Source of the DNA: Minisyncoccota bacterium
Lineage (GTDB): Bacteria; Patescibacteriota; Minisyncoccia; Minisyncoccales; JAQTPW01
Direction of reading: 5' to 3'
DNA: 64,000 bases
Assembly: GCA_028712565.1 (NCBI GenBank)
Contig: JAQTPW010000001.1
Location: 77,114-141,113, forward strand
Below the pieces are notes generated by a model. The model saw only the letters and a list, made by a program, of their open reading frames with translations. It was not told the DNA's origin and searched no databases. Positions within the stretch are counted from its first letter, which is position 1. Each line of letters begins with the position of its first letter. A program made the translations under genes and the position numbers. This document shows positions 1-64,000 of this stretch, piece after piece.

Positions 1-1137
1 TCTGCTTTTTATGGCGGATTTTTATTTGGAAAAGGAAAAGTAATTTGTCAGGTTTGTAAGCCTGAAGAAGTTAATTTTTCTTTATTCTGGGAAGCATGGG
101 ATAAGATTCAGGAAAATTTCGTAGACAAAACAAAATTAGACACGCAAAAAATGATTTACGGAGCAATTTCAGGCATGGTGAATTCTTTGGAGGACCCTTA
201 TACTGTCTTTTTTTCGCCGGAAGAATCAAAAATATTTCAAGAAGATGTAAGCGGATCTTTTGAGGGTTTGGGCATGGAGGTAGGGATTAAAGACGGCCAG
301 CTCCAAGTTTTGTCGCCCTTGGAAGGCTCTCCAGCCAAAGCAGCTGGTTTGCGGGCAGGCGACAAAATTATGCAAATTGGAGAAATAATTACTGCCGATT
401 TGACAATTGATGAAGCAGTAAGTTTGATGCGGGGGCCAAAAGGAACGCAGGTTACTTTGACAATTTTAAGAGACAAGTGGGATGCGCCAAAAGAAATTAC
501 TTTAACTCGGGCTGTGATTATTGTTCCGACTTTGAAGCTAGAATTTTTGGAAAATAATTCTATAGCTTATGTGACTATTTATCAGTTTTCGGAAAACGCC
601 GACTCTGAGTTTTATAATGTGGCGCTTCGCATTCTGGACAGTTCGGCGGAAAAAATAATTCTAGACCTTAGAGACAATCCCGGAGGATCTTTAGCCGCAG
701 TTGAAAATATCGCCGGGTGGTTTTTGGAAAAAGGCGAAATTATTGTTATTGAGGATTCTGGCGGAAATGCCGAAAAACTTTATGACAAATCTTATGGCCC
801 CTCATCTTTTGCCACTTATCCCACGGTTGTCCTGATAAATGGGGGATCGGCCTCTGCCTCTGAAATTTTGGCGGGAGCATTGCGAGATGATAGAAACATA
901 AAACTAATCGGAGAAAAATCTTTTGGCAAAGGATTAGTCCAGCAAGTAGTAGAACTGACTCAGGAAAAAGGCGCTTCTCTTAAAATAACAATTGCAAAAT
1001 GGCTGACTCCAAATGGCGAACTTATTAACGATATCGGATTGGTTCCCGACATTGAAGTCAAAAATACCGACGAAGACATTGAGGCCGGAAGAGACCCGCA
1101 GCTAGATAAGGCAATTGAAATTATCAAAGGAATATAG
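1..1137 (+). CDS. ctpA: Carboxyl-terminal processing protease (S41 family, PDZ domain); 5' end lies upstream of the window
   Basis: The frame is open from position 1. The PDZ segment (GLRAGDKIMQIGE) and S41 catalytic region (NPGGSL...GGSASASEILAGAL...KGLVQ) are visible in the translation. Confidence 0.85.
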   Translation, partial: SAFYGGFLFGKGKVICQVCKPEEVNFSLFWEAWDKIQENFVDKTKLDTQKMIYGAISGMVNSLEDPYTVFFSPEESKIFQEDVSGSFEGLGMEVGIKDGQLQVLSPLEGSPAKAAGLRAGDKIMQIGEIITADLTIDEAVSLMRGPKGTQVTLTILRDKWDAPKEITLTRAVIIVPTLKLEFLENNSIAYVTIYQFSENADSEFYNVALRILDSSAEKIILDLRDNPGGSLAAVENIAGWFLEKGEIIVIEDSGGNAEKLYDKSYGPSSFATYPTVVLINGGSASASEILAGALRDDRNIKLIGEKSFGKGLVQQVVELTQEKGASLKITIAKWLTPNGELINDIGLVPDIEVKNTDEDIEAGRDPQLDKAIEIIKGI

Positions 1138-1151
1138 TATAATTCTCTAAT

Positions 1152-1604
1152 ATGAAGGTAATCTTTTTAAAAGATGTAGAGAAGCTTGGCAAGAAATATG
1201 AGGTGAAGGAAATAAAGAATGGTTATGCCAGAAATTTTTTGATTCCTAAAGGTTTGGCAAAGCCAGCCACTACAGAGCTTTTGGCGTGGGCGCAGACCCA
1301 AAAAGAGATATTAGAAAAAGAATCAGAGGAAGAATTGAAGAAAATCCAAGATATTGCTTCAGCTATTGATGGCCAAGAGGTGGTCGTTCCGGTTAAAGTT
1401 GGAGAAGAAGAACAGCTTTTTGAATCAGTGAATCCCCAGAAAATCTGCGAAAAACTAAAAGAAATGGGTTTTGAGGTAAAAAAGAGCCAGATAGAATTAA
1501 AAGAGCCGATCAAGGAGCTTGGAGAATATCCAGTAAAAATTAAATTTGAACACAATTTAGAATCCGAAATAACTGTAATTGTAACCAAAGGAGAAGAAAA
1601 GTAA
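1152..1604 (+). CDS. rplI: 50S ribosomal protein L9
   Basis: N-terminus [36 protein letters not shown] is the L9 signature; 150 aa. Confidence 0.9.
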
Positions 1605-1695
1605 TATGCCCCGTTAGAAGTCGGCTCATTGTGTGATAGCGATTTTTATTGGGGCAAAATTTATTTTTTTATTTTTAAAGTAATTGTCCTGAGAA

Positions 1696-1730
1696 TTGCG
1701 AAAAAATTTTAATTTAAAATTTTTTCGCAA
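1696..1730. promoter_or_regulatory. Perfect 35-bp palindrome (17-bp arms, 1-nt centre) in the pyrG leader, ending 18 bp before the pyrG ATG
   Basis: ttgcgaaaaaattttaa-t-ttaaaattttttcgcaa; the left arm is the exact reverse complement of the right arm. Confidence 0.5.
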
Positions 1731-1747
1731 AGGACTTCTAACTGGGT

Positions 1748-3397
1748 ATGCCAAAATATATTTTTGTAGCCGGCGGGGTTATGTCTGGTATTGGAAAGGG
1801 AGTGACTACTGCTTCTATCGGAAAAATTCTGCAGTCAAAGGGGTTTGGAGTAACAGCAATAAAAATTGATCCTTATATAAATGTTGACGCCGGAACCATG
1901 AACCCAGTTGAGCATGGAGAGGTTTTTGTGACCGATGACGGAACTGAATGCGATCAAGATATCGGAAATTATGAGAGATTTTTAAACGAGGATCTCTCAA
2001 CTGACAATTATATGACCACCGGAAGGGTTTATGATGCGGTTATCCGTCGCGAAAGAAATTTAGAATACGGCGGAAAATGCGTAGAGGTTGTTCCGCATAT
2101 TCCAAACGAAGTGATTGATAGAATCCAAAAGGCGGCAAAAAAAACAAAAGCAGATTTCGTTTTAATTGAAATTGGCGGAACAGTGGGGGAGTACCAGAAT
2201 CTTTTATTTTTGGAAGCCGCCAGAATGCTAAAACTTCAACATCCAAAGGATGTTCTTTTTGTTTTAGTAAGCTATCTGCCGGTTCCAAAAATGATAGGCG
2301 AGATGAAAACAAAGCCAACCCAATATGCGGTAAGGACTTTGAACTCTTCGGGAATTCAGCCAGATATAATTGTGGCAAGGTCTGAAGTTCCCATTGACCA
2401 GCCGAGAAAGCGCAAAATTTCCATATTCTGCAATATTCAGGAAAAAGACGTGATTTCCGCCCCTGACATAGAATCAATTTATGAAATCCCGATTAATTTC
2501 GAAAAAGATAAAATCGGAACATTGATTTTGCAAAAATTCGGCATTGGGGCAAAAAAAGAAAATCTCAAAGATTGGGCAAATTTGGTAAAAACAATTAAAA
2601 CTGCCAGAAAAAAAGTAAAAATCGGCATTGTTGGAAAATATTTTGAAACAGGGGACTTTACCCTGTCTGATTCCTATATTTCAGTAATTGAGGCGGTAAA
2701 GCACGCGGCATTTTTTCATAAATTAAAACCGGAATTAACTTGGCTGTCTTCCGAGGTATATGAAAAAAATCCGGGAAAATTAAAAGAGTTGAAAAATTTT
2801 GACGGAATTATAGTTCCGGGCGGCTTTGGATCTCGAGGAGTGGAAGGAAAAATAAAAACTATTGAGTATTGCCGAAAAAATAAAATTCCTTATTTTGGCC
2901 TTTGTTTTGGGCTGCAGTTAGCCGTTGTTGAGTTTGCCAGAAATGTTTGCGGAATGAAAGATGCCAATACCACAGAAATTGTAAAACATTCAAAATATCC
3001 TGTAATTGATGTGATGCCCGAGCAAAAAGCTTTGATTGCGGAAAAGAGGTATGGAGCCACAATGCGGCTTGGAACCTACCCTTGTCAGGTGAAAAAAGGG
3101 ACGATTGCATATTCGTCGTATTCAAAAGCCAAATGGGGCAAAGAAAATAAAAAAGGAGATATTTTAATCCAGGAAAGGCATCGGCACAGATACGAATTAA
3201 ACAATGAATTTAAAAGCAATTTGGAGGAAAAGGGGCTGATAATGTCGGGCATAAATCCTGAAAGGGATCTGGTTGAAATAATTGAAATTAAAAATCACCC
3301 ATTTTTTGTGGGAACGCAATTCCATCCTGAATTAAAATCCAGGCCTTTAAACCCCCATCCTTTATTCAGAGAATTTATCAGGGCTTGCATAAGATAA
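1748..3397 (+). CDS. pyrG: CTP synthase
   Basis: MPKYIFVAGGVMSGIGKG P-loop N-terminus; glutamine amidotransferase C-terminal half (GLCFGLQ, HRHRYE); 549 aa. Confidence 0.95.
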   Translation: MPKYIFVAGGVMSGIGKGVTTASIGKILQSKGFGVTAIKIDPYINVDAGTMNPVEHGEVFVTDDGTECDQDIGNYERFLNEDLSTDNYMTTGRVYDAVIRRERNLEYGGKCVEVVPHIPNEVIDRIQKAAKKTKADFVLIEIGGTVGEYQNLLFLEAARMLKLQHPKDVLFVLVSYLPVPKMIGEMKTKPTQYAVRTLNSSGIQPDIIVARSEVPIDQPRKRKISIFCNIQEKDVISAPDIESIYEIPINFEKDKIGTLILQKFGIGAKKENLKDWANLVKTIKTARKKVKIGIVGKYFETGDFTLSDSYISVIEAVKHAAFFHKLKPELTWLSSEVYEKNPGKLKELKNFDGIIVPGGFGSRGVEGKIKTIEYCRKNKIPYFGLCFGLQLAVVEFARNVCGMKDANTTEIVKHSKYPVIDVMPEQKALIAEKRYGATMRLGTYPCQVKKGTIAYSSYSKAKWGKENKKGDILIQERHRHRYELNNEFKSNLEEKGLIMSGINPERDLVEIIEIKNHPFFVGTQFHPELKSRPLNPHPLFREFIRACIR

Positions 3398-3408
3398 AAT
3401 TTTAAAAC

Positions 3409-3440
3409 AAAAGCTGGCTTTCGCCAGCTAATTTGTTGAG
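3409..3440. terminator. Bidirectional rho-independent terminator between pyrG (+) and rpmA (-)
   Basis: Stem agctggc / gccagct with tttc loop, flanked by T/A runs on both strands. Confidence 0.6.
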
Positions 3441-3458
3441 ATTAAATTTTTGGAAATA

Positions 3459-3734
3459 TTACGGTTTCAAATTCACTATTTTGGCTACCTTTTTAGACCG
3501 GTCAAAATGAGTTATTCTTTTTGTAATAAAGTGGACAGTCCCAGCTTTTTTCGCGTACAAAGTATTATCATTTCCCATTGCCACATTTTCTCCAGCAATG
3601 AATCTTGTTCCTCTTTGACGAACTAAAATCTGGCCAGGTTTGGCTTTCTGGCCGTCAAAAAGTTTGATTCCAAGGTATTTAGGCAGAGAATCCCTGCCCA
3701 ACCCCGTTACTCCGCTAGCTTTAGTTTTTGCCAT
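3459..3734 (-). CDS. rpmA: 50S ribosomal protein L27
   Basis: MAKTKASGVTGLGRDSLPKYLGIKLFDGQ... is the canonical L27 sequence; 91 aa. Confidence 0.95.
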   Translation of the reverse strand: MAKTKASGVTGLGRDSLPKYLGIKLFDGQKAKPGQILVRQRGTRFIAGENVAMGNDNTLYAKKAGTVHFITKRITHFDRSKKVAKIVNLKP

Positions 3735-3760
3735 AAATTTTATATTAATTCAATAAAATT

Positions 3761-4000
3761 ATGCTATCAAATTTAAAGCAATTTGTCAAAGATCACCAAA
3801 ACGACATTATTCTGCTCCTTGGCGTCATTTTGATTTCCTTGCTTTCTTTCGCTATGGGCTATATTTTCGCAAAACAACAAGCAAAAGAGCAAATAAAATT
3901 TGAATATAATTCGAATCCGCAAAAAAATAATCCGAATATTATCCGAATCGCATCCGAATGCCCCGAATATCGTATTTGTAGATTCGAATTTTATTCGTAG
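3761..4000 (+). CDS. Small membrane protein (one TM helix); the C-terminal ~25 codons are encoded by a hexamer-repeat array, so the true stop is uncertain
   Basis: Hydrophobic segment IILLLGVILISLLSFAMGYIF; the 3' end overlaps the CCGAAT repeats. Confidence 0.35.
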   Translation: MLSNLKQFVKDHQNDIILLLGVILISLLSFAMGYIFAKQQAKEQIKFEYNSNPQKNNPNIIRIASECPEYRICRFEFYS

Positions 4001-4010
4001 ATTCGTATTG
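3912..4010. repeat. Phased array of CCGAAT / ATTCG hexamers at ~10-11 bp spacing, immediately upstream of the oxidoreductase-uppS operon
   Basis: ccgaat at 3932, 3943, 3954 and 3963, cgaat at 3912, then inverted attcg copies at 3982-4006. Confidence 0.5.
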
Positions 4011-4014
4011 TATT

Positions 4015-4938
4015 ATGAAAGTAGCAATTATTGGAGCTGGGATTTGTGGCTTATATTTAGCAAAGCATCTTTCTGAAAAAGGAAATGAAGTTTTTGTTTT
4101 TGAAAGAAGAAAGGAAATCGGAAAAGAATCATGTTCTGGCCTATTTTCAGAAAGAATTTTGGAATTTATTCCAGAAAGCAAAAATTTGATCCAAAATAAA
4201 ATAGATTTTGTTCTTATTCATTTTCCCAAGAAAACTTTAACGGTTAAATTTTCCAAAAAATTTTTTGTAATGAACCATTCTTCTTTAGATAAATTGGCGG
4301 CAGAGTTGGCGCAAAAGGCAGGAGCTAAAATTATGCTGGGGCAGCAGATTGAGTCCTCGGTTATAAATTTTGATAAGATTTTGGGCTGCGATGGGGCATT
4401 ATCCCATGTTAGGCGAATTTTAAAATTAAAAGACCCGGATTTTAGATTGGGAATCCAAGGATTTTCAGCCGAAGAAGATTTTTCAAATTTTGTAGAAACC
4501 TGGGCGACAAAATCCGGATTTATCTGGAAAATTCCACGAGGAAGGGAAACAGAATACGGGATAATTGAAGCGCCAAAAGAAGCGAAAAATATTTTTGATA
4601 ATTTTTTAAAAAGTAAAAATTTAAATTTAAAAAGGATGAATTCTGCGATTATTCCGCAGGGCTTAATGATACCCAAAAATAAAAAAATCACATTATGCGG
4701 AGATAGCGCAGGCCTCACAAAACCATGGTCGGGCGGGGGAGTTGTGTGGGGAATAATTTTGGCAAATCTGCTCTTGAAAAATTTCCCGAATTTCTTAAAA
4801 TATCAGGAAGAGGCAAAGAATTTCTTTTTGCCGAAAATATTTTTTTCAAAATTTTCGGCAAAAACACTTTATTTTTTAGGATTTAATTTTCCTTGGATTT
4901 TGCCAAAAAAATATAAAATTGATGGAGATTTCATTTAA
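4015..4938 (+). CDS. FAD-dependent oxidoreductase, geranylgeranyl reductase family
   Basis: GxGxxG N-terminus (IIGAGICGLYLA), GCDGALSHVRR and GDSAGLTKPWSGGGV motifs typical of GGR-type flavoproteins. Confidence 0.6.
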   Translation: MKVAIIGAGICGLYLAKHLSEKGNEVFVFERRKEIGKESCSGLFSERILEFIPESKNLIQNKIDFVLIHFPKKTLTVKFSKKFFVMNHSSLDKLAAELAQKAGAKIMLGQQIESSVINFDKILGCDGALSHVRRILKLKDPDFRLGIQGFSAEEDFSNFVETWATKSGFIWKIPRGRETEYGIIEAPKEAKNIFDNFLKSKNLNLKRMNSAIIPQGLMIPKNKKITLCGDSAGLTKPWSGGGVVWGIILANLLLKNFPNFLKYQEEAKNFFLPKIFFSKFSAKTLYFLGFNFPWILPKKYKIDGDFI

Positions 4939-4940
4939 AT

Positions 4941-5624
4941 ATGCCAAGTAAAAAAAATTTAAATCATTTGGGAATAATACTGGATGGGAATAGGAGGTGG
5001 GCGCGGGAAAAAGGAATGCCAAAATTTGTTGGCCACAAAATTGGCTTGGAAAAGATAAAAGATGTTGCTAATTGGTGCAACGAAAGAAAAATAAAAATTT
5101 TAACCTTATTTGTTTTTTCAACCGAAAACTGGAACAGGGAAAAGCAGGAAATCAATTATTTAATGAGATTGATCCAAAAAGCAATAGCTGATAACTTGGA
5201 GGAATTGCATAAAAAAGGCATTCGGATAAGGGTAATTGGCCAGAAAGACCGGCTTCCGAAATTTGTCCAAGAATCAATAAAAAAAGCTGAGGATCTGACG
5301 GAAAAGAATCTAGGAATGGTGCTGAATTTCGCCCTAAGCTACGGCGGCCGGGCCGAAATTGTCAGCGCTATTAAAAATATTGTTGAAAAGAAAATTCCTT
5401 TGGATAAAATAAACGAGGAAACAATAAAAGAAAATCTCTGGACTTCGGATGTTGATTTGGTTATCAGAACGGGGAAAGAAATGAGGATTTCCAATTTTTT
5501 GATCTGGCAAGCGGCGTATTCTGAGCTTTATTTCTTGCCAAAATACTGGCCGGATTTTTCAGAAAAAGATTTGGATAATGCGATTTCAGAATACAACTTG
5601 CGCCAAAGAAGATTCGGAAAATAA
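4941..5624 (+). CDS. uppS: Undecaprenyl-diphosphate synthase (cis-prenyltransferase)
   Basis: LGIILDGNRRWAREKG and downstream RTGKEMRISNFLIWQAAYSELYF motifs; start 2 nt after the upstream gene's stop. Confidence 0.9.
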   Translation: MPSKKNLNHLGIILDGNRRWAREKGMPKFVGHKIGLEKIKDVANWCNERKIKILTLFVFSTENWNREKQEINYLMRLIQKAIADNLEELHKKGIRIRVIGQKDRLPKFVQESIKKAEDLTEKNLGMVLNFALSYGGRAEIVSAIKNIVEKKIPLDKINEETIKENLWTSDVDLVIRTGKEMRISNFLIWQAAYSELYFLPKYWPDFSEKDLDNAISEYNLRQRRFGK

Positions 5625-5629
5625 GTTCG

Positions 5630-5675
5630 CAAAAACCCCCGCCCTTCGAAAATCTCAGGGCGGGGGTTTTGTATA
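5630..5675. terminator. Bidirectional rho-independent terminator
   Basis: cccccgccct ... agggcggggg GC-rich stem followed by tttt; it lies between convergent genes. Confidence 0.7.
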
Positions 5676-5688
5676 TATTTGAGTTCCT

Positions 5689-8595
5689 TTACCAGTTAAA
5701 GGGAGTAATTTCTCTCCACCAAGGATAAGGTCTTTTTACATTAATTTCTTTGGTTAATACGCATGAGTATCCTGAAGAATCGGATGCCTCTAGTTTAATT
5801 TCTTGATCTTCTCCGATTGGAAATTTAACCGTAATTGTGCAATCAGAATTTTTGTTCCCGGTAACCATATTTGTTCCATTGGGCAAAGTCCACTTGCAAT
5901 TTTCAATACTGTATCCGGGGGCGGCTTCAGAAGTGCTTCTTAAGGTGACTGGCGCATTCTCAACTATTCTTGTGCTTTCACAATCATTATCATCGCAGAG
6001 GAAATCCACAAATGGCGATGGATGGGATTGGGTTGAAATGGTGACTGATGGAGTTGACCAATTAGACCAAAGGCCGCCATAAGATATTCCAAACTCGTCA
6101 ACAACATCGTCTTTTACACGGACTCTCCAATAATAAGTTTGATTGTAGCCAATTTTTGGATTATTGCAGTCATTATCCGGCAAAGTGGAAACTTTTAAGG
6201 CCGAAGTTCCTTCTCCATTCGGCAGAACAAGTTCGTCATGCGTGCAGTCAATATCAATAGATGCAAAACTTGGGTCAGTGGAAACTTGGAATTGGTATTG
6301 CGTTTGATTATTGCCATCATCATCTTTATAAGTCCAGCCCAAATTAATTTGGCCTTGCCATGCAATTGGAAGACAGTATTTTTCGGCAGTTATTCCCGGA
6401 GCGCTGACTTTCGGTCGCTTATCAACAAAAATTCGCTTTCCGGCAGGTACCGATTCATTTCCAGCCAAATCTATGCAATGTGCATATGCGTAATGATTTC
6501 CCGCATCCATAAATGCATAAGCGATTTTCGCCACACCTTTTTTATTATCCGCGGGGTCGGAGAAGCTAATAGCCATTTCGCCATTAAAAGAATAATTTGT
6601 TGGTGAATCTTCGGCAGAAATTTGAAAATCACAAGAATGTTCTCCAAATCCAGATCCGGTTCCGGAAGTTAAATTTAAGTCAGAAATATCAGAAGAAAAT
6701 ACTTCGCTTTCACCACGTGGAGCAACAAAAGGGACAATACGAGTTACTGTGGGCGCAGTCCAGTCAATACTAAAACTTCTGCAGGCGTTTGGGGTCAAAG
6801 GATCAGAACAATCTGTGCTTACATTATTCCGCAGGTCAGTTGCCCGGACCGAGATTTTGCATTTATTATTTCCTTGGGAATGGCAACTTTTAGCAGCTCC
6901 AACTAAAATATTTTTATTTATTACAAAATTAGTTCCGTTGCAAGGTATATTAGTCCAAGAATCTACAGGCGGAGTAATTACAGCCCCAGAATCGTCAAAG
7001 CTTTGAACCAGATATTCACATTTTAGCAATCCGCCGTTATCAGTAAATTTAAATCCAGCGCTAAGACTTGGTGATTTTTGCCAGGAGCCAGCAGCCGGGG
7101 AAATAATTTCAGCTTTTGGTATTTCCGTATCCTCACCTATATTAAATTTTCTTGAAGCCGTTGGTCCTTGATTTCCGGCGCAATCTACAGACCACACTCT
7201 TATTTCGCAAGTTAATGCTTCGCCATTTGCGAAAACAGTTCTAGTGCAGTCTTTGGAAATATCGCCAGTTTCTCCGGTAGTAATCGCAAAATTAGAAGAA
7301 TTGCCGCTTTTCCCCCAAGGCCTTGTCAATTTATTATCACAGCCGCGTACACAACTTCCATGATCCAAAATTTTATAGTATGCGGTTCCTTGGCCGGAAG
7401 GAGGAGTTGGAGGCGGAGAATCATTATCAAGGATGTGGGCTGTAAAACTGGAATTAACCGGTATATATGCGCCTTCAGGAGGCGTATCGCCTTCAAAAAT
7501 TGAATCGGGTCCCTTTGTATCAAGGGTGGCATTATTGGGAGTTATAGTTTTCGAAAATGTTTCTGTATTCCCAGCCACATCTGTGCAGGTAATATATACT
7601 TTAGTTCCTACAGCGCAAAACGTATAAGATGTATAAATGGTGCGGTTCATTTTAGTGCCGCCAGCCTCTGTGTCTGCAGGCGCTTCGTATTCATATGAAC
7701 CATCATTATTCGTATCAATGTAGAAAAGGCAACTTTGTATTTCCATATTATCGGTGACGTCAGCGCGCAACAATGTCGGAGTATAAAAGAGAGCTGAGGT
7801 AGGCCGAAGGTTTGCAATAACAGGTTTTTCCCAATCAACAGCTATTTTCCACTCTGCAGTAGTGTAAGTATTTCCAGCTCTGTCTTTTGTAATACCTTTA
7901 ATTTTACACATATCAGCTCCTTGCTCGTGGCAATTTTTTCCAATACCTACTGTGACAGGCTGGTCTCTATCGGTTTCAAAAGCGCCCGAGCAAGCTGCGC
8001 CGGAAATAATAACTTCAGGATCACTTCCGCTGGTAACAGAATAGTCGCAGGAGCTTAATTTCGAAACTTTACTCGAAGTCAAGCCGCCGGGATTATCCGA
8101 ATATTTAATATGAACCGTAAAATCATTCTTTGCCCAGCGTTTTCCGACGCCATCCAAAGGAAGAACAGGATTCGTGCTCCCCGGGATCACAGCAGATACA
8201 TACCAGTCAGTATTATAAACTCTCGTATGGTTTGCGCTGGGAATTCCATCAGCATTTTTTGAGTAGACAATGACGGTGCAGGTATTTACGCCATTAGACG
8301 GGCAATTGTTCTTAACGACTTCAAAAGACCAATCACTATTACAAATTCGCGAAGCATTGGCTACGGTAAAACCGCCGCCATGCGATATTTTATAAAAACA
8401 TGTGCAAGGTGCAACATCGCATGTATCTTTGACATCAAACCAATTTCCATTCTCTTTGTTAGATAGCCAAGAGCCCGCAGCCGGATCCATTATTCTGGAA
8501 ATTGGTGCAGCCTCTGCGTTTGAAAGAATGACAAAGCTGAAAAATAAAAAGAAGGCGAAAAATAAAACTATTTTAAAGGAGAAATTTTTTTTCAT
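5689..8595 (-). CDS. Large secreted Cys-rich protein (signal peptide; many NxT/S sites and paired cysteines)
   Basis: 968 aa ORF; N-terminus MKKNFSFKIVLFFAFFLFFSFVILSNAEA is a signal peptide; no recognisable enzymatic motif. Confidence 0.7.
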   Translation of the reverse strand: MKKNFSFKIVLFFAFFLFFSFVILSNAEAAPISRIMDPAAGSWLSNKENGNWFDVKDTCDVAPCTCFYKISHGGGFTVANASRICNSDWSFEVVKNNCPSNGVNTCTVIVYSKNADGIPSANHTRVYNTDWYVSAVIPGSTNPVLPLDGVGKRWAKNDFTVHIKYSDNPGGLTSSKVSKLSSCDYSVTSGSDPEVIISGAACSGAFETDRDQPVTVGIGKNCHEQGADMCKIKGITKDRAGNTYTTAEWKIAVDWEKPVIANLRPTSALFYTPTLLRADVTDNMEIQSCLFYIDTNNDGSYEYEAPADTEAGGTKMNRTIYTSYTFCAVGTKVYITCTDVAGNTETFSKTITPNNATLDTKGPDSIFEGDTPPEGAYIPVNSSFTAHILDNDSPPPTPPSGQGTAYYKILDHGSCVRGCDNKLTRPWGKSGNSSNFAITTGETGDISKDCTRTVFANGEALTCEIRVWSVDCAGNQGPTASRKFNIGEDTEIPKAEIISPAAGSWQKSPSLSAGFKFTDNGGLLKCEYLVQSFDDSGAVITPPVDSWTNIPCNGTNFVINKNILVGAAKSCHSQGNNKCKISVRATDLRNNVSTDCSDPLTPNACRSFSIDWTAPTVTRIVPFVAPRGESEVFSSDISDLNLTSGTGSGFGEHSCDFQISAEDSPTNYSFNGEMAISFSDPADNKKGVAKIAYAFMDAGNHYAYAHCIDLAGNESVPAGKRIFVDKRPKVSAPGITAEKYCLPIAWQGQINLGWTYKDDDGNNQTQYQFQVSTDPSFASIDIDCTHDELVLPNGEGTSALKVSTLPDNDCNNPKIGYNQTYYWRVRVKDDVVDEFGISYGGLWSNWSTPSVTISTQSHPSPFVDFLCDDNDCESTRIVENAPVTLRSTSEAAPGYSIENCKWTLPNGTNMVTGNKNSDCTITVKFPIGEDQEIKLEASDSSGYSCVLTKEINVKRPYPWWREITPFNW

Positions 8596-8596
8596 T

Positions 8597-9037
8597 TTAT
8601 TGGGGCATCACCTCTATTGAAGTGACGCTGTTAATTTTTGTTTTATTGGCAATATTTTCTGAACTGGTAAGAAAAACCTGCTGGCCTTCTTTTAGTTCAG
8701 AAATTGTTATTGTCGTTTCTGTAGGAGTAAAAGTGATTTCTTGCGGAGGATTATTAATATCAAAAGGAAATTCTATCTTTGTAATTTTTGTTGCGGCGCT
8801 AATTACCGCAGTTACGGGTTTTGCATTTTCTTCAATAGGATTAATAACTATTGTATACTTTCTGGCATCAACCTTTGAAACAAAACCATTTAATTCAAAT
8901 ATTTTTTCGGTAGTTTCTGTAAAATTGGCTGGCTCGGCTGGATTGAATTTATAATAATACATAAAATAAGCTCCTGCCGCCAAAGCCGCGAAAAATAAGA
9001 TTAAAATGAGGAAAAAAATAGGTTTTGATTTTTTCAT
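8597..9037 (-). CDS. N-terminally membrane-anchored hypothetical protein, translationally coupled to the downstream large secreted protein
   Basis: 146 aa; TM segment IFFLILILFFAALAAGAYF; its stop overlaps the next gene's start. Confidence 0.6.
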   Translation of the reverse strand: MKKSKPIFFLILILFFAALAAGAYFMYYYKFNPAEPANFTETTEKIFELNGFVSKVDARKYTIVINPIEENAKPVTAVISAATKITKIEFPFDINNPPQEITFTPTETTITISELKEGQQVFLTSSENIANKTKINSVTSIEVMPQ

Positions 9038-9182
9038 AGTTGTTTTTTTATTTTACCACAAAACTACTTGTCAAGGAACAACTTGCAAAATAAGAAAAGG
9101 GGTTATATATTAGAGTAAGATAATAAAATATTTTTCATATTTTTGCCCTTTAAAATAAGCAACAGTTAGAAGGAGGTGCGTA

Positions 9183-9791
9183 ATGAAATGGCCTATCAGA
9201 TTTAAAAACGTTATCATTATTGATGCGACTTTCGGTTCTACTGTTGGCGGCAAGATAATTCTGAGGCGGCACGAAGCAGATAATTTTGGGTTGCAACAAC
9301 TTACAACTATTGAGAATGCTTCACAGCTAGAATCCGAATATAAGATGAGGCGCGTTGGGCTTAAGATAAAAAACAGTTCCCTGTATTATCGCGGCGAAGA
9401 TAGAATCGATTCTATTTATATTCATGATTACCGGGATAAAAACTTCTACGCGAAAGCTCTTTGTGTATCACCAAATGGAGTTACCGTAGGGATCGAATGC
9501 TTACTGACGGGTATTTTACATGCTTGGGCGGCGAGAGGCATTCCGATTTATTGTTCTGAAGAAATTTGGCAAGCATATCGAGTAAGAATTAATGAATATA
9601 CGAACGGTACGATAATAATACCGAAAAGCCATATTTCCAGCTATCCAAAAAAAGAAACCCCCGGAATAGAATTTAAAAAGGTTGTAAAAAGAGAAACTCA
9701 AAAAGACGCCGATCTTAATAATTTAAACCGGGGCCCATTTGCCAAATTTCTGCAAACTCTTGATTTAAACGACTTTAAAAAGCAATTTTAA
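9183..9791 (+). CDS. Hypothetical protein (stand-alone transcription unit)
   Basis: 202 aa; strong SD gaaggaggtgcgtaATG; followed by its own terminator; no recognisable motif. Confidence 0.55.
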   Translation: MKWPIRFKNVIIIDATFGSTVGGKIILRRHEADNFGLQQLTTIENASQLESEYKMRRVGLKIKNSSLYYRGEDRIDSIYIHDYRDKNFYAKALCVSPNGVTVGIECLLTGILHAWAARGIPIYCSEEIWQAYRVRINEYTNGTIIIPKSHISSYPKKETPGIEFKKVVKRETQKDADLNNLNRGPFAKFLQTLDLNDFKKQF

Positions 9792-9795
9792 ACAT

Positions 9796-9832
9796 ATACC
9801 GTTGGCTTTGCCAACGGTATTATTTTTTTTAA
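9796..9832 (+). terminator. Rho-independent terminator
   Basis: accgttggc tttg ccaacggt followed by attatttttttt. Confidence 0.65.
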
Positions 9833-9901
9833 AATAAGCTATAATATAAATAGTGGCTGTAAATTTAAATATTATAATTAAATAATAATTTATAAAAAAT
9901 T

Positions 9902-10708
9902 ATGAAAAAAACAATTTTCATCGCCGCCATATTATTATTGGCAGTTAGTTTTTTTGCATTTGCAGACGAAAATTCTACAACCTCTGCAGGAATGACACCC
10001 GACAGTCCGTTTTATTTCTTAAAAACTTGGAAAGAAGCAATTCAAACTTTCTTTACTTTTGGCGCAGAAAACAAAGCTAAACAATTCCTTCATTTGGCAG
10101 ATGTAAGATTGGCTGAGTACCAAAAAATGCTAGAGTTGGGCAAAGATGAGATCGCGCAAAAAACTCTTGAAAAATATGAAAAGCAGTTAAATAGAGCCAT
10201 TGAAAAAGTTGAAGAGTTGAAGAAAAAGGGGAAAGACGTAACAAGCATTTCGCAAAAAATTGAAGGAACTACATCAAAACATCTTGAGGTTTTGGAAAAA
10301 AATTTGAAAAAAGTTCCTGAAGCAGGACAAAAAGGGATAAAAAATGCAATACAAAATTCAATAAAAGCTGTGGAAAAATTCCAGGAAAGGATTTCGGAAA
10401 AAGCCAAAAGATGCGTAAATTCAGGCGGGAAAGTAATTACTTCAAATTGCTGCAATAGCACCGATGATTTTCCGAATATCTGCTTAATCGGCGCCTGCGG
10501 ATGTTCTCCCGAAAACAGCCATAAAGTAATGCTTTGCGACTGCGGAGTTGAAAAATGCTTTAACGGAAATAGGTGCGTATATTACGAGCTTGTTGAGCCG
10601 TGCACTAATCAATGCGGAAACGGAGAGTGCGAATCAACTACTTGTACCGCGCTTGGCTGCCCATGCTCCGAAACAGCTGAATCTTGCCCGCAGGATTGCG
10701 CAGAATAG
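9902..10708 (+). CDS. Secreted protein with a helical N-terminal half and a C-terminal Cys-rich module (~24 Cys in 100 aa)
   Basis: Signal peptide MKKTIFIAAILLLAVSFFAFA; C-terminus CCNS...CLIGACGCSP...CDCGVEKC...CGNGEC...CPCSE...CPQDC. Confidence 0.65.
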   Translation: MKKTIFIAAILLLAVSFFAFADENSTTSAGMTPDSPFYFLKTWKEAIQTFFTFGAENKAKQFLHLADVRLAEYQKMLELGKDEIAQKTLEKYEKQLNRAIEKVEELKKKGKDVTSISQKIEGTTSKHLEVLEKNLKKVPEAGQKGIKNAIQNSIKAVEKFQERISEKAKRCVNSGGKVITSNCCNSTDDFPNICLIGACGCSPENSHKVMLCDCGVEKCFNGNRCVYYELVEPCTNQCGNGECESTTCTALGCPCSETAESCPQDCAE

Positions 10709-10779
10709 GGATAAAATAAAATATCTGAAAAAAACCAAGGATTATTTCTTGGTTTTTTGTTTCATGGTAAAATTAAAAA

Positions 10780-13203
10780 ATGGCAAAGCATAAAGGATTA
10801 AGCGAAAATGAAGTTTTAATTTTGAGGAAAAAATTTGGGGAAAATTTGCTTCCGAGCAAGGGAGAGCCGTCCCCATTTTTTATTTTTTATTCGCAGTTTA
10901 AAAGCCCTTTGGTTTATATCTTGATTTTTGTCGCTTTAATCTCTCTTTGTTTTAAAGAATTTGTCAACGCAATTCTAATCGGGACGGTTATTTTTATAAA
11001 TGTGCTGATGGGATTTTTTCAGGAATTTTCGGCCCAAAAAACCTTGTCAGCTTTGCGGAAAATCTTAAAGCCACGGGCCCTCGTTATAAGAGACGGGAAA
11101 AGAACTGAAATAGAAACAAAGGATTTGGTTCCGGGCGATCTTGTTTTATTGTCGGCGGGAAATCGCGTGCCAGCTGATGGAAAATTAGTAGAAGGCGTGA
11201 GTTTGCTGGTAAACGAAGCGATTTTAACCGGCGAGGAAGAAGCAGTTGGCAAAAATATAAATGAAGGGCAGAATATTTTATTTATGGGAACTACCGTTGT
11301 AGCAGGCAAAGGGATTTTTAAAGCAGAAAGAATCGGAGAATTAACCGAAATGGGAAAAATCGGCCACAGTTTGGCAGAAATAAAAAAAGAAGAAACTCCT
11401 CTGCAGATAAAGTTAGAAAATTTCAGCAAAAGATTGGCATTCATTGTTATTGGAATTTGCGTCCTCATCTTTTTAATCGGCATTTTTTATCGGCAAGATC
11501 CTTTTAACATGCTGAAGGTTTCAGTGATTTTGGCTGTTGCCGCAATACCCGAGGGCTTGCCCATTGTAATTACTGTGATTTTGGCGCTGGGAATGCGGAG
11601 AATTTTAAAAAGGAACGGATTGGTAAAAAAGCTTCTTTCAATAGAAACCTTGGGCTCCACTTCTGTAATCTGCACGGATAAAACCGGCACTTTAACAGAA
11701 GGAATAATGAAAGTGGCAAAAACAGATTTTAGAGATAAATTAAAAGCCCTTTTTGCCTTAACCGTAACTAACGACCAGAGGAGCAATTTAGAAGTTGCGA
11801 TTTGGGAATACATAAAAAAAGAGGAAACATTTAATCCGCAAGAGGTTTTTGATTTGACAAGGCGAATTTATGAAGAGCCGTTTGACAGCGAAAAAAAATA
11901 CACGTTTGCGATTGTAAATATTGAGGGGAAAGATACGGCTTTTATTGCTGGAGCGCCGGAAATAATTTTAGCATTTTGCGACATTACGGAGGAAGAAAAA
12001 ACAAAAATTTTGTCAAAAATCGAGGAATGGGCGGGGGAAGGATTAAGGGTATTGGGAATAATTTATAAAGAAGGCGGAATTCTCAAGGAAAAAAAAGGAT
12101 TTTCTTATTTAGGGGCGGTTGGTATTCGAGATCCAATAAGGGAAGGGGCAAAGGAAGCGATTGAAGCCGCAAAAAAAGCGGGGATTAAGGTAAAAATTGT
12201 GACAGGCGATTATAGGAAAACGGCAGAAAAAATAGCGGATTTGCTGGGATTCAATTTAAAACCGGAAAATATTTTGGAAGGTTCTGAATTGGAAAAAATT
12301 TCCGACGAGGAATTAAAAAATAAAATAGAAAATATCTCCTTATTTACCAGAGTCACTCCGCATCAAAAAATGAAAATAATAAAGGCGCTTCAGGAAAGGG
12401 GAGAGACGGTGGCAATGACCGGAGACGGAGTTAATGACGCGCCGGCTCTCAAAAAAGCAGATATTGGGGTTGTTGTGGGTTCGGCTTCCGATGTTGCAAA
12501 AGAAGCCGGGGACTTGGTCTTGCTCGATAACAATTTCAAAACCATAGTTGCAGCTTGCGAAGAGGGCCGGCTGATTTTTGCAAATATAAAAAAAGTCGTG
12601 GGATACATACTTTCAAATTCTTTTGCCGAGATATTTTTGATTTTCGGGGCAATGGTTTTAAATTTCCCAGCGCCTCTTACGATTGTTCAGATTTTATGGA
12701 TTCATTTGGTTTGCGACGGGCCCCCGGACATTATGCTGGGTTTTGAGCCAAAAGAAAAAGGGATTATGCAAGAGAACCCAAAAGATATTAAAAAAGAAAG
12801 CATCTTGCCAAGATCTATGATGTTTTTAATTTTTGCCATAAGTTGCGCAGTTGGATTTACATCTTTGTTTTATTTCTGGTATTTTAATAATAAAACCGGA
12901 GATTTAAAATTGGCGAGGACTTTGGTTTTCGCGTCAATCGGGACCGTGAGCCTGGTTTATATTTTTGCATTCAAAAATTTGAAAAAATTAATTATCCACA
13001 CTGAAAATTTTTTCCATAATTTGCCATTATTTTTAAGCGTGGGTTACGGATTTTTGCTGATTTTTTCTGCAGTTTATATTCCCGGTTTGAATAAATTTTT
13101 GGGGACAGTCCCGCTTGAATTTTTCCATTGGGTTTTAGTTTTTGCCGTGGCTTTGATCTCCACGCTTTTGGTGGAAATGGTAAAAATTGCAACAAATAAA
13201 TAA
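10780..13203 (+). CDS. P-type cation-transporting ATPase (P2-type, Ca2+/Mg2+-like)
   Basis: DKTGTLT phosphorylation motif, TGDGVNDAPALKKADIG hinge motif, N-terminal GLSENEV..R..FGEN, 807 aa with multiple TM segments. Confidence 0.9.
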   Translation: MAKHKGLSENEVLILRKKFGENLLPSKGEPSPFFIFYSQFKSPLVYILIFVALISLCFKEFVNAILIGTVIFINVLMGFFQEFSAQKTLSALRKILKPRALVIRDGKRTEIETKDLVPGDLVLLSAGNRVPADGKLVEGVSLLVNEAILTGEEEAVGKNINEGQNILFMGTTVVAGKGIFKAERIGELTEMGKIGHSLAEIKKEETPLQIKLENFSKRLAFIVIGICVLIFLIGIFYRQDPFNMLKVSVILAVAAIPEGLPIVITVILALGMRRILKRNGLVKKLLSIETLGSTSVICTDKTGTLTEGIMKVAKTDFRDKLKALFALTVTNDQRSNLEVAIWEYIKKEETFNPQEVFDLTRRIYEEPFDSEKKYTFAIVNIEGKDTAFIAGAPEIILAFCDITEEEKTKILSKIEEWAGEGLRVLGIIYKEGGILKEKKGFSYLGAVGIRDPIREGAKEAIEAAKKAGIKVKIVTGDYRKTAEKIADLLGFNLKPENILEGSELEKISDEELKNKIENISLFTRVTPHQKMKIIKALQERGETVAMTGDGVNDAPALKKADIGVVVGSASDVAKEAGDLVLLDNNFKTIVAACEEGRLIFANIKKVVGYILSNSFAEIFLIFGAMVLNFPAPLTIVQILWIHLVCDGPPDIMLGFEPKEKGIMQENPKDIKKESILPRSMMFLIFAISCAVGFTSLFYFWYFNNKTGDLKLARTLVFASIGTVSLVYIFAFKNLKKLIIHTENFFHNLPLFLSVGYGFLLIFSAVYIPGLNKFLGTVPLEFFHWVLVFAVALISTLLVEMVKIATNK

Positions 13204-13313
13204 GAGAAAATTTTTCTGGGTGCTTTCGGACGATTTTTATGAGATATTGCTTTCTGGAAAAAAAGATGCATAATATACCTTAGAAATTTAACATGGTTAT
13301 AACGGAGGGGAAA

Positions 13314-13592
13314 ATGAAAAAGATAAGAATTCTTCTTTTTCTTTTTGGCAATGTTCAAGGAGTGGGGTTGCGCAAGAAAATACTGGAAAAGCGTAATAAG
13401 GATTTTAAAACAATAGCCGGCTTTGCTAAAAATCTGCCACCGCCGGATCGCAACGTAGAAATTGCACTTGAAGGGGACTATGGTAATATCATTTGCTTTG
13501 AGAAGTGGATTGGAGAATTAGAGGGGGTGAAACAAACAAAAGTTATCCGGGAAAATTACACAGGCGAGTTTACAGATTTTGAAATCAGGTAG
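13314..13592 (+). CDS. acyP: Acylphosphatase-like protein
   Basis: GNVQGVGLR matches the VxGxVQGVxFR signature; about 92 aa; RBS GGAGGGG precedes the ATG at 13314 (the track's upstream Met at 13293 is less likely). Confidence 0.6.
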   Translation: MKKIRILLFLFGNVQGVGLRKKILEKRNKDFKTIAGFAKNLPPPDRNVEIALEGDYGNIICFEKWIGELEGVKQTKVIRENYTGEFTDFEIR

Positions 13593-13719
13593 GTTATTGC
13601 ACCTTTAAAAATTGCGAAATTGCGAAATCATTGAAAAGGAGGCGAGGTTATCAGTAAAAATTAAAAAGATTGGTTTTTCTGGCAGGCGTTCTGGTAAATA
13701 AAAAAGGAGGAAATTTTTA

Positions 13720-14406
13720 GTGAAGAAAATATTGCCAATTTTGGCGGTTGTGTGTTCGTTGATTTTGCTTTTGCCAGCTGCAGCACTTGCAGCAAAGTCG
13801 GCCGACTGCGTCACCATTCAAGACGGCGTACTTACGTACAGCGCCGGGCATTACTTAGCCGGCCACCCCCTGACCGTGGGTTATGATATCTTCGGATACA
13901 ACTATCAAGCCCACATGTTCAGAGGTTCCTATGCCAATGCGTATCTTGGCAAAGATGGCCTTCCGCCATACGAGGGCGACGATGTCGCATATCTTGCACA
14001 AAATCCTTCTGCGGCCAATAAATGGTATTGGCCATACAGAAATGATATGATCGAGATGAAATGGAACGACGCGTGGCTTTCCAATATGGATTGCAATGGA
14101 GATGGCTTACTCGATCGTCCCAGCGATAACGGCGGAACCTATATTGGTTCTGGTGCTTGGGAAACGAACCACCAGTGGGGCGTAAATCCTGATGGCAGTA
14201 ATTGGAATTATTTCGTCAAGATTGTTGCCGCACCTGATGATGCCACAAAATTAAGCGGCATCTGGTATACCGCTGATGGGAAAGAAATCGGCCCCGATAT
14301 TTGGGGGGAATTCGCAACGATAGAGGAGATCTACAACGATCAAAGCACTGGAGATCATGGCGTTCTCTATAGATCGCCAGCTGGTCCCGGCTTTGGCAAG
14401 TGGTAA
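13720..14406 (+). CDS. Secreted hypothetical protein (GTG start); markedly GC-richer than its surroundings
   Basis: RBS aaaaggagga 8 nt before GTG; signal peptide MKKILPILAVVCSLILLLPAAALA; 228 aa; composition shift visible in the sequence. Confidence 0.6.
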   Translation: MKKILPILAVVCSLILLLPAAALAAKSADCVTIQDGVLTYSAGHYLAGHPLTVGYDIFGYNYQAHMFRGSYANAYLGKDGLPPYEGDDVAYLAQNPSAANKWYWPYRNDMIEMKWNDAWLSNMDCNGDGLLDRPSDNGGTYIGSGAWETNHQWGVNPDGSNWNYFVKIVAAPDDATKLSGIWYTADGKEIGPDIWGEFATIEEIYNDQSTGDHGVLYRSPAGPGFGKW

Positions 14407-14430
14407 AGATATCCTCAAGGTAACAACTAT

Positions 14431-14468
14431 GGGGTTGTGACATTTTGCCACAACCCCTTTAATTTTGG
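14431..14468 (+). terminator. Rho-independent terminator
   Basis: ggggttgtg ... cacaacccc followed by tttaatttt. Confidence 0.6.
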
Positions 14469-14590
14469 CAAGTTTGCCTGTTTTGTGAAATTTTAATCTT
14501 ATATTAATGAAGAAATTACATACTAAAGAATAACTAATTTAACAAAAAAATATAAAGGTCGAATATTTAAAACTTAACAATATTAAAAAA

Positions 14591-14797
14591 ATGAAAACTC
14601 TCGGTTGGATCACTTTTATTTTGGTTATAATCGGGGGGCTGAATTGGGGGTTGGTTGGTTTTTTCAAGTATGATTTGATTTCGGCGATTTTTGGCAACAT
14701 GTCCGCAATGTCTCGTTTGATTTATGATCTAGTCGGTCTGTCCGCACTTTATATGCTTATTTTCGGGAGTCAAATGATGGCGAAAAAGCCGATGTAG
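14591..14797 (+). CDS. DUF378-family small membrane protein
   Basis: MKTLGWITFILVIIGGLNWGLVGFFKYDLISAIFG matches the DUF378 core; 68 aa. Confidence 0.7.
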   Translation: MKTLGWITFILVIIGGLNWGLVGFFKYDLISAIFGNMSAMSRLIYDLVGLSALYMLIFGSQMMAKKPM

Positions 14798-14811
14798 ATT
14801 TTTGTAATTAC

Positions 14812-14850
14812 AAATGCGCAGGGAATGATGCCTGCGCATTTGTTTTTTTT
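14812..14850 (+). terminator. Rho-independent terminator
   Basis: aaatgcgcagg ... cctgcgcattt followed by gtttttttt. Confidence 0.7.
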
Positions 14851-14879
14851 AACGCGGCTTTTTGCTAAAATGAACCAAC

Positions 14880-15338
14880 ATGAAAATTAATAATCCATTT
14901 TCAAAAAATAATATTTTAATTTTAAGCCCGGTAATTTTGGTTATGCTTTTTGATTTAGTTTTTACTTTGGTAGGCCAGCCCAAAATGTATTGGAAATTCA
15001 GTTACGAATTTTTCAATGAAGGAAGCCCGCTGGGGGAAATATTATTGGGGCATCACCCCGTTATTTTTATTTTATTTTTCGCCGCCTATATGTTTTTTGT
15101 CTTATTTTTGACAACTAACTTAAAACGGCCTTTTAATATTATATTTGCAATGGGTTTCTTTTTAGGCCACGCATGGGGAAGCTCTTCGTGGGTTCCCGGA
15201 ATAGCCGGAAAATTATTCCAAATCAAAAATCCAGCATATATAAACGATTGGTATTTTATTATCGGTTATTTTATTTTCATTTCCATAATTTCCGGAATTT
15301 GCATAAATATATGGTTTAAAAATAAAGCCAATTCCTAA
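14880..15338 (+). CDS. Integral membrane protein, hypothetical
   Basis: 152 aa with four or more hydrophobic helices. Confidence 0.55.
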   Translation: MKINNPFSKNNILILSPVILVMLFDLVFTLVGQPKMYWKFSYEFFNEGSPLGEILLGHHPVIFILFFAAYMFFVLFLTTNLKRPFNIIFAMGFFLGHAWGSSSWVPGIAGKLFQIKNPAYINDWYFIIGYFIFISIISGICINIWFKNKANS

Positions 15339-15376
15339 ACTAACAATTAAAAATAACTAAAATTTAATTCAAAATT

Positions 15377-15523
15377 ATGGAAGAAAAAGAAGAGGAAAAA
15401 AGTAAAAAAGAATTGGCAAGGGCCATAAAAAAAGAGGAGAGGAAAGATGAAAGAAGGGGTAGGATGAGACAAGAAGATTTGGAAAGAAAACCAGACGATG
15501 ACCACAACTACTCAGGGAGGTAA
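15377..15523 (+). CDS. Possible small highly charged protein (48 aa; not in the ORF track because it is under 60 aa)
   Basis: ATG at 15377, open to TAA at 15521, followed by a terminator hairpin; translation MEEKEEEKSKKELARAIKKEERKDERRGRMRQEDLERKPDDDHNYSGR. Confidence 0.25.
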   Translation: MEEKEEEKSKKELARAIKKEERKDERRGRMRQEDLERKPDDDHNYSGR

Positions 15524-15552
15524 TTAATATTGTGCGACATTTATTTGAGAAA

Positions 15553-15596
15553 AACAAAAACAGCGGAATTTTTAAAAACCGCTGTTTTTTATTTTT
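15553..15596. terminator. Bidirectional rho-independent terminator
   Basis: aaaacagcgg ... ccgctgtttt with T runs on both sides. Confidence 0.65.
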
Positions 15597-15631
15597 TTCA
15601 CCCGAGACGGATTCGTTTTAAACGGAAATTT

Positions 15632-15880
15632 TTATTTTTCCCGGTAAATTTTCCAGACTGCGAATGTAATTGATAGGCTGGCGATAAAAAATGCAATATA
15701 TAAAATATCTGCAGATAAATCAAAAGATAAAAATCGCGCTAAGTCATAAAAAACATATATGCCAAAGGTCAGAGAAATGAGCCAGCCATAGTTTTTCTTT
15801 TTCGAGACGGCCAATATTGCCCCTAAAACGGTAACAATCGCCTCAAAACCGATTGAAAGTTCATGCAAAATTTTTATCAT
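15632..15880 (-). CDS. Small membrane protein, hypothetical
   Basis: 82 aa, two hydrophobic helices. Confidence 0.5.
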   Translation of the reverse strand: MIKILHELSIGFEAIVTVLGAILAVSKKKNYGWLISLTFGIYVFYDLARFLSFDLSADILYIAFFIASLSITFAVWKIYREK

Positions 15881-15900
15881 ACTTTTGTTTATATGTTTTA

Positions 15901-16857
15901 TTATTTTTTATCTTTTCCAAGCGAATGAAATTGGCGATGAATATCCCGCAATCTTTTATTTGTGACGTGGGTGTAGATTTGGGTTGTAACAATATTTCTG
16001 TGGCCCAGAAATTCCTGGATAGTCCTTAAATCAACTCCTTGGTTTAATAAATCGGTTGCCATTGAGTGCCTAAGGGTGTGAGGAGTTGTGAAAAATGGCA
16101 CGCCGGAAAGCAAGGCATATTTTTTAACGATTCTTTCAATGGAGCGGGCAGATAACCGCGCATCGGCGCCTGTTCTTGATCGATAGTGTATAAACAAAGC
16201 TTTGTCTTTGTCGCTTCTGGTTGCCAGATATTTTTTTATCCAGCCCAAAGCTCTTTCTGAAAAATAAACGGTTCTGGGATGCTTGCCTTTGCCGATAATG
16301 CCAAGTTCCAAATCTTTTTTATCCTTGGTGTTGGCGAATTGCTCGCGGTTTAGGGCGACTAGTTCGGCAATTCTTAACCCGGTTGAGAATAATGCCTCTA
16401 AAATAGCCCTGTCTCGGATGCCTTCGGGGTTATTCTGGTCTGCGGCTGATAAAAGCTTCTCAATTTGCTCTAAGCTAAGGAATTTTAGGGTTTTTTCGGC
16501 TTCAGCTGCCTTTTGGAGCTGTATTTTATCGGCAGGCAGTGATTCTATATCTTTTGCGGTAAAATAGCCCAGAAGGGCTCTTAAAGCGATAAGATAGTAG
16601 CTTTGAGTGTTCTTTTGCAATGGCTGGCCATTTGCAGACGAAAAACGGCTTAAATATAGGCGATAATCCCAGATATCGTCGGCAGTAAGCTGGTGGGGCA
16701 GTAATGCCTCTTTTTTTGCCTTTTTAAGCCATAAAACGAACTTTTGGAGGTATCTCTGGTAGTTTTCCTGGGTTTTATTAGAAAGGCCTTTTTCAACTTC
16801 GCAATAATCCAAAAAATCGGGGATATGGTTGATAATATTTTTTTCAGATTTTTTCAT
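15901..16857 (-). CDS. Tyrosine site-specific recombinase, XerC/XerD family
   Basis: C-terminal catalytic region HTLRHSMATDLLNQGVDLRTIQEFLGHRNIVTTQIYTHV (R..HxxR...Y); N-terminal core-binding domain; 318 aa. Confidence 0.85.
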   Translation of the reverse strand: MKKSEKNIINHIPDFLDYCEVEKGLSNKTQENYQRYLQKFVLWLKKAKKEALLPHQLTADDIWDYRLYLSRFSSANGQPLQKNTQSYYLIALRALLGYFTAKDIESLPADKIQLQKAAEAEKTLKFLSLEQIEKLLSAADQNNPEGIRDRAILEALFSTGLRIAELVALNREQFANTKDKKDLELGIIGKGKHPRTVYFSERALGWIKKYLATRSDKDKALFIHYRSRTGADARLSARSIERIVKKYALLSGVPFFTTPHTLRHSMATDLLNQGVDLRTIQEFLGHRNIVTTQIYTHVTNKRLRDIHRQFHSLGKDKK

Positions 16858-17066
16858 AAATTATTTTTTGCTAAATTCTAAATCCTATATTCTATATTCA
16901 ATTTCTTATATTTAATGTATTGTTTGGTAGGTGTATTTTAGGAAGGGTTTGAGAGTAGCTCAAATATCGCTACTCTAGAATGTCGCTTAACCTACAATGT
17001 GCGAACCTTTCTATATTCATAATATCAGGCCAAAAGGGGGTGTCAAGGCATCCCCTAGGGCGCTAG

Positions 17067-17101
17067 CCAATAGCCAATAGCCAATAGCAACTAGTCGATA
17101 G
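17067..17101. repeat. Tandem heptamer repeat (CCAATAG x3 plus two degenerate copies) upstream of the recombinase gene
   Basis: ccaatagccaatagccaatagcaactagtcgatag. Confidence 0.5.
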
Positions 17102-17173
17102 TGTTTAGAAATAAAAGAGGGCAAGCTGATGAATAAATACATCTGCTTGCCCACCAGTTTTGGTGAGAGAAAT

Positions 17174-17326
17174 TTATCGTAGGTAGGATGCAGGAAGCGT
17201 GCTTCGGATCACTGGCACGGTTCGGCTGATGGCATTGTTATTGCCATTGCCAGTGCCAGCAATTCTTTTTGCACGCGCTTCTGAACGGTCACTGTCTCGC
17301 CACTTGCGATCTTTCCCTCGTTTCAT
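17174..17326 (-). CDS. Small basic protein (50 aa) with a very strong Shine-Dalgarno sequence; missed by the ORF track; GC-rich
   Basis: The minus strand reads gaaaggaggtgatgatatcgtATGaaacgagggaaagatcgc... and stays open to TAA at 17174-17176. Translation MKRGKDRKWRDSDRSEARAKRIAGTGNGNNNAISRTVPVIRSTLPASYLR. Confidence 0.4.
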   Translation of the reverse strand: MKRGKDRKWRDSDRSEARAKRIAGTGNGNNNAISRTVPVIRSTLPASYLR

Positions 17327-17460
17327 ACGATATCATCACCTCCTTTCTTTCGGGCCCTATTTTTAACTTAAGGTCCTATTTTTTATATAATTTTTACAAA
17401 AAATTCCCTCAAAATCAATTCCCTAAAAACAAAACCCGCCCAAATAAATGTCGCACAATG

Positions 17461-17949
17461 TTAGGAGAGCGTATAGCTGCCAACTTGGGTTATGCAAAGA
17501 TTTTTCTTTTTTGCCAATGAAAATAATTTTCTGATATAAATGTGAGAATTTTTGGGAGGATTTTTATAAAACGCAAAATCTGAATGCTGGTAGTCCATTT
17601 TTATTTTAAAATCCCCTACTGGTTTTACGAGGTAGGCAAAGGAAATGTAATAAATGTCTTTTTGCCCGAATTTTCCGGGTTTGCAAAAAAATTCGGATAC
17701 GGCCAAGAATTTTTCAATTTTTATTTTATTTATTCCTAATTCTTCTTTGGCAACCCTGTGCACAGCATCAACTAGCTTTTCATTTTTATAAATTCTGCTG
17801 CCGGGGGTATACCAAAGTCCGCGCGCGGGATCTCCGGTTCTCTTTAATAAAAGGTATTTCCCTTTGAACTCAACTAAGACATCGTTGCTAGCAATTGGAG
17901 AAAATTTTGTAAGTATTTTATAAATTTTTTTTGGGACAAATCCTTTCAT
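17461..17949 (-). CDS. Nudix hydrolase
   Basis: Nudix box GSRIYKNEKLVDAVHRVAKEELGI; 162 aa. Confidence 0.65.
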   Translation of the reverse strand: MKGFVPKKIYKILTKFSPIASNDVLVEFKGKYLLLKRTGDPARGLWYTPGSRIYKNEKLVDAVHRVAKEELGINKIKIEKFLAVSEFFCKPGKFGQKDIYYISFAYLVKPVGDFKIKMDYQHSDFAFYKNPPKNSHIYIRKLFSLAKKKNLCITQVGSYTLS

Positions 17950-17960
17950 ATGATTTCAAA

Positions 17961-19520
17961 CTAAAATTTTTCCGACGCTTCTTTTAATCTTTTTAAAACT
18001 TTTTCCTTTCCTAAAATTTCTGCGACTTCAAAAGGCCCGGCAGATGCCTGTTTTCCGGTAAGGGCTGCCCTAAGAGGCCAAAGAGTTTTTCCCCTATCCC
18101 CTGCCCTTTCAGCTTCGGGCAATATTTTAGTTTCCAAATTTTCCCGCGACCATTCTTCTTGAGGAATTTCAGAAATTATTTTTTCCAAATTTTCCAAAGA
18201 AATTTTTATTTCAGAATCTGACATTTCTTTCCATTTCAGCAAATTTTTGTCATAATCTAATTTTTCTTTGAAGAAAAAATCAGTGAGTTCGGAAATTTCC
18301 GACAGCTTTTTTAATCTTTCTTTGTAAATGGAAATAATTTTTTGCAGAGTTTCCAAGGTTATTTCTTCTCCAGTTTCAATAGCTTTATAGCGCAATAAAA
18401 TTTCTTTTGCCCCATAAGCTGGCGGATATTGTTCGGTTTTGAAAATCGGTTGGATAAAATTAGCATCGATAAAATATGGGATTGAGAGTTCGGTAATTTT
18501 TTCCAAAGATCTTTCCCGGATATAAAACCCATTTAGAAAATCTAATCTTTTTGTATTAAAAATAGCTCCTGCTTTTTGGACTTTTTCCAGAGAAAATTCT
18601 TTGATTAAAGAATTCATCGAATAAATTTCCCTTTCGGTTCCCGGATTCCAGCCCAAAAAAACCATAAAATTAACCAGAGCTTCGGGCAAATATCCTTGTT
18701 TCTTGTATTCAGAAACCGCAGTGGCGCCGTGGCGCTTTGAGAGTTTTGACCGGTCTTGCCCTAGAATCATCGGCAAATGGGCGTATTGCACTTTTGGAAA
18801 TTCCAGGGCCTCTTGGATTAAAATTTGCTTTGGCGTATTCGGGATATGGTCATCGCCTCTTATTACATGAGAAATTTTCATTTCGTAATCATCAATAACT
18901 CCGGCCAAAATAAACAAAGGATATCTTAAATTTTTAGCAATGACTATATCGCCGGAAAGCGACATGTCAAATTCCAGATCTCCCTTGATAATATCTTTAA
19001 AATCAACTTTTTTAGGATTTACCTTAAAGCGAATAACGCAGGGTTTTTTATTTATTAAATTTTCCTCTACTTCTTCTTTTGATAAATTTTTGCATTTTCC
19101 TGAATATTTTGGCGCTTCTCCCCGGCTTAGCTGGTATTGCCTTTGGGCTTCCAGGTCTTCTTCGGTGCAAAAACAGTAATACGCATTTCCGTCCGCTAAA
19201 AGTTTTTTTATGTATTTTTCATAAATATCCAATCTTTCTCTTTGCCTGTAGGGTCCAAAATTTCCGCCGACATCCGGGCCCTCGTCATGATGAATGCCCA
19301 GCCATTTCAAGCTTTCTAAAATATCTTTATCATATTCTGATTTTGATCTTTCAATGTCGGTATCTTCAATCCTTAAAATATATTTGCCATTATTTTGTTT
19401 TGCAAAAAGATAATTAAAGAGTGCGACTCTGCTTCCACCAATATGCAAAAATCCCGTTGGAGAGGGCGCGTAGCGGACCCGGATTTCATTTTGAGTTGAA
19501 AGTTTAAAATCTTCAGCCAT
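17961..19520 (-). CDS. gltX: Glutamate--tRNA ligase
   Basis: Class I HIGH motif (PSPTGFLHIGGSR) and KMSKS-like KLSKR; 519 aa. Confidence 0.95.
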   Translation of the reverse strand: MAEDFKLSTQNEIRVRYAPSPTGFLHIGGSRVALFNYLFAKQNNGKYILRIEDTDIERSKSEYDKDILESLKWLGIHHDEGPDVGGNFGPYRQRERLDIYEKYIKKLLADGNAYYCFCTEEDLEAQRQYQLSRGEAPKYSGKCKNLSKEEVEENLINKKPCVIRFKVNPKKVDFKDIIKGDLEFDMSLSGDIVIAKNLRYPLFILAGVIDDYEMKISHVIRGDDHIPNTPKQILIQEALEFPKVQYAHLPMILGQDRSKLSKRHGATAVSEYKKQGYLPEALVNFMVFLGWNPGTEREIYSMNSLIKEFSLEKVQKAGAIFNTKRLDFLNGFYIRERSLEKITELSIPYFIDANFIQPIFKTEQYPPAYGAKEILLRYKAIETGEEITLETLQKIISIYKERLKKLSEISELTDFFFKEKLDYDKNLLKWKEMSDSEIKISLENLEKIISEIPQEEWSRENLETKILPEAERAGDRGKTLWPLRAALTGKQASAGPFEVAEILGKEKVLKRLKEASEKF

Positions 19521-19521
19521 G

Positions 19522-20649
19522 CTATTTTAAATATTCTAATAAATATCCGGCAATTGTTTTGCTTGCCTGGGGTTTGGCAAATTCCAAAGCCGCCTTTTGC
19601 ATATTTTTCATTTCTTCAGGCCTCATTATCAGGAATTTTAATTTGTCTAAGAAAAAATGCGGGGCTAAATTCGATTCTTCAATTACCAAGCCGGCGCCGC
19701 TTTCGGCATAGATATACGCATTTTTTAGCTGGTGTTCTTGTGCGGATTCGGAAAGCGGAATTAAAATACAAGGTTTTCCAACGCTGGCAATTTCAAATAT
19801 GCTGCCAGATCCTGCCCGGCTGACAATAATTTCTGCCGCCGCATAAGCTGTTTTCATTTCGTCTTCATCCAGAAACGGAAAGATGTGATAGTATTTTCCC
19901 AAATCTTCGGTAACCATAATTGGGCTTTCGGTTTTAACTTGTAAAAAATTTTTTTCGCCGCATTGGTGGATAATTTCAAATTCTTTCAGAAGATATGGCA
20001 GAATTTCAATAACAGTATCATTTATTTTTTGCGCGCCCTGACTTCCTCCCAATATTAAAACCAGTGGTTTGTCGCCTGAGAGATTAAACATTTTTTGCGC
20101 ATTTTCCGGATTTCCGTCAAGAATTTCTTTTCTTATCGGGTTTCCAACCAAGATCACTCTTTTAAAAGGCTGTGGCTCCCCTTTTTTTATCGGAAAAGAA
20201 ATAAAAACTTCGGAAGCAAAAAAACTTAGAAACTTATTTGCAAGCCCCGGCGTTGCGTCAGATTCATGCAGGAAAATCGGAACTCTTAAAATCCAGCCGG
20301 AAATTACCGCAGGCAAAGATCCATACCCGCCTTTGCTAAAAATTACGTCGGGAGTCAAAACAAAAATATAAAGGAATGCCTGTAAAATTCCGATTGGGGC
20401 TTTGATAAAGATATCAATGATATTTTCAAAGAAACTTTTAAATCCCCAATACCTTCTGATTTTTCCCGCCAAAATAGTTTCTTTATGGATATTTTCTTTT
20501 AATAAAAAATCTGAACTGAATTTATCTTTTGGCCCAAGAAAATAAAACTTGATGTCATCTTTTGCATGCATTTTTTTAATTTCCCGGGTAATTGCGATTA
20601 TCGGAGCTATATGTCCGGCAGTGCCGCCGCCGGTAAATAAAATTTTCAT
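19522..20649 (-). CDS. murG: Undecaprenyldiphospho-muramoylpentapeptide beta-N-acetylglucosaminyltransferase
   Basis: MKILFTGGGTAGHIAPIIAI N-terminus; GT28 architecture; sits in a dcw cluster. Confidence 0.9.
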   Translation of the reverse strand: MKILFTGGGTAGHIAPIIAITREIKKMHAKDDIKFYFLGPKDKFSSDFLLKENIHKETILAGKIRRYWGFKSFFENIIDIFIKAPIGILQAFLYIFVLTPDVIFSKGGYGSLPAVISGWILRVPIFLHESDATPGLANKFLSFFASEVFISFPIKKGEPQPFKRVILVGNPIRKEILDGNPENAQKMFNLSGDKPLVLILGGSQGAQKINDTVIEILPYLLKEFEIIHQCGEKNFLQVKTESPIMVTEDLGKYYHIFPFLDEDEMKTAYAAAEIIVSRAGSGSIFEIASVGKPCILIPLSESAQEHQLKNAYIYAESGAGLVIEESNLAPHFFLDKLKFLIMRPEEMKNMQKAALEFAKPQASKTIAGYLLEYLK

Positions 20650-20656
20650 ATAAGGT

Positions 20657-21778
20657 TTATGATGATTTTGAAATATTAAGCAGTATTCCTACGCCGATTA
20701 ATTCCGAAACCAAGGCAGAGCCGCCATAACTTATAAACGGCAAAGGAACTCCGGCCAAGGGCAAAAGCCCAACCATAGATCCGATATTAATTACTGCCTG
20801 AATTAAAATCCAAGAAGTGATTCCAAAGGCCAACAGTTGGGAAAATTGATTTTGCCCGCTTTTTCCGATTTTAAATCCTTGGACCAAAAATGTCAAAAAA
20901 AGGAGAATGAAAATCGCAGCGCCTATGAATCCAGTTTCTTCGGCCAATATTGCAAAAATTGAATCGGACATGGGTTCGGGCAAAAAGCCAAATTGCTGGC
21001 GGGATATTCCCAAACCCAAACCAAAGATTCCTCCAGAGCCAATTGTAATTAATGCTTGTTTTGCCTGATAGCCCAAACCCATAGGGCTGGTTTCCGGTTT
21101 TAAAAATACTAAAAGCCGATTGGCGCGGTAAGGGGCGATTTTTATTGCCAAAAATAATATGCCAATGCCGAATAAAATCAGGAAAATTGTGTGCAATACC
21201 GGCGTTCCGGACAGAAAATACATAATAGCCGCAACCGTAGCAATGACTCCCAAAGTGCTGATGTCTGGCTGAAAAAATAGAAGTATGCCTATAACCCCAA
21301 CAACCGCCAGAAATGCAATTAAAGTTTTGCTGAAATCTTTTGGAGATTTTTTTTGGCTGATTTTTTCATGCTGGGCAGAAAGCCATGCCGCCAAATAAAT
21401 AATAAAGGTTAATTTTAAAAATTCCGAGGGCTGGAGGGAAAATATTCTAAAATTTAGCCAGCGGCTTGCTCCTCCTAAAGTGGTTCCAATTTTTGGCAAA
21501 AAAACCATTGCCAATAAAATTAGATTTATTAAAAGCGCAACCCAAACCCATTTTTTTATGAAATTCAAATCAATTCTATAAGCGACAAAACCCAGCAGGA
21601 CTCCCGGGATTATCCCATAAAAAATTTGGTGGTTTAAATAGTGGTAAGTATTTCCAAATTTGTCTAAAGAAATTGAAGCCGAAACACTGGATAATACTAA
21701 AATCCCAAAAGTTAATATCGCCAAAGTCACTCCCAATAAAATAAAGTCAGGTTTTTTGTAATTGGTATTTTTGGGCAT
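20657..21778 (-). CDS. ftsW: SEDS family cell-division / peptidoglycan polymerase FtsW/RodA
   Basis: Polytopic membrane protein with C-terminal GVPLPFISYGGSALV motif; sits between murD and murG. Confidence 0.9.
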   Translation of the reverse strand: MPKNTNYKKPDFILLGVTLAILTFGILVLSSVSASISLDKFGNTYHYLNHQIFYGIIPGVLLGFVAYRIDLNFIKKWVWVALLINLILLAMVFLPKIGTTLGGASRWLNFRIFSLQPSEFLKLTFIIYLAAWLSAQHEKISQKKSPKDFSKTLIAFLAVVGVIGILLFFQPDISTLGVIATVAAIMYFLSGTPVLHTIFLILFGIGILFLAIKIAPYRANRLLVFLKPETSPMGLGYQAKQALITIGSGGIFGLGLGISRQQFGFLPEPMSDSIFAILAEETGFIGAAIFILLFLTFLVQGFKIGKSGQNQFSQLLAFGITSWILIQAVINIGSMVGLLPLAGVPLPFISYGGSALVSELIGVGILLNISKSS

Positions 21779-21779
21779 C

Positions 21780-21933
21780 CCAGTATATCAACTTCCAGTG
21801 CCAGACGTCTGTTGGCATTGGTATTTATATTTAATTAATCTTAAACCCAGAGATCTCCTTATGTGCCTTTTGTTATTTTTCTGGCTTTCCAGAACATATA
21901 CATAGAAGAACACGCTGGAAGTTGTATTACTGG
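21780..21933. repeat. Imperfect ~21-bp inverted repeats bracketing the murD-ftsW intergenic spacer
   Basis: cccagtatatcaacttccagtg at 21779-21800 versus the reverse complement of cacgctggaagttgtattactggg at 21911-21934; the gggcat/atgccc motif is present at both ends. Confidence 0.4.
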
Positions 21934-23195
21934 GCATACTTTTTTACAAATTTTTTGAATAAGTCCCCTTTTTCTTGATAATCGCGGAAAATGCTAAAAC
22001 TAGTAGAGGCGCAGGATAATAAAGCGATTTTTCCTTTTTCTGTGACGCTGTAGGCAATTTTTACCGCATCTTCCATATTATCGACAAAAAAATGTTGCGG
22101 TACGTGTTCGCTATGGGATTGCCGGAGGATTTCGCGCCAAATTTTTTCGCCCGTTGTCGGAAATAAAATCAAATTTTTTATATTTTTATTTTTTAAAATT
22201 TCTTTTGCTAATTTTTTAAAATCTATATTTCGGTCAAAACCGCCCAAAAAAATCGTCTGGACATCTTTTCCAAGTTTTTCAATTGCAAAAATGGCAGTTT
22301 CAGGAATTGTTGATAAGGCATCGTTATAAAAAGTGATGCCTTTATAAGTTCCAACCAATTCCAACCTGTGAGGAAGGGATTTGAATCCATTAATCGCTTT
22401 TTCAATAATTTTTTCGGGAATTTCGAATATCTTTCCGACTTGCCGTGCCGCATTTTTATCTAAATCATAATACTCCCCTTTTATCGGAATTTTTTTTGCT
22501 TTCGATTTTTTGGCAAATTCTTTTATAAGCTTATCTTCTGAATTATAAACTAAATAATCGCCCTTTTTTTGATACAGGGTGATATTTGCTTTAGATCGGG
22601 CGTATTCTTGGAAATTTCTATAATAATCTAAATGTTCGTGAAAAATATTTAAAAAAACAGCAATATGGGGAGATTTTTTGAGATTACATAGCTGATGGCT
22701 GGAAAGTTCGTAAACATAAACTTCTTTTTTGGTGGCATTTTTAAGGAAATTTAAAACTGGCGTTCCGATATTCCCAACCAAATGCGCAGGAATTCCAGCT
22801 TCTTTTAGAATTGCGTAGATCAAAGACGTGGTTGTGCTTTTTCCTTTAGTTCCCGTAATGCCGACAATTTGTCCGGGACAATTTTCAAAAAAAATATCGG
22901 TTTGAGTTTTTATTTTTTTTAATGCAGATTTTGGCAAAATTTTAAAAGGAATTCCCGGAGATTTAATAACGATATCGTAATTTTTCAACGAACTAAGATA
23001 ATCTTTTCCAACGTGTAGTTGTACGTTTTTATCTTTTATCTTTAATCTTAAATCTTTAATCTGATCTGCGACGCCGATTATTTTCTTTGGAAACAACTTT
23101 CTCAAAAACAAAAAAGTATCCTGTCCTTCTCTGCCAAAACCGAGAATCGCAATTCTCGCCCCGTACCAATTTTGCCATAGCTTTTTTATATCCAT
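21927..23195 (-). CDS. murD: UDP-N-acetylmuramoylalanine--D-glutamate ligase
   Basis: Mur ligase P-loop GITGTKGKSTTTSLI; N-terminal Rossmann segment typical of MurD; 422 aa. Confidence 0.9.
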   Translation of the reverse strand: MDIKKLWQNWYGARIAILGFGREGQDTFLFLRKLFPKKIIGVADQIKDLRLKIKDKNVQLHVGKDYLSSLKNYDIVIKSPGIPFKILPKSALKKIKTQTDIFFENCPGQIVGITGTKGKSTTTSLIYAILKEAGIPAHLVGNIGTPVLNFLKNATKKEVYVYELSSHQLCNLKKSPHIAVFLNIFHEHLDYYRNFQEYARSKANITLYQKKGDYLVYNSEDKLIKEFAKKSKAKKIPIKGEYYDLDKNAARQVGKIFEIPEKIIEKAINGFKSLPHRLELVGTYKGITFYNDALSTIPETAIFAIEKLGKDVQTIFLGGFDRNIDFKKLAKEILKNKNIKNLILFPTTGEKIWREILRQSHSEHVPQHFFVDNMEDAVKIAYSVTEKGKIALLSCASTSFSIFRDYQEKGDLFKKFVKKYAQ

Positions 23196-23228
23196 ATATT
23201 TAAAAATAACATAAATTTTGACCTTTTT

Positions 23229-23264
23229 GAAATTAAAAACCCCCTCGAGCTACGAGAGGGTTAC
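23229..23264 (-). terminator. Rho-independent terminator for the minus-strand operon ending at 23288
   Basis: aaccccctcg agcta cgagagggtt; on the minus strand it is followed by tttttaatttc. Confidence 0.6.
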
Positions 23265-23287
23265 GAATTGTTTTACGGTATTTAATA

Positions 23288-24022
23288 TTAGATTTTCGTG
23301 GTAGGATAAAGTCCCAAGATTTTTGCTTCTTTTTCCATGGCTTCGATTAAGGTATTTAGCTGATACCTTCTTTTCTGGTACATTTCGAAGTCATCTTCAA
23401 CAGCCGTTTGTTCTGCGGGATGGATATAATTTACTTCCACCCCGATTACTTTTTTTCCATCTTTAATTGCTCGAAGGACTGGAATAAATATGGAGTCCCA
23501 TTGGTCTCCGTATTCTCCTTTGTAGTTCAAGAAGTAGGGCGCAATTTCCGGTCTGAAAATTCTGGGCCCTGACCAAGCATCCAGGACCCGGCCGGTAAGC
23601 AAACGGAATGCTTCATTTCCCAGCCATTCAAAGTGCTGCTGGATTAATGGATAAGAGCTTAAACTTCTTCTTTTCGGAATAACGAGATCGGCAATCCCGG
23701 CGGTTATTGGTTCGATAAGTTTAGCAAGATATGGGACGAGCGGTGCTTTTTCTGGTTCCATCCATATTATAACCCCATTAGTCCCAGTTAAGTCATTTGC
23801 GAGTTGAATTGCGATGCGTCTGCCTACACCCATTCCCGTTGCCGAATCTGCAACTTTTGCCCCATATTTGCGGAAAATATCTTTTATTTCCGGGGGCGAG
23901 TTGTCGACAACGATAATCTCGTAACCTAACTCGCTAGCTTGTTTTACGGTTTCTATCGCAAGTTTTGCGCGAACATCTTGCAGGGCTTTGTACATCGTGG
24001 TCGTAGCAATAACTGCGGCCAT
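23288..24022 (-). CDS. GT-A-fold nucleotide-sugar transferase-like protein (GpgS/DPM1-like resemblance); GC-richer than the flanking genes
   Basis: EIIVVDNSPPEIKDIF and GMGVGRRIAIQ...VIIWMEPE segments loosely resemble GT2/GT81 cores; 244 aa; assignment is weak. Confidence 0.35.
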   Translation of the reverse strand: MAAVIATTTMYKALQDVRAKLAIETVKQASELGYEIIVVDNSPPEIKDIFRKYGAKVADSATGMGVGRRIAIQLANDLTGTNGVIIWMEPEKAPLVPYLAKLIEPITAGIADLVIPKRRSLSSYPLIQQHFEWLGNEAFRLLTGRVLDAWSGPRIFRPEIAPYFLNYKGEYGDQWDSIFIPVLRAIKDGKKVIGVEVNYIHPAEQTAVEDDFEMYQKRRYQLNTLIEAMEKEAKILGLYPTTKI

Positions 24023-24078
24023 TTAATCCTCCTTCTTTCCCTATTTTGCTGATAAATTACCTCGTTAGTTATAACAGA

Positions 24079-25395
24079 TTATCTTAATTTTGTCAAAAGG
24101 AAGGGCACTTTTCCTAATTTTTTTGCTTTTTCAAGGCAAAATTGAAATGCTTTCTTGCTTTCTTTTTTTGTGCCGACGCATTCAAAGGGTTTTATACTCC
24201 CCTGCCCTAGCAGGCCTTTCATTGTCGGAAGCAAACTTTTATTTACAAAAATATCTTTCCCAAAAATTTTTATTAAATCCTTTTCTTTTAAATACGGATA
24301 TAAACTCATATAAACAAAAAGGCATTTCGGGCAATTCCCGCACCAACGCTCCTTTGCGCGTAAAGTTCCTTGAGAATTGATTCTCATTCCGGCGTTGCAG
24401 CTGGAAAAAACGGAAAAATATTGCTGATAATTTGTCAGCATTTTGGAAATTTCGAGTTCTGAATATTTTCTTAAATAACTGAAATAATTTATATTTTTTG
24501 CCAAAAATTTTTTACAATAAATTTTGAATTTTTTTTCAAAATACGAACTTTTTGCCCATTGATGGTTGATTATTTTCCCCAGATATTTTACATTGCCCTC
24601 GTTGGCGCTTTTTTCATTGGAAAATGCGATATTTTTATAGTCGAATATTACGGCGCAAATTACGGAAATAAAAGACAATAAGGCAGTAAAAGGCGTATGG
24701 CCGTTTAAATACCCTTTTTTATTTAACTCTAAAAGTTTTTTATCAATTATTCTCTGGACTATAATTTGTTTTTTAATCCCGGAAATCTTTACGGTTTTTT
24801 GGATTTTCTCAACGGAGTTAACGGTAAATAAAGAAATTTCTTTTTTTTGTTTTTTCAAACTTTCTAAAGTAACAATTGAATCCCGGCCGCCGGCAAACGG
24901 CACCAAATACCTGTTTTTTAATTGTTTTTCATAGTTGTCCCCTATTTTCTTGCTAACAGAAATAATTTGCAAAAAATCTTTTTTCTGCCAGTCAATTTTA
25001 TTTTCGTAAAAAAATTGCCCCATTCCATCAATTATTAAATTTTTCCACCATTTAATTTGTTCAGGGTATAAAAATCCGGCCGGAATTTCAATTTCCGGAG
25101 AACAGGTGGCTTTCCAATAACTGGGAATTTCCATTAGCCCTAAGTTAAAAATTAAATTATTCAATACGCTATCCCCTATTTTGTGCAAACGTTTTTTATC
25201 AATATTTTTTATTATTATTTTTGGTTTAAAATGTATATCGGAAATCCTTCCTCGTTCTGCGGAGCTTCCGAGGACAAAGTGAAAAAAAATTTCCAAATCA
25301 TTCTTTGAAAATTTATATTCAAAACTTTTATATACAAATCTTGGGTATTTTTTCCGTAATTCTTGTAATTTGTAATTTATAATTTGTAATTTCAT
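24079..25395 (-). CDS. PP-loop ATP pyrophosphatase superfamily protein (QueC/WbuX-like; candidate N-acetyl-sugar amidotransferase)
   Basis: PP-loop VPFAGGRDS (SGGxDS-type) plus C-terminal zinc-type CGNCPKC; 438 aa; start shares ATGA with the mraY stop. Confidence 0.5.
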   Translation of the reverse strand: MKLQIINYKLQELRKKYPRFVYKSFEYKFSKNDLEIFFHFVLGSSAERGRISDIHFKPKIIIKNIDKKRLHKIGDSVLNNLIFNLGLMEIPSYWKATCSPEIEIPAGFLYPEQIKWWKNLIIDGMGQFFYENKIDWQKKDFLQIISVSKKIGDNYEKQLKNRYLVPFAGGRDSIVTLESLKKQKKEISLFTVNSVEKIQKTVKISGIKKQIIVQRIIDKKLLELNKKGYLNGHTPFTALLSFISVICAVIFDYKNIAFSNEKSANEGNVKYLGKIINHQWAKSSYFEKKFKIYCKKFLAKNINYFSYLRKYSELEISKMLTNYQQYFSVFSSCNAGMRINSQGTLRAKERWCGNCPKCLFVYMSLYPYLKEKDLIKIFGKDIFVNKSLLPTMKGLLGQGSIKPFECVGTKKESKKAFQFCLEKAKKLGKVPFLLTKLR

Positions 25396-26543
25396 TATAA
25401 TAATCTTATTGCCACACCAATGACTGCCAAAATTACGCTAATTATCCAAAAGCGCATTGTAACCTTATAAGACGGCCAGCCCTTTGCCTCAAAATGGTGG
25501 TGAATCGGAGTGGAAAGCCAGATTTTTTTGTGGCGGAATTTTTTAGATAACAATTGCAATATAATAGATCCCACTTCCAATACTAAAATTCCGGCGATAA
25601 TCGGCAAGACAACAACCGAATCTGTTAAAAAGGCAACAACAGTCATAGTTGAGGTCAATCCCAGAATTCCGGTTTCTGACATAAAAAATCTGGCAGGAGG
25701 TATGTTAAACCATAAAAAGGTAAATAAGGCGCCGACAATTGCTAGGCAAAATGTGGCTAAATCAAATTTTCCGGTAGCTAACGCCATATTTCCTGAGGCC
25801 AAAGCCGACTGTCCTTGTGAAAAAGCAATAATTGAAAAAGCGCCAAAAATTGTGGCAAAAACTCCGCCGGCCAATCCATCCAAGCCATCGACAACTCCGC
25901 CTGACCAGGAAGCCAGCATTACCAAAATAAATAAAGGTATTATCCAAATGCCGATTGTAAAATCAACGCCTTGAGGGAAATTTCCTATCAAAGGGATATG
26001 AATTGTTTTCCAGCCCAGCAGAAAATAAAACCACAGCCCCCCAATTAAACCTATTAAAAAAACGAATGATAATCTGCGCTTGAAGCTCATTCCTCCGCCA
26101 ATATATTTTCCCTTTCCAAAAACAGTCAATGCGTCGTCAATCAAGCCCACAATAGAACCGGCGACCAAAGCAAAGAGCGGCAGCCAAGTTCCGCTTCGTG
26201 ATAAAAAGTTAATTTTTTTAAGCCACCAAGGATTTGGAAAAAATGAAAGGCCAAAAAATAAAAATATTACCAATAAAACCGAAATCCAAATTAACAAACC
26301 GCCGCCCCTTGGAGTCCCAACTTCTTTTTCTTTATGCAGAGAATAAAAAATATTTGCCTGCTCTCCGGTAATTGTTTTTGCCCTAGCTTCCTTTTTCCAA
26401 AACTTAAATTTGTATAAAAGCTTTATCAAAAAAGGAGCCAGCAGAAAAGACAAAGATGCGGTAATTGCCGCAATGGAAAAAAATTTTATTACGTTAAAAG
26501 TAAAAAGCGTCATGAAAATTATTTTGCTAAATTTGAATTCCAA
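25395..26543 (-). CDS. mraY: Phospho-N-acetylmuramoyl-pentapeptide transferase
   Basis: GLIDDALTV, VVDGLDGLAGG and TPIHHHFE motifs; polytopic; an alternative start at 26513 would remove the overlap with the upstream gene. Confidence 0.85.
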   Translation of the reverse strand: MEFKFSKIIFMTLFTFNVIKFFSIAAITASLSFLLAPFLIKLLYKFKFWKKEARAKTITGEQANIFYSLHKEKEVGTPRGGGLLIWISVLLVIFLFFGLSFFPNPWWLKKINFLSRSGTWLPLFALVAGSIVGLIDDALTVFGKGKYIGGGMSFKRRLSFVFLIGLIGGLWFYFLLGWKTIHIPLIGNFPQGVDFTIGIWIIPLFILVMLASWSGGVVDGLDGLAGGVFATIFGAFSIIAFSQGQSALASGNMALATGKFDLATFCLAIVGALFTFLWFNIPPARFFMSETGILGLTSTMTVVAFLTDSVVVLPIIAGILVLEVGSIILQLLSKKFRHKKIWLSTPIHHHFEAKGWPSYKVTMRFWIISVILAVIGVAIRLL

Positions 26544-27619
26544 ACTTCATTAACCCATTTCCAGCTTGCATCCATGCCGCCGAAAAACCAGATTTTATCT
26601 TGAAAAACCAATGCGGTTATATCTTCTCTGCCAAGCCATATGGGATCTTCTTTTGTTTTTTGCCAATTTATTCCATCGGCAGAATACCAAATATCATTTG
26701 CGCCTCCGTTTATAGCATCATTAAATCTTCCAATTACCCAGAGGTAATTTTTATATGCAACAGAACCAAATCCCTGCCGCGTCTGCCAAGGAGCACTTTC
26801 AGAAACCTGCGTCCAGCTTATTCCGTCTTCAGAATTCCAAACGTCATTATATATTTTATTATTCAAATCCATTCCGCCCAATAACCAAAGTTTTCCGGAA
26901 AATTCCACAACTTCATGATCCCAGCGGCCTTCCCAAGCCGCATTGGAAGTTGCTTGGATCCAATTGATTCCGTCTTCAGAATACCAGACATCGTTTTTTG
27001 TAATTCCTAAATCATATCTTACGCCGCCCAATATCCAGAGCTTGTCTTTAAAAACTACCAATTGATGTCCTTCTCTGCCCTGCCATGCGGCATTGGAAGC
27101 TTCCATTCGCCAATTTATTCCATCCGTACTTGACCAAATGTCGTTTGCACAGCCAATTGCCGGCCCCCAGCCGCCTATTAACCAAAGCTTGTCTTTAAAA
27201 ACCGCGAGCTGAATAGATCTTCTTTTTCCCCAAGGGGCGTCTTGAGTAATTAGCTGCCAATCTTTTCCATTTTCAGAAGCCCATACGTCGCTAAAATGCG
27301 GCGCTCTCCAATATTGAACCATATTAGGGGCCAAAATACTGTCATTTCCATCCAGACCGCCCATTAGCCAAAGTTTGTCTTTAAAAACTATAGCCGAATA
27401 TGAATCGCGGGCTTCCCAAGCCGCATTTGACGTTGCCATTTCCCAAGTTAGCAAGCCCGGGTCAAAAATATTTTCCTTTTCATTGTTTTTTTTCTCGGAT
27501 TTTTGCCCGGGAAAAATTTGGATTTCGTTTGTTTTTTTAATTAAAAAAACTCCTGCGGAGATTAGTATTAGAAACAAAGCTGAAATTGCCAGTTTTTGCA
27601 AAAAACTTTTTGAACTCAT
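26519..27619 (-). CDS. Membrane-anchored Kelch-repeat beta-propeller protein
   Basis: Six repeats of DKLW(L/I)xGG with conserved W/Y spacing; N-terminal TM/signal anchor. Confidence 0.7.
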   Translation of the reverse strand: MSSKSFLQKLAISALFLILISAGVFLIKKTNEIQIFPGQKSEKKNNEKENIFDPGLLTWEMATSNAAWEARDSYSAIVFKDKLWLMGGLDGNDSILAPNMVQYWRAPHFSDVWASENGKDWQLITQDAPWGKRRSIQLAVFKDKLWLIGGWGPAIGCANDIWSSTDGINWRMEASNAAWQGREGHQLVVFKDKLWILGGVRYDLGITKNDVWYSEDGINWIQATSNAAWEGRWDHEVVEFSGKLWLLGGMDLNNKIYNDVWNSEDGISWTQVSESAPWQTRQGFGSVAYKNYLWVIGRFNDAINGGANDIWYSADGINWQKTKEDPIWLGREDITALVFQDKIWFFGGMDASWKWVNEVWNSNLAK

Positions 27620-27626
27620 TTTAAAA

Positions 27627-28535
27627 TTACAAGTTAATCCAATTTATCAGATTTTGCATCTCTGAAATCCTGCTTTCTTCAGTTTTTGTCCTCAAAATTA
27701 CATTTATGTAGATGTTTTTATTTGCGTCCTGAAAAATATAGAGGATGCAGCCGCTGGCTTTTTGCGTAAAACCGGTTTTTCCGCCGACAAAATTTTGGCC
27801 GGGCTCCAGAACCAAATCAAAAAGCCCGTTTTCAACTGATTTGTTTTCGTGGCCCTTTGCAGTAATTTCAAAAATAGCCGGCTGGTTTTCTAAAATATAT
27901 TTTGCTAATTTTGATAAGTCGCTAGCGCTTGAAAAATTTAAGTCAGTGCCGCTTGTATCAAGGCCGGTTGGATTTATAAATTTTGTGTGGGTTTGACCCA
28001 AACTCAATGCCTTTTGATTCATTTCTGCTACAAACTCATCAGCCCCCATTACTTCAGAAAGAGCAAAAGCCGCATCGTTGCTGGAATAAATCAGCATCAG
28101 GTTTAAAAGCTCTTCCACTGTGTATTCATCACCAGCTTTTAAGTTTCCGAAATTTTGGGTATTTCCCTGATCGGCGGCAGTTTTTGAGACGATTATCGCA
28201 TAAGAAGGATTATAAATGTCAGGGTTATCGAAAACTATCAAAGCCGTCATTAATTTGGTTATTGAAGCAATTGGAAGTGGCAATTTGGCATTTTTTTGGA
28301 AAAGTATATTTTCTTCCTTTTTGCTAATTTGTAATGATAAAGCAGAAACCGCATCAATGTCCAACTCCGGTTTTTGAACCGTTTCAGGAATTTTGACAGG
28401 TGCTAAATTTTCAACAGGAAAGGAAATTTCTGCCAAAAGATAACCTTCAAGATTTTTTTGGAGAAAATTCAGCCCGCCGAAAAATGCCAAACTAATCAGA
28501 AAAGCGGAAAAAAAATATTTAAGATTTTTTGTCAT
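27627..28535 (-). CDS. dacA: D-alanyl-D-alanine carboxypeptidase (S11, PBP5-like)
   Basis: SITK (SxxK), YSSNDAA (SxN) and KTGFT (KTG) motifs; signal peptide MTKNLKYFFSAFLISLAFFG. The upstream in-frame Met at 28622 would overlap aspS by 68 nt, so the start at 28535 is preferred. Confidence 0.8.
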   Translation of the reverse strand: MTKNLKYFFSAFLISLAFFGGLNFLQKNLEGYLLAEISFPVENLAPVKIPETVQKPELDIDAVSALSLQISKKEENILFQKNAKLPLPIASITKLMTALIVFDNPDIYNPSYAIIVSKTAADQGNTQNFGNLKAGDEYTVEELLNLMLIYSSNDAAFALSEVMGADEFVAEMNQKALSLGQTHTKFINPTGLDTSGTDLNFSSASDLSKLAKYILENQPAIFEITAKGHENKSVENGLFDLVLEPGQNFVGGKTGFTQKASGCILYIFQDANKNIYINVILRTKTEESRISEMQNLINWINL

Positions 28536-28554
28536 TCGCTTAATAAACTTGGTT

Positions 28555-29913
28555 TTACTTAGTTTTCTTTTTTGCGTCTTTTGACTTTTCCTTTGGCTGC
28601 AAAACCGAAAGCCGTTCGTCAATTCTTTCCATGTCTCTCGGAAAAATGCTGGCTTCCCGGATATTTTCCAGCCCTAAAATTTGTTTTGTAATTCTTTCCA
28701 GTCCCAAAGCAAACCCTCCTTCGGGCGGCATTCCGTATTTAAATGCCTGCAAATAATATTGAAAGTCCCCTGGATTGTTTCCCCATTTTTTTATATTACT
28801 AACAAGCGTTTCATAATCATTAATTCTTTGCCCGCCGGTGACAATTTCCAGCCCCCGGCATAAAAGATCAAAACTTAACGTATAGTCTTTGTCTTCCGGG
28901 TCAGGATGCGTGTAAAATGGCCGTTTTTTTGTCGGGTAATGAGTAATGAAAATCAGGTCGGAATTATATTTTTCTTTTGCGAAGTCGCAGATTTCTTTTT
29001 CGTCGTCCGGTTCTAAATCAGGCTCTTTTCTATTATCTCTTTTTGTCCTTTCAAATATTTTTTCTTGAGCTTCTCTTATTTTTATTCGCGGGATTTTTTC
29101 GTTTATTTTTGGCAATTCGATTCCAAGTATTTTTAATTCGGCAGAATTTTCTTTTTGAATTTGTGAAAAAATATTTGTAATCACAATTTCGCAGGTATCC
29201 AGTAATTCTTCCCATGAAGAAATGAATCCCATTTCAGCATCCAAGCTTATGTATTCTGAAAGATGGCGGGTTGTGACGCTGGGCTCTGCTCGATAGACGC
29301 TAGTAATTGTAAATACTCTTTCAAAAACTCCCACCATAATCTGCTTATAAAGCTGGGGGCTTTGGGCAAGATACGCATCGTAATTGTAATAATCAATATG
29401 AAAAACTGCCGCTCCCCCTTCGGCATTTGCCGGAACTATTGTCGGGCTTTTAAATTCGGTAAATCCCAGATCTTTTAAAGTTTTTTGGAAAGTTTCCAGA
29501 ATTGTTTCTTGAATTTTAAAAATAGCTCGGATTTTTTCATTTCTTAAAGTCAAAGGCCTGAAGTCCAAAAGAGTTGGCAAAGTTAATTTTAGGTCTTTAA
29601 TTTCAAAAGGAAGAGTTTGCGCTTTTGCCAAAATTTTTACTTTCTCGGCGCTTACCTCCACTTTTCCAGTTTCAAGGTTGGGATTTACCATATTTGCCGG
29701 CCTTTCCTGAACATTTCCTTCAACTTCCAAAACATCTTCGTTATGAATTTCACGAACTAAATCGGGGCTGCAAACAATTTGCAAAATTCCAGACCGGTCT
29801 AATAAATCCAAAAAAACAATTTTCCCGTGGTCTCTCCGGGTATCCACCCAGCCGGAAACTTTTACTGGCTTTCCGATAAAATTTGGAGTTCTGTTGTTTA
29901 ATATTCTTTCCAT
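28555..29913 (-). CDS. aspS: Aspartate--tRNA ligase (class IIb, short archaeal/non-discriminating type) with a Lys-rich C-terminal tail
   Basis: N-terminal OB fold, motif 2 FRAE, C-terminal GGFALGLERI; 452 aa. Confidence 0.8.
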   Translation of the reverse strand: MERILNNRTPNFIGKPVKVSGWVDTRRDHGKIVFLDLLDRSGILQIVCSPDLVREIHNEDVLEVEGNVQERPANMVNPNLETGKVEVSAEKVKILAKAQTLPFEIKDLKLTLPTLLDFRPLTLRNEKIRAIFKIQETILETFQKTLKDLGFTEFKSPTIVPANAEGGAAVFHIDYYNYDAYLAQSPQLYKQIMVGVFERVFTITSVYRAEPSVTTRHLSEYISLDAEMGFISSWEELLDTCEIVITNIFSQIQKENSAELKILGIELPKINEKIPRIKIREAQEKIFERTKRDNRKEPDLEPDDEKEICDFAKEKYNSDLIFITHYPTKKRPFYTHPDPEDKDYTLSFDLLCRGLEIVTGGQRINDYETLVSNIKKWGNNPGDFQYYLQAFKYGMPPEGGFALGLERITKQILGLENIREASIFPRDMERIDERLSVLQPKEKSKDAKKKTK

Positions 29914-29942
29914 AGAATTAATTTAATTATACACAAATTCAC

Positions 29943-30164
29943 CTATTTTAAAAGCTCAATTACCTTGAGTTTTGCGGTAGCTCCGGAAACAATTTTGATA
30001 TTTGCTTGGCTTATGCCAAAATAATCGGCCAAAGTTTTTATAACTGCCCTATTCGCCTTTCCTTTTTCTGGAATTTCATGAACCCAAACATTAAAATTCG
30101 TATCGCTAACTTTCTCAATTTTTTCTTTGCTTGATTTTGTTTTAACTTTTACAAAAATTTTCAT
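29943..30164 (-). CDS. DUF167 (YggU-like) family protein
   Basis: IPEKGKANRAVIKTLADYFGI...IKIVSGATAKLKVIEL pattern; 73 aa. Confidence 0.7.
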   Translation of the reverse strand: MKIFVKVKTKSSKEKIEKVSDTNFNVWVHEIPEKGKANRAVIKTLADYFGISQANIKIVSGATAKLKVIELLK

Positions 30165-30318
30165 AATTTCACTTTACCGTCATTTTTGTTCCTCGGCAAG
30201 TTTTGCAGAAATTTTCCATTTGCCAATTTGTATGCGGAAATATAAAATTAAGTAAATATAAGATTTGCTTTTTCACAAAAAAATACCCGGAAATTCGGAT
30301 AAAAATGGAGGAAAAGAG

Positions 30319-32043
30319 GTGCGAGTAAGGAGATTTGCAAAAATAGGTTCTTATGTATTAATTTCTATCCTAATTATGTTCTTGTTTTCATGTTGCGGAG
30401 GCAAAAAATCATCTTCTGGTCCGAAATTGCCAGTAGGCTTTACTGATTTTAAAATTCCGAAATTGTCTACGGACAGTTTTCTTTATTTTAACCAAGGAAC
30501 AATGGTTCGAATTGAAAGAGATCCCATCTTTTCTTACGAAGGAAATATTGACCAAGTAGCTTTTTGCTTAACTGCCGAAAAAGGCAACGAAAATCTTTTT
30601 GTAAAAACTAATGGCGGTATTTGGCAAGATCTTCAAAATCCAAATGATCCATCTGGTGTAAGCGGTGAAGTTTCAGTACAAGAAGGATGTCCCGAAGCTT
30701 GGAAATTAATAAACAATCTTCCGGCAATTCCGCCCGAAAAAATGCTTGGCATAGGATATTTTAACTTCAGCGATAATTTGATGAATTGGTATGCGAAAAT
30801 TACCCAAGGCGATCAAACTCTGGCAGAGCTTAAAACTCAGCTCGGGAGATTAACCATAAATCAAGTTGCGATAGGTTTGTATTCGCAAGACAATTTAAGA
30901 GCTATTGATTTAAAAGTTATGAGCGGTGCTGGTTTTTCAGTTTTGGCAGTAGGAAAACCATCGTCTTTTCTTGGCCAAGTTGCTTCAAAATTTCTTTCTT
31001 CTGCTGGCTTTGAAAAAGATTATATCGGAGGAACCGAGATTTATTTGACGACAACGGGCGACTTTAAAATCGCGATAACCAATACAGATGGCTTAGTCTA
31101 TGCTTCGGCTGCCGTAGATGTAAATGTTGCAAAAAATCTTCTTGGAAGCGTAATAAATCAACCAGAATTGACTTCGGCAATTTCTGCATCGGGCAGCATA
31201 TCGCAGCAAATCGCTGAAAAATTCGCCCCGATAATTTACCTACATCCTGATGAAAATTATGAGCCAAAAAGCGTCAATATTATTATCGATAACGCCGTGT
31301 TGAAAGATAAAAAAACTAAGACTTTAATTCTGCTAAACCACAGGCTGACTGCCAGCGATCTATACGACTTGCCAAATTCTAGCAATCTTTATTTGGACAT
31401 ACCGGATTTTGACATTGCTAATTCGCAAAGCGCTTCATACTTACAGAAATATGCAGGCATTAAAAATAATTATCCCACAACTGTTTACGCTCGCGTCTTT
31501 GTATATCAGGGCAAAACAGTTATCCAATACTGGCTTTTCTATTTTTTCAATGATGGATCACTTAATAAGCACGAAGGCGATTGGGAATACGTTCAACTGG
31601 TTTTTAACGGAAGCGATTTAAATCGAATATTAAATTCCACATTCCCTGAATTTGCCGTTTACTCACAACATTTTTCTTGGGAGGCAAAATACTGGAGAGA
31701 AGTAGCTGCGGTGAGTGCTCATCCGCTCGTATATGTTGCAAGGGGTTCACATGCAAATTATTTCTCTGCCGGCGAAAATACGAATGTTGCTTTTATCGAT
31801 TATACTAGTTTTGGCGGTGAAATAATTTTTCCGCAGATGAAAACAAGAAAAGAAGGCCTGAAAAATTACGAATTGATTCTTCTTCCCGACCTTAATGATC
31901 CGCAAAAGGTTCAAAAGGAACAACCCTGGATAAGTTTCCAAGGCAATTGGGGCGAATGGGTAAGCAATGCAAATTTTGACATCAATGGGCCGGATAGTCC
32001 AAGTAAACGAGACCTATGGACTATTCCAAAAATTAACAAATAA
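30319..32043 (+). CDS. Secreted lipoprotein with a C-terminal Vps62-like (DUF946) domain
   Basis: GTG start 8 nt after GGAGG; lipobox-like LFSCCGG; HEGDWEYVQLVF motif typical of Vps62/DUF946 near the C-terminus. The track's upstream Met at 30265 lacks an RBS. Confidence 0.55.
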   Translation: MRVRRFAKIGSYVLISILIMFLFSCCGGKKSSSGPKLPVGFTDFKIPKLSTDSFLYFNQGTMVRIERDPIFSYEGNIDQVAFCLTAEKGNENLFVKTNGGIWQDLQNPNDPSGVSGEVSVQEGCPEAWKLINNLPAIPPEKMLGIGYFNFSDNLMNWYAKITQGDQTLAELKTQLGRLTINQVAIGLYSQDNLRAIDLKVMSGAGFSVLAVGKPSSFLGQVASKFLSSAGFEKDYIGGTEIYLTTTGDFKIAITNTDGLVYASAAVDVNVAKNLLGSVINQPELTSAISASGSISQQIAEKFAPIIYLHPDENYEPKSVNIIIDNAVLKDKKTKTLILLNHRLTASDLYDLPNSSNLYLDIPDFDIANSQSASYLQKYAGIKNNYPTTVYARVFVYQGKTVIQYWLFYFFNDGSLNKHEGDWEYVQLVFNGSDLNRILNSTFPEFAVYSQHFSWEAKYWREVAAVSAHPLVYVARGSHANYFSAGENTNVAFIDYTSFGGEIIFPQMKTRKEGLKNYELILLPDLNDPQKVQKEQPWISFQGNWGEWVSNANFDINGPDSPSKRDLWTIPKINK

Positions 32044-32045
32044 TT

Positions 32046-32080
32046 TAAAGGGACGCTTTTTTGCGTCCCTTTATTATAAT
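32046..32080. terminator. Bidirectional rho-independent terminator
   Basis: aagggacgc tttttt gcgtccctt followed by tattataatttttttaa. Confidence 0.7.
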
Positions 32081-32098
32081 TTTTTTAAATAATTTTCA

Positions 32099-32425
32099 TT
32101 AGGTTAATAAAAATGGAAGAATAATAAAAAAATAGATAATAGCGAAATAAATGGAAAAAAGAAAAATGAAAATAAAAATTAGAAGTATTCTTAAGGGTTG
32201 ATCGGAAATAGATTTATGAAATTTTGTCAATGATAATGAAAAAAGTTTACTAATCAATGCAAAAGGAATGAAAGGTATAAATGCAAGATATATTGGATAT
32301 GGCCAAAACTCACAGCCATGCGAGCTAAAAAAACAAAAGTAAATGCCGAAGAGTTCGATTATGGCAATTCCGATTAAGGCGCCCCATAGCCAAGGTTTTC
32401 CTTTTAACCAATTTAAAAATTTCAT
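32099..32425 (-). CDS. Small integral membrane protein, co-transcribed with the response regulator
   Basis: 108 aa, three hydrophobic helices; start 2 nt after the regulator's stop. Confidence 0.5.
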   Translation of the reverse strand: MKFLNWLKGKPWLWGALIGIAIIELFGIYFCFFSSHGCEFWPYPIYLAFIPFIPFALISKLFSLSLTKFHKSISDQPLRILLIFIFIFLFSIYFAIIYFFIILPFLLT

Positions 32426-32426
32426 T

Positions 32427-32792
32427 TTACTTTAGACATTTTTTTACTTTTTCTACCATTTCGTTTGGAGTATAATTGGTTTTAATCAGATAATCTATAA
32501 TCCCTAAACTAAATGCTTGTTTCTTTGTTGTGGGGTCGTCATAATTTGAAAACGCCAGAACCGGAATTGAGGCAATTTTCGGATCTTCGCGCAATTTTTG
32601 CAAAAAGAAAATCCCATTTTCTTTTGGGAGCAGAATATCTAGAATTATCAAATCCGGCCTTTCCCTTTTTGCCAATTCCAAACCCAATTCAGCCTCAATG
32701 GCGGTTATTATTTTTAATCCGGCTTGCGATAATTTTTCGGTATACATTCTTGCCAGCAATCCTTCATCTTCAACAAGTAAAACTTTTTTCAT
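32427..32792 (-). CDS. Stand-alone response-regulator receiver domain (CheY-like)
   Basis: MKKVLLVEDEGLLARMY...DLIILDILLP with conserved Asp positions; 121 aa; no output domain. Confidence 0.85.
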   Translation of the reverse strand: MKKVLLVEDEGLLARMYTEKLSQAGLKIITAIEAELGLELAKRERPDLIILDILLPKENGIFFLQKLREDPKIASIPVLAFSNYDDPTTKKQAFSLGIIDYLIKTNYTPNEMVEKVKKCLK

Positions 32793-32858
32793 AAAATTAT
32801 AAATGCTTTCACTATGTTATATATTAAGCCATATTTTAGAACTCATCAACTTTTTAAA

Positions 32859-33302
32859 TTACTCTCCCAATATATGAATTTGAACTTTGCGGGGCCTTGG
32901 ATGGTCAAGCTCAATAAAAAGGATTCTTTGCCAGATTCCCAGCTGAACCTCGTTATTTATAAGGTTTATTGTTACATTTGGAGTTAAATAAATCGCTTGG
33001 CAATGAGAATGTCCGTTTGCGCATTCCCCCTCGCACATATTAACAGTCCTAATCTTAAAATCATTATGCTTGTAATAACTTTCTTTTGGGGCAATTTTTT
33101 TTAAATTTTCTTTCATATCCTCTATCAATAAGGGCTCATTTTCATTAAGTATTACGGCGGCAGTTGTATGCAAACTTTGGACATTGATTATGCCGTTTTT
33201 AATCCCAGTATTTTTAGCAAAATCTTTAACCGCATCGGTTATATCATTAAATTCAAGCTCGGATTTAGTTTGGTATTCAAGTATTTTGTGGAATGATTTC
33301 AT
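32859..33302 (-). CDS. YjbQ/UPF0047 family protein
   Basis: HTTAAVILNENEP and GHSHCQA...GIWQRILFIELDHPRPRKV motifs. Confidence 0.8.
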   Translation of the reverse strand: MKSFHKILEYQTKSELEFNDITDAVKDFAKNTGIKNGIINVQSLHTTAAVILNENEPLLIEDMKENLKKIAPKESYYKHNDFKIRTVNMCEGECANGHSHCQAIYLTPNVTINLINNEVQLGIWQRILFIELDHPRPRKVQIHILGE

Positions 33303-33307
33303 TTTAT

Positions 33308-33742
33308 TTATTTTTCAATTTGGCTTACCCAAAACAATTTTCCGTCATTTAACCATTTTAAAACAGCTTTTTTCAAAGATAAAGGGCGAACATCCGTTTT
33401 CGCCAGATCGTTTTTGCCAAAAAAGAAAAATTGAAGATGTTTTTCTTTGCTTTTTGCCGCAATATTTCCATTTATAAGCTGGAAAACTAAATTTATTTCG
33501 TGATGCCATTTATTAAAACTTTTGAAAATTTGTTCAGAGGTGCCGATAAAACTGCAATTTTTAACCGAAACCCCTAATTCTTCTTTGATTTCCCGGATTA
33601 AAGCTTCTTTTGCGCATTCCCCAAAATCAACATGTCCTCCCGGAAAAAAATAATTTTGATTTCCGATTTTTTTGCAAACCAAAATCTTTTCTTTGTGCAA
33701 GATAACTGCCCTGGCTAAAATTTCTATTTCATTTTTAGACAT
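33308..33742 (-). CDS. Nudix hydrolase
   Basis: GGHVDFGECAKEALIREIKEELGV Nudix box; 144 aa. Confidence 0.75.
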   Translation of the reverse strand: MSKNEIEILARAVILHKEKILVCKKIGNQNYFFPGGHVDFGECAKEALIREIKEELGVSVKNCSFIGTSEQIFKSFNKWHHEINLVFQLINGNIAAKSKEKHLQFFFFGKNDLAKTDVRPLSLKKAVLKWLNDGKLFWVSQIEK

Positions 33743-33774
33743 TATTTTATAGATACAACAACATTACAATTTCA

Positions 33775-35193
33775 TCAAGGTTTTTCTTTAAGCCTTGCGC
33801 TTAAATTGTAGATGTTTCCGGCGCCCATTAAGATTACCACTTCTTTGCCTTTTAGGTTAGTGTTTAAATAATCAATAATTTTATCTTTCGGCAAATATAT
33901 TGTATTTTTGCGTCCGATTGTTTTCACTAATTTTTCGGAAGAAACTTTTTTGCTGACTTCGGGCGTTTCCCGGCCGGCTACATCAAAAATATCGGTAATA
34001 ATAAGTTTATCCACCGGAGCGTCTTTGAAAACTTTCACAAAATCTTTGAATAAATAATATGTTCTTTGATATTGGTGCGGCTGGTAAATGCACCAGATTT
34101 TTCCCTTTGGATATTTTTCCCGCGCCGCTTTTAAAGTGACTCTTACTTTTGTCGGGTGATGCGCATAATCATTTATAAGCGTTATCTGTTTTTTGTTTAC
34201 TGTTATCTTACTTATATCAAACCTTCGCCACGCGCCCTTGTATTCAGAAAGCGCTTTGAAAGAAATTTTATCAGGGATTTTCAGAATTCTCGCCACCGCC
34301 AAGGCCGACAGCGCATCCATAATATTGTGATCCCCGGGAATTTTCATTATTTTTCGCAATCTCTTTACGTCTTTTGCCTGCGAAAATCCGTATTTATTAA
34401 TTCTTGATTTGTTAATTGTTAATTGGTCATTGTTAATTATTCGTTTTATGTTTTTATCGTCGCCATTAATTACCAAATATCCATCTTTTGGCAAATGGCT
34501 AATGTATTTTTTAAAAGTTTTGAGTATATTATTTAAATTTTTGTAATAGTCCAGATGGTCAGCTTCAATGTTTGTCAAAACTAAAATTTTCGGCCAATAA
34601 TTCAAAAAGGACGCAAAGTGCTCGTCGGCCTCGATGACGAGGTAGCTGGTATCTGGTATCTGGTTGCTGGTTGCTGGTTGCGAGTTGCTGGTAACGACTT
34701 TTCCGCCCATACGGAAGTTGCTGTCGCCGAATTCTCTGATTTTCGTGCCGACAATGACAGTTGGATCAAGGCCGGCTTTTTCTAACAGAATTCCAAGCAT
34801 TGCAGTTGTGGTGCTTTTTCCATGAGTGCCAGAAACCGCAATCGTAAAATATTGTTTTGTTAATTCCCCTAGCGCCTGAGGATAACTACAAATTTTCAAT
34901 TTACAATTTTCAATTTTCAATTTTTTAGCTCTGACATATTCAGGATTCGTTGGCCGAACTGCTGGACTATAAATAACTAAATCCACAATATTTGGGACAT
35001 TTTTTGCAGAATGTGGCCCAATATGAATTTTAGCACCAAGCTTTTCTAAATCTTTTGTGATTTCTGAAGATGCCAAATCTGAACCACTGACCGTGTCGCC
35101 TCTTTTTAAGTAATATCTAGCTAATGCCGACACTCCAATTCCGCCAATACCAATAAAATGAACCCCGTTAGAAATTTTCGATAATTTTTTCAT
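33775..35193 (-). CDS. murC: UDP-N-acetylmuramate--L-alanine ligase
   Basis: HFIGIGGIGVSALA N-terminus, AVSGTHGKSTTTAML P-loop; 472 aa; contains an internal low-complexity insert. Confidence 0.9.
   Translation of the reverse strand: MKKLSKISNGVHFIGIGGIGVSALARYYLKRGDTVSGSDLASSEITKDLEKLGAKIHIGPHSAKNVPNIVDLVIYSPAVRPTNPEYVRAKKLKIENCKLKICSYPQALGELTKQYFTIAVSGTHGKSTTTAMLGILLEKAGLDPTVIVGTKIREFGDSNFRMGGKVVTSNSQPATSNQIPDTSYLVIEADEHFASFLNYWPKILVLTNIEADHLDYYKNLNNILKTFKKYISHLPKDGYLVINGDDKNIKRIINNDQLTINKSRINKYGFSQAKDVKRLRKIMKIPGDHNIMDALSALAVARILKIPDKISFKALSEYKGAWRRFDISKITVNKKQITLINDYAHHPTKVRVTLKAAREKYPKGKIWCIYQPHQYQRTYYLFKDFVKVFKDAPVDKLIITDIFDVAGRETPEVSKKVSSEKLVKTIGRKNTIYLPKDKIIDYLNTNLKGKEVVILMGAGNIYNLSARLKEKP
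34645..34694. repeat. Heptanucleotide tandem repeat (ctggtat/ctggttg) inside murC, encoding TSNSQPATSNQIPDTS
   Basis: ctggtatctggtatctggttgctggttgctggttgcgagttgctggtaacg on the + strand. Confidence 0.6.
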
Positions 35194-35275
35194 AAGAATA
35201 ACCCCAAAGAAAAACCCCTTGATTGTGGGAATTTCTAACGGGATGAATTTTCATATCTTTAATTTTACCAATTTA

Positions 35276-35304
35276 TTGACGGTTTTTCAATTATTTGCTA
35301 TTCT
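35276..35304 (+). promoter_or_regulatory. Sigma-70-type promoter candidate for the first region-4 paralog
   Basis: TTGACG, 17 bp spacer, TATTCT; followed by GAAAGGAGG and ATG at 35340. Confidence 0.45.
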
Positions 35305-35339
35305 AGAAGCGGCAAAAATAGAAAGGAGGCACATTGACA

Positions 35340-35882
35340 ATGGCAATTGGAACATCAAAGAAAAAGTCTGATTTTGTAAGCATACGAGAAATGCCACTTT
35401 CAGAGATAATCCGAATTTCCAGTGCAGCCAATTTAGGTCCTAACGCCACTATTTATGATATTGCCAGAGCTATTGGTTTTTCCTCCAAATCCATTGCTGT
35501 TATGAAAGCTGCAGGTGAATCAAGGTATGTTGATCCCCTTATTGATGAAAAGCAAACTTCTTCGGATGATCGTTTGAACGAAACTTTTGGAAAGATTGAA
35601 GAACGCATAATAGATCCCAATCCTGTAGATATTCAAAAAACAGTTGAAGATAACTTCTTAAAAGAAGATGCAATTTCTGCCTTAAGCATTCTAAGCAAAA
35701 GGGACCAAAATATATTGAAGCTGCGTTTCGGATTAGAAGAAGGAAATTGTCCTCATACCTTGGAAGAAATTGGAAATATATTAGGTTTGTCCAGAGAACG
35801 AATTCGTCAACTTCAAGATCGAGCGCTTGAACGGCTTAGAAACAATCCGGACGTAAATAGTAAATTACGCCCGTATTATTAA
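35340..35882 (+). CDS. Sigma-70 region-4 (HTH) domain protein lacking regions 2/3; paralog A
   Basis: C-terminus LEEIGNILGLSRERIRQLQDRALERLR is a sigma-70 region 4 helix-turn-helix. ATG at 35340 follows GGAGG; the track's TTG at 35334 is less likely. Confidence 0.6.
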   Translation: MAIGTSKKKSDFVSIREMPLSEIIRISSAANLGPNATIYDIARAIGFSSKSIAVMKAAGESRYVDPLIDEKQTSSDDRLNETFGKIEERIIDPNPVDIQKTVEDNFLKEDAISALSILSKRDQNILKLRFGLEEGNCPHTLEEIGNILGLSRERIRQLQDRALERLRNNPDVNSKLRPYY

Positions 35883-35889
35883 AATCATA

Positions 35890-35925
35890 GCGCCACGCAG
35901 TTTTATGCGATGGCGCCTTTATTTT
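35890..35925 (+). terminator. Rho-independent terminator
   Basis: gcgccacgca gtttta tgcgatggcgc followed by ctttattttg. Confidence 0.55.
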
Positions 35926-35998
35926 GTTGACTGCCCAATAGTTTTATTCTACGATATTTTAAATGCCAAAAATATTAAAGAAAGGAGGTACTTTAACA

Positions 35999-36715
35999 AT
36001 GAAACAGCGCCGATTAACCCCGAAACGAGATAGAATTTCGCCCGATATAAGCAACTTCGAATATATCAACTCTACGCCAGTTCCGGAGTTAGCTCGAAAA
36101 GCCTTTGCTGCCGGCGTGAAGCCCAATGCACGAGTTGACGAAATTGCTAAAGCAATAGGTCTACCTCCAAGGCTAGTATTTGAAATTAAGCAGGCGTACA
36201 AAACCAGGTATCCGTATTCGCTTGAAACATTAGGTTCGGCGGAAGATTATAAAAACCGTCCTGATGCACATAGTGTTATAGAAGAAATTGAATTGGTCGA
36301 TTTAAATATAGATATTGAAAGTTCAGTTGAAAATAGGTTTTGCGCGAGAGAGATTGATAAGGTTTTAAACATATTGGATCCAAAAGAAAAGAAAATTCTA
36401 CAAATGAGGAAAGGGCTGGGAGATTATCCGTATGCTCAGACATTGGAAGAAGTTGGCGACGTTTTTGGGCAGACCAAAGAGCGGATTCGTCAACTCGAAA
36501 TGAAAGCGCTAGGAAAACTTCGAGCACCGCAGGCAGCGGAAAAACTCGAACCGTATTATTGTCAAATTGATCCGGTTCTTGCTTCTAAAATATTAAAAAT
36601 ATTGAATATTGACAGCTTAAACTCCGAAGGAATTAATACTGATCCTAAAGAAATTGATACAGAAATTAACCAGATTGCAGAGGTAATTGTACGAAGAATT
36701 GTAAACCATACTTAA
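35999..36715 (+). CDS. Sigma-70 region-4 (HTH) domain protein; paralog B of the upstream gene
   Basis: LEEVGDVFGQTKERIRQLEMKALGKLR; shares PNA(T/R)..(D/E)IA(R/K)AIG and L(R/E)PYY with paralog A. ATG at 35999 follows AGGAGGT; the track's upstream start at 35963 has no RBS. Confidence 0.6.
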   Translation: MKQRRLTPKRDRISPDISNFEYINSTPVPELARKAFAAGVKPNARVDEIAKAIGLPPRLVFEIKQAYKTRYPYSLETLGSAEDYKNRPDAHSVIEEIELVDLNIDIESSVENRFCAREIDKVLNILDPKEKKILQMRKGLGDYPYAQTLEEVGDVFGQTKERIRQLEMKALGKLRAPQAAEKLEPYYCQIDPVLASKILKILNIDSLNSEGINTDPKEIDTEINQIAEVIVRRIVNHT

Positions 36716-36758
36716 TTAAGGCGGAGAGAGAAAATCGCAAGTTATCGTGACACAAAAT

Positions 36759-36805
36759 AACGCCATTGTCATTTAAAATTTGTACGATGGCGTTTTATAT
36801 TTTAT
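36759..36805. terminator. Bidirectional terminator between the sigma-like gene (+) and thpR (-)
   Basis: aacgccat ... atggcgtt stem with T-rich flanks on both strands. Confidence 0.55.
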
Positions 36806-37370
36806 CCGATCCCAAAGGCAATGATTCCAAAATTGCGTATTCTGGCCCTTTTTTCTTTAATTCGCTCTCCATAACCTCAAGTGATTTTACTTGAAAATTT
36901 AAAGAGATATCTTCGTTTACTTCGGGCCGTTCTTCTAATTCTAATTTTTGGAATTCCCATTGCTTTAGCCGGCCTAAAGTAATATGAGGCGAATATGGCT
37001 GCCCTTTTTTATTTTCTGATTCCGCTGATAATTTATTTATTGAATTTTCCAGATCCGTCTGCAATTTCCCCAGATCTTCACTTTCCTTGCCTTCCACCCA
37101 AATCATTCTTGGCGGCTTCCCGGGAGGCCCATATAAAATTTTATTAAGTTCAATAATAAATGGCGCGTGTTTTGCCGCCACTTCCTTTGCAATGTTGCAA
37201 ACTTCCAATACGTCTTCATCCGTCAAAGAACCCAAAAAAGCCAGAGTAATGTGCAAATTTTCTCTTTTCGTCCATCTACAAGGCATATCATACCATTCTT
37301 TTTCGTAATCTGATATTTTATTTTTTATATTTTCGGGCAAATTTATTGCAATAAAAACTCGGTGGTTCAT
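36795..37370 (-). CDS. thpR: RNA 2',3'-cyclic phosphodiesterase (2H phosphoesterase, LigT/ThpR)
   Basis: Two HxTL motifs (HITLAFLG, HITLGRL); 191 aa. Confidence 0.8.
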   Translation of the reverse strand: MNHRVFIAINLPENIKNKISDYEKEWYDMPCRWTKRENLHITLAFLGSLTDEDVLEVCNIAKEVAAKHAPFIIELNKILYGPPGKPPRMIWVEGKESEDLGKLQTDLENSINKLSAESENKKGQPYSPHITLGRLKQWEFQKLELEERPEVNEDISLNFQVKSLEVMESELKKKGPEYAILESLPLGSDKI

Positions 37371-37374
37371 TTTT

Positions 37375-37520
37375 TTATTCTACCCTTCGACGCGGCTCAG
37401 GGCAAGCCCCTTCGACGCGGCTCCCGCCTTCGCCAATGCTTCCACCTTCGCCCCTCGGGCTTCGGTGGACGAGTCGGCGGGCAAGCAGGGCAAGCCCTTC
37501 GAACTTGATTTTTAAAAATT
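37375..37520. repeat. GC-rich intergenic repeat island (direct 16-mer cccttcgacgcggctc x2 plus degenerate gcaagcccttcg units)
   Basis: Exact 16-mer copies at 37383 and 37418; about 65% GC within an AT-rich intergenic region. Confidence 0.5.
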
Positions 37521-37597
37521 TATCATTAAGATAAAAGCAGAAATTCGATCTGCTCATTAACACTGTAGTTTTGGATTATTTATGAAGGAGGAATACG

Positions 37598-38656
37598 ATG
37601 TTTGAGTTGGAAAAAATAGTAGGTTGTCTTTCTAATAAAAAGACACTTGATAGTGCCGCAAGAAGACGACAGCCAATAGAATCAGACGAAGATTTATGGA
37701 TGATGCATTTTGGAAATGATTTTTCAATAGATGCTTTTGGAAAAATTATCGTAAGTAAAGCTTTCAGAAGACTTGATTCAAAAACTCAAGTATTAACGGC
37801 CAATGTTAACCCGCATGTACGCAAAAGAAATTCCCACACCTCCGAAGTGGTAAACGCCGCCACGACGATTGCCAGAATCTTGGGACTGAATGAAAAATTG
37901 TGTCTTGCGATTGCTTTAGGACATGATATCGGCCATGCGCCATTTGGCCATCTTGGCGAAACGTTTATTTCTAAAATTACCGGCAAGGATTTTCATCACG
38001 AAACTTTTGGGGTTGTTATTGCCCAATATATTGAACGTCAAGGCAAGGGCCTGAATTTAACCTATCAGGTGCTAGAAGGCATTGAAAATCATTCAAGGGG
38101 GCTCAATGCGCTTTCAAGAAAAGAAAGTATTTCCGAAGAAGCAAATGTAGTGATGTGCGCAGACAAAATTGCTTATATCCTAGCTGACATCAATGATATC
38201 TTTGATAGAACGAGAATTTTGGACTATAAAAAATTCCCTAAGATTTACAAGCTTGCCCATACGTGCGGCAACAATCAGCGAGAAAGAATGGCTTTTTTCA
38301 TAAAAAATTTGTGTCAGGAATCGGCGGAAAACGGATGTGTTTCTTTTGTGAATTCTGAAGCTGCAAAAATTTTTGCTGAGCTCAAAGATAATATGTATGA
38401 AGCTTACAATTTGGTTAATTTGCAGAACAGCGTGGAAATCTTAGGAAAAATTTATTCATTCCTTTCCGAAACTAAATTGATCGGAAATGTTAATCCGGCA
38501 TTAGTTCTCGCCCTTATGACCGATATCGAGGTTCTCTACCTTTATAGGAAGGACTATATTAATGGTAGAGATTTTTATGACTGTTCGGTGGCGGAAATCG
38601 TTGAACATTTAAACGGCAAAAACATAAATTTTACCAATCCAGACTTAGATTGGTAG
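37598..38656 (+). CDS. HD-domain dGTP triphosphohydrolase-like protein
   Basis: FRRLDSKTQV...HTSEVVNAATTIARILGL...LGHDIGHAPFGHLGE matches the Dgt-type HD domain; 352 aa. Confidence 0.75.
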   Translation: MFELEKIVGCLSNKKTLDSAARRRQPIESDEDLWMMHFGNDFSIDAFGKIIVSKAFRRLDSKTQVLTANVNPHVRKRNSHTSEVVNAATTIARILGLNEKLCLAIALGHDIGHAPFGHLGETFISKITGKDFHHETFGVVIAQYIERQGKGLNLTYQVLEGIENHSRGLNALSRKESISEEANVVMCADKIAYILADINDIFDRTRILDYKKFPKIYKLAHTCGNNQRERMAFFIKNLCQESAENGCVSFVNSEAAKIFAELKDNMYEAYNLVNLQNSVEILGKIYSFLSETKLIGNVNPALVLALMTDIEVLYLYRKDYINGRDFYDCSVAEIVEHLNGKNINFTNPDLDW

Positions 38657-38677
38657 GAATAAATTATACAATTATCT

Positions 38678-38705
38678 AGGGCTCTATCAAGAGCCCGTTT
38701 TTATT
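38678..38705 (+). terminator. Rho-independent terminator
   Basis: agggctc tatcaa gagccc followed by gtttttattc. Confidence 0.55.
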
Positions 38706-38725
38706 CTTATGAATTTAGAATGAAA

Positions 38726-38757
38726 TAAAAAGCTCCCGAGAATATTCGAGAGCTTAT
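38726..38757 (-). terminator. Rho-independent terminator for the minus-strand gene ending at 38754
   Basis: aagctcccgag aatatt ctcgagagctt-type stem; T run on the minus strand. Confidence 0.45.
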
Positions 38758-39113
38758 TCTGGTTCCAACATAACGTCTTCCATTTTTCCCATAGACGCTA
38801 TGGAAAAAAGTTTCTCTAGCTTGACAACGCCATCTGAAAAAATCTTTTCTGCCTCTCTCGGATTAGTGTAAAATTGGACATTATCCTTAAAAAGAAGAGT
38901 TAATATTTTTTCTGTCGAAGGTTGATAATCAAAAGCCCGACCAGAAATCGCTTTCACTAAAAACTTAATTTTGTATATCTCATCATCTCCTTTCTCTATA
39001 CTTAGTAAGATACCCAGATAATTGAAAATCGCCATCGGCGCGACAGTCCACCAAACAAATCCTTTTATTTCATTTAAAGAACTTGGAGTGTTCCATACTT
39101 TTTCTGCTTTCAT
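38754..39113 (-). CDS. Hypothetical protein; its RBS region is tandemly duplicated
   Basis: 119 aa; upstream 14-mer aaaaaggagcagat occurs twice in tandem (39113-39150). Confidence 0.5.
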   Translation of the reverse strand: MKAEKVWNTPSSLNEIKGFVWWTVAPMAIFNYLGILLSIEKGDDEIYKIKFLVKAISGRAFDYQPSTEKILTLLFKDNVQFYTNPREAEKIFSDGVVKLEKLFSIASMGKMEDVMLEPE

Positions 39114-39215
39114 TTTTATCTGCTCCTTTTTATCTGCTCCTTTTTGTGTACTATACGCAAACTATCAAGTTCTACAAAAAATTCAAGCCCGAGGAATCTT
39201 TTAATTTATTATTGC

Positions 39216-39410
39216 TTAGTCCTTAAAATCAAACAATTCATCAATTGTCGTTTTAAGGGCCTTGGCCACTTCGTGCGCAAGGCAAAGCGAAGGATTGTAT
39301 TTGTTCTGCTCCAAATAAATGATTGTTTCTCGCCGGACGCCGACTTTTTTTGCCAGTTCTTCTTGGGTCAGATCGTATTTTGCCCTGAATTCTTTTATCC
39401 TGTTTTTCAT
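39216..39410 (-). CDS. XRE-family helix-turn-helix transcriptional regulator
   Basis: [29 protein letters not shown] is a Cro/C1 HTH; 64 aa. Confidence 0.85.
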
Positions 39411-39414
39411 AGAA

Positions 39415-39852
39415 TTAAATCAACTTCCCTTTTTTATCGTAGTAAAGCCAGAAAATAAAAAAGAAAATGGCCATGCCGGCGATAGCGCCACCTACTGTTT
39501 GGCTGGCGTCCAATTTTTCCGCGCCGAATAACACTTTGGCAAAAAATGGCTCAAACCAAGATATGGCGAGCAGCCAATATAATGAAAACTGAAAACTTGC
39601 GGCGGATGCCTGTATTGTAACTTTTTTAGATCTTTCATCTTCAATGGGCATACCTTCCTTTACGTCTTTATATCGTCTTTTGATAAAGAAGAGCATAAAC
39701 AAAACCACTATAACCGGGATTAAAAAAGAAATTATGGTTCCACGACTTGTTTCTTTTTTGGCGATCACTTCAAAGGCGTACAAAGCAACGGTGGATAAAA
39801 CCGTGATGCTAAGTATTGTCATAATAATTAAACGAACTTTGTCTTTTTTCAT
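39415..39852 (-). CDS. Membrane protein encoded immediately upstream of, and co-transcribed with, the XRE regulator
   Basis: 145 aa, four hydrophobic helices; 4-nt gap to the downstream gene. Confidence 0.6.
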
Positions 39853-39970
39853 ATTTTTTATAGTTAATTATATTTAACATTTTGTTATATTCAACTAACT
39901 TAATGTTATATTATTCTAACATCTTGTCAAGGTCATTTATCCACAACTGTAAAAATCACGCCCTAAACAA

Positions 39971-40006
39971 AAAGGACGTCGGTTTTTGGGTTGACGTCCT
40001 TTAGAA
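39971..40006 (-). terminator. Rho-independent terminator for the minus-strand small Zn-ribbon gene
   Basis: aaaggacgtc ... gacgtccttt; the T run (tttttgttt) is present only on the minus strand. Confidence 0.6.
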
Positions 40007-40024
40007 GACGAAAATAAAAACAAA

Positions 40025-40192
40025 TCATTTCATCATTATTTTCAAGGGCCGGCGCAGGTAGCTTTTACCCGGTTCGTGTCCGTTTGCGCACATGCAATCT
40101 CCGTCAGGCACGAATCCGCCGCAGATATTGCACTTACTTTCTTTTGGCTTGCAAACCACATATCGTTTTGGTATTACTGCTTGTGTTGTCAT
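40025..40192 (-). CDS. Small Cys-rich zinc-ribbon protein (55 aa; absent from the ORF track)
   Basis: Minus strand reads agaggtgaagacATG; translation MTTQAVIPKRYVVCKPKESKCNICGGFVPDGDCMCANGHEPGKSYLRRPLKIMMK; followed by its own terminator. Confidence 0.45.
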   Translation of the reverse strand: MTTQAVIPKRYVVCKPKESKCNICGGFVPDGDCMCANGHEPGKSYLRRPLKIMMK

Positions 40193-40414
40193 GTCTTCAC
40201 CTCTTATTATATTAGAAAAGTGCTATCACTTTTCTTTTTTCATACTATATCGTTAGATAAAAAAATCAAGCCACGATGGTGTGCTTAAAACTAGCAACCA
40301 ATTACGGAAATGCTTCTTCTTAAAGTCCATAAATAATGATAAAATTAAATTGAAAATGTAGCCCCGTTAGAGATATGAATAATTACGATATTTATGTAAT
40401 CCAAAGCATTAAGG

Positions 40415-41431
40415 ATGGTAAAAGAAGTTAATTTATACAAAAAACTTAATGAAAAGAATGTGCAATGCCAGAATTGCGCGCATTATTGCGTGATTGTTCC
40501 CGGAAACCGAGGGATTTGCGGAGTAAGAGAAAACATTGATGGAAAATTATTTGCCAAAAACTATGGGAAAATAATTGCCTGTAATATCGACCCTATCGAA
40601 AAAAAGCCATTTTACCATTTTTTACCCGGCACTAATACCTTATCTATCGCGACTGTCGGCTGCAATTTTAAATGTTCGAATTGCCAAAACTGGGATATTT
40701 CCCAAGGATTTAAGGGCGAGGCGAAAATTCCCGGGGAATTTATTCCTCCAGAAGATATTGTAAAAATTGCGGAAAATCAAAAACTGCCAAGTATTTCCTA
40801 CACCTATACTGAACCTACTATTTTTTCAGAATATGCCCTGGATGTAATGAAGTGCGCAAAAGCAAAAGGTCTGAAAAATGCTTGGGTTTCAAACGGTTTT
40901 ATGAGTAAAGAATCTGCAAAAATGGTAATCCCCTATCTTGATGCAAACCGAATTGATATTAAAAGTTTTTCCGATGATTTTTACAAAAAGAATTGTGGCT
41001 CGAGATTACAGCCGGTTTTAGATACCTGCAAAATAATGAAAAAATCCGGAGTTTGGGTGGAAATAATAACTTTGGCGATTCCAACTTTAAGCGATTCCGA
41101 AAAAAACTTTAAAGATATTGCAAAATTTATTTATAAAGAACTGGGCGCAGAAACTCCTTGGCATATTACCCAGTTTTCCGGAGAAATTTCTTGGAAATTA
41201 AAGCACTTGCCAGAAACTCCAGTTGAAACCCTAAAAATGGCTTGGAAAATCGGAAAAGAAGCTGGTCTAAAATATGTTTATACCGGTAATATGCCGGGTT
41301 TGGACTCTGAAGACACTCTGTGCCCAAAATGCGGGACGATAGCTATCAGTCGAACAGGTTACAGCATTTCCAGAAAAGATAAGTCAGGAAAATGTCCGCA
41401 GTGTGGCACAGATTTGAATATTATTAACTAA
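40415..41431 (+). CDS. AmmeMemoRadiSam system radical SAM enzyme (PFL-activase-like)
   Basis: N-terminal VQCQNCAHYC then DPIEKKPFYHFLPG...SIATVGCNFKCSNCQNWDIS (CxxxCxxC) matches the family signature; 338 aa. Confidence 0.8.
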   Translation: MVKEVNLYKKLNEKNVQCQNCAHYCVIVPGNRGICGVRENIDGKLFAKNYGKIIACNIDPIEKKPFYHFLPGTNTLSIATVGCNFKCSNCQNWDISQGFKGEAKIPGEFIPPEDIVKIAENQKLPSISYTYTEPTIFSEYALDVMKCAKAKGLKNAWVSNGFMSKESAKMVIPYLDANRIDIKSFSDDFYKKNCGSRLQPVLDTCKIMKKSGVWVEIITLAIPTLSDSEKNFKDIAKFIYKELGAETPWHITQFSGEISWKLKHLPETPVETLKMAWKIGKEAGLKYVYTGNMPGLDSEDTLCPKCGTIAISRTGYSISRKDKSGKCPQCGTDLNIIN

Positions 41432-41446
41432 TGTTAAATAGTTAAA

Positions 41447-42070
41447 ATGCTAAATAGCCAAATAATCTTCGCTTGCATATCCCCTCACCCGCCGATTATC
41501 TTGCCATCGATCGGGTCAGAGGAAGACCGAAAGCAAGTAATAAAAACGGTTGAAAGTTTAGAATTATTGGGACAGAAATTCGCCGAAGCAAAACCCGATT
41601 CAATAATAATTTCCTCTCCCCACCCCGATTGGGGCTTTAATGTGCCATTATTTTTCCTTGCCCCCAATTTTAAAGGAGAGTTTAAACAATATATGATGGG
41701 TTTGGAAACGCCTGAATTTTATTTTAATGACGGGAAAAAAGTTTATGAAACGCTGGATAAAAATAAAAAATATGCTTTAATTGCGTCAGGAGATCTGTCT
41801 CACTGTTTAAAAGAAGATGGCCCTTACGGGTTTTCTCCGGAAGGTCCAAAATTTGACAAGGATTTAATTGACGCATTAAAAAAGAAAAATATTGAGAAAA
41901 TCTTAAACTTGGAAGATGATTATCCTCAAGCCGGAGAATGCGGATTAAGATCTTTTTGTTTTATGCTTGGAATTTTAGAAGCGGCAAAAATTAACTGGCA
42001 TGCCGAAATTTTATCTTATGAGGGCCCATTCGGCGTAGGTTATTTAGTAGCTAACTTTAAATTGCATTAA
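41447..42070 (+). CDS. Memo/LigB-superfamily protein (candidate AmmeMemoRadiSam system protein B)
   Basis: His motifs ISPHPP, SSPHPD and SGDLSHC typical of the class-III extradiol dioxygenase/MEMO1 fold; 207 aa; 16 nt after the radical SAM gene. Confidence 0.5.
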   Translation: MLNSQIIFACISPHPPIILPSIGSEEDRKQVIKTVESLELLGQKFAEAKPDSIIISSPHPDWGFNVPLFFLAPNFKGEFKQYMMGLETPEFYFNDGKKVYETLDKNKKYALIASGDLSHCLKEDGPYGFSPEGPKFDKDLIDALKKKNIEKILNLEDDYPQAGECGLRSFCFMLGILEAAKINWHAEILSYEGPFGVGYLVANFKLH

Positions 42071-42074
42071 AAAT

Positions 42075-42464
42075 ATGAAAGACCTTATAAAAAAATACTT
42101 AGCATATTTAATCAGGTGGCAGCTTAGCACGCCGATATTGGCTCCGGTAATCGCTTATTTTAAGCATTCTCCCTCGCTTTTCGGGACAAAGGAAGATTGG
42201 ATAGGATCTGCGGTTGCAAACTTAATTGGCGGCCTCATATTTTTTTGGGTTGATAAATGGATATTCAAAAGCACAATTTTAGCTCCTCTTTGGGAAATAA
42301 AAGAAAATATAAAGTGCGCTGACTGCGGAAAATTATGCCGCGGTTATAGGGTTGTAAAAGCCGGAAACTATGACAGAATGCAGGATGTTGCCCCCCAGTT
42401 TCGATGCGAGGATTGCTCAAAAAGAAAATTAGAGGAATTAAAACAACGCGGAATAAAAATTTAA
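42075..42464 (+). CDS. Membrane protein with a C-terminal CxxC...CxxC zinc ribbon
   Basis: Two TM helices, then CADCGKLC...CEDCSKR; 129 aa. Confidence 0.5.
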   Translation: MKDLIKKYLAYLIRWQLSTPILAPVIAYFKHSPSLFGTKEDWIGSAVANLIGGLIFFWVDKWIFKSTILAPLWEIKENIKCADCGKLCRGYRVVKAGNYDRMQDVAPQFRCEDCSKRKLEELKQRGIKI

Positions 42465-42465
42465 T

Positions 42466-42948
42466 ATGAAAATTGCCATCATCTCCGACAGTCACGATAA
42501 TCTGCCAAATCTAAAAAAAGCCGTAGACTGGATTAAAAAAGAAAAAATAAAAATAATTATCCACTGCGGAGATGTTTCAAATCAAGAAATTTTTAAAGAA
42601 GCCCTCGGAGATTACAAAGGGAAAATTTATTTATCTCGTGGCAACTGCGACTTGGGAGATTTTGACATAATCCCCCGCTTGAAAATTTATGACGAATTTG
42701 GAGAAGTATCAGTTAGAAATAAAAAAGTTGCTTTTACGCATTTTCCAAAAATTGCTGGAGAGTTGGCAATGAAAGAAAAATATGATTTAGTATTTTACGG
42801 TCATAATCACAAACCCTGGGTAAAAACGGTTGGAAAAACTCAGCTGGTAAATCCCGGAAATTTATCCGGAGTTTTCTATAAAGCCACTTTTGCAACTTAC
42901 GACAATAGGGCTGACAAGCTTGAATTAAAAATATTAGAAAGGTTGTAA
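42466..42948 (+). CDS. Metallophosphoesterase, YfcE/MJ0936 family
   Basis: MKIAIISDSHDN...IIHCGDV...GHNH motifs; 160 aa. Confidence 0.8.
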   Translation: MKIAIISDSHDNLPNLKKAVDWIKKEKIKIIIHCGDVSNQEIFKEALGDYKGKIYLSRGNCDLGDFDIIPRLKIYDEFGEVSVRNKKVAFTHFPKIAGELAMKEKYDLVFYGHNHKPWVKTVGKTQLVNPGNLSGVFYKATFATYDNRADKLELKILERL

Positions 42949-42959
42949 AATGATATAGT

Positions 42960-44039
42960 ATGAAAAATTTGGAAGAAATTTTAACAGGAGAGCCGAAATT
43001 CAGGTTAAAACAAATAAAAAAAGCTGTTTTTGTTGATTTAATTGATGATTGGGAAAAAGTTACGACTTTGCCCAAAGAATTGCGCCAAAAATTAGCGGAA
43101 AATTACCCGATTTTGGAATTAAAAGAAGAAAAGATCTTAGCATCAAAAAACAACCAAACTACAAAAGCCCTTTTTGTGTTAAATGATGGGTTGCAGATAG
43201 AAACAGTTTTAATGAAACATGAAGTGGATTTGACAAACTCACCGCAAGCTGGCCGCAGAACAGTTTGCGTTTCCTCTCAAGCCGGCTGCGCAATGAATTG
43301 TCAGTTTTGCGCAACTGGGCAGCAGGGTTTTAACCGAAATTTATCTGCCGAAGAAATTATTGATCAGGTTTTATTTTTTGCAAGATTTTTGAAAAAATCC
43401 AATGAAAAAGTGACAAATGTAGTTTTTATGGGAATGGGAGAGCCATTTTTAAATTATGATAACGTTTTGGCAGCTACTAAAATTTTAAACGATAAAGATG
43501 GTTTTAATTTAGGAGCGCGTCATATTTCCATTTCCACTTGCGGTATTATTGAAGGAATTGAAAGATTGGCAAATGAAAAAATGCAGATAAATTTGGCAAT
43601 TTCCCTGCATGCGCCGAATAATGAAATCCGCTCGAGATTAATGCCGATTAATGAAAAATATCCGATTGAGAAAATTTTGGCGTCAGTTGATGATTATATA
43701 AAAAAAACGGGAAGGAGGGTTATGTTTGAATACCTGATGATAGACGGGGTGAACGATTCCGAAGCCCAAGCCGAAGAATTAGCTAAACTTTTAATTTATA
43801 ACCTGCATTTCGGAAACCAAAAAAATTTTTCCCGGGAAGATCGTGGATTTTATTTTGTGAATTTAATATCGTTTAATCCAATCGGGCATTCCGAATTCAA
43901 GCCCTCTCCCGGCTGGAAAATTAAAAAATTCAAAGAAATTTTGGAAAAAATGGGGGTTGTTGTTACCCAGAGATATCGTTTCGGAAAAGAAATTAAAGCC
44001 GCCTGCGGGCAATTGGCAGGAAAAGAAAATGAGATTTGA
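42960..44039 (+). CDS. rlmN: 23S rRNA (adenine2503-C2)-methyltransferase, radical SAM (RlmN/Cfr family)
   Basis: CVSSQAGCAMNCQFCATG radical SAM cluster; 359 aa. Confidence 0.85.
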   Translation: MKNLEEILTGEPKFRLKQIKKAVFVDLIDDWEKVTTLPKELRQKLAENYPILELKEEKILASKNNQTTKALFVLNDGLQIETVLMKHEVDLTNSPQAGRRTVCVSSQAGCAMNCQFCATGQQGFNRNLSAEEIIDQVLFFARFLKKSNEKVTNVVFMGMGEPFLNYDNVLAATKILNDKDGFNLGARHISISTCGIIEGIERLANEKMQINLAISLHAPNNEIRSRLMPINEKYPIEKILASVDDYIKKTGRRVMFEYLMIDGVNDSEAQAEELAKLLIYNLHFGNQKNFSREDRGFYFVNLISFNPIGHSEFKPSPGWKIKKFKEILEKMGVVVTQRYRFGKEIKAACGQLAGKENEI

Positions 44040-44328
44040 AATAAAAGGACCATTAAAAGAAAATATTTACAATTTAATGCGAAACATTAACTATCACTTT
44101 TTAGGTACGGACGAAAGAACTGGAGAATTAAATTTTATTCATCCAATCGCCGGCGCTTATCCAAGATTTCACGTTTATTTAAAAATTGACGGCCAAAATG
44201 TTATTTTCAATCTTCATTTGGATCAAAAAAGGCCGGTTTATGATGGCGCTACCGCCCACAGTGGCGAGTATGAGGGAGAATTAGTCGAAAAAGAGGCCGA
44301 AAGAATTAAAAATTCATTTTTTCACTAA
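44029..44328 (+). CDS. Hypothetical protein (start overlaps the rlmN stop)
   Basis: 99 aa from MRFEIKG; the track's longer start at 43957 lies inside rlmN. Confidence 0.45.
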   Translation: MRFEIKGPLKENIYNLMRNINYHFLGTDERTGELNFIHPIAGAYPRFHVYLKIDGQNVIFNLHLDQKRPVYDGATAHSGEYEGELVEKEAERIKNSFFH

Positions 44329-44329
44329 T

Positions 44330-44839
44330 ATGCATCCCTTTGCGGTATTGGCAAAAAAGGCGGTAGAAACTTACATAAACGAGGGGAAAATAATTTCCTT
44401 GCCCTCTGATTTATCAAAAGAATTTTTGGAGAAAAAAGCTGGAGCTTTTGTAACGCTTGAAAAAAATGGTAAATTACGAGGATGTATCGGAACTTATTTG
44501 CCAACTCGTAATAATGTTGCTGAGGAAATCATTTATAATGCAATTTCTGCGGCGACTGAAGATTATAGATTTGATACGGTTCAGGCCGATGAACTGCCCC
44601 AACTTTCTTACACCGTTTACATTTTAAATGAACCTGGACTAATTTCAGATATAAAGGAGTTAAATCCTAAAAAATTTGGTATAATTGTAAGGTCGGGTAG
44701 AAAATGCGGGCTCTTGCTTCCAGATTTGGAGGGCGTGGATACAGTTGAGGAACAAATTTCAATTTGTTGCCAGAAAGGAGGCATTGACCCCAAAGAAAAA
44801 ATTTCAATTTATAAATTTACAGTTGAGAAATACCAATAA
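44330..44839 (+). CDS. AMMECR1-domain protein (AmmeMemoRadiSam system protein A)
   Basis: GAFVTLEKNGKLRGCIG signature; 169 aa. Confidence 0.8.
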   Translation: MHPFAVLAKKAVETYINEGKIISLPSDLSKEFLEKKAGAFVTLEKNGKLRGCIGTYLPTRNNVAEEIIYNAISAATEDYRFDTVQADELPQLSYTVYILNEPGLISDIKELNPKKFGIIVRSGRKCGLLLPDLEGVDTVEEQISICCQKGGIDPKEKISIYKFTVEKYQ

Positions 44840-44849
44840 TTTCCAAAAT

Positions 44850-45521
44850 ATGGAAAATAATCAAGAATTGGCAAAAATATTCAATGAAATCGCAAATCTT
44901 TTGGAAATAAAGGGAGTGGCTTTCAAGCCCGCAGCTTACCGGAAAGCCGCAAAAGCTCTGGAAAATTTAGATTGTGATATTTCTGTAATTTATAAAGAAA
45001 AGGGGCAAAAAGGTATAAAATCAATACCAGGCGTTGGAGAAAGTATTTCAAAAAAAATTGAAGAATATTTAAAAAAGGAAAAAATTAAATATTTTAATGA
45101 ATTAGAGGAAGAGACCGCACTTCAGCAAATTATCACTTATTATTTCCAAACAAAAGGATTGTCGCTAAGCACATTAAAAGAAAATGCTAGAAAAAAGAAA
45201 ATAATTTATTCAAGGTTTACAAAACCGGCAAAACAGTTATTAATTCTGGCGGGCTCAATAGAAAAAGCAAAAGAAGCTATTGACAAGGTTGCCAAATGGG
45301 CAAGATCCAGAAATTTAGATTATGCGATTGAAACGGTTTTTAAAAAATGGCTGGAATTGGATATGCTAAAGCCAAAAGAAGTGGTAAAAAAACCTTTTTT
45401 CCGAAACATGCCAATGATTTGGTCCGAAACTAAAAAGAAATGGTATGTTATTGATTCAGCTGGCAGCTGGCTTGAATTTGCCGGAAAAGAAGCAGAAATC
45501 GAATGGAGAATAATTAAATAG
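44850..45521 (+). CDS. DNA polymerase X family N-terminal (8-kDa/HhH) domain protein; polymerase palm absent
   Basis: NQELAKIFNEIANLLEIKGVAFKPAAYRKAAKALENL and GVGESISKKIEEYL match the PolX N-terminal region; only 224 aa. The track's start at 44745 overlaps the AMMECR1 gene. Confidence 0.55.
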   Translation: MENNQELAKIFNEIANLLEIKGVAFKPAAYRKAAKALENLDCDISVIYKEKGQKGIKSIPGVGESISKKIEEYLKKEKIKYFNELEEETALQQIITYYFQTKGLSLSTLKENARKKKIIYSRFTKPAKQLLILAGSIEKAKEAIDKVAKWARSRNLDYAIETVFKKWLELDMLKPKEVVKKPFFRNMPMIWSETKKKWYVIDSAGSWLEFAGKEAEIEWRIIK

Positions 45522-45566
45522 TAAAATTGGTATAATTAGTATAAATTAGTATATTTGCATCGAGTT

Positions 45567-46511
45567 ATGAAAATTGTTTTTATCGGAACCCCGGAATTCG
45601 GAGCAGTTATTTTAGAAGAGCTTGCAAAAACAGATTACAGGCCGGCTTTGGTCATAACCGAAACCGATAAACCCAAAGGCAGAAAGCAGATTATCACTCC
45701 CCCGCCGGTTAAAATTGTAGCGGAAAAATACGGCATTTCTGTTTTGCAGCCAGAAAAAATTATAAATTGCAAAAATGAAATTGAAAAACTAAGGCCAGAT
45801 TTAATAATCGTTGCGGCTTACGGACAAATTTTACCAAAAGAAATTTTGGAAATTCCAAAATATAGGTCCATAAACGTTCATCCATCTCTTTTGCCAAAAT
45901 ATCGCGGTCCTTCCCCTGTTCAAAATGCTATTCTAAACGGAGACAAAGAAACGGGAGCAACAATTATGTTAATGGATGAAAAAATGGATCACGGTCCGAT
46001 TTTAACGCAAAAAAAAGTTCCAATTGAAATAAATGAAAACGCGATACAGCTCCATGAAAAGTTGGCAAAAATTGGGGCAAAACTTCTTATAAATACAATC
46101 CCCTCTTGGGTAACTGGCGCAATTAAACAAATAATTCAAGATGAAAAAATGGCAACCTATACAAAAATTATCAAAAAAGAAGATGGAAAAATTGACTGGA
46201 AAAAACCAGCAAAAGAAATAGATAGGCAAATCCGGGCATTTGACGATTGGCCGGGAAGCTATACGTTTTTTAAAAACGGCGACAATTTAATAAGGCTAAA
46301 AATTATAAAAGCTGGAGTTTTGGCACAAACACAGCATGGCCCTTTTGGTGTGCCGGGAAAAACATTCATGGCAACCAACGAAGAAATTGCCGTTCAAACC
46401 GGAAAAGATTATTTAATAATCAAGGAATTGCAACCGGAAGGTAAACGAAAAAAGGCCGCAAAAGAATTTTTAAAAGGCCATACTAAATTTATTGGAATAA
46501 TTTTTGAGTAA
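45567..46511 (+). CDS. fmt: Methionyl-tRNA formyltransferase
   Basis: MKIVFIGTPEFGAVILEEL...SINVHPSLLPKYRGPSP motifs. Confidence 0.9.
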   Translation: MKIVFIGTPEFGAVILEELAKTDYRPALVITETDKPKGRKQIITPPPVKIVAEKYGISVLQPEKIINCKNEIEKLRPDLIIVAAYGQILPKEILEIPKYRSINVHPSLLPKYRGPSPVQNAILNGDKETGATIMLMDEKMDHGPILTQKKVPIEINENAIQLHEKLAKIGAKLLINTIPSWVTGAIKQIIQDEKMATYTKIIKKEDGKIDWKKPAKEIDRQIRAFDDWPGSYTFFKNGDNLIRLKIIKAGVLAQTQHGPFGVPGKTFMATNEEIAVQTGKDYLIIKELQPEGKRKKAAKEFLKGHTKFIGIIFE

Positions 46512-46536
46512 AATTATTTCTTTGTTTTATAAAAAA

Positions 46537-46578
46537 TAAGCTGGTGGAAATTACCCACCAGCTCTTTGTTTTTGTTTG
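46537..46578. terminator. Bidirectional rho-independent terminator
   Basis: agctggtgg aaatta cccaccagct with T runs on both strands. Confidence 0.7.
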
Positions 46579-46585
46579 GAAAAAA

Positions 46586-47134
46586 TTACTTTAGAATTTC
46601 GCCGCCAAAGTATCCAGTAATGCTAGCTTTGGCTTTGATATGGCCGGAAATTGCGGCTTTAAATGCGGTATAATCTGCATTTTCCGCCAATCCCAGCGTT
46701 TCTGTATCCAGCGCATACAAAGTAAATTCATACCGATGCGCCGGGACATTAGCCGGCGTTCCCGGGCCCCCGTAGCTATTTGTCGGCAGTCCGGGCATAG
46801 GCAGCATATTGAAATTATTTTTCAATTCTTTCACTCGAGGCACGAAATTATTTGGACTCGCGCCCTCGGGTATAGCGCGGACAACCGCAGGGATATCCAC
46901 TATTATCCAGTGGATAAACAGATTGTCTGGCAATGTGCCTTTAGGTGGCAGCATGCCTATCCCGGGGAATTCCGTTCCCCATGGAATATCTAGGTCCGCC
47001 ATTATAATGGCGAAACTTTTTGTTCCCTCGGGAACGGCGCTCCAAATTAATCTTGGAGACTTATTTCCTCCGGCAAGCCCGCATTTTTCGGGTATTCTGC
47101 CCATATCACTAAAATTTCCAGACCTCAGCTCCAT
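46586..47134 (-). CDS. YbhB/YbcL family PEBP (Raf-kinase-inhibitor-like) protein; GC-rich relative to its neighbours
   Basis: SPRLIWSAVPEGTKSFAIIMADLD...HRYEFTLYAL pattern; 182 aa. Confidence 0.8.
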   Translation of the reverse strand: MELRSGNFSDMGRIPEKCGLAGGNKSPRLIWSAVPEGTKSFAIIMADLDIPWGTEFPGIGMLPPKGTLPDNLFIHWIIVDIPAVVRAIPEGASPNNFVPRVKELKNNFNMLPMPGLPTNSYGGPGTPANVPAHRYEFTLYALDTETLGLAENADYTAFKAAISGHIKAKASITGYFGGEILK

Positions 47135-47253
47135 AGCAGCCCTCCTTTTTTTAAAACTAATGCTTCTATTTTTAGAAGCATCTCTTGCTAACTATAAAAA
47201 AAGTGGATGATTTTGTCAATCACGTTCCAAAAAGAAGTTGCATAAAATCCATC

Positions 47254-48939
47254 TTATTTTAACTCTTTTTCAATGTCTTCTATTTCTTTTCTGATCGCAT
47301 CTTCAGAACTCTTTAGGAAATAAAACAATCTGTCTCTTAACTTCTTTTCATCAGGACTTAAACCCGGCTTTGAGTCAAAATATTCAATTCTTAATTCCAA
47401 ATCTTTTCTTAATTTTTCAAAATTTTTCTTCAAACTTTCCGCGGCTTCCCGTGTTTCTTTTATCAAACGGTCTTTTTCTTTTCTATTTTTCCGAAGAATA
47501 AGAAGAATTAGGAATATCGCCATTAAAATCAAAAGGACAATTAAAGCCGAGAAAAAAGTGGAATAAGTGAATATGAAGGGGCCAATCGCAATCCCAGACA
47601 AAATCACTTTAACAGAATAAGATGGTGAAGGATTGCTTATGGCTCCTTTTGCGTTTCTTGTTCTGGCATATAACGCATAGTTTCCGGATTTTAAAAACTC
47701 TTCGGTTGTAAAAGACCAGTTTCCATCTTTATCGCTTTTGGCTTCCCAATTTTTAGCTTTATTTTCCTTGCTTTCTAAAAATATTAAAATTGTGGAATTA
47801 GGCAAAGCAGTGCCTTCTATGTAAAAAGTATCTTTTCCAGAAATGTAAGTTTTTGGATAAATTAATATTTTTGGCGGTTCAATTGATTCAACTTCCAAGA
47901 TTGTTTCAGATTTTACGGTATTGCCGGCTTTATCAAGGGCTTTTATTGTAATTTCATAAGTTCCGGGCGACTGAAAGGGCACATGATAAGGATTTGTGTC
48001 AGCCGGCACTACCGAAAAAGTGTCTTTGTCATCAATCTTTATTTCGTAATGGCTAATTCCCGACAATTCGTCTTTTGCTTCAAAATATAAATCAGGGTTT
48101 GGGTTTGCCAGATCCCCTTCGTTGTCAATTCTAATATCAAATGACCCGGGAGATTTTGTATCAATCTGAACCCGGTAATGCGCAGTTTCGCTCCAGCCAA
48201 CATTGTTTTGCACCTTTAAATGGAAATACCAGATTCCATCTTCAGTTTTTTCAAACTTCTCTGAATTAAAAATGCCTTCTGATTTTTGTTTTGGCTGGGT
48301 TTGCGACTTTTGGTCAAATTCAGTTGAAACTCCGATAATTTCTGAAGAGATATTCCATAGAAATTCCGGATTTGAATTATTATACCAGCTATTTTCTTTT
48401 GGATGCGTGTTCGAACTAATTTTTGGTTTTTCTGGCAACCCCGGCGTTACTGGTACGCCTTTTTCTATTTTATAATTTCCATCAGAAACGCTAGTCAAAA
48501 TGTCTGTTCCTCGGCCGTCCGCGGCCAAAACTAACGCATCAGAAATTGAAACCTTGGCAGTTCCTGAAACTTTCCCGCGGAAATTAACAACCAAAATGGT
48601 TCCAACTCCGGTAAATCCGGGAGCCGGCACTCCGCCGCCATAAGTAATTTTTCCTTGTGAATTTGAAAAAACCGGCTCTTCTGGCCAAAGCTGGAATATA
48701 GAGCCGGACTTTGACACGCTGACTACTTCCAATATATTTGCCGGAAATGAAATTGTGGCTTTCGACGCGTTTATTGGGGCACCATCGCTGTCTACTTTAA
48801 TTTTTACCGAAAACTGGCTGTAAACCTCATAGTTTCCCGCCGCAGGTTCAAAAAACAGCGATGCATTGGCAGCTTTTATTTCAGTTGCTGAAAAAAGGAA
48901 AATTATTAAAAATGACAGAACAAAAGCTAATTTTTTCAT
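47254..48939 (-). CDS. Surface protein: signal peptide, cohesin-like N-terminal module, Ig-like domains, C-terminal TM anchor and a charged coiled-coil tail (paralog 3 of 3)
   Basis: 561 aa; the N-terminal ~140 aa module is shared with the two upstream genes; the start overlaps the upstream stop. Confidence 0.6.
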   Translation of the reverse strand: MKKLAFVLSFLIIFLFSATEIKAANASLFFEPAAGNYEVYSQFSVKIKVDSDGAPINASKATISFPANILEVVSVSKSGSIFQLWPEEPVFSNSQGKITYGGGVPAPGFTGVGTILVVNFRGKVSGTAKVSISDALVLAADGRGTDILTSVSDGNYKIEKGVPVTPGLPEKPKISSNTHPKENSWYNNSNPEFLWNISSEIIGVSTEFDQKSQTQPKQKSEGIFNSEKFEKTEDGIWYFHLKVQNNVGWSETAHYRVQIDTKSPGSFDIRIDNEGDLANPNPDLYFEAKDELSGISHYEIKIDDKDTFSVVPADTNPYHVPFQSPGTYEITIKALDKAGNTVKSETILEVESIEPPKILIYPKTYISGKDTFYIEGTALPNSTILIFLESKENKAKNWEAKSDKDGNWSFTTEEFLKSGNYALYARTRNAKGAISNPSPSYSVKVILSGIAIGPFIFTYSTFFSALIVLLILMAIFLILLILRKNRKEKDRLIKETREAAESLKKNFEKLRKDLELRIEYFDSKPGLSPDEKKLRDRLFYFLKSSEDAIRKEIEDIEKELK

Positions 48940-50258
48940 TTTAACCCCTTTAATTCTTCTTCTTGTTTTTGAATTTCTTCCTGTTTTTTAATTAATCTTA
49001 TTTTTAATTCGTTTTGTTTTTTCTTTTTCTTTCGGTTTATTCCCAATAAAATCCAGATGACCGACACCAAAATCAGGAAAATTATTAGAGAAATCAGCCA
49101 CCAAGGCAAAAAGAATCCCCAAAAAAATATGCCTTCTCTTGTAATATATATGCCGGCGGGAATGATTTGAATTTGCAAAGTTTCGTCTTGCCAGTTGCCC
49201 GCCGCATCAAAAGCGCGGACGACAATTAAATACTTTCCAACCGATAGCTCGGGCAACTTATAGGGGCTTGCGGTTTCCATAAAAAACGCTGTTTCTTTTT
49301 CTTGCCTGCCCGGAGTTATATCAATTATTTTTGTTTCAAAATGGTCAAAGCCAGACAAAGCATCGGTTGTAATAAATGAAATAATTGGATTTTTTGTTGT
49401 TGTTTTTTCTGCCGGGCTGGCATTTGGTAAAAACGACGCCGGCGGAGTTGCATCTATTTGCACTAAATAGTGGGAAATTCCTCCCCAAACATTGGCTTTT
49501 TTCGCTTTAATGTGGAAATAAAAGATCCCGTCCGCTAAATTTGAATAAGAAACTGAATCAATATCTCCCTCTGAATTGTTATCGGGAATCCCCTGGGGAT
49601 CATTGTCTATGCTGTAGCTGAATTCGGCAACGCCTTCGCCTTTTACCCACGCAAAAGTTGGATTGTTGTTTTTATACCATTTGTTTTGGTCAGAATGAGT
49701 TGGAGAAAAAACTTCCGGGCCTTCTGGCGGAGGTATAGTTAAGCTGTAAACCCCTCTGCCCATAGACGATAAAACGTTTGTGCCTTTTCCGTCATCCAAA
49801 AGAATTTTTGAAGTGTCTTGAAAATAAATTGTAGTATTTCCCGGAGAAACGGCGCGAAAAGTGATTGTAGAAACCAATCCAGCAGAAGTATTGATTCCGG
49901 GAGAAGGCATTCCTCCCTGAAAAGAAGCGGTCCCTTCGGAATTTGAATAGGCGGGCTGGGCAACCCAGACAGAAATAAAAGATTTTCCGGCTGTCGGACT
50001 GGCAATCTGCAGCTTCTTGGGATCAAATTTTAAATCCGCCTGAATTGCGTTAATGTTATTGCTGCCGGTATTTACAAAAATCGAAACATCAAACGTATTT
50101 CCCACATAAAATGTCCCGGAATTCGGAGAAAGATAAAAGGAAGCGCCAGTAGCATAAACATTATTCGCAGATATTAAAAAGCAAAAATTAAAAATCAAAA
50201 ATAACACCGCTAGAAAAGTGAAAAATATCTTTGATTTTATTTTAGGAAAAAACTTCAT
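48936..50258 (-). CDS. Surface protein with cohesin-like N-terminal module, TM anchor and KKKKKQNELK...coiled-coil tail (paralog 2 of 3)
   Basis: 440 aa; LKFDPKKLQIASPTAGKSFISVWVAQPAYSNSEGTASFQGGMPSPG aligns with the other two paralogs. Confidence 0.6.
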   Translation of the reverse strand: MKFFPKIKSKIFFTFLAVLFLIFNFCFLISANNVYATGASFYLSPNSGTFYVGNTFDVSIFVNTGSNNINAIQADLKFDPKKLQIASPTAGKSFISVWVAQPAYSNSEGTASFQGGMPSPGINTSAGLVSTITFRAVSPGNTTIYFQDTSKILLDDGKGTNVLSSMGRGVYSLTIPPPEGPEVFSPTHSDQNKWYKNNNPTFAWVKGEGVAEFSYSIDNDPQGIPDNNSEGDIDSVSYSNLADGIFYFHIKAKKANVWGGISHYLVQIDATPPASFLPNASPAEKTTTKNPIISFITTDALSGFDHFETKIIDITPGRQEKETAFFMETASPYKLPELSVGKYLIVVRAFDAAGNWQDETLQIQIIPAGIYITREGIFFWGFFLPWWLISLIIFLILVSVIWILLGINRKKKKKQNELKIRLIKKQEEIQKQEEELKGLK

Positions 50259-51172
50259 TTAATTATTTTTTTGCGTTCTTTTTTTCTATATACTAACCAG
50301 TAAATCGCAAATACGCCAAAGATTAGTAAAGTGATTATTAAATAGAAACTTAATCTTTTGGACGGGACTAATTCGGAAATTCTTTCGTTTCCGGCCTTAT
50401 CAATAGCTTTCACAAATATCCTGCTTTTTAGTTTTTGATCTTCCAGAAGATAGGGGCTCTGCCCTATTTTCCAATCGCCATTCCCCTCTTTTATTTCGTA
50501 ATGGTCAATTCCAGTTTGCGCATCAGTTGTAAAGAACGCGATGAAATATTTTCCCGAAAATGCGACTTTGTCTTTCCCTAATTTTATTTCAAAATTTTCT
50601 GGGGGCGCTTTATCTTCGGAAATTTTTTCTTCCCATTCATTTTTTACGGTATCGGATGTTTTTAATAAAATTGTAAAATTTGCCGCCGAAAAATTCAGTT
50701 TATCGGGAGTTCCCGAACCATCATTTAATAAAACTTGCGAATCGCTGTTGAAATTTATTTGGGCAATAGCGGAATTTACGGCGCGGAAAGCTAATGAAAC
50801 CAATTTTCCATCGCCGGAAAATCCTCCGGGCACCCCGCCAATAAATGAAATTTCACCTTCGGTATTTGAAAATGCCGGACTTTTTGGCCAAAGCGTTAAA
50901 ATCGATTCTCCGGTGCTTATATCTACAATTTGCAAATAATCTTTTGGGAAACCTATGTTAATCCCGCACGTGTTAATATTTTCGCCTTCTGCATCTAGTC
51001 TTACGTCAACAATAAAAGTATCCTCGTTTTGATAAGTCCCGCTATCGGAAGAAAAATATAATGTGGAGGCTTTCAAAAACGAAGGATTTAGAATATAGAA
51101 TCCAGCAAATAAAACAAATGAAAGCAAGGTGCAGAATCGCCAGTTTATAATTTTTAATTTTTTATTTTTCAT
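50255..51172 (-). CDS. Surface protein with cohesin-like N-terminal module and C-terminal TM anchor (paralog 1 of 3)
   Basis: 305 aa; INIGFPKDYLQIVDISTGESILTLWPKSPAFSNTEGEISFIGGVPGG. Confidence 0.6.
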   Translation of the reverse strand: MKNKKLKIINWRFCTLLSFVLFAGFYILNPSFLKASTLYFSSDSGTYQNEDTFIVDVRLDAEGENINTCGINIGFPKDYLQIVDISTGESILTLWPKSPAFSNTEGEISFIGGVPGGFSGDGKLVSLAFRAVNSAIAQINFNSDSQVLLNDGSGTPDKLNFSAANFTILLKTSDTVKNEWEEKISEDKAPPENFEIKLGKDKVAFSGKYFIAFFTTDAQTGIDHYEIKEGNGDWKIGQSPYLLEDQKLKSRIFVKAIDKAGNERISELVPSKRLSFYLIITLLIFGVFAIYWLVYRKKERKKIIK

Positions 51173-51179
51173 TTTTAAT

Positions 51180-52142
51180 TTATTTCGTCCAATAATACAT
51201 CATTATTGAGAAGTCTATTAAATCTACTATACCATCATGATTGATATCCGCACAGATGTTTGCCGGTTTTTTCTGATGCCAATAATATAAAAGTATAGAA
51301 AAATCAACTAAATTTACCTTTCCGTCAAAGTTCAAATCAGCCCCTTTGCAGACCATGGCCCCCTTTTTTACAACCAAAAAAGACATTGTTTGCGAAAACG
51401 AGCTTTGTTCGCCAGCGCCAAAAGCCGCTTTGGCTCTTGCTTCATGTCCGCTTTCTTCCAACGGAGTTGTGTCTAATTTATAAGACCATTTGCCATTTGC
51501 AGAAGTTGATGCATTTTTTACGATTTCATTTGAAGCGACAAAAATACTTACTTGGCTTGCCGGGAAGGATTGGCCATAAATATCAACTGGATTTCCTTTT
51601 TCCACTTGGGTGGGACCCAAATCAATTGTAGGTGCTAAAAAAATTCCCGAAACCGTTGTGGTTCTGTCAGCCAAAACGCCAACGCTAAAACCTATGGTTA
51701 CAGACCTTCTTCCATCAGTATCCTCGGCAAAAATTGAAAAATTATAATTTCCTGCGGCAATGCTTTGAATTGTTCTTTCAAATAAACCGGAGTTTTCTGC
51801 GCGAAAAGTGGCAGCAATTGCTCCATTCTTCATTAAAGTTAAAACAGCTTGCGGATATGCTCTTCCTTTGAAAATAACTTTAGTTTCCGGCGACACATAC
51901 GAAGTTCCGCCGCCGCCGCCTCCCCCGCCTCCGCAATTTCCGCAATCTACCGGGCAGGTTGCACAAGTTTCTCCGCCGTTGCAGGACGTATCTCCGCAAT
52001 AAGGCGAGGGAGTTGTTGTTGAGCTTTGCACAACTGCGCTTACAGTAATATCAACTTCCTGTGCAAAAACAAAAACTGGAAAAAGCATTAAAATAATTCC
52101 AAAAAGAAAAACAGTTATTTTTCTAAAACCAATCCCGTGCAT
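51180..52142 (-). CDS. Secreted Cys/Gly-rich protein ending in a tandem dockerin type-I module
   Basis: C-terminus ADLNFDGKVNLVDFSILLYYW ... ADINHDGIVDLIDFSIMMYYW gives two DxNxDGxV(N/D)xxD calcium-binding repeats; signal peptide; G9 run. Confidence 0.7.
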   Translation of the reverse strand: MHGIGFRKITVFLFGIILMLFPVFVFAQEVDITVSAVVQSSTTTPSPYCGDTSCNGGETCATCPVDCGNCGGGGGGGGGTSYVSPETKVIFKGRAYPQAVLTLMKNGAIAATFRAENSGLFERTIQSIAAGNYNFSIFAEDTDGRRSVTIGFSVGVLADRTTTVSGIFLAPTIDLGPTQVEKGNPVDIYGQSFPASQVSIFVASNEIVKNASTSANGKWSYKLDTTPLEESGHEARAKAAFGAGEQSSFSQTMSFLVVKKGAMVCKGADLNFDGKVNLVDFSILLYYWHQKKPANICADINHDGIVDLIDFSIMMYYWTK

Positions 52143-52253
52143 TTACGTATTTTAACATCCTCTTTTAAAATTTACGAGTGGAAAATGCGAACGAAAACAA
52201 AAACCGTCCCCAAATTTATTAAAGGGCGGTTTCATTGCAAAGAAAAAAAATAG

Positions 52254-53195
52254 TTAATATCTCTCCCCCCGAACTAAAATTTTTATTGCCGAAATCAGCC
52301 TGTTTCTCATTAAAATCAAAATTATAATACTCGCCAATATTATTAATCCGAATTTCCAAGGGAAAGCCCAAAATGTAATCACGACCGGAACCAAAGAATT
52401 TTCAGAACCATAGGTACCTGTAATTGTTGCGGTATATTTTCCAGCCCAAAACCATTTTTTATCCAAGACAGCATCGAATTTTCGCACTGCGCGAGGCAAA
52501 ACATTTTGTTGTTTTATCGTCGCAACGCCAACTTTTTGTCCAAGCCAATTCGTAACCGTAACCATGGCCAATGGCCGCACGTGAACATTTCCTAAATTTT
52601 CGAATTTAGCATTAAAATAAACCGGCCCGTATTCAAAATAAGGAATAGTGCTGGAAACATAAAAATCTTTAACAGCCAAAAATTCTTTCATTTTGCCGGG
52701 CGTGGTCAATAAAACCAGTGTTCCAATTCTTGTAACAAGCGCGGTGCCTGTAATATTAGACCCTGCAATTGATGCGCTGGCAGCCAAGACAGTTCCATAA
52801 TGGCCGCCGGGCTCAGCATTATTAGGAATTGTAATCGAAAAACTTACCCATTGGGATTGCCCGGGCTCCAAGACAAATTCATTTGGAGTGCATTTTATCC
52901 AGTTTGCCAACGAATAGGTTTCTGTTTCGGCCGGTTCAGGAATTACATAACCTGCTTCGCCAGTGGGCGCTATATCTTCAACAGCCATTTTAATACCGAC
53001 CTGGCTATCGCTGGGGTTTGAAATTTTTACCTGATTTTCAATTACTTCACCAGGGTTTCCGGTCAATTCAAAAACTGTCGGAGATACAGCGATAGTAGTT
53101 GCAGCATTGATAACCTGCCTATTGCAAAATCCGAATAAACACACACCCATCAAACAAATGATGAGCCATCTTCTCATAATAAAAAAATATACCAC
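52254..53195 (-). CDS. Membrane-anchored surface protein, DUF916-like (paralog of the C-terminal part of 54384..55931)
   Basis: Signal peptide; SPTVFELTGNPGE...AEPGGHYGTVL...FWAFPWKFGLIILASIIILILMRNR C-terminal TM; family assignment is from memory and uncertain. Confidence 0.45.
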   Translation of the reverse strand: MVYFFIMRRWLIICLMGVCLFGFCNRQVINAATTIAVSPTVFELTGNPGEVIENQVKISNPSDSQVGIKMAVEDIAPTGEAGYVIPEPAETETYSLANWIKCTPNEFVLEPGQSQWVSFSITIPNNAEPGGHYGTVLAASASIAGSNITGTALVTRIGTLVLLTTPGKMKEFLAVKDFYVSSTIPYFEYGPVYFNAKFENLGNVHVRPLAMVTVTNWLGQKVGVATIKQQNVLPRAVRKFDAVLDKKWFWAGKYTATITGTYGSENSLVPVVITFWAFPWKFGLIILASIIILILMRNRLISAIKILVRGERY

Positions 53196-53214
53196 GAAAA
53201 TAAGTGGTTGTAAA

Positions 53215-53847
53215 CTAGGATGCTGGAAGCAGGGTAAAGTCTATTGTATCAGTGTAGGTTCCTGCTGTTTTCTGATTAGACGTAGTTGCTTTAAATCTTA
53301 CATCAATTATCTGACCAGACTCTGGCACTCCATTCGTTGCCAAGGTTTGTGCGGTTGTCGAAGCAGTTCCAACTATTTGAAGAGGTTCATTATCCCAATA
53401 ATTATATATCGGGTCAATAGTTGCGTCGCTGGAACTTGCCTGGACCCCATAGCCGTCAGTTCCGATTTCAATAGTAGTGCTTCCCGAAGCGTGACTTGCA
53501 ATAGATGTTGCATTATAGATTAATGCGGCATTATCGCTCTTAACAGTCAGACTAAATCCATCATCGTGGTTTGTTCCGCATGTTAGAGTCACGATTTGGC
53601 TGGTACCTGTTGCAAGATTTCCCGATGTATCAACTAGGGCGGGCAAAATTGCAACGCTTGTTGTAGAGCCAGTAATTGAAAGCCATTCAGAAACTGTAGC
53701 TGTAACAGTTACGGAAGTAGCGGCAGCTAAAGCATTATTTGTTGACGGCTTCATTCCGAATAAACTAACAACGCCCACGATTGCCAAAACCAACCCAATA
53801 AATAAAACTAGATTTATTTCCCAATTCTTCTTAATTCTTTCTGCCAT
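53215..53847 (-). CDS. Secreted WxL-domain-like protein
   Basis: N-terminal TM/signal; SEWLSITG near the N-terminus and C-terminal GTYTDTIDFTLLPAS resembling the Y.GTLTWTL.D.P WxL motif; 210 aa. Confidence 0.4.
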   Translation of the reverse strand: MAERIKKNWEINLVLFIGLVLAIVGVVSLFGMKPSTNNALAAATSVTVTATVSEWLSITGSTTSVAILPALVDTSGNLATGTSQIVTLTCGTNHDDGFSLTVKSDNAALIYNATSIASHASGSTTIEIGTDGYGVQASSSDATIDPIYNYWDNEPLQIVGTASTTAQTLATNGVPESGQIIDVRFKATTSNQKTAGTYTDTIDFTLLPAS

Positions 53848-54006
53848 TCTTATTAATTTTTAGATTGATTTTTAATTTCTACCCCTCGACCTGTCAGGTA
53901 GTTTTTATACTTTGTTTATTATAGCATAAAAATTCATGTCAAGCTGTGGAAAAGTCAAAAGGATATCAAATATCAAAAATAAAATATCAAATAGGCATTA
54001 ATGGCT

Positions 54007-54402
54007 TCAAGCAGAATTTCTTTTTCCTTTCAATGTAAGAATACTTGAAGCAAAGATGCGGGAAATTTCTGTAAGTTCATTTAGCAACCATTCTGTTTCC
54101 ATAGTTTTATCATAATTCAAATCTTTTAAAATTGCCAGCCAAACTTTGCTTTCATTTGCGGATTTTAAAGAATGATTAAAAAAATTCGTATAATCTTTTC
54201 GTGAACTGGCCGCTTTTCCCTCGATATAATTGGCGAGAATGCTTGTCCCGCTTCTCACTAATTGGTCTCCTAAAATTCGTGTTGTTCTATTTTCAGGTAA
54301 TTTATCAACAAAACGAATGAGTCGCAGAACAAATTGATAAAGTCTTCGTTTAAAATCTTCGCTTTTTGAAAAATCCCGTTTGATCATATTTTTCCAGCCC
54401 AA
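54007..54402 (-). CDS. Four-helix-bundle protein (TIGR02436 / intervening-sequence-type protein)
   Basis: RTTRILGDQLVRSGTSILANYIEGKAASSRKDYTNFFNHSLKSANESKVWL is the hallmark of this family; 131 aa. Confidence 0.75.
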   Translation of the reverse strand: MGWKNMIKRDFSKSEDFKRRLYQFVLRLIRFVDKLPENRTTRILGDQLVRSGTSILANYIEGKAASSRKDYTNFFNHSLKSANESKVWLAILKDLNYDKTMETEWLLNELTEISRIFASSILTLKGKRNSA

Positions 54403-55931
54403 GGTTGGTCCGCCTTGGGCGGAGATTTTTGATTTTTAAGATTTGATTTAAATATCATTCGTACTGCTGCAAAAATCCGTTTCCGCAATAAAATCAAAAT
54501 GCCCAAAGCAAATGTGATTATTAAGATTATTTTCCACGGGAAAATCCAAAAGCCTAATGTTTGATTTAATTCTATTTGGTTTTTTTCTTCTTCTAATTCC
54601 AATACTATTTTATATTTACCAAAAGAATTATTTTGGTAAATAAAATTAGAAAGGAAAGCAGGCAGCCATTTTATTTTATTCGCTGGAATCTCAGAAAAAC
54701 TGACTGGGAATTTGCGGATTTTCCCGGGCAAAATTGTTGTTTTTTTAACTTCTGACTCCCCTACTTTTTTCCCAAAGGAATTATAAACTAAAATTTTGCC
54801 GTTTAGTTTGTGATGATAAATATCATTATTTTTAATCCGCAAAATTACAGAATCCGGAGTTTTTTCAACGATGCTTACTTCAGCTGCTTGGACTCCGGGA
54901 ACCACATCAACTAAACTTGCCATAACTTTTCCCAAATTTTGCAAAGTTTTTTCTTTTGGGATTTTGAATTCAACAATCTCAACTAAATTTTTAGATTCTA
55001 AAGGTTCAAGCGAAAAAACTCTAACCGATATTAAAAATAAAACTCCGACAATAGGAACGGTTTTTGGCTGGCCTTCTTTAAAATAAAACGAAGGAAGTTG
55101 GGGTTCAAAAAGAATTACCGAATAATGGCCGCCGGGCTCGGCTTCTTTTGGGATTGAAATTTCGAAATTTATAACTTCGGTTTCGTTTACGTCTAAAATA
55201 AAATCTGCTTTTTCAAAATTAAACCATTTTCTTGAGGCAATTGAAATGTCTTGTGAAGCATCATCAAATTCCATTTCTCCAGAATCGTCTTTTGCGGTAA
55301 AATCCGTAGTTCTTATAGAAATAGGAAGCGGGACATCGCTTAGATTTTTGACATTTATTCTCCTGATAATTTTTTCTCCGGGGAAAACTTCCAATTCAAA
55401 AACTTGAGGAGAGACAGACAAACCAAGTTTAGCTACACCTTCTGCTTTTGCTGTAATGGGGAAAAATAAATTAGCCATTATATAGAAGCTGATGAACGCA
55501 GATAGCAACGCTGATTTACGCTGAAACGTTTTTTCTCTTGCCTTATCATAAATTCTTCTTTTTATTTCCAATTTCTTTGGTCCGAAGTTTATTAATAACC
55601 CCAGCTTATATTTTGAACCTTTGAGGTATAACCAAAATTGTCTCTCATCTTCTCGAGTTAAAAACGGCTTGCATTTAATTTCTAACAAAACAGCATTATT
55701 GATAATTTTATCGGGAACATATGAGGCAATTTTCTTGTCCCGAAAATAAACGTCTATTATTTTTTGACTTTCTACATTTAAGCCGAGATTTTTTAGTTCT
55801 ACATTTAAAGCCCTATCAACAACCTTTTCTTTAAATGCTCCGCCAAATTCTTTCCATACTTCAAAACACGCTCCTCTAATTAAGTAGGTTTCTTTTTCAT
55901 AAAGAAAATCTTTTACAATTTTTTTATCCAT
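54384..55931 (-). CDS. In-frame fusion ORF: N-terminal GxxExxY-family module (~140 aa) followed by a DUF916-like membrane-anchored surface protein
   Basis: N-terminus LIRGACFEVWKEFG...KYKLGLLINFGPKKLEIKRRIY (GLLINFG hallmark); remainder is paralogous to 52254..53195. The GxxExxY part lies inside a TIR-bounded element. Confidence 0.5.
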   Translation of the reverse strand: MDKKIVKDFLYEKETYLIRGACFEVWKEFGGAFKEKVVDRALNVELKNLGLNVESQKIIDVYFRDKKIASYVPDKIINNAVLLEIKCKPFLTREDERQFWLYLKGSKYKLGLLINFGPKKLEIKRRIYDKAREKTFQRKSALLSAFISFYIMANLFFPITAKAEGVAKLGLSVSPQVFELEVFPGEKIIRRINVKNLSDVPLPISIRTTDFTAKDDSGEMEFDDASQDISIASRKWFNFEKADFILDVNETEVINFEISIPKEAEPGGHYSVILFEPQLPSFYFKEGQPKTVPIVGVLFLISVRVFSLEPLESKNLVEIVEFKIPKEKTLQNLGKVMASLVDVVPGVQAAEVSIVEKTPDSVILRIKNNDIYHHKLNGKILVYNSFGKKVGESEVKKTTILPGKIRKFPVSFSEIPANKIKWLPAFLSNFIYQNNSFGKYKIVLELEEEKNQIELNQTLGFWIFPWKIILIITFALGILILLRKRIFAAVRMIFKSNLKNQKSPPKADQPWAGKI

Positions 55932-55993
55932 ATTTTTTATCAGCGTTTTTCTTATCAGCGTTTTTCAGCGTTGGTATCAGCGTTCATCAGCTT
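55486..55993. mobile_element. About 508-bp MITE-like element carrying the GxxExxY ORF, bounded by terminal inverted repeats
   Basis: aagctgatgaacgcagata (55486-55504) versus the reverse complement of tatcagcgttcatcagctt (55975-55993), 18/19 identical, with extended imperfect similarity to ~40 bp; atcagcg(tt) is iterated at the right end. Confidence 0.5.
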
Positions 55994-55999
55994 ATATTT

Positions 56000-58900
56000 T
56001 TAGTAGTTTGCCGTACATGTTAAATATATTGTTCCTTCGTAAACGTCGGCTTGCTGGGTTGAAGCCACTGATGCCTTTAATATAATTGTGTTATTTTGCC
56101 CGCCGCCAGAAGAAGTGTCGGCAACAGTATCTACTGCTTCGATTGTCGTGGCAAAACCTGACCAGCAAAGATCCGAGCCGCAAAAAGTAGTGCTGGCATA
56201 CCGGTCATAATTTGTGTCAGAGCCGGCAAGAGAAAGATCGTCCGTGTTGTATCCGAATCCGCATCGAGTGGAACTCGCATTGCAATTTTCATCCCAAGCA
56301 ACTGGACTAATATTGTTATAAGCAAATCTTTGAATATAAACGCTTTCAGTTGTTGATGATAATTTTCCTTCAGTATCCCGCATATCAGCTGTGATTGTAA
56401 ATCCGGTAGGATAAGATGTTGTGGCAAGTAATGTTATAAATGAAGTCGCGGTAAAATCATTGCCCTGGTTTAAAGTTAGATCAATTTGATCTGTGCTGAT
56501 TTCAAACTGTAAATCAGATGTCAAACCGACATACCAAGATCCCATTTCGGGCGGCGCATCCAGGCCGCTATATGGCGGGGAGCCATTCATTGAGGAGTTT
56601 GTTTGCCTGTGCCACCCAACATATATCGTATTATCTTGCGCTTCCAAGCTTGAAGTTGAAGTCAAATATTTATTACCTTGATCTAAGTAGTAATCATAGT
56701 CGCTAAATCCAAGAACCGCAACGGTTAAATTATAGTTGTATGTAGTTGTTGCCGAAGACGTTCTTTTGTATTCCCTTATTCTTATTGCGCCGGCAGAAGT
56801 TGGCTGCGGAGTTTTACCGCCGCTACTTGTTGTTGCAACTGCGCTATCTGTCGCATCTCCCCAACTTCCTGCATTGTAACTCCAAATAGTGCTAGAGCCC
56901 GAAACTTCAGAAACAGTACAGGTTGCATTTTCAATATTTACATCCGTATCATTTGCATCAACAGCGTGAATTCCTAAATACCAATCAACATATAAGGTTC
57001 CTCCAGTTACCGAAACGCCGCCGGTTTTTGCATTAAGAAAAGTAGGAGTGCCAGCTTGAACAGTGGTCGTTGAAGGGGCGGTAGAAGTGCCGTCAGAATA
57101 TAACCATTCGCCGCCCGTTCCGTTAAAATTAATTTTATAAAATGGAGAACCGCCATCTGAAATTGTATGGCCTGAATTTGTGGCAATAAATATTATTTCT
57201 CCGCTGTTGTGTGTGAAAGCGCCGGGTAAAGTTACGCTCCAATTACCGCCAACTGATAAAATTGTGGGTGCGGTAACTGCGCCATTTGTAATTGTAAAAT
57301 TATTTGATGTCGAAGCATCATCTTGGAAAGCCCAAGCCCCTCCCGAACCATTAAAGGTTAGATTATAGAAAGCAGAACCACCGCTTGTAATTTTTTGTCC
57401 GGCTGCAGTACCATCAAAGGTTACAGTAGAAGAAGCTGCGGTAAATGTGCCGGAGTTTTCCCAATTGCCAGCTACGGTTATTGCGGAGGTTGAGGCGACA
57501 AAAACTGCTGAAGCAGTAATAGTTGTGCTTCCATTTACATCAATTATTGGATTATATAAATTTGCCGAAGCCGTAAATGGATTTACAGAGTCGCCAATAA
57601 CAAATTCATTATTAACAACAATAGTCTGGCCAGTAGTAGTCCCTAAATTATAAGTTAAATTTAGATCTCCGACGCCTAATTCCAAATTATAATATGTTGT
57701 TGCAGTAATATTTGTGTCTCCCCAACTTGTATATTTGAAGGTTGATGAAGAGGCATTAAATGAACCGCTGATAGGAAAAGGCGTGTATGGCGCAGTTCCA
57801 GCACAGGCGCCGGCAATAATCCAATCTCTAAAACCTGCATCTAGCCCTTGATTTGCGGCAATTGTCAGATAATTGGATATTGTAGTGGTAGCCGTATTAA
57901 TTGCAGTAGTGGTGGCTTGGGGACCAGAACCATCTCCAAAGGTTAAATCATAAAATGTCCAATCTGTTGCCCCGCCAAACTCGCCGGTACCATCTACCAT
58001 AAATGTTCCGTCTAACCAAGTTAGCGTTCCATCTCCAGTAACATCGCCACCCAAAACATTCATGTCATAGTGGCTGATCACGACGGCTCCTTGAGTAACT
58101 GTCAAATCATTAGTTGTGGTTGCATCATCTTGGAAAGTCCACCAACCACCTCCTGAACCATTAAAATATAAGTTATAGAAAGGTGAACCGCCAGTTGTAA
58201 TTGTTCTAGGTACTGTTGCGTCAAAAGTTGTAGTTCCCGAATTTGCATCAAAATTTCCGGAGTTTGTCCAATTGCCGGCAACAGAAAGAGTGCGAAGGTT
58301 CGATGCAACCGTGGTGGCATTGGCAGACAATGTAAAATTTCCATTTATATCTAAACTCGGATCGTTAGTATCAATATTTACAATAACCTCATTTGTACCA
58401 TCTCCAATTGTTAAATTATTATTGCAGGTAAGAGATATGATGCTTAAAGTATATGTGGGAGTTCCGGCGCCAGACGGTGAAAGATTTAAATTATAATAAA
58501 GAGTAGATTTTATATTGGTATTTGCCGTTGCCGTGTAATAAAACGTCGAAGTCGCCGGGCCAAAGCCGCCATCCAAAACAAAAGGAGTTCCAGAACCCGA
58601 TAACACCCATGATTTTTCTCCGGCGTTCAAGGTTTGACTTGTAGAAACAGTTAAAACATCGGTAATAGTTGTGGTCCCAGTGCTTGTTGCAGTAATTGCA
58701 GTTGAAATACTTCCATCTCCAAAAGTTAAATCATAAAAAGTCCATTCTGATGTCCCGCCAAAATATCCTGAACCATCTACCATAAATGTTCCGCCCAACC
58801 AATTCAACGTCCCATTTCCTAACACATCTCCTCCATAAACATACATATTATATGTACTGGATGCAGTTCCTGCGGTAACGGTTAAATCATTTGTTGTGGT

Positions 58901-61900
58901 CGCATCATCTTGGAATGTCCAGACGCCATTTGAACCATTAAAGGTTAAATTATAGAACGAAGAGCCTCCGGTTTTGATTGTGGTAGTGGCTAAAGTAGAA
59001 GTAAAAGTTACAGTTGAACTTGCCGCATTAAATATTCCGTCATTGTCCCAAATGCCTGATACCGATATATCTTTTGTTGTAGAAGCAGTTATAGTTCCAT
59101 TATTATCAAAATCATGAAGGTTTATTGTGCCAGCAGTAGATGTGGAATAAAACAGAAACGTGCTTCCTGACCTCACAAAAAATTCAGAAGTATCAGAAGC
59201 AGTCAAAGTGCCGGCAGTTGAAGATGCTAAAAATAGAATATCTGCATCTTGTCCAGAATCATAATAATCCAAATCTGAAATATTAAGAGGCGTTGAATCT
59301 TCATGCCGGACAATAATCCTGTTTTGATACAAATCTAAATCAGAAATATTATAATCTGTTGAACTGGCGCGAGTAATTGCATTTGCTTTTTCAGTTTCGC
59401 CATCTAGATATACGGTTAATACGTCACCTACTGCGCCAACCAATACTTCACTTATATTATAACTTCCATCTGCATCCTCACAGGTTCCTGAATAAATTGT
59501 TTCTCCCCCATTTACTTTTAAGTTAACTGTTAAATTATTTCCTGAACAATCATAGGCTCCCGTTCCTTCTTCAGTATATATTACCCCAGAAACAGTAATT
59601 CCGGCGGAGGGAGGGGCAGGAAAAGCATCATATTGTATGCCCCAATAATCAGTTTTTAAATTTTCCGCGCCACCGTCCTGATAAACTCTCCAGAATGTCC
59701 AGAACTCTGCAGTTGTCGTGCCGGCTGAGTCGTTAAATTTATATTCTGGAAAATAATAATCGGAAAGATTAGCGGTGACGGTTCCGTCAATTGTGCAGTC
59801 AGTATTTGCAGTGCAGGCGCTTGAGCTGGCGACAGTTTCCCACAAAGTTGTAGAACTTGAATTTCCAAAACGGAAAATTTGAAGATAAATTTTATTGGAA
59901 GAAGCTCCAACGTTCGATTGCCCGATCCAACGGCTGTAAAGAGAATTTGTATTTGCTGCGTGGTTATCGGTAAAAACAAAAATTGGCGATGATGTGGCAG
60001 TGCTTCCACCCGCGGAAGTTATGCTTGAGGAAGCCGAGCTGTCAGTGGTGGTAGAAATATTTGTATAGTCAGAATTATCAAACCAATAAGTTAGGCCGTC
60101 TTCCGCCGCCGGATTAGCTTCCAAAAACATAGCGCTCGTTGTTGCCGGAGACGCCCACTGGGTTCTTGTTAATTTTATTTGGTTATCGGTTTTTAAATAA
60201 TTGTTAAAATAAGAAATTGCGGTTTGCGGGAGACCTAAACCTTTTGCAATCCTAAGATAAGCATTAGTGTAATCGTAATAAGCAATTATGGGATTGCCGT
60301 CAGCGCCTATAGCAATTGGACAATTTGAATTATTATTTTCATCTGACAGCGAATCGATGGTACCGCAAGAAGCTACGGTACAGGTAGCGTTGGTGCAATT
60401 ACAAATTCTCAGATTATTAATAGAATCACTGCAACTAGAAATTACAGGATTATTATCGTAACCTATTGCGATTGAATTGTAATGACTGCTGCTGATTACA
60501 GAACATGTAGCAGCTGTACAAGTTTGCGTTTTACATTTGCAGACCCCGCCCTGAAAAGAAATAACGGGAAGGCCTTCTGCGCTTATTGCCATTGATGTTT
60601 CAGTATCTCCGCCAGTATAAACCGAACCGCAAATAGCAGAAGTACAGCTTGTGTTTGCGCATTTGCAAACCTTAATTGAATTCTCAAAATCAATATTAGC
60701 TGAATAAGAAATCATTGGAATGCCATTAGTTCCAATCTTAATTGAGCTTCCAGAACCTGCGCTATCGTTATTTGCATCTTTGACTGTATTATCAAGCGTC
60801 GTACAGGTTTTTGTTCCACTGCAAGACGTGTCACTGCAAGAACAAACCGCTAAAGTTGTAGTATTGGTGGGGAAATCGTTTTGATTGCCATCTCGAAAAG
60901 AAATAATCGGATTGCCATCCTGTCTGATAGCAATTGATGTATCATCTGCTTGGCCCCTTGTAGTGGAAATGCTACTACAGGTTTCATCGCCCCCTGTACA
61001 GGCCGGGTCGTTGCATTTGCATACATATAATGTATACGTTCTCACAAAGGATATTACAGGAAATCCGTCGCTGCCAATTGCAATAGATGGATCCCAGTCA
61101 GTACCCGTATCAACTACGCTGCAAAGTTCATCTCCTCCCGTGCAACCCGGGTCATTGCATTTGCAAACTATAAGATCTCCATTAGCATCATTCGTTGAAG
61201 CAATTACAGGTAAGCCATCAAAACCAATAGCAATTGCTGGATACTGTCCATTATATGTTTGAGCTGTGGTTGTGTTGACAGTATTGCAATCAAAAGAACT
61301 CGTAGCGGAACAGCTTGCCGCTAAAGTTAAAACCGCGTCTTTTGAATATCTTTTTGTGTTTGAAGTTTCAGGAACAACAGTTAAGGTTGGATATTGCGAA
61401 TAGCCATCCAAGGCAGTGCCATCGCTGGAAACTAATCTTAATCTATATGTTGTAGAAGCTGTGGCTTCGGAAGTGTCAATCGCAAAAGCAAGTTCTGTGC
61501 ATTTACTGACAGAAAGTGTAATACTGGACGACGTGGCTGTACCTTCATACCACTCGCCATCTTGCCAAGACGTATTTTCAGTACACGCTCCAGTTGAGCT
61601 GGAAGTCAAAGCAGTTGTGCTGGTTCCGGATAATCCCCAAGATGGCTGAAGTTCGTAATTGGGCAGCATTTTGGCAACCCGAAGGTCTTGATTGGTAGAA
61701 TCAAAGTACGAAACGATTGGCCAACCATCCGGTGAAATAGCAATTGAAGTATTTAATCCAACTTCATTAGATGAATTATCTACAACGTACAAAGTATTGC
61801 CAAAAGTGCAAGATGAATTTCCGCACTTTGCAATTTTAAGAACACCCTTTCCTTCGCTTGTGCTGGCATTATAAGAAATTATCGGCAAGCCATCTGTTCC

Positions 61901-64000
61901 AATGGCAAGCGAATTATAAGCACCAATAGTATATGTCGACTCTATGGTCGTCGTAGTCCAATTACTGGAAGAAGTGCAATTTTGAGTTGTGCATTTGGCA
62001 AAAAGAAGATCCATTGCGGCTCCAGCCAAATTATAACTAATTGCCGGGTAGCCATCCGCGCCAATCGCAAGAGAATTGTAACCTCCAGCAGAACCCGCAG
62101 TCTGAACCGTAGCAGTATCCCAATTGCTAGACGAAGTGCAATTATTGGTATCGCATCTGGCAAAAAGAAGATCGTAATTTGTCGTATCATAATAACTAAT
62201 AACCGGATATCCGTCGTTTCCAACCGCAATGGAGTTAGATGAGCCGACGTCCCCGACGGCATGAACCGTAGTGGTGTCCCACGCGCTAGACGAGGTGCAA
62301 TTTCCAGTGTCGCATTTTGCAAAAATAAGATCGTAACTACCAGGAACAGTTGTATCAACGTAGCTGATTACGGGGTAACCGTCGTTTCCAATAGCTATTG
62401 AAGAATTCCAACCTACGCTGCCTGCTGTTTGCACAGTAGTGGTAGTCCAGCTATCAGAAGAAGTGCAATTTTGAGTTGTGCATTTGGCAAAGAGGAGGTC
62501 GGCAGAGCCGCCATCATAATAACTAATAACCGGATATCCGTCGTTTCCAACCGCAATGGAGTTAGATGAGCCAATGGTTCCAGCGGTTGCAACTGTAGTA
62601 GTCGTCCAGTCACTGGCTTGAGTGCAATTCCCGCCGGTACATCGCGCAAATAAAAGATCGTCATTTGTATCGTCAAAATAACTGATCATTGGATATCCGT
62701 CTTTCCCAATTGCAATGGAGGTGCCTGCGCCAACATTGCCGCCAGAGGCCACAGTCGTTGCATTCCATTCTTTTAGATTAGCACCCGAATTTAAACTTGG
62801 CGGGCCGCCAAAAGCCAAATCCGTCCAGTCATTATTTCCATGATCGTATTGGACTTTATAGGTTTTAGTTCCTGCAAGGTCTCCGGTATTATCAACTTGA
62901 AACCGAGCGATTAACCTTTCGCCTTTTTTTACAGCAAAACTAGTGTTTGGCGCAGTTGATGTTGAGTCAGAACTAATAGTAGTCCCGTCATCGTTTTGGA
63001 AAACGTACGCGCGTTGGGTAATTGTTGCAACTGGAATATGAACGGTTACCTGCGGATAAATTGTATATGCCATTCCGGTCGTGGTGCCGTTGTTAGTCAA
63101 TCGGAAGCAAAAAGTTTTTTGGCTTGTTATAGTAGAAGTTGGAACTAACGCGTATTCAAACTCGGTATATTTTAAATTTCCTAATGTAAAAGGCGATGTC
63201 GTGCTGTTTGGAATGGCAAGAGCTGACCCCGTTCCGGTTGCAAATGTTCTGCCATCTGAAGTAAGTAAAGATGTTTGCACCGTAGAACGGCTAGCATATT
63301 TTGTGGAAGTCGCCAATTCAAAATACTGTGCAGTTGCAGTTTTTGGAACTTCAGTATATGTTTCAGTGGTACAATCGCCTGTTTTTTCCGCATATTCAAT
63401 CTTATAAATATTCTCAGTTCCAGTCCCATTGCTGGTATTGGCAATTTCTATTCTTAAGCGCAGGGTAGTCCCAACCAAAGTTGTAGTAGAATTATCTTCT
63501 TCTGCGGCAAATCCGCCGGAGGTATCCAAGGCCGCCGAATCATCTCTCCATCTGTAATGTTTCAGATCTAGAATTACAGGCGTGTATGAAACAACAATTA
63601 CGCCTTGAGCTCCGGAGCCGCCAGTACTGCCGCCACCGCCGCCTCCACCGTAACCTCCTCCAAAACCACCAACATCACTAGTGGGGTCCCCGGCGCCTCC
63701 GCCTCCACCACCTGAACCAGCTATTTTTGAGTCAGACGTTTGTGTCCATTCTGTCCCATAACCACCAGTGCCTCCGCCATAGTTATCAACACCTCCTCCT
63801 CCACCACCTCCATCGCTTCCCGGATTTCCAATACCCGTACTTGTGGCAGCCCCGCCCGAACCTGCCCAGTTGTTGCCCCCGCGCGCCCCCCAAGGAGTAT
63901 CTACTGTTCCTGATATACCATCGCTGCCTCCACCGCCACCACCGCCACCACCACCTGAACCATATGTACCGCTAGTATGGCCAGCTCCTCCTGCCGCTCC
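56000..64000 (-). CDS. Giant repeat-rich cell-surface protein (>2,660 aa; 5' end beyond the window) with a Gly-rich N-terminal region and ~45-aa tandem blade-like repeats
   Basis: Frame open with no stop from 56003 to 64000. Repeats of SIA(I/V)G.DGYP.ISY...DL.FAKC...NCT; upstream of the track's TTG lies GGGGGGGGGSDG...GGGYGGGGGGG; Ser/Thr-rich. Confidence 0.8.
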   Translation of the reverse strand, partial: GAAGGAGHTSGTYGSGGGGGGGGGGSDGISGTVDTPWGARGGNNWAGSGGAATSTGIGNPGSDGGGGGGGVDNYGGGTGGYGTEWTQTSDSKIAGSGGGGGGAGDPTSDVGGFGGGYGGGGGGGSTGGSGAQGVIVVSYTPVILDLKHYRWRDDSAALDTSGGFAAEEDNSTTTLVGTTLRLRIEIANTSNGTGTENIYKIEYAEKTGDCTTETYTEVPKTATAQYFELATSTKYASRSTVQTSLLTSDGRTFATGTGSALAIPNSTTSPFTLGNLKYTEFEYALVPTSTITSQKTFCFRLTNNGTTTGMAYTIYPQVTVHIPVATITQRAYVFQNDDGTTISSDSTSTAPNTSFAVKKGERLIARFQVDNTGDLAGTKTYKVQYDHGNNDWTDLAFGGPPSLNSGANLKEWNATTVASGGNVGAGTSIAIGKDGYPMISYFDDTNDDLLFARCTGGNCTQASDWTTTTVATAGTIGSSNSIAVGNDGYPVISYYDGGSADLLFAKCTTQNCTSSDSWTTTTVQTAGSVGWNSSIAIGNDGYPVISYVDTTVPGSYDLIFAKCDTGNCTSSSAWDTTTVHAVGDVGSSNSIAVGNDGYPVISYYDTTNYDLLFARCDTNNCTSSSNWDTATVQTAGSAGGYNSLAIGADGYPAISYNLAGAAMDLLFAKCTTQNCTSSSNWTTTTIESTYTIGAYNSLAIGTDGLPIISYNASTSEGKGVLKIAKCGNSSCTFGNTLYVVDNSSNEVGLNTSIAISPDGWPIVSYFDSTNQDLRVAKMLPNYELQPSWGLSGTSTTALTSSSTGACTENTSWQDGEWYEGTATSSSITLSVSKCTELAFAIDTSEATASTTYRLRLVSSDGTALDGYSQYPTLTVVPETSNTKRYSKDAVLTLAASCSATSSFDCNTVNTTTAQTYNGQYPAIAIGFDGLPVIASTNDANGDLIVCKCNDPGCTGGDELCSVVDTGTDWDPSIAIGSDGFPVISFVRTYTLYVCKCNDPACTGGDETCSSISTTRGQADDTSIAIRQDGNPIISFRDGNQNDFPTNTTTLAVCSCSDTSCSGTKTCTTLDNTVKDANNDSAGSGSSIKIGTNGIPMISYSANIDFENSIKVCKCANTSCTSAICGSVYTGGDTETSMAISAEGLPVISFQGGVCKCKTQTCTAATCSVISSSHYNSIAIGYDNNPVISSCSDSINNLRICNCTNATCTVASCGTIDSLSDENNNSNCPIAIGADGNPIIAYYDYTNAYLRIAKGLGLPQTAISYFNNYLKTDNQIKLTRTQWASPATTSAMFLEANPAAEDGLTYWFDNSDYTNISTTTDSSASSSITSAGGSTATSSPIFVFTDNHAANTNSLYSRWIGQSNVGASSNKIYLQIFRFGNSSSTTLWETVASSSACTANTDCTIDGTVTANLSDYYFPEYKFNDSAGTTTAEFWTFWRVYQDGGAENLKTDYWGIQYDAFPAPPSAGITVSGVIYTEEGTGAYDCSGNNLTVNLKVNGGETIYSGTCEDADGSYNISEVLVGAVGDVLTVYLDGETEKANAITRASSTDYNISDLDLYQNRIIVRHEDSTPLNISDLDYYDSGQDADILFLASSTAGTLTASDTSEFFVRSGSTFLFYSTSTAGTINLHDFDNNGTITASTTKDISVSGIWDNDGIFNAASSTVTFTSTLATTTIKTGGSSFYNLTFNGSNGVWTFQDDATTTNDLTVTAGTASSTYNMYVYGGDVLGNGTLNWLGGTFMVDGSGYFGGTSEWTFYDLTFGDGSISTAITATSTGTTTITDVLTVSTSQTLNAGEKSWVLSGSGTPFVLDGGFGPATSTFYYTATANTNIKSTLYYNLNLSPSGAGTPTYTLSIISLTCNNNLTIGDGTNEVIVNIDTNDPSLDINGNFTLSANATTVASNLRTLSVAGNWTNSGNFDANSGTTTFDATVPRTITTGGSPFYNLYFNGSGGGWWTFQDDATTTNDLTVTQGAVVISHYDMNVLGGDVTGDGTLTWLDGTFMVDGTGEFGGATDWTFYDLTFGDGSGPQATTTAINTATTTISNYLTIAANQGLDAGFRDWIIAGACAGTAPYTPFPISGSFNASSSTFKYTSWGDTNITATTYYNLELGVGDLNLTYNLGTTTGQTIVVNNEFVIGDSVNPFTASANLYNPIIDVNGSTTITASAVFVASTSAITVAGNWENSGTFTAASSTVTFDGTAAGQKITSGGSAFYNLTFNGSGGAWAFQDDASTSNNFTITNGAVTAPTILSVGGNWSVTLPGAFTHNSGEIIFIATNSGHTISDGGSPFYKINFNGTGGEWLYSDGTSTAPSTTTVQAGTPTFLNAKTGGVSVTGGTLYVDWYLGIHAVDANDTDVNIENATCTVSEVSGSSTIWSYNAGSWGDATDSAVATTSSGGKTPQPTSAGAIRIREYKRTSSATTTYNYNLTVAVLGFSDYDYYLDQGNKYLTSTSSLEAQDNTIYVGWHRQTNSSMNGSPPYSGLDAPPEMGSWYVGLTSDLQFEISTDQIDLTLNQGNDFTATSFITLLATTSYPTGFTITADMRDTEGKLSSTTESVYIQRFAYNNISPVAWDENCNASSTRCGFGYNTDDLSLAGSDTNYDRYASTTFCGSDLCWSGFATTIEAVDTVADTSSGGGQNNTIILKASVASTQQADVYEGTIYLTCTANY

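Follow-up and report, generated by a model that had tools for sequence, protein, structure and literature searches.

Genes and Gene Order of the Locus

The window analyzed here, 64,000 nucleotides in length, comes from a metagenome-assembled Candidatus Pacebacteria genome in which two DUF916 paralogs flank a 210-aa secreted protein. The genes reported in a preliminary description of this DNA, together with the features they were said to share, were all found where it had placed them, on the minus strand. DUF916a, a WxLIP homolog of 298 aa (52254..53150), has a signal peptide, two tandem Ig-like β-sandwich domains and a C-terminal transmembrane helix; in NCBI it is annotated as a DUF916 domain-containing protein beginning with the ATG at 53150, while the ORF tool takes the GTG at 53195 as the start, giving an ORF of 313 aa (52254-53195, minus strand). 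The small secreted partner protein (210 aa, 53215..53847, minus strand; hypothetical protein PHF44_00730 in NCBI) consists of an N-terminal signal or anchor helix followed by a single β-sandwich domain of ~165 aa. Between DUF916a and the second paralog, DUF916b, lies a PF05635 four-helix-bundle gene (126/131 aa, 54007-54402).

DUF916b, a more divergent WxLIP-like paralog of ~350–374 aa whose ectodomain is followed by a C-terminal transmembrane helix (54384..55508, minus strand), is part of a 515-aa ORF (54384-55931, minus strand). The first ~135 residues of this ORF are an in-frame fusion of a GxxExxY / PD-(D/E)XK domain (PF13366, E 3e-27), with the DUF916-like part beginning near residue 142–165. 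DUF916b may be impaired, because the GxxExxY domain is fused to it in this genome; the stand-alone ortholog in the related locus L008 has 352 aa and its own start (MKKLLKK), and is 56% identical. Next to DUF916b is a giant surface protein of >2,666 aa (56000..64000, minus strand), the reading frame of which is still open at the window edge. It contains internal repeats, and the portion in the window has no Pfam matches.

On the other side of DUF916a, a dockerin-bearing protein of 320 aa (51180..52142, minus strand) combines Big_6 and Big_13 Ig domains with a C-terminal dockerin (PF00404, E 9e-7; PF17936; PF19077). Three membrane-anchored proteins of 305, 440 and 561 aa (47254..51172, minus strand) complete the conserved operon. 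Cohesin domains are present in the 305-aa and 440-aa proteins (PF00963 on both); the 561-aa protein has no Pfam cohesin match, but it cross-matches the downstream ORFs that the other two also match. Of 69 related loci, 40 have a dockerin homolog immediately downstream of the DUF916 gene and 41 have cohesin homologs downstream, such that the link with cohesin–dockerin genes drawn in the preliminary description is conserved in related genomes rather than incidental.

The synteny of the locus as a whole is conserved. In loci from across Patescibacteria (L007, L008, L013–L017, L020, L023, L026 and L047), the genes are again arranged as giant, DUF916b, small protein, DUF916a, dockerin, cohesins, and the position of the giant is occupied in L007, L008 and L013–L017 by large proteins of 1,064 to >2,800 aa. 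Of 56 related loci, 48 contain a second DUF916-like paralog and 40 have an ORF with the partner domain within 6 kb; in the other 16 the domain was not detected with our narrow HMMs. In Saccharibacteria, the cluster occurs in a variant without cohesin or dockerin genes, comprising two WxLIP-like proteins and three proteins with partner-domain motifs, two of which are detected by the family HMM.

Homology of the DUF916 Proteins to WxLIP

The assignment of both paralogs to the DUF916 type is borne out by PF06030, which scores 29 bits on DUF916a (cut-off 27.3) and ranks first for every one of the 85 family members tested. On DUF916b the same model gives 20.1 bits, below the cut-off. The two proteins are nevertheless clearly paralogous, as had been proposed from their core motifs and anchors (BLASTP E 2e-27, 25% identity over about 330 columns): both contain VSPxVFEL..PGE, AEPGGHY and FWxFPWK, after which comes a hydrophobic helix at the C-terminus. 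In DUF916a, this membrane-anchor helix (52269..52358, minus strand) comes directly after FWAFPWK and consists of the hydrophobic stretch GLIILASIIILILM and then basic residues, with the AF2 model (pLDDT 83) placing helices at residues 265–280 and 282–294.

The relationship to Firmicutes WxLIP is found by HMM search in both directions, and when the family profile is compared by hhalign with six genuine DUF916–DUF3324 proteins, the match reaches 97.1% (E 5.6e-11) and covers both domains in 244 columns. PF11797 (DUF3324) itself matches 7 of the 85 homologs, weakly; the homology does take in the DUF3324-equivalent domain as well as the membrane anchor at the C-terminus, in line with the architecture first suggested. 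Furthermore, a structure search of the kind recommended in the preliminary description returned a solved WxLIP as the top match of the DUF916a model, with 9i25_C and 9i1y_A (EfmWxLIP1) as the best PDB matches (Foldseek; E 6e-13 and 8e-12, TM 0.51–0.59, ~262 columns). We note that PDB 9i25 is the solved E. faecium WxLIP–WxL complex, with WxLIP as chain C and WxL as chain A. The DUF916 proteins are thus homologs of WxLIP in sequence, profile and structure. To call such genes normally Firmicutes-restricted was, in turn, an overstatement for DUF916, as seen from the NCBI name and from the DUF916-only proteins listed for a Kazan bacterium and TM7x (PMC10599100, Table S5).

One segment of DUF916a deserves particular attention. 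A hairpin at residues ~58–84 of the 298-aa form (EDIAPTGEAGYVIPEPAETETYSLANW; 52899..52979, minus strand) is modeled with low confidence (pLDDT 55–58, compared to 86–94 in its flanks) and is among the most conserved parts of the 85 homologs; hhalign pairs it with the conserved A.T..NGV..Y segment of Firmicutes WxLIP. In an AlphaFold2 prediction, the WxLIP hairpin, unstructured alone, completes the WxL sandwich (PMC10599100). We infer that the DUF916a hairpin corresponds to the loop predicted there to insert into WxL, and propose it as a strand-donating, partner-binding element.

The Partner Domain and Its Possible Identities

The 210-aa protein is modeled with high confidence (AF2, pLDDT 90.6), and no Pfam or NCBIfam family was found for it. 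It has 546 relatives at E≤1e-3 in our representative library, with the conserved motifs GTN...G[FWY]S[IL]T, GYG and a C-terminal G.Y.DTITLT. The family occurs in two architectures: the domain either stands alone (~205–220 aa) or ends 1–3 residues from the C-terminus of proteins of 290–1,154 aa, the passenger domains of which are of adhesin type (FG-GAP, Kelch, BNR, Big_1, fn3 and DUF2341). In many genomes the family gene adjoins a DUF916 homolog.

The giant ends in a domain of ~190 aa (56003..56572, minus strand, ending ...VYEGTIYLTCTANY*) that is probably homologous to that of the 210-aa protein. A search at E≤10 with the 210-aa family HMM alone misses the giant of the window, and the link rests on profile–profile comparison, in which the family matches an alignment of three giant C-termini at 80% (hhalign, E 1.4e-5, 150 collinear columns), or at 82% (E 1.2e-6) in global mode. 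In many loci, a giant C-terminal HMM in turn picks out the domain at the C-terminal end of large ORFs lying upstream of DUF916b. The csc/WxL-like layout that had been described is present, with a small domain-only protein, a large protein with apparently the same C-terminal domain, and an anchor protein.

The further proposal that the 210-aa protein carries WxL-like motifs fares less well. The strings SEWLSI and GTYTDTIDFTLLPAS are literally present, but SEWLSI lies on the first strand of the domain and is not positionally equivalent to WxL motif 1, and its tryptophan is absent from the conserved columns of the 43-sequence family alignment. The PF13731 check came out negative, with matches to 0 of 43 and 0 of 146 partner-family relatives (0 of 189 together). 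Comparison of the family with nine genuine small WxL proteins by hhalign gives a probability of 1.6% over the last 22 columns only, and nothing (0%) in global mode, and the 210-aa protein has no sequence match to the solved WxL chain 9i25_A, which is also not among the top 50 Foldseek matches of its model. Taken together, the Pfam, hhalign and Foldseek results rule against the 210-aa protein as a detectable WxL-domain protein. As no test links the partner domain to WxL, its binding by the WxLIP homologs is therefore argued from gene adjacency and analogy.

It is nonetheless conceivable, if unlikely, that the partner is a true but extremely diverged WxL domain, and the locus a strict WxL cluster that includes peptidoglycan binding. 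The partner has the size of a small WxL protein, the C-terminal position and the small-plus-large pairing beside WxLIP. By eye, both motifs are collinear (GTN...G[FWY]S[IL]T[IV] with D.RGTG.GWTLTV, and G.Y.DTITLT with G.Y..TLTWTL), the ~106 residues between them equal the spacing given for small WxL proteins (PMC9772566), and some members have GWSL or GWTV literally at motif 1. The sole hhalign and HMM matches also land exactly on the two motifs, in the same order, but with HMM E>1 despite a database of only 760 ORFs. All statistical tests, as given above, are negative, the solved WxL chain stays outside the top 50 structural matches, and the defining WxL tryptophans are not conserved.

We regard as slightly less plausible again a donor-strand fiber without an usher, in which the 210-aa protein would be a pilin-like subunit polymerizing by strand exchange, the giant a tip adhesin with a C-terminal pilin domain, paralleling FimH and PapG, and the two DUF916 proteins a membrane-bound chaperone and anchor comparable to the chaperones of chaperone–usher systems. 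In the PDB, the 210-aa model best matches donor-strand-complemented subunits, namely CfaB, Caf1, CsuA/B, the PapG pilin domain, type 1 pilins and the TasA fiber (E 7e-4 to 5e-2, TM normalized to target up to 0.53); these are, however, weak, with only one at E≤0.001 and a TM normalized to query of ≤0.39. SCPU, the Csu-type pilin family, weakly matches 6 of 43 family members, all far below the cut-off (best E 0.052). The outcome for the 210-aa protein, with no WxL match and weak SCPU/chaperone–usher pilin matches, thus leans in part toward the SCPU fold that the preliminary description had named as the contrary result. After WxLIP, the DUF916a model matches the chaperones CfaA, FimC, CsuC and Caf1M (E ~1e-10 to 1e-8), but the solved WxLIP outscores every one of them. 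Finally, TV.VTATV, a conserved segment that immediately follows the signal peptide, has no strand assigned in the monomer model; the giants, however, carry an equivalent segment, and the supposed N-terminal donor strand therefore looks like an ordinary first strand.

That the DUF916-like proteins are generic Ig-fold membrane proteins, functionally unrelated to their neighbors, in what is only a cohesin–dockerin/cell-envelope cluster with a coincidental WxL resemblance, is already disfavored and seems to us very improbable: the Pfam score is barely above the cut-off, fn3_5 and NPCBM_assoc are also weak matches, and many two-Ig-domain proteins appear among the Foldseek matches, but PF06030 leads in 85/85 members, the profile–profile match is 97% over both domains, a solved WxLIP is the best structural match with identical architecture including the C-terminal membrane helix, and partner-gene adjacency is kept across distant classes, including Saccharibacteria without cohesin–dockerin genes.

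Proposed Surface Complex and Comparison with Known Systems

The explanation we favor, with moderate confidence, is that the locus is a divergent counterpart, in Patescibacteria (CPR), of the non-covalent WxL/csc surface complex of Firmicutes, tethering a giant adhesin. It is best read as a conserved part, the two WxLIP homologs, combined with a partner that has been replaced or has diverged unrecognizably, and which is a ~165-aa β-sandwich domain without a database name, found alone in the 210-aa protein and apparently also at the extreme C-terminus of the giant. Of the preliminary description, this retains DUF916/WxLIP, the layout and the cohesin–dockerin link, and drops WxL identity and the Firmicutes restriction.

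In such a complex, all of the proteins would be exported, and the C-terminal helix would keep each WxLIP-like protein tethered to the membrane. The conserved, intrinsically unstructured hairpin (EDIAPTGE.G.V.VEPAETETYS) would provide an extra strand to the partner sandwich, thereby holding the small and giant proteins at the cell surface; conserved gene order suggests that the giant would pair with DUF916b and the small protein with DUF916a. The giant, a putative adhesin or passenger tethered through its C-terminal partner domain, would project its long repeat-rich N-terminal part outward as an adhesin, and the dockerin and cohesin proteins downstream would form a second non-covalent scaffold. 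Physical binding, strand insertion, one-to-one pairing and the adhesin role are all inferred. The membrane anchors with which lactic acid bacteria hold surface proteins have true relatives in this ultrasmall CPR bacterium. In place of the classical WxL, their putative partner is a domain that had no name before, in an operon conserved across much of the poorly understood CPR group.

Among known systems, cellulosome-type cohesin–dockerin scaffolds are resembled by the downstream genes, which combine Pfam cohesin and dockerin domains with C-terminal membrane anchors within the same conserved operon. The annotated operon proteins have no Pfam matches to carbohydrate-active enzyme families, and the cohesin–dockerin genes are missing from the Saccharibacteria version of the cluster; the pair here probably serves surface architecture or attachment.

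Chaperone–usher pili (CfaA/CfaB, Caf1M/Caf1, CsuC/CsuA/B (SCPU), FimC/FimA) also place a two-Ig-domain helper beside an Ig-like subunit, their tip adhesin with a subunit-like C-terminal domain resembles the giant, and a donated strand completes the partner's sandwich, a logic that we propose may apply here as well. Both components find weak structural matches among them, with low similarity scores. Their chaperone is soluble and periplasmic, whereas the DUF916 helper is membrane-anchored. The annotated proteins include no usher, and CPR bacteria are not expected to have an outer membrane.

WxL proteins (PF13731; CscB/CscC, SwpA/LwpA; 9i25_A) differ from the partner domain in lacking detectable sequence or profile homology to it, in not being among its top structural matches, and in their two Trp-x-Leu motifs, which are absent as conserved features from the partner family. 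They are, like it, secreted β-sandwiches of ~165–180 residues, always at the extreme C-terminus; both families come as small proteins made of the domain alone and as large ones in which it follows adhesin-type domains, both have genes next to WxLIP, and the two share a C-terminal G.Y..T.T.T strand motif.

The closest counterpart is WxLIP itself (DUF916–DUF3324–TM; CscA of Lactiplantibacillus plantarum, DufA of Enterococcus faecium). Sequence identity is about 16%, and the host here is a monoderm CPR bacterium rather than a Firmicute, usually with two paralogs per locus compared to one in the commonest Firmicutes cluster. The WxLIP motif NQIDKxxxYFDLK is replaced by (I/V)SPxxFEL.GNPG, AEPGGHYG and FW.FPWK are Patescibacterial signatures for which the six-sequence Firmicutes alignment has no equivalent in its conserved columns, and the second domain rarely reaches PF11797 (7/85, weak). 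DUF916a and WxLIP nevertheless share a signal peptide, two tandem Ig-like domains and a matching C-terminal transmembrane anchor, as well as the PF06030 match, two-domain profile homology, with WxLIP as the best structural match, and, in the first domain, a hairpin that is conserved and poorly ordered; both gene types adjoin genes for a small and a large secreted protein with a common C-terminal domain.

Gene order and the DUF916 paralogs

All genes of interest lie on the minus strand of the window, which derives from a Candidatus Pacebacteria metagenome assembly. In order of transcription, these are the open reading frame (ORF) of a giant surface protein (64000–56000, >2,666 aa, open at the window edge), a 515-aa ORF (55931–54384), a four-helix-bundle gene (54402–54007, 126/131 aa), the ORF of a small secreted protein of 210 aa (53847–53215), a 313/298-aa ORF (53195/53150–52254), a dockerin protein (52142–51180), and three membrane-anchored proteins of 305, 440 and 561 aa (51172–47254), the first two of which carry cohesin domains. 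The dockerin (PF00404, 29.4 bits against a cut-off of 22.9) and cohesin (PF00963, 25.0 and 38.4 bits against 24.1) matches in these neighboring genes exceed their cut-offs. Between the signal peptide and the Ig domains of the dockerin protein, a Cys-rich segment is followed by nine consecutive Gly residues (CGDTSCNGGETCATCPVDCGNCGGGGGGGGG). Scanning the whole window against Rfam and for tRNAs gave no match, and the promoter-like sites returned by a promoter/terminator scan are not enriched (12, against 12.6 expected from shuffled sequence). We note that the 160-nt gap 5′ of the 210-aa gene (53860–54006) contains TTGACA and, 13 nt on, the extended –10-like TGCTATAAT, which the automatic scan did not list.

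The 313/298-aa protein (DUF916a) and the corresponding part of the 515-aa product (DUF916b) are paralogs (BLASTP E 2e-27, 25% identity over ~330 columns), as the preliminary description had proposed, and every shared motif it named is present in both: VSPxVFEL..PGE, AEPGGHY, and FWxFPWK followed by a hydrophobic helix. Its assignment of the pair to DUF916 is borne out by PF06030, now named WxLIP_PGBD, which scores above its gathering cut-off of 27.3 bits on DUF916a (29.0–29.2 bits, E 1e-6) and below it on DUF916b (20.1 bits, E 6.7e-4), and which is the top family in 85/85 homologs (best E 9.9e-10); DUF916a is also named a DUF916 protein by NCBI, and both it and the 210-aa protein match NCBI entries at 100% identity. 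PF11797 (WxLIP_HBD, formerly DUF3324) does not match DUF916a, and matches 7/85 homologs weakly (best E 0.0023).

A comparison set was drawn from Firmicutes WxL clusters on annotated Enterococcus, Bacillus, Pediococcus, Lactiplantibacillus and Companilactobacillus plasmids, giving one alignment of nine small WxL proteins and another of six proteins annotated as “DUF916 and DUF3324 domain-containing”, the latter being the Firmicutes anchor proteins known as WxLIP. The profile of the family from the Candidate Phyla Radiation (CPR) aligns with the WxLIP profile in hhalign at 97.1% probability (E 5.6e-11) over 244 columns spanning both domains, and against full-length WxLIP the alignment extends over the second domain (to column 277 of 355); plain HMM searches recover the relationship in each direction. 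The AlphaFold2 model of DUF916a (pLDDT 83) contains 18 strands in two β-sandwich blocks, followed by helices at residues 265–294, and its sequence begins with a hydrophobic leader and ends in a hydrophobic stretch followed by basic residues. Model and sequence thus give the WxLIP architecture of a signal peptide, two Ig-like β-sandwiches and one C-terminal transmembrane helix. A structure search, suggested in the preliminary description as a check, returned as its best solved matches the Enterococcus faecium WxLIP structures 9i25_C (“WxLIP bound to long WxL”; Foldseek rank 1, E 6.1e-13, TM 0.51/0.59) and 9i1y_A (rank 2, E 7.9e-12), with ~262 columns aligned to EfmWxLIP1, followed by chaperone-usher chaperones and RbmA. 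On the basis of the PF06030 matches, the two-domain profile alignment and the matches to solved WxLIP structures, the two paralogs appear to be full WxLIP homologs rather than isolated DUF916 domains. The conserved N-terminal WxLIP motif NQIDKxxxYFDLK (PMC10599100) is, however, replaced in the CPR family by (I/V)SP(L/T)xFEL(T)GNPG, such that only the aromatic-acidic-Leu core (YFDL against FEL) aligns.

The 210-aa protein family and the giant surface protein

The 210-aa protein belongs to a family without annotation, which has 546 relatives at E ≤ 1e-3 in a HMMER search of 1.84 billion representative proteins. Its domain, here called the partner domain, takes two forms, namely a stand-alone protein of ~205–220 aa and the last ~165 residues of larger proteins of 290–1,154 aa, with the matches ending 1–3 residues from the C-terminus across proteins of 190–1,154 aa. 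The N-terminal parts of the larger proteins are of adhesin type (DUF2341, FG-GAP, Kelch, BNR, Big_1 and fn3). Two representative members have an additional match to DUF2102, which is described as conserved among archaea, and one bears Hint/intein-type domains, including PT-HINT. AlphaFold2 models the 210-aa protein with high confidence (pLDDT 90.6).

The giant ORF is highly repetitive within 56000–64000, where it has no Pfam match; its N-terminus falls outside the window, and a Gly-rich stretch lies at the window edge. It contains at least eight repeats of ~53 aa (..SIAIG.DGYPVISY....DL.FAKC....C..) with paired cysteines, as well as four repeats marked GGS.FYNLTFNG..G.W.FQDDATT.NDLT.T, of which the first three are ~260 aa apart and the fourth lies ~75 aa past the third. 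Counterparts of the giant in two other genomes share its conserved C-terminal domain, and the resulting three-genome alignment matches the 210-aa family in hhalign at 80% (E 1.4e-5, 150 collinear columns; 82% in global mode), compared to only 40% for the single giant sequence. No significant match appeared when the 210-aa protein was compared directly with the giant by BLASTP. As the family HMM on its own does not reach the giant, we rate homology between the giant C-terminus and the partner domain as probable rather than proven.

The preliminary description had assigned the 210-aa protein to the WxL domain, and this assignment fails in every comparison made. PF13731 is absent from the protein itself, and matches 0/43 close relatives at E ≤ 10 and 0/146 representative relatives at E ≤ 0.01. 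Against the small WxL proteins, hhalign aligned only the last 22 columns of the family profile, at 1.6% probability, and gave no alignment in global mode. A PDB sequence search with the family profile did not match the solved WxL chain 9i25_A, which is present in the database, and the two CPR profiles together retrieved nothing useful from PDB sequences even though both 9i25_A and 9i25_C are present there; 9i25_A is likewise outside the top 50 PDB structural matches of the 210-aa model. The motifs that had suggested WxL are literally present, but SEWLSI sits on the first strand and not at WxL motif 1, and Trp-x-Leu is not conserved, the family consensus at the candidate positions being G[FWY]S[IL]T and ITLT. 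A diverged WxL domain is nevertheless a rival reading with some points in its favor: by eye, GTN...G[FWY]S[IL]T[IV] is collinear with D.RGTG.GWTLTV of WxL, and G.Y.DTITLT with G.Y..TLTWTL, and the ~106 residues between the two partner-domain motifs equal the spacing reported for small WxL proteins (PMC9772566). This collinearity falls short of significance, and we therefore keep a true WxL identity as a rival reading rather than a result.

Conservation of the operon and inserted genes

With the DUF916a-family alignment as the query, a locus search that sampled each GTDB species by a single genome found 221 relatives, of which 80 loci were retained. By record titles, nearly all are Patescibacteria, including Nealson-, Uhr-, Veblen-, Terry- and Berkelbacteria and Saccharibacteria. 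The gene order recurs with little change: a large protein with the C-terminal domain, DUF916b, the ~210-aa protein, DUF916a, dockerin, and two to five cohesin-type proteins. Where at least 3 kb of upstream sequence is available, a partner-domain ORF lies within 6 kb in 40/56 loci, the second paralog is present in 48/56, a larger ORF with the C-terminal domain in 37/56, and both small and large forms in 12/56. Among loci with enough downstream sequence, a dockerin homolog directly follows in 40/69 and cohesin homologs are found in 41/69. In the Saccharibacteria, the cluster takes a variant form, with two WxLIP-like proteins and no cohesin or dockerin; in the one such locus examined closely, partner-domain motifs occur in three proteins, two of them found by the family HMM. 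A few contigs with the full CPR operon are labeled Aminicenantia, Gammaproteobacteria, Elusimicrobia or Bacteroidia (L029, L050, L051, L075, P0052/P0148), and are probably mis-binned CPR contigs rather than true occurrences outside the Patescibacteria.

In the window, the first ~135 residues of the 515-aa ORF form a GxxExxY / PD-(D/E)XK domain (PF13366, E 3e-27; TIGR04256) that reads in frame with the DUF916-like part, which is why NCBI names the whole product “GxxExxY protein” (MDD5145367.1). The GxxExxY coding part (~55527–55931) is flanked by a 43-nt inverted repeat with 86% complementarity (arms 55482–55524 and 55955–55997), and TATCAGCGTT occurs in three direct copies upstream. The region 55482–55997 has the look of a discrete cassette that was inserted. 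Its downstream arm falls within the reading frame, where it codes for a portion of the DUF916b hydrophobic leader (..QRKSALLSAFISFY..), so that the cassette would be joined in frame to the surface-protein gene. At the other end, the ATG of the four-helix-bundle gene (PF05635 / TIGR02436, “23S rRNA intervening sequence protein”; region 54007–54420) overlaps the DUF916b stop codon (ATGA), and a GC-rich hairpin with a 9-bp stem (54397–54420) codes for an extra C-terminal tail of DUF916b (..PPKADQPWAGKI) that is absent from the ortholog in L008, a locus of a related Parcubacteria genome. Small inserted genes appear to have remodeled DUF916b at both ends.

In L008 itself (and L009), the giant is followed by two AAA_14/DUF4143 ATPase genes before DUF916b (5364–8132), and a separate PDDEXK_3 (GxxExxY) gene lies 3′ of the dockerin gene (12038–12424). 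Small mobile or selfish genes seem to have landed in this operon repeatedly. In a further genome (L007/L011, ~8250–9140), three short ORFs of 108, 151 and 67 aa, each matching part of the family HMM, take the place of a single DUF916b paralog, which is probably a pseudogene or an assembly frameshift.

Proposed surface assembly and relation to known systems

In Firmicutes, a WxLIP hairpin that is unstructured on its own has been proposed to turn into a strand completing the WxL sandwich (PMC10599100). By analogy, the CPR WxLIP-like proteins may bind the partner domain through a hairpin that is unstructured alone and becomes a strand completing the partner sandwich. Residues ~58–84 of DUF916a (EDIAPTGE.G.V.VEPAETETYS) are among the most conserved parts of the family and yet are modeled with low confidence, as expected for a segment that orders only when bound; the aligned position of this hairpin and the conserved adjacency of the genes are consistent with strand insertion. 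The conserved gene order further suggests two cognate pairs, the giant with DUF916b and the small protein with DUF916a, in which the giant would be an outward-facing adhesin, and the cohesin-dockerin proteins may form a second scaffold.

CPR bacteria are thought to live attached to host cells and, to our knowledge, hardly any proteins apart from type IV pili have been described as displaying their very large surface adhesins. WxLIP-type anchors, cohesin-dockerin proteins and a partner domain shared by hundreds of surface proteins, small and giant, would together make a conserved candidate display apparatus. This gives adhesin display in episymbionts a candidate that can be tested, relevant both to work on CPR and to cell-surface specialists, and the new domain family can be modeled, added to Pfam, and used for finding CPR adhesins. 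As an annotation, DUF916 has been seen in CPR genomes before: DUF916-only proteins are recorded in a Kazan bacterium and in TM7x (PMC10599100, Table S5). As no HMM exists for the partner domain, such published “DUF916 alone” records probably missed the partners. We found no paper in the open-access literature connecting DUF916 with Patescibacteria, and a Saccharibacteria genetics paper does not mention DUF916. What appears to be new is the presence of complete WxLIP homologs in CPR, their dedicated and previously unrecognized partner-domain family, and the combination of both with cohesin-dockerin genes in a widely conserved CPR surface operon.

A more speculative reading, which we consider improbable, is that the partner domain is a pilin-like, strand-accepting sandwich and the WxLIP-like proteins are membrane-anchored equivalents of chaperones, forming a donor-strand system without an usher in a monoderm cell. 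The top structural matches of the 210-aa model are weak, and comprise the donor-strand-complemented CfaB, Caf1 and CsuA/B, the PapG pilin domain, and TasA. The SCPU fold, offered in the preliminary description as an alternative, is the sole recurring Pfam signal (PF05229), appearing in 6/43 members, but always below threshold (best E 0.052, cut-off 22.4 bits). No usher is found among the annotated operon proteins, and the combination of pilin HMM, usher and periplasmic chaperone that marks chaperone-usher or SCPU systems is not seen there. A TasA/camelysin relationship is rejected (no PF12389 match to the partner family, and a weak Foldseek match at rank 10), although TasA is reported in Patescibacteria (PMC9245690), as is a relation to the “PGBD” proteins highly expressed in cultured Paceibacteria (PMC10936435), which carry a 1lbu-type PG_binding domain and not WxLIP_PGBD. 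Some Saccharibacteria are cultivated and genetically tractable and, since the cluster also occurs in this group, the donor-strand reading is directly testable. If true, the operon would be a device holding the giant host-attachment adhesins of episymbiotic CPR bacteria and, in evolutionary terms, would link chaperone-usher pili to Firmicutes WxL clusters. The chaperone of chaperone-usher pili is periplasmic, whereas the chaperone-like protein here is membrane-anchored and the resemblance in fold is weak.

As an operon of WxLIP homologs with a dedicated partner family, the locus is comparable to the csc/WxL clusters to which it had originally been likened, in having two WxLIP homologs and a small-plus-large layout, but no gene qualifies as WxL. 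A csc-type cluster comprises at least one WxLIP gene and at least two adjacent WxL genes; the locus has no gene of the latter kind, and that layout is found in the window, and in loci with the full gene order, if the partner domain stands in for WxL. WxL clusters are described with the same small-plus-large, always-C-terminal arrangement (PMC9772566, PMC10599100), and the WxL domain, like the partner domain, occurs in small domain-only and large multidomain forms. On the proposed reading of the CPR operon, the range of the WxLIP mechanism would reach far beyond Firmicutes.

Follow-up and report, generated by a model that had tools for sequence, protein, structure and literature searches.

Intervening sequences (IVS) of 23S rRNA genes, located in helix 25 or 45 and found in Leptospira, Coxiella, Brucella and Xanthomonas, are units of ~0.4-0.8 kb with stem-forming terminal repeats and a sense ORF of the PF05635 family; the two small insertions described here resemble them in layout, and one of the two also in the family of its ORF. 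That IVS could be mobile was proposed long ago; to our knowledge, neither a function of the rRNA IVS ORFs nor a mechanism of their mobility has become known in 30 years. Palindromic selfish DNA, the Rickettsia palindromic elements (RPE) reportedly described by Ogata and colleagues in 2000, is said to sit in frame inside genes, and among nucleases of the PD-(D/E)XK fold, I-Ssp6803I is an intron-encoded homing endonuclease. In the Coxiella IVS, three to four tandem heptamers GACAGAT stand just before the ORF start, with an inverted-repeat stem (PMC4990558), and palindromic repeats and MITEs have been found in frame inside genes (PMC10969869). Our search of the literature on GxxExxY, PF13366, PF05635, IVS proteins and CPR palindromic or in-frame elements found no description of the cassettes presented below.

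The stretch of DNA analysed (the window, 64,000 nucleotides), which comes from an ultra-small bacterium of the CPR, carries a giant surface-protein gene followed by a DUF916/WxLIP-like surface-protein gene, and at each end of the latter lies a small gene between inverted repeats (Table 1). These features had been noted in a first-pass annotation and they are real, all at the positions given there and on the minus strand. The DUF916-like gene originally started within the final codons of the giant gene (…CTANY*); in relatives, the giant gene has the same C-terminal motif and the same overlap with the next gene. The orthologous loci L003, L004/L005 and L006 present the order giant gene, DUF916-like gene, 210-aa gene and DUF916 paralogue, with an uninterrupted surface-protein gene and neither a GxxExxY gene nor a four-helix-bundle (4HB) gene, and three kinds of relatives have empty sites for both elements. 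Since relatives share this gene order without either small gene, the nuclease and 4HB segments are, on comparison of the sequences, insertions relative to the orthologous loci, which agrees with the first-pass view of them as miniature insertions. In insertion-free relatives, moreover, the promoter-like block of the 210-aa gene stands immediately 3' of the DUF916 stop codon.

Outside the window, the listing and the alignment of surface-protein homologues comprised 237 sequences, all of them unfused (305-406 aa) and with a signal peptide of their own, which is conserved together with the C-terminal membrane helix. Orthologues begin with MYGKLL or MHGKLL, the DNA start in relatives being ATGTACGGTAAACTATTAG… (MYGKLL…). 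An alignment of 18 sequences, the window copy among them, contains 72 invariant columns, all kept in the window copy. Against the PF06030 (DUF916) profile, the fusion reaches 20.1 bits, below the 27.3 cut-off, and the paralogue 29.0 bits, above it.

Table 1. Features of the surface-protein locus, in positions of the window.
Feature	Positions	Strand	Remarks
Giant surface-protein gene	56000..63529	-	at least 2509 aa; stop TAA 56002-56000
Relic of ancestral DUF916-like start	55992..56018	-	ATG TAC GGC AAA CTA CTA AAA ATA TAA = MYGKLLKI*
GxxExxY element	55482..55997	-	516 bp; termini ATATAAGCTGAT… and …ATCAGCTTCTAT
5' arm of nuclease element	55932..55997	-	inverted-repeat part 55955-55997; upstream of nuclease ATG
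GxxExxY PD-(D/E)XK nuclease coding part	55530..55931	-	aa 1-134
3' arm of nuclease element	55482..55529	-	TCAGCGT heptamers; inverted-repeat part 55482-55524; translated TFQRKSALLSAFISFY
Fusion ORF	54384..55931	-	515 aa; single gene according to gene callers and NCBI
Predicted junction peptide of nuclease/host fusion (example)			SALLSAFISFYIMANLFFPITAK
DUF916/WxLIP-like surface-protein gene, host-derived part	54448..55481	-	from homologue alignment
4HB (IVS-protein) element	53965..54447	-	about 483 bp; between host-gene end and promoter block of next gene
5' arm of 4HB element	54424..54447	-	ATCAAA heptamers; host-frame reading is part of tail NLKNQKS…
G+C-rich hairpin	54397..54422	-	GCCCAAGG-N8-CCTTGGGC; between 5' arm and 4HB ATG
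Four-helix-bundle protein gene	54007..54387	-	126 aa; ATG overlaps fusion ORF stop as ATGA
3' arm of 4HB element	53965..53988	-	TTTGAT heptamers in gene orientation
Heptamer array of 4HB-element arms			ATATCAAA
Conserved promoter-like block of 210-aa gene	53918..53955	-	TTTTCCACAG-CTTGACA-N17-TATAAT
DUF916 paralogue of surface protein	52254-53195		same operon

The terminal inverted repeats described around the GxxExxY module are the arms of its element: 43 nt long, 86% complementary and built of ACGCTGA heptamers, they constitute the longest inverted repeat of the window. The 5' arm holds four heptamers at a spacing of 10-15 nt (mean about 12). The core pattern of this repeat occurs in the window only at the element (0 expected), and all four occurrences of ATCAGCGTT in the window lie within the arms (0.37 expected). 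When the RNA of the element is folded, the arms pair as a long terminal stem (z -5.2). A stable RNA stem of ~40 bp could also be a substrate of RNase III, whose cut would leave the nuclease and host ORFs on different RNA pieces.

The module had been placed just after the stop codon of the giant gene and, by implication, upstream of the surface gene. Its vicinity to that stop stands; the element lies, nevertheless, inside the 5' end of the surface gene rather than merely upstream of it, where it splits the signal-peptide codons after MYGKLLK(I). Its 3' boundary was set by comparison with locus L007 (…CAGCTTCTAT|). Upstream of it the ancestral start codon survives, as read from the aligned sequences, in a relic that the element cuts off, the TAA of the relic being inside the 5' end of the element. 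The relic start and the downstream host ORF are in a common frame, 540 nt apart, and removal of the element in silico joins AAA|ATA ATG GCT and restores MYGKLLKIMANLFFPITAKA|E.

Nuclease and DUF916-like sequences had been said to read in frame, and they do form one ORF without intervening stop. It encodes, in this order, the nuclease, an arm peptide, the remainder of the signal peptide (IMANLFFPITAKA|E), the DUF916-like ectodomain, the C-terminal membrane helix and a 17-aa tail. Residues 13-126 match GxxExxY (PF13366/TIGR04256) with E 3e-27 and 4e-26 (profile scores of 91.7 bits against a cut-off of 35 and 95.6 bits against one of 22), and the catalytic residues of the predicted nuclease, E35, P73-D74 and E84-I-K86, are kept. 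An AF2 model (pLDDT 85) gave Cas4 and lambda-exonuclease-like proteins as top Foldseek matches, Hjc/Hje-type resolvases as weaker ones, and weak matches to RNA-splicing endonucleases. Free-standing nuclease homologues end within the 3' arm (…QRKSA(LLSA)); in the window, TTC replaces the stop codon of …LLSA. Because the nuclease stop is missing in the 3' arm, the arm-encoded RKSALLSAFISFY, which would be the front of a signal peptide, is joined to the host protein. The NCBI name of this 515-aa surface protein is just "GxxExxY protein".

The same fusion was found outside the window. Complete fused ORFs, intact and of 469-543 aa, exist in seven other contigs or protein clusters (L038, L039, L040, L041, L067, P0361 and P0367), all in diverged loci or clusters. 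In five of these seven, identity to the window is 62-88% for the nuclease and only 34-52% for the host part (82-88% and 46-52%, respectively, for L038-L041), a contrast that slower evolution of the nuclease than of the surface protein could by itself explain. In a host tree (neighbour-joining, without support values), fused loci turn up in no fewer than four places, with unfused orthologues in between. The fused relatives carry the repeats, and none devoid of them was seen; L040 has lost the 5' arm and retains the coding 3' arm in frame. In L038, L039 and L067, reading of the sequence finds no usable internal start giving an adequate signal peptide. Altogether, comparison of these genes indicates that the fusion of nuclease and surface protein is recurrent in diverged genomes and no one-off accident.

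At the other end of the surface gene, the 4HB gene matches TIGR02436/PF05635 (E 5e-27; 94.2 bits against a cut-off of 24 and 73.7 bits against 33.8), and its protein matches PDB 2RLD (E 1e-14) and 2GSC; no relatives of it were found in viral contigs. As previously noted, it lies between clusters of ATCAAA and TTTGAT. The two arms match at 20 of 24 positions, weak evidence if taken alone because the sequence is AT-rich. The motif is, however, enriched (16 matches versus 5.4 expected) and coincides with the insertion boundaries, and the heptamers are conserved in homologous elements (L029, L037 and translated N-terminal read-throughs). The element replaced the stop codon of the host, which gained about 17 residues from its 5' end; when the flanks are joined without it, they read …ATG ATA TTT AAA TCC TTT TGA (…MIFKSF*). 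The G+C-rich hairpin (-18.8 kcal/mol, z -4.2) encodes PPKADQPWA of the host tail and is absent from homologous 4HB elements. The first-pass annotation had the 4HB gene overlapping several tail codons; with the likelier ATG at 54387, the overlap shrinks to ATGA. Its more general idea, that both ends of the surface gene were remodelled, is borne out by the nuclease and arm peptide at the N-terminus and the residues added at the C-terminus.

Each element is present in one copy in the 64-kb window, where a search with the terminal-repeat pattern (three mismatches) and tblastn with both small proteins found none further. Searched for elsewhere, the arms recur: ATCAAA/TTTGAT surrounds close relatives of the 4HB gene, and the nuclease unit is a member of a large family whose ends read TA|GAAGC…GCTTC|TA; around close relatives of the nuclease gene, the same termini and heptamers were found in at least 27 genomic contexts. 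At least two forward heptamers upstream and at least two reverse heptamers downstream are present in 35 of 53 loci; in total, forward and reverse heptamers number 135:14 upstream and 13:157 downstream, the background being about 0.1 per flank. These units are usually co-oriented with the upstream gene and located at its stop codon: in 23 of 29 contexts, the stop of a co-oriented upstream ORF is -29..+18 nt away from the first heptamer. Other nuclease subfamilies have different heptamers (ACGCCAA, CACGAAT) in an unchanged layout. Furthermore, solo palindromes of ~80-100 nt without an ORF occur in five MAGs labelled as several phyla, where a strict probe finds two to four copies in four of the five other MAGs and one in the fifth. 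Arm complementarity within one element shows only a modest excess over that between elements (20.1 versus 14.4), from which we derive no claim of covariation.

All copies read have TA at both ends. In the window, the frame at the nuclease insertion is restored by a 3-bp ATA duplication or by none, and a TA duplication fails; several models of target-site duplication were worked through manually for the window and for L050, and no single one could be established. The ORFs of the elements are the nuclease and the four-helix-bundle protein only, with no recognised transposase (DDE, HUH, serine or tyrosine recombinase) among them.

The 5' arm reads …NAD/NAE/DAD… and the 3' arm …R(K/Q/E)SA…, and since the arms are stop-free in this frame, the unit can be read as part of a host protein. 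Fusions of close nuclease relatives with prepilins, directly ahead of the G|FTLxE site, make up at least eight clusters. N_methyl matches were obtained for L049 (E 2e-4), L050 (E 1e-4) and P0394 (E 2.5e-6), the last with the G|FTLxE motif besides; direct reading of the sequences finds the motif in P0385, P0396, P0402, P0435 and P0494 and the variant G|FSLIE in P0455. Clean in-frame inserts exist in EF4/LepA (162 aa, between residues 71 and 73 of the solved structure) and in RecG (177 aa, between residues 512 and 519 of 1GM5), and the GxxExxY domain is also found in GatB, RtcB, DHFR, AsnB, LeuRS and GT2/GT4 enzymes. In the DNA of a ribF fusion, the arm is read in frame.

Taken together, these data probably reflect hairpin-armed insertions of ~0.5 kb, of which the nuclease unit would be translated with its host, removed with the leader and spread by way of its own heptamers. 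Each small gene lies in the loop of such a unit, between arms of three to four heptamers roughly one helical turn apart. The 515-aa protein would be the translated product: its nuclease domain would remain in the cytoplasm, the arm peptide RKSALLSAFISFY and the host segment IMANLFFPIT would together span the membrane, and signal peptidase may cleave after AKA, which would free the normal surface protein and so make the insertion nearly harmless. With about 22 residues, the hydrophobic stretch formed by the two is rather long for a signal peptide that is cleaved, and it might stay in place as an anchor. The same logic of leader removal might apply to the many fusions that directly precede a prepilin-peptidase site. 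The nuclease presumably binds its own heptamers, and spread may consist of nuclease-triggered copying into preferred sites or insertion at them; we know of no case of strand transfer by a PD-(D/E)XK protein of 130 aa. The 4HB unit would be the same kind of element with other cargo and other heptamers, its type being the one represented by the IVS of 23S rRNA.

Other accounts have to be weighed against this one. The insertion might have simply broken the surface gene, leaving a young pseudogene with a chance read-through whose function is covered by the DUF916 paralogue. The ancestral start is indeed cut off, such a paralogue does exist in the operon and the exact 515-aa protein is present on two contigs only; but we find this quite unlikely in view of the seven other intact fusions in diverged loci or clusters, of the retention of every orthologue-invariant column in the window copy, and of L040, which has lost its 5' arm and yet keeps the arm-encoded coding part in frame. 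Removal at the RNA level also has to be considered, in which RNase III or the nuclease would cut the stem, as in rRNA IVS, and the host message would be used in pieces or religated. RNase III excises the Coxiella IVS at such a stem (PMC4990558), and both the stem predicted here and the weak fold-search matches to RNA-splicing endonucleases would fit. Such removal would, however, not need the stop-free frames through both arms that many independent host genes show; in rRNA, the pieces left by RNase III are not religated; and L038, L039 and L067 would after the cut be without a start codon for an adequate signal peptide. We therefore hold this route to be unlikely.

The hypothesis that both small genes are ordinary accessory genes, e.g., defence or toxin-antitoxin-like ones, with repeats acting as autoregulatory sites or terminators rather than as mobile ends, draws on the operator-like appearance of heptamer arrays ahead of a start codon, on the absence of a transposase and on the lack of a second copy in the window. 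It seems very improbable to us, given that the outer ends of the arms are the insertion boundaries, that the units occur in at least 27 contexts with ORF-less palindromes of the same arms dispersed in other genomes, and that EF4 and RecG contain clean in-frame inserts. Least credible, to the point of deserving hardly any weight, is that the 4HB gene encodes Avd, the accessory protein of diversity-generating retroelements, and that such a retroelement acts on the surface proteins nearby. Homology does connect Avd with PF05635 (PMC10053308), and surface proteins are typical targets of these retroelements, but the gene lies in a 483-bp unit with heptamer arms of its own, missing from the orthologous loci. 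The retroelement reading was rejected, the 64-kb window containing no pair of template and variable repeats. No reverse transcriptase was noticed, the Pfam scan covering the window ORFs from position 48,900 onward.

Returning to hairpin-armed insertions that are translated with their hosts, we tentatively advance a broader proposal, rather less secure: GxxExxY cassettes may form a distinct class of mobile elements, neither intron nor intein, that leader peptidases excise, with the 4HB IVS elements as sisters. Their arms would be translatable linkers, allowing a cassette to persist in frame within protein-coding genes, and a cassette located in a signal peptide or prepilin leader would be removed by the leader peptidase of the cell, i.e., a protein-level excision without splicing. 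Were this true, the sister 4HB elements, with their common arm design, would offer a first handle on the movement of IVS. What makes the mobility of IVS testable is that sites are available both with and without an element, that the termini are defined, that the heptamers of the arms change together with the protein encoded, and that the cargo has kept its predicted nuclease active site intact. Moreover, a folded nuclease in frame within essential enzymes (RecG, EF4, GatB, RtcB, DHFR) and before cleavable leaders would, if confirmed, represent a new route by which selfish DNA persists in tightly packed CPR genomes.

Compared with the 23S rRNA IVS, the elements of the window are distinctive in that they lie in a protein-coding operon and alter protein ends, and in that one of them encodes a PD-(D/E)XK nuclease instead of a four-helix-bundle protein. 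The window contains no rRNA or tRNA genes and gave no Rfam match at gathering score or E ≤ 1, and rRNA context is likewise absent from 20 related loci. With Avd of the diversity-generating retroelements, the likeness is that of the four-helix-bundle fold family PF05635, whereas template and variable repeats are lacking in the window. REP/REPIN sequences with RAYT similarly combine a small gene amid inverted palindromic repeats with dispersed solo copies of the repeats; here, in contrast, a PD-(D/E)XK nuclease or a four-helix bundle takes the place of the HUH tyrosine transposase, arrays of heptamers form the repeats, and the units are inserted either at gene ends, in the orientation of the gene, or in frame. 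The RPE share with these elements the stop-free palindromic insertion in ORFs, the gain of a peptide by the host and the occurrence of ORF-less copies. They differ in that the arms described here are heptamer arrays that enclose a whole nuclease gene, adding about 160-180 residues with a folded domain, and in that the hosts are CPR and other uncultured bacteria.

As in homing endonuclease genes and inteins, finally, there is a nuclease ORF, diverged hosts have the insertion at one and the same position of a conserved gene, the positions belong to conserved motifs of essential genes (e.g., RecG, EF4, GatB) and the element is better conserved than the host flank (in a tree without support values). 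Unlike introns and inteins, the cassettes have no intron RNA fold (no Rfam match), and the fused proteins no Hint domain. The insert apparently stays in the host protein, or goes only where a leader peptidase site follows.

Every gene between 48.9 and 63.5 kb of the window lies on the minus strand, and a DUF916-like surface-protein gene in this series carries a small gene at either end, a GxxExxY nuclease and a four-helix-bundle (4HB) protein. Both are insertions, as the first-pass annotation had proposed: in three orthologous loci (L003, L004/L005 and L006) the gene order is kept and both small genes are absent. In relatives, the giant gene and the DUF916 gene overlap, the start of the latter (ATGTACGGTAAACTATTAG, read as MYGKLL…) coinciding with the end of the former. 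The ancestral start is kept in the window at 56018 (ATG TAC GGC AAA CTA CTA AAA ATA TAA); the relic ORF beginning there enters the nuclease element directly and then stops, and it shares its frame with the host ORF 540 nt downstream. Deletion of the element in silico yields MYGKLLKIMANLFFPITAKA^E, with a normal signal peptide. At the 3′ end, the DUF916 stop codon of the relatives is immediately followed by a conserved block (…GAGTTTTCCACAG…TTGACA…TATAAT), which in the window starts directly past the outer TTTGAT arm, so that ~483 bp (54447 to 53965) are additional here; joining their flanks restores …MIFKSF and a stop, resembling orthologue ends. The surface-protein part has 237 homologues, and all those listed are unfused, with 305-406 aa, their own Met and a signal peptide, and stop 2-10 residues past the C-terminal membrane helix, where the window protein has ~17 extra residues. 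A Candidatus Pacebacteria MAG at NCBI encodes an identical 515-aa protein, annotated as "GxxExxY protein".

Coordinates of the two inserted elements and of neighbouring features
Feature	Position	Strand	Remark
Giant surface-protein gene	63529..56000	-	First in gene order
Diverged internal repeats of giant gene	57100-62700		Several families, e.g. five ~160-nt units at 61868-62659; repeats ~780-810 nt apart at 57116-59068
Nuclease element	55482-55997	-	516 bp
Nuclease-element arms	55955-55997; 55482-55524		43 nt, 86% complementary
515-aa ORF	55931..54384	-	Second, after giant gene
4HB element	53965-54447	-	~483 bp
4HB arms (ATCAAA/TTTGAT clusters)	53965-53988; 54424-54447		20/24 positions match
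G+C-rich hairpin	54397-54422		Between 5′ arm and ATG of 4HB element
126-aa ORF	54387..54007	-	Third; ATG overlaps 515-aa ORF stop as ATGA
TTGACA/TATAAT block	53918-53955		5′ of 210-aa gene
210-aa gene, DUF916-like paralogue, then dockerin and cohesin proteins		-	Downstream of 126-aa ORF, in that order
Surface operon	48936-52142; 52254-53847	-	Cohesin-, dockerin- and Big-domain proteins, second DUF916-like gene, 210-aa membrane protein
Imperfect palindrome	46972-47037		37 nt, 78% complementary, arms overlapping; unrelated to either element

The surface operon keeps its gene order in L003-L006 and resembles a CPR-bacterial module for assembly at the cell surface.

In the 515-aa ORF, PF13366/TIGR04256 (GxxExxY, PD-(D/E)XK) matches residues 13-126, and WxLIP_PGBD/DUF916 matches the remainder weakly. 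The nuclease residues E35, P73-D74 and E84-x-K86 are conserved; its structural model, which is confident (pLDDT 85), is similar to Cas4 and lambda-exonuclease-like nucleases, with weaker similarity to Hjc/Hje-type resolvases (TM 0.4-0.5). The arms that bracket it form the longest inverted repeat in the window, found there once, with four ACGCTGA heptamers upstream and their complements downstream. The 3′ boundary is fixed by comparing the end of a related locus, L007 (…TCAGCGTAAATCAGCGTTGCTATCAGCGTAAATCAGCTTCTAT^), with that of the window (…TCAGCGTAAATCAGCGTTGCTATCTGCGTTCATCAGCTTCTAT^), whose nuclease ORF is missing the usual TAA.

This element belongs to a large and dispersed family whose arms have stop-free frames. 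Free-standing nuclease homologues (up to 81% identical) end in …AREK(F/Y)QRKSA(LLSA), which corresponds to translated TCAGCGT heptamers, and some gene calls begin upstream with …KNAENI… or …NNADNM…, i.e., translated ACGCTGA heptamers. Both flanks were available for 53 related metagenome loci, of which 35 show two or more forward heptamers upstream together with two or more reverse ones downstream; forward:reverse totals are 135:14 upstream and 13:157 downstream, over a background of ~0.1 per flank. The termini are TA^GAAGC…GCTTC^TA throughout, and more distant subfamilies carry different heptamers (ACGCCAA and CACGAAT) in an unchanged layout. At least 27 distinct flank contexts occur. In 23/29 contexts a co-oriented upstream ORF ends within -29 to +18 nt of the first heptamer, its stop often being TGA within the first CGCTGA or TAG within the terminal TAGAAGC; the elements are thus passengers located where genes end and transcribed along with them. 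Moreover, a strict arm probe found 11 ORF-less palindromes of ~80-100 nt, several at contig ends, in five MAGs labelled Clostridia, Saccharibacteria, Elusimicrobia, Parcubacteria and Patescibacteria.

Solo palindromes of reversed arm order also exist (L021 3848-3940, L023 7152-7217, also L019, L025 and L027), the TCAGCGT-type array preceding the ACGCTGA-type one, opposite to the nuclease-gene flanks; candidate readings are ends that abut, the junction of a circle or another form of the element. In L093 and L094 a nuclease element lies immediately upstream of an apparent tRNA gene (…GGCCGGTAACTCAGCGGTAGAGTAC…), and one "heptamer" belongs to the tRNA D-arm. A tandem pair of GxxExxY domains occupies a single 263-aa ORF in protein cluster P0464.

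Fusion to the DUF916-like gene is recurrent. Five loci (L038-L041 and L067) carry the element at the window's position, between a giant gene ending …TAQY and the DUF916-like gene, and in all of them the nuclease reading frame stays open across …R(K/R)SALLSAFI(G/S)(F/L)Y… and an ensuing hydrophobic stretch, followed by A-x-(A/Q)^Q, in complete proteins of 469-543 aa. Two further fused clusters, P0361 and P0367, came from a search of 1.84 billion representative proteins. Between the window and L038-L041, identity is 82-88% in the nuclease and 46-52% in the host. A neighbour-joining tree of the host part, built without support values, places fused loci in at least four positions among unfused orthologues, the window adjoining unfused P0009 near unfused P0012; the pattern suggests that the element either inserted repeatedly at a single site or was precisely lost many times.

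In-frame fusions recur in other hosts too, especially with cleavable N-terminal leaders. In L049 and L050 the nuclease ORF continues, with no start codon between the two parts, into type IV (pseudo)pilins, the junction lying right ahead of G^FTL(M/V)EL; both pilin parts match N_methyl, and L050 also GspH. The gene upstream is T2SS-F in L049, and the upstream ORF end in L050 resembles prepilin peptidase by eye, Pfam giving no match there. Nuclease-prepilin fusions also make up at least seven more representative clusters. In dozens of other clusters the domain is internal to the host protein, flanked by translated heptamers (…TQxDAD… and …R(K/Q/E)SA…), the hosts being RecG, EF4/LepA, GatB, RtcB, DHFR, asparagine synthase, LeuRS and GT2/GT4 glycosyltransferases. 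The EF4 insert (P0452) has 162 aa, its flanks aligning to residues 7-71 and 73-604 of solved EF4; that of RecG (P0433) has 177 aa, its flanks aligning to 1GM5 up to residue 512 and from 519. In a ribF fusion, the arm DNA TATAAGCAGATTGACGCAGAT… is read in frame.

P0452 has a second, short in-frame insert (residues ~345-370, …TSQTNADVKTRTYADNAVVPAEKNQNS…) that solved EF4 structures lack; it resembles an arm palindrome without ORF that is translated. P0442, a fragment of leucyl-tRNA synthetase, contains a NUDIX domain as well as a GxxExxY insert within the enzyme.

The 126-aa ORF of the second element matches TIGR02436/PF05635, and its protein matches PDB 2RLD and 2GSC. In homologous elements (L029-L037) the ATG is preceded by ATATCAAA arrays and the stop is followed by TTTGAT arrays, and longer gene calls translate the upstream arrays as …SNIKYQK….

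The hairpin of the 4HB element (GCCCAAGG-N8-CCTTGGGC; -18.8 kcal/mol, z -4.2), amid a genome of 38% G+C (the value of the window as well), is single-copy in the window, is absent from homologous elements L029 and L037, and is translated within the extra tail of the host protein. All orthologous loci (L003-L006) share a conserved block ahead of the 210-aa gene, consisting of (T)TTTCCACAG and then TTGACA-N17-TATAAT. In L029 and L040 this block immediately follows a 4HB element. It may represent a promoter that has a motif upstream, or a site that the 4HB element prefers to target. In L040 (~2145-2290) a truncated 4HB gene, its last ~45 codons (…SKFWFALLRDTG…IRTLKGK and stop), follows the fused DUF916-like gene at the site of the window's intact element, and the host ORF reads into it.

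How such a locus would work can be proposed from these arrangements. The 515-aa fusion would be translated, the arm peptide supplying the charged and hydrophobic front of the signal, and the mature protein would be freed by signal peptidase or, in the pilin cases, by prepilin peptidase. The encoded proteins may recognise their own heptamers, and spread may depend on the nuclease. A rival account takes the fusion locus for a pseudogene. In the fused locus L040 the 5′ arm is lost, the ancestral start (MYCSILI…) reads directly into the nuclease and the coding 3′ arm is retained. The sequences of L038, L039 and L067 offer no internal start codon giving an adequate signal peptide.

Alternatively, the elements might be removed at the RNA level. 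In RNA folding, the arms of the nuclease element pair into a long terminal stem (z -5.2), and the ends of the 4HB element pair weakly (z -1.9). Less probably, the small genes could be ordinary regulated genes, or the 4HB protein a retroelement accessory protein.

Such cassettes were not found described in our literature searches. The Coxiella intervening sequence shares the plan of the window elements: its ORF is preceded by three or four GACAGAT heptamers, and it has a stem of inverted repeats (PMC4990558). In anatomy the 4HB unit corresponds to an rRNA intervening sequence, though it does not lie in rRNA. The nuclease unit, which has no intron fold, intein domain or known transposase, combines three known traits: arms and a loop arranged as in intervening sequences, in-frame residence like that of Rickettsia palindromic elements, and recurrence at a site as in homing elements.
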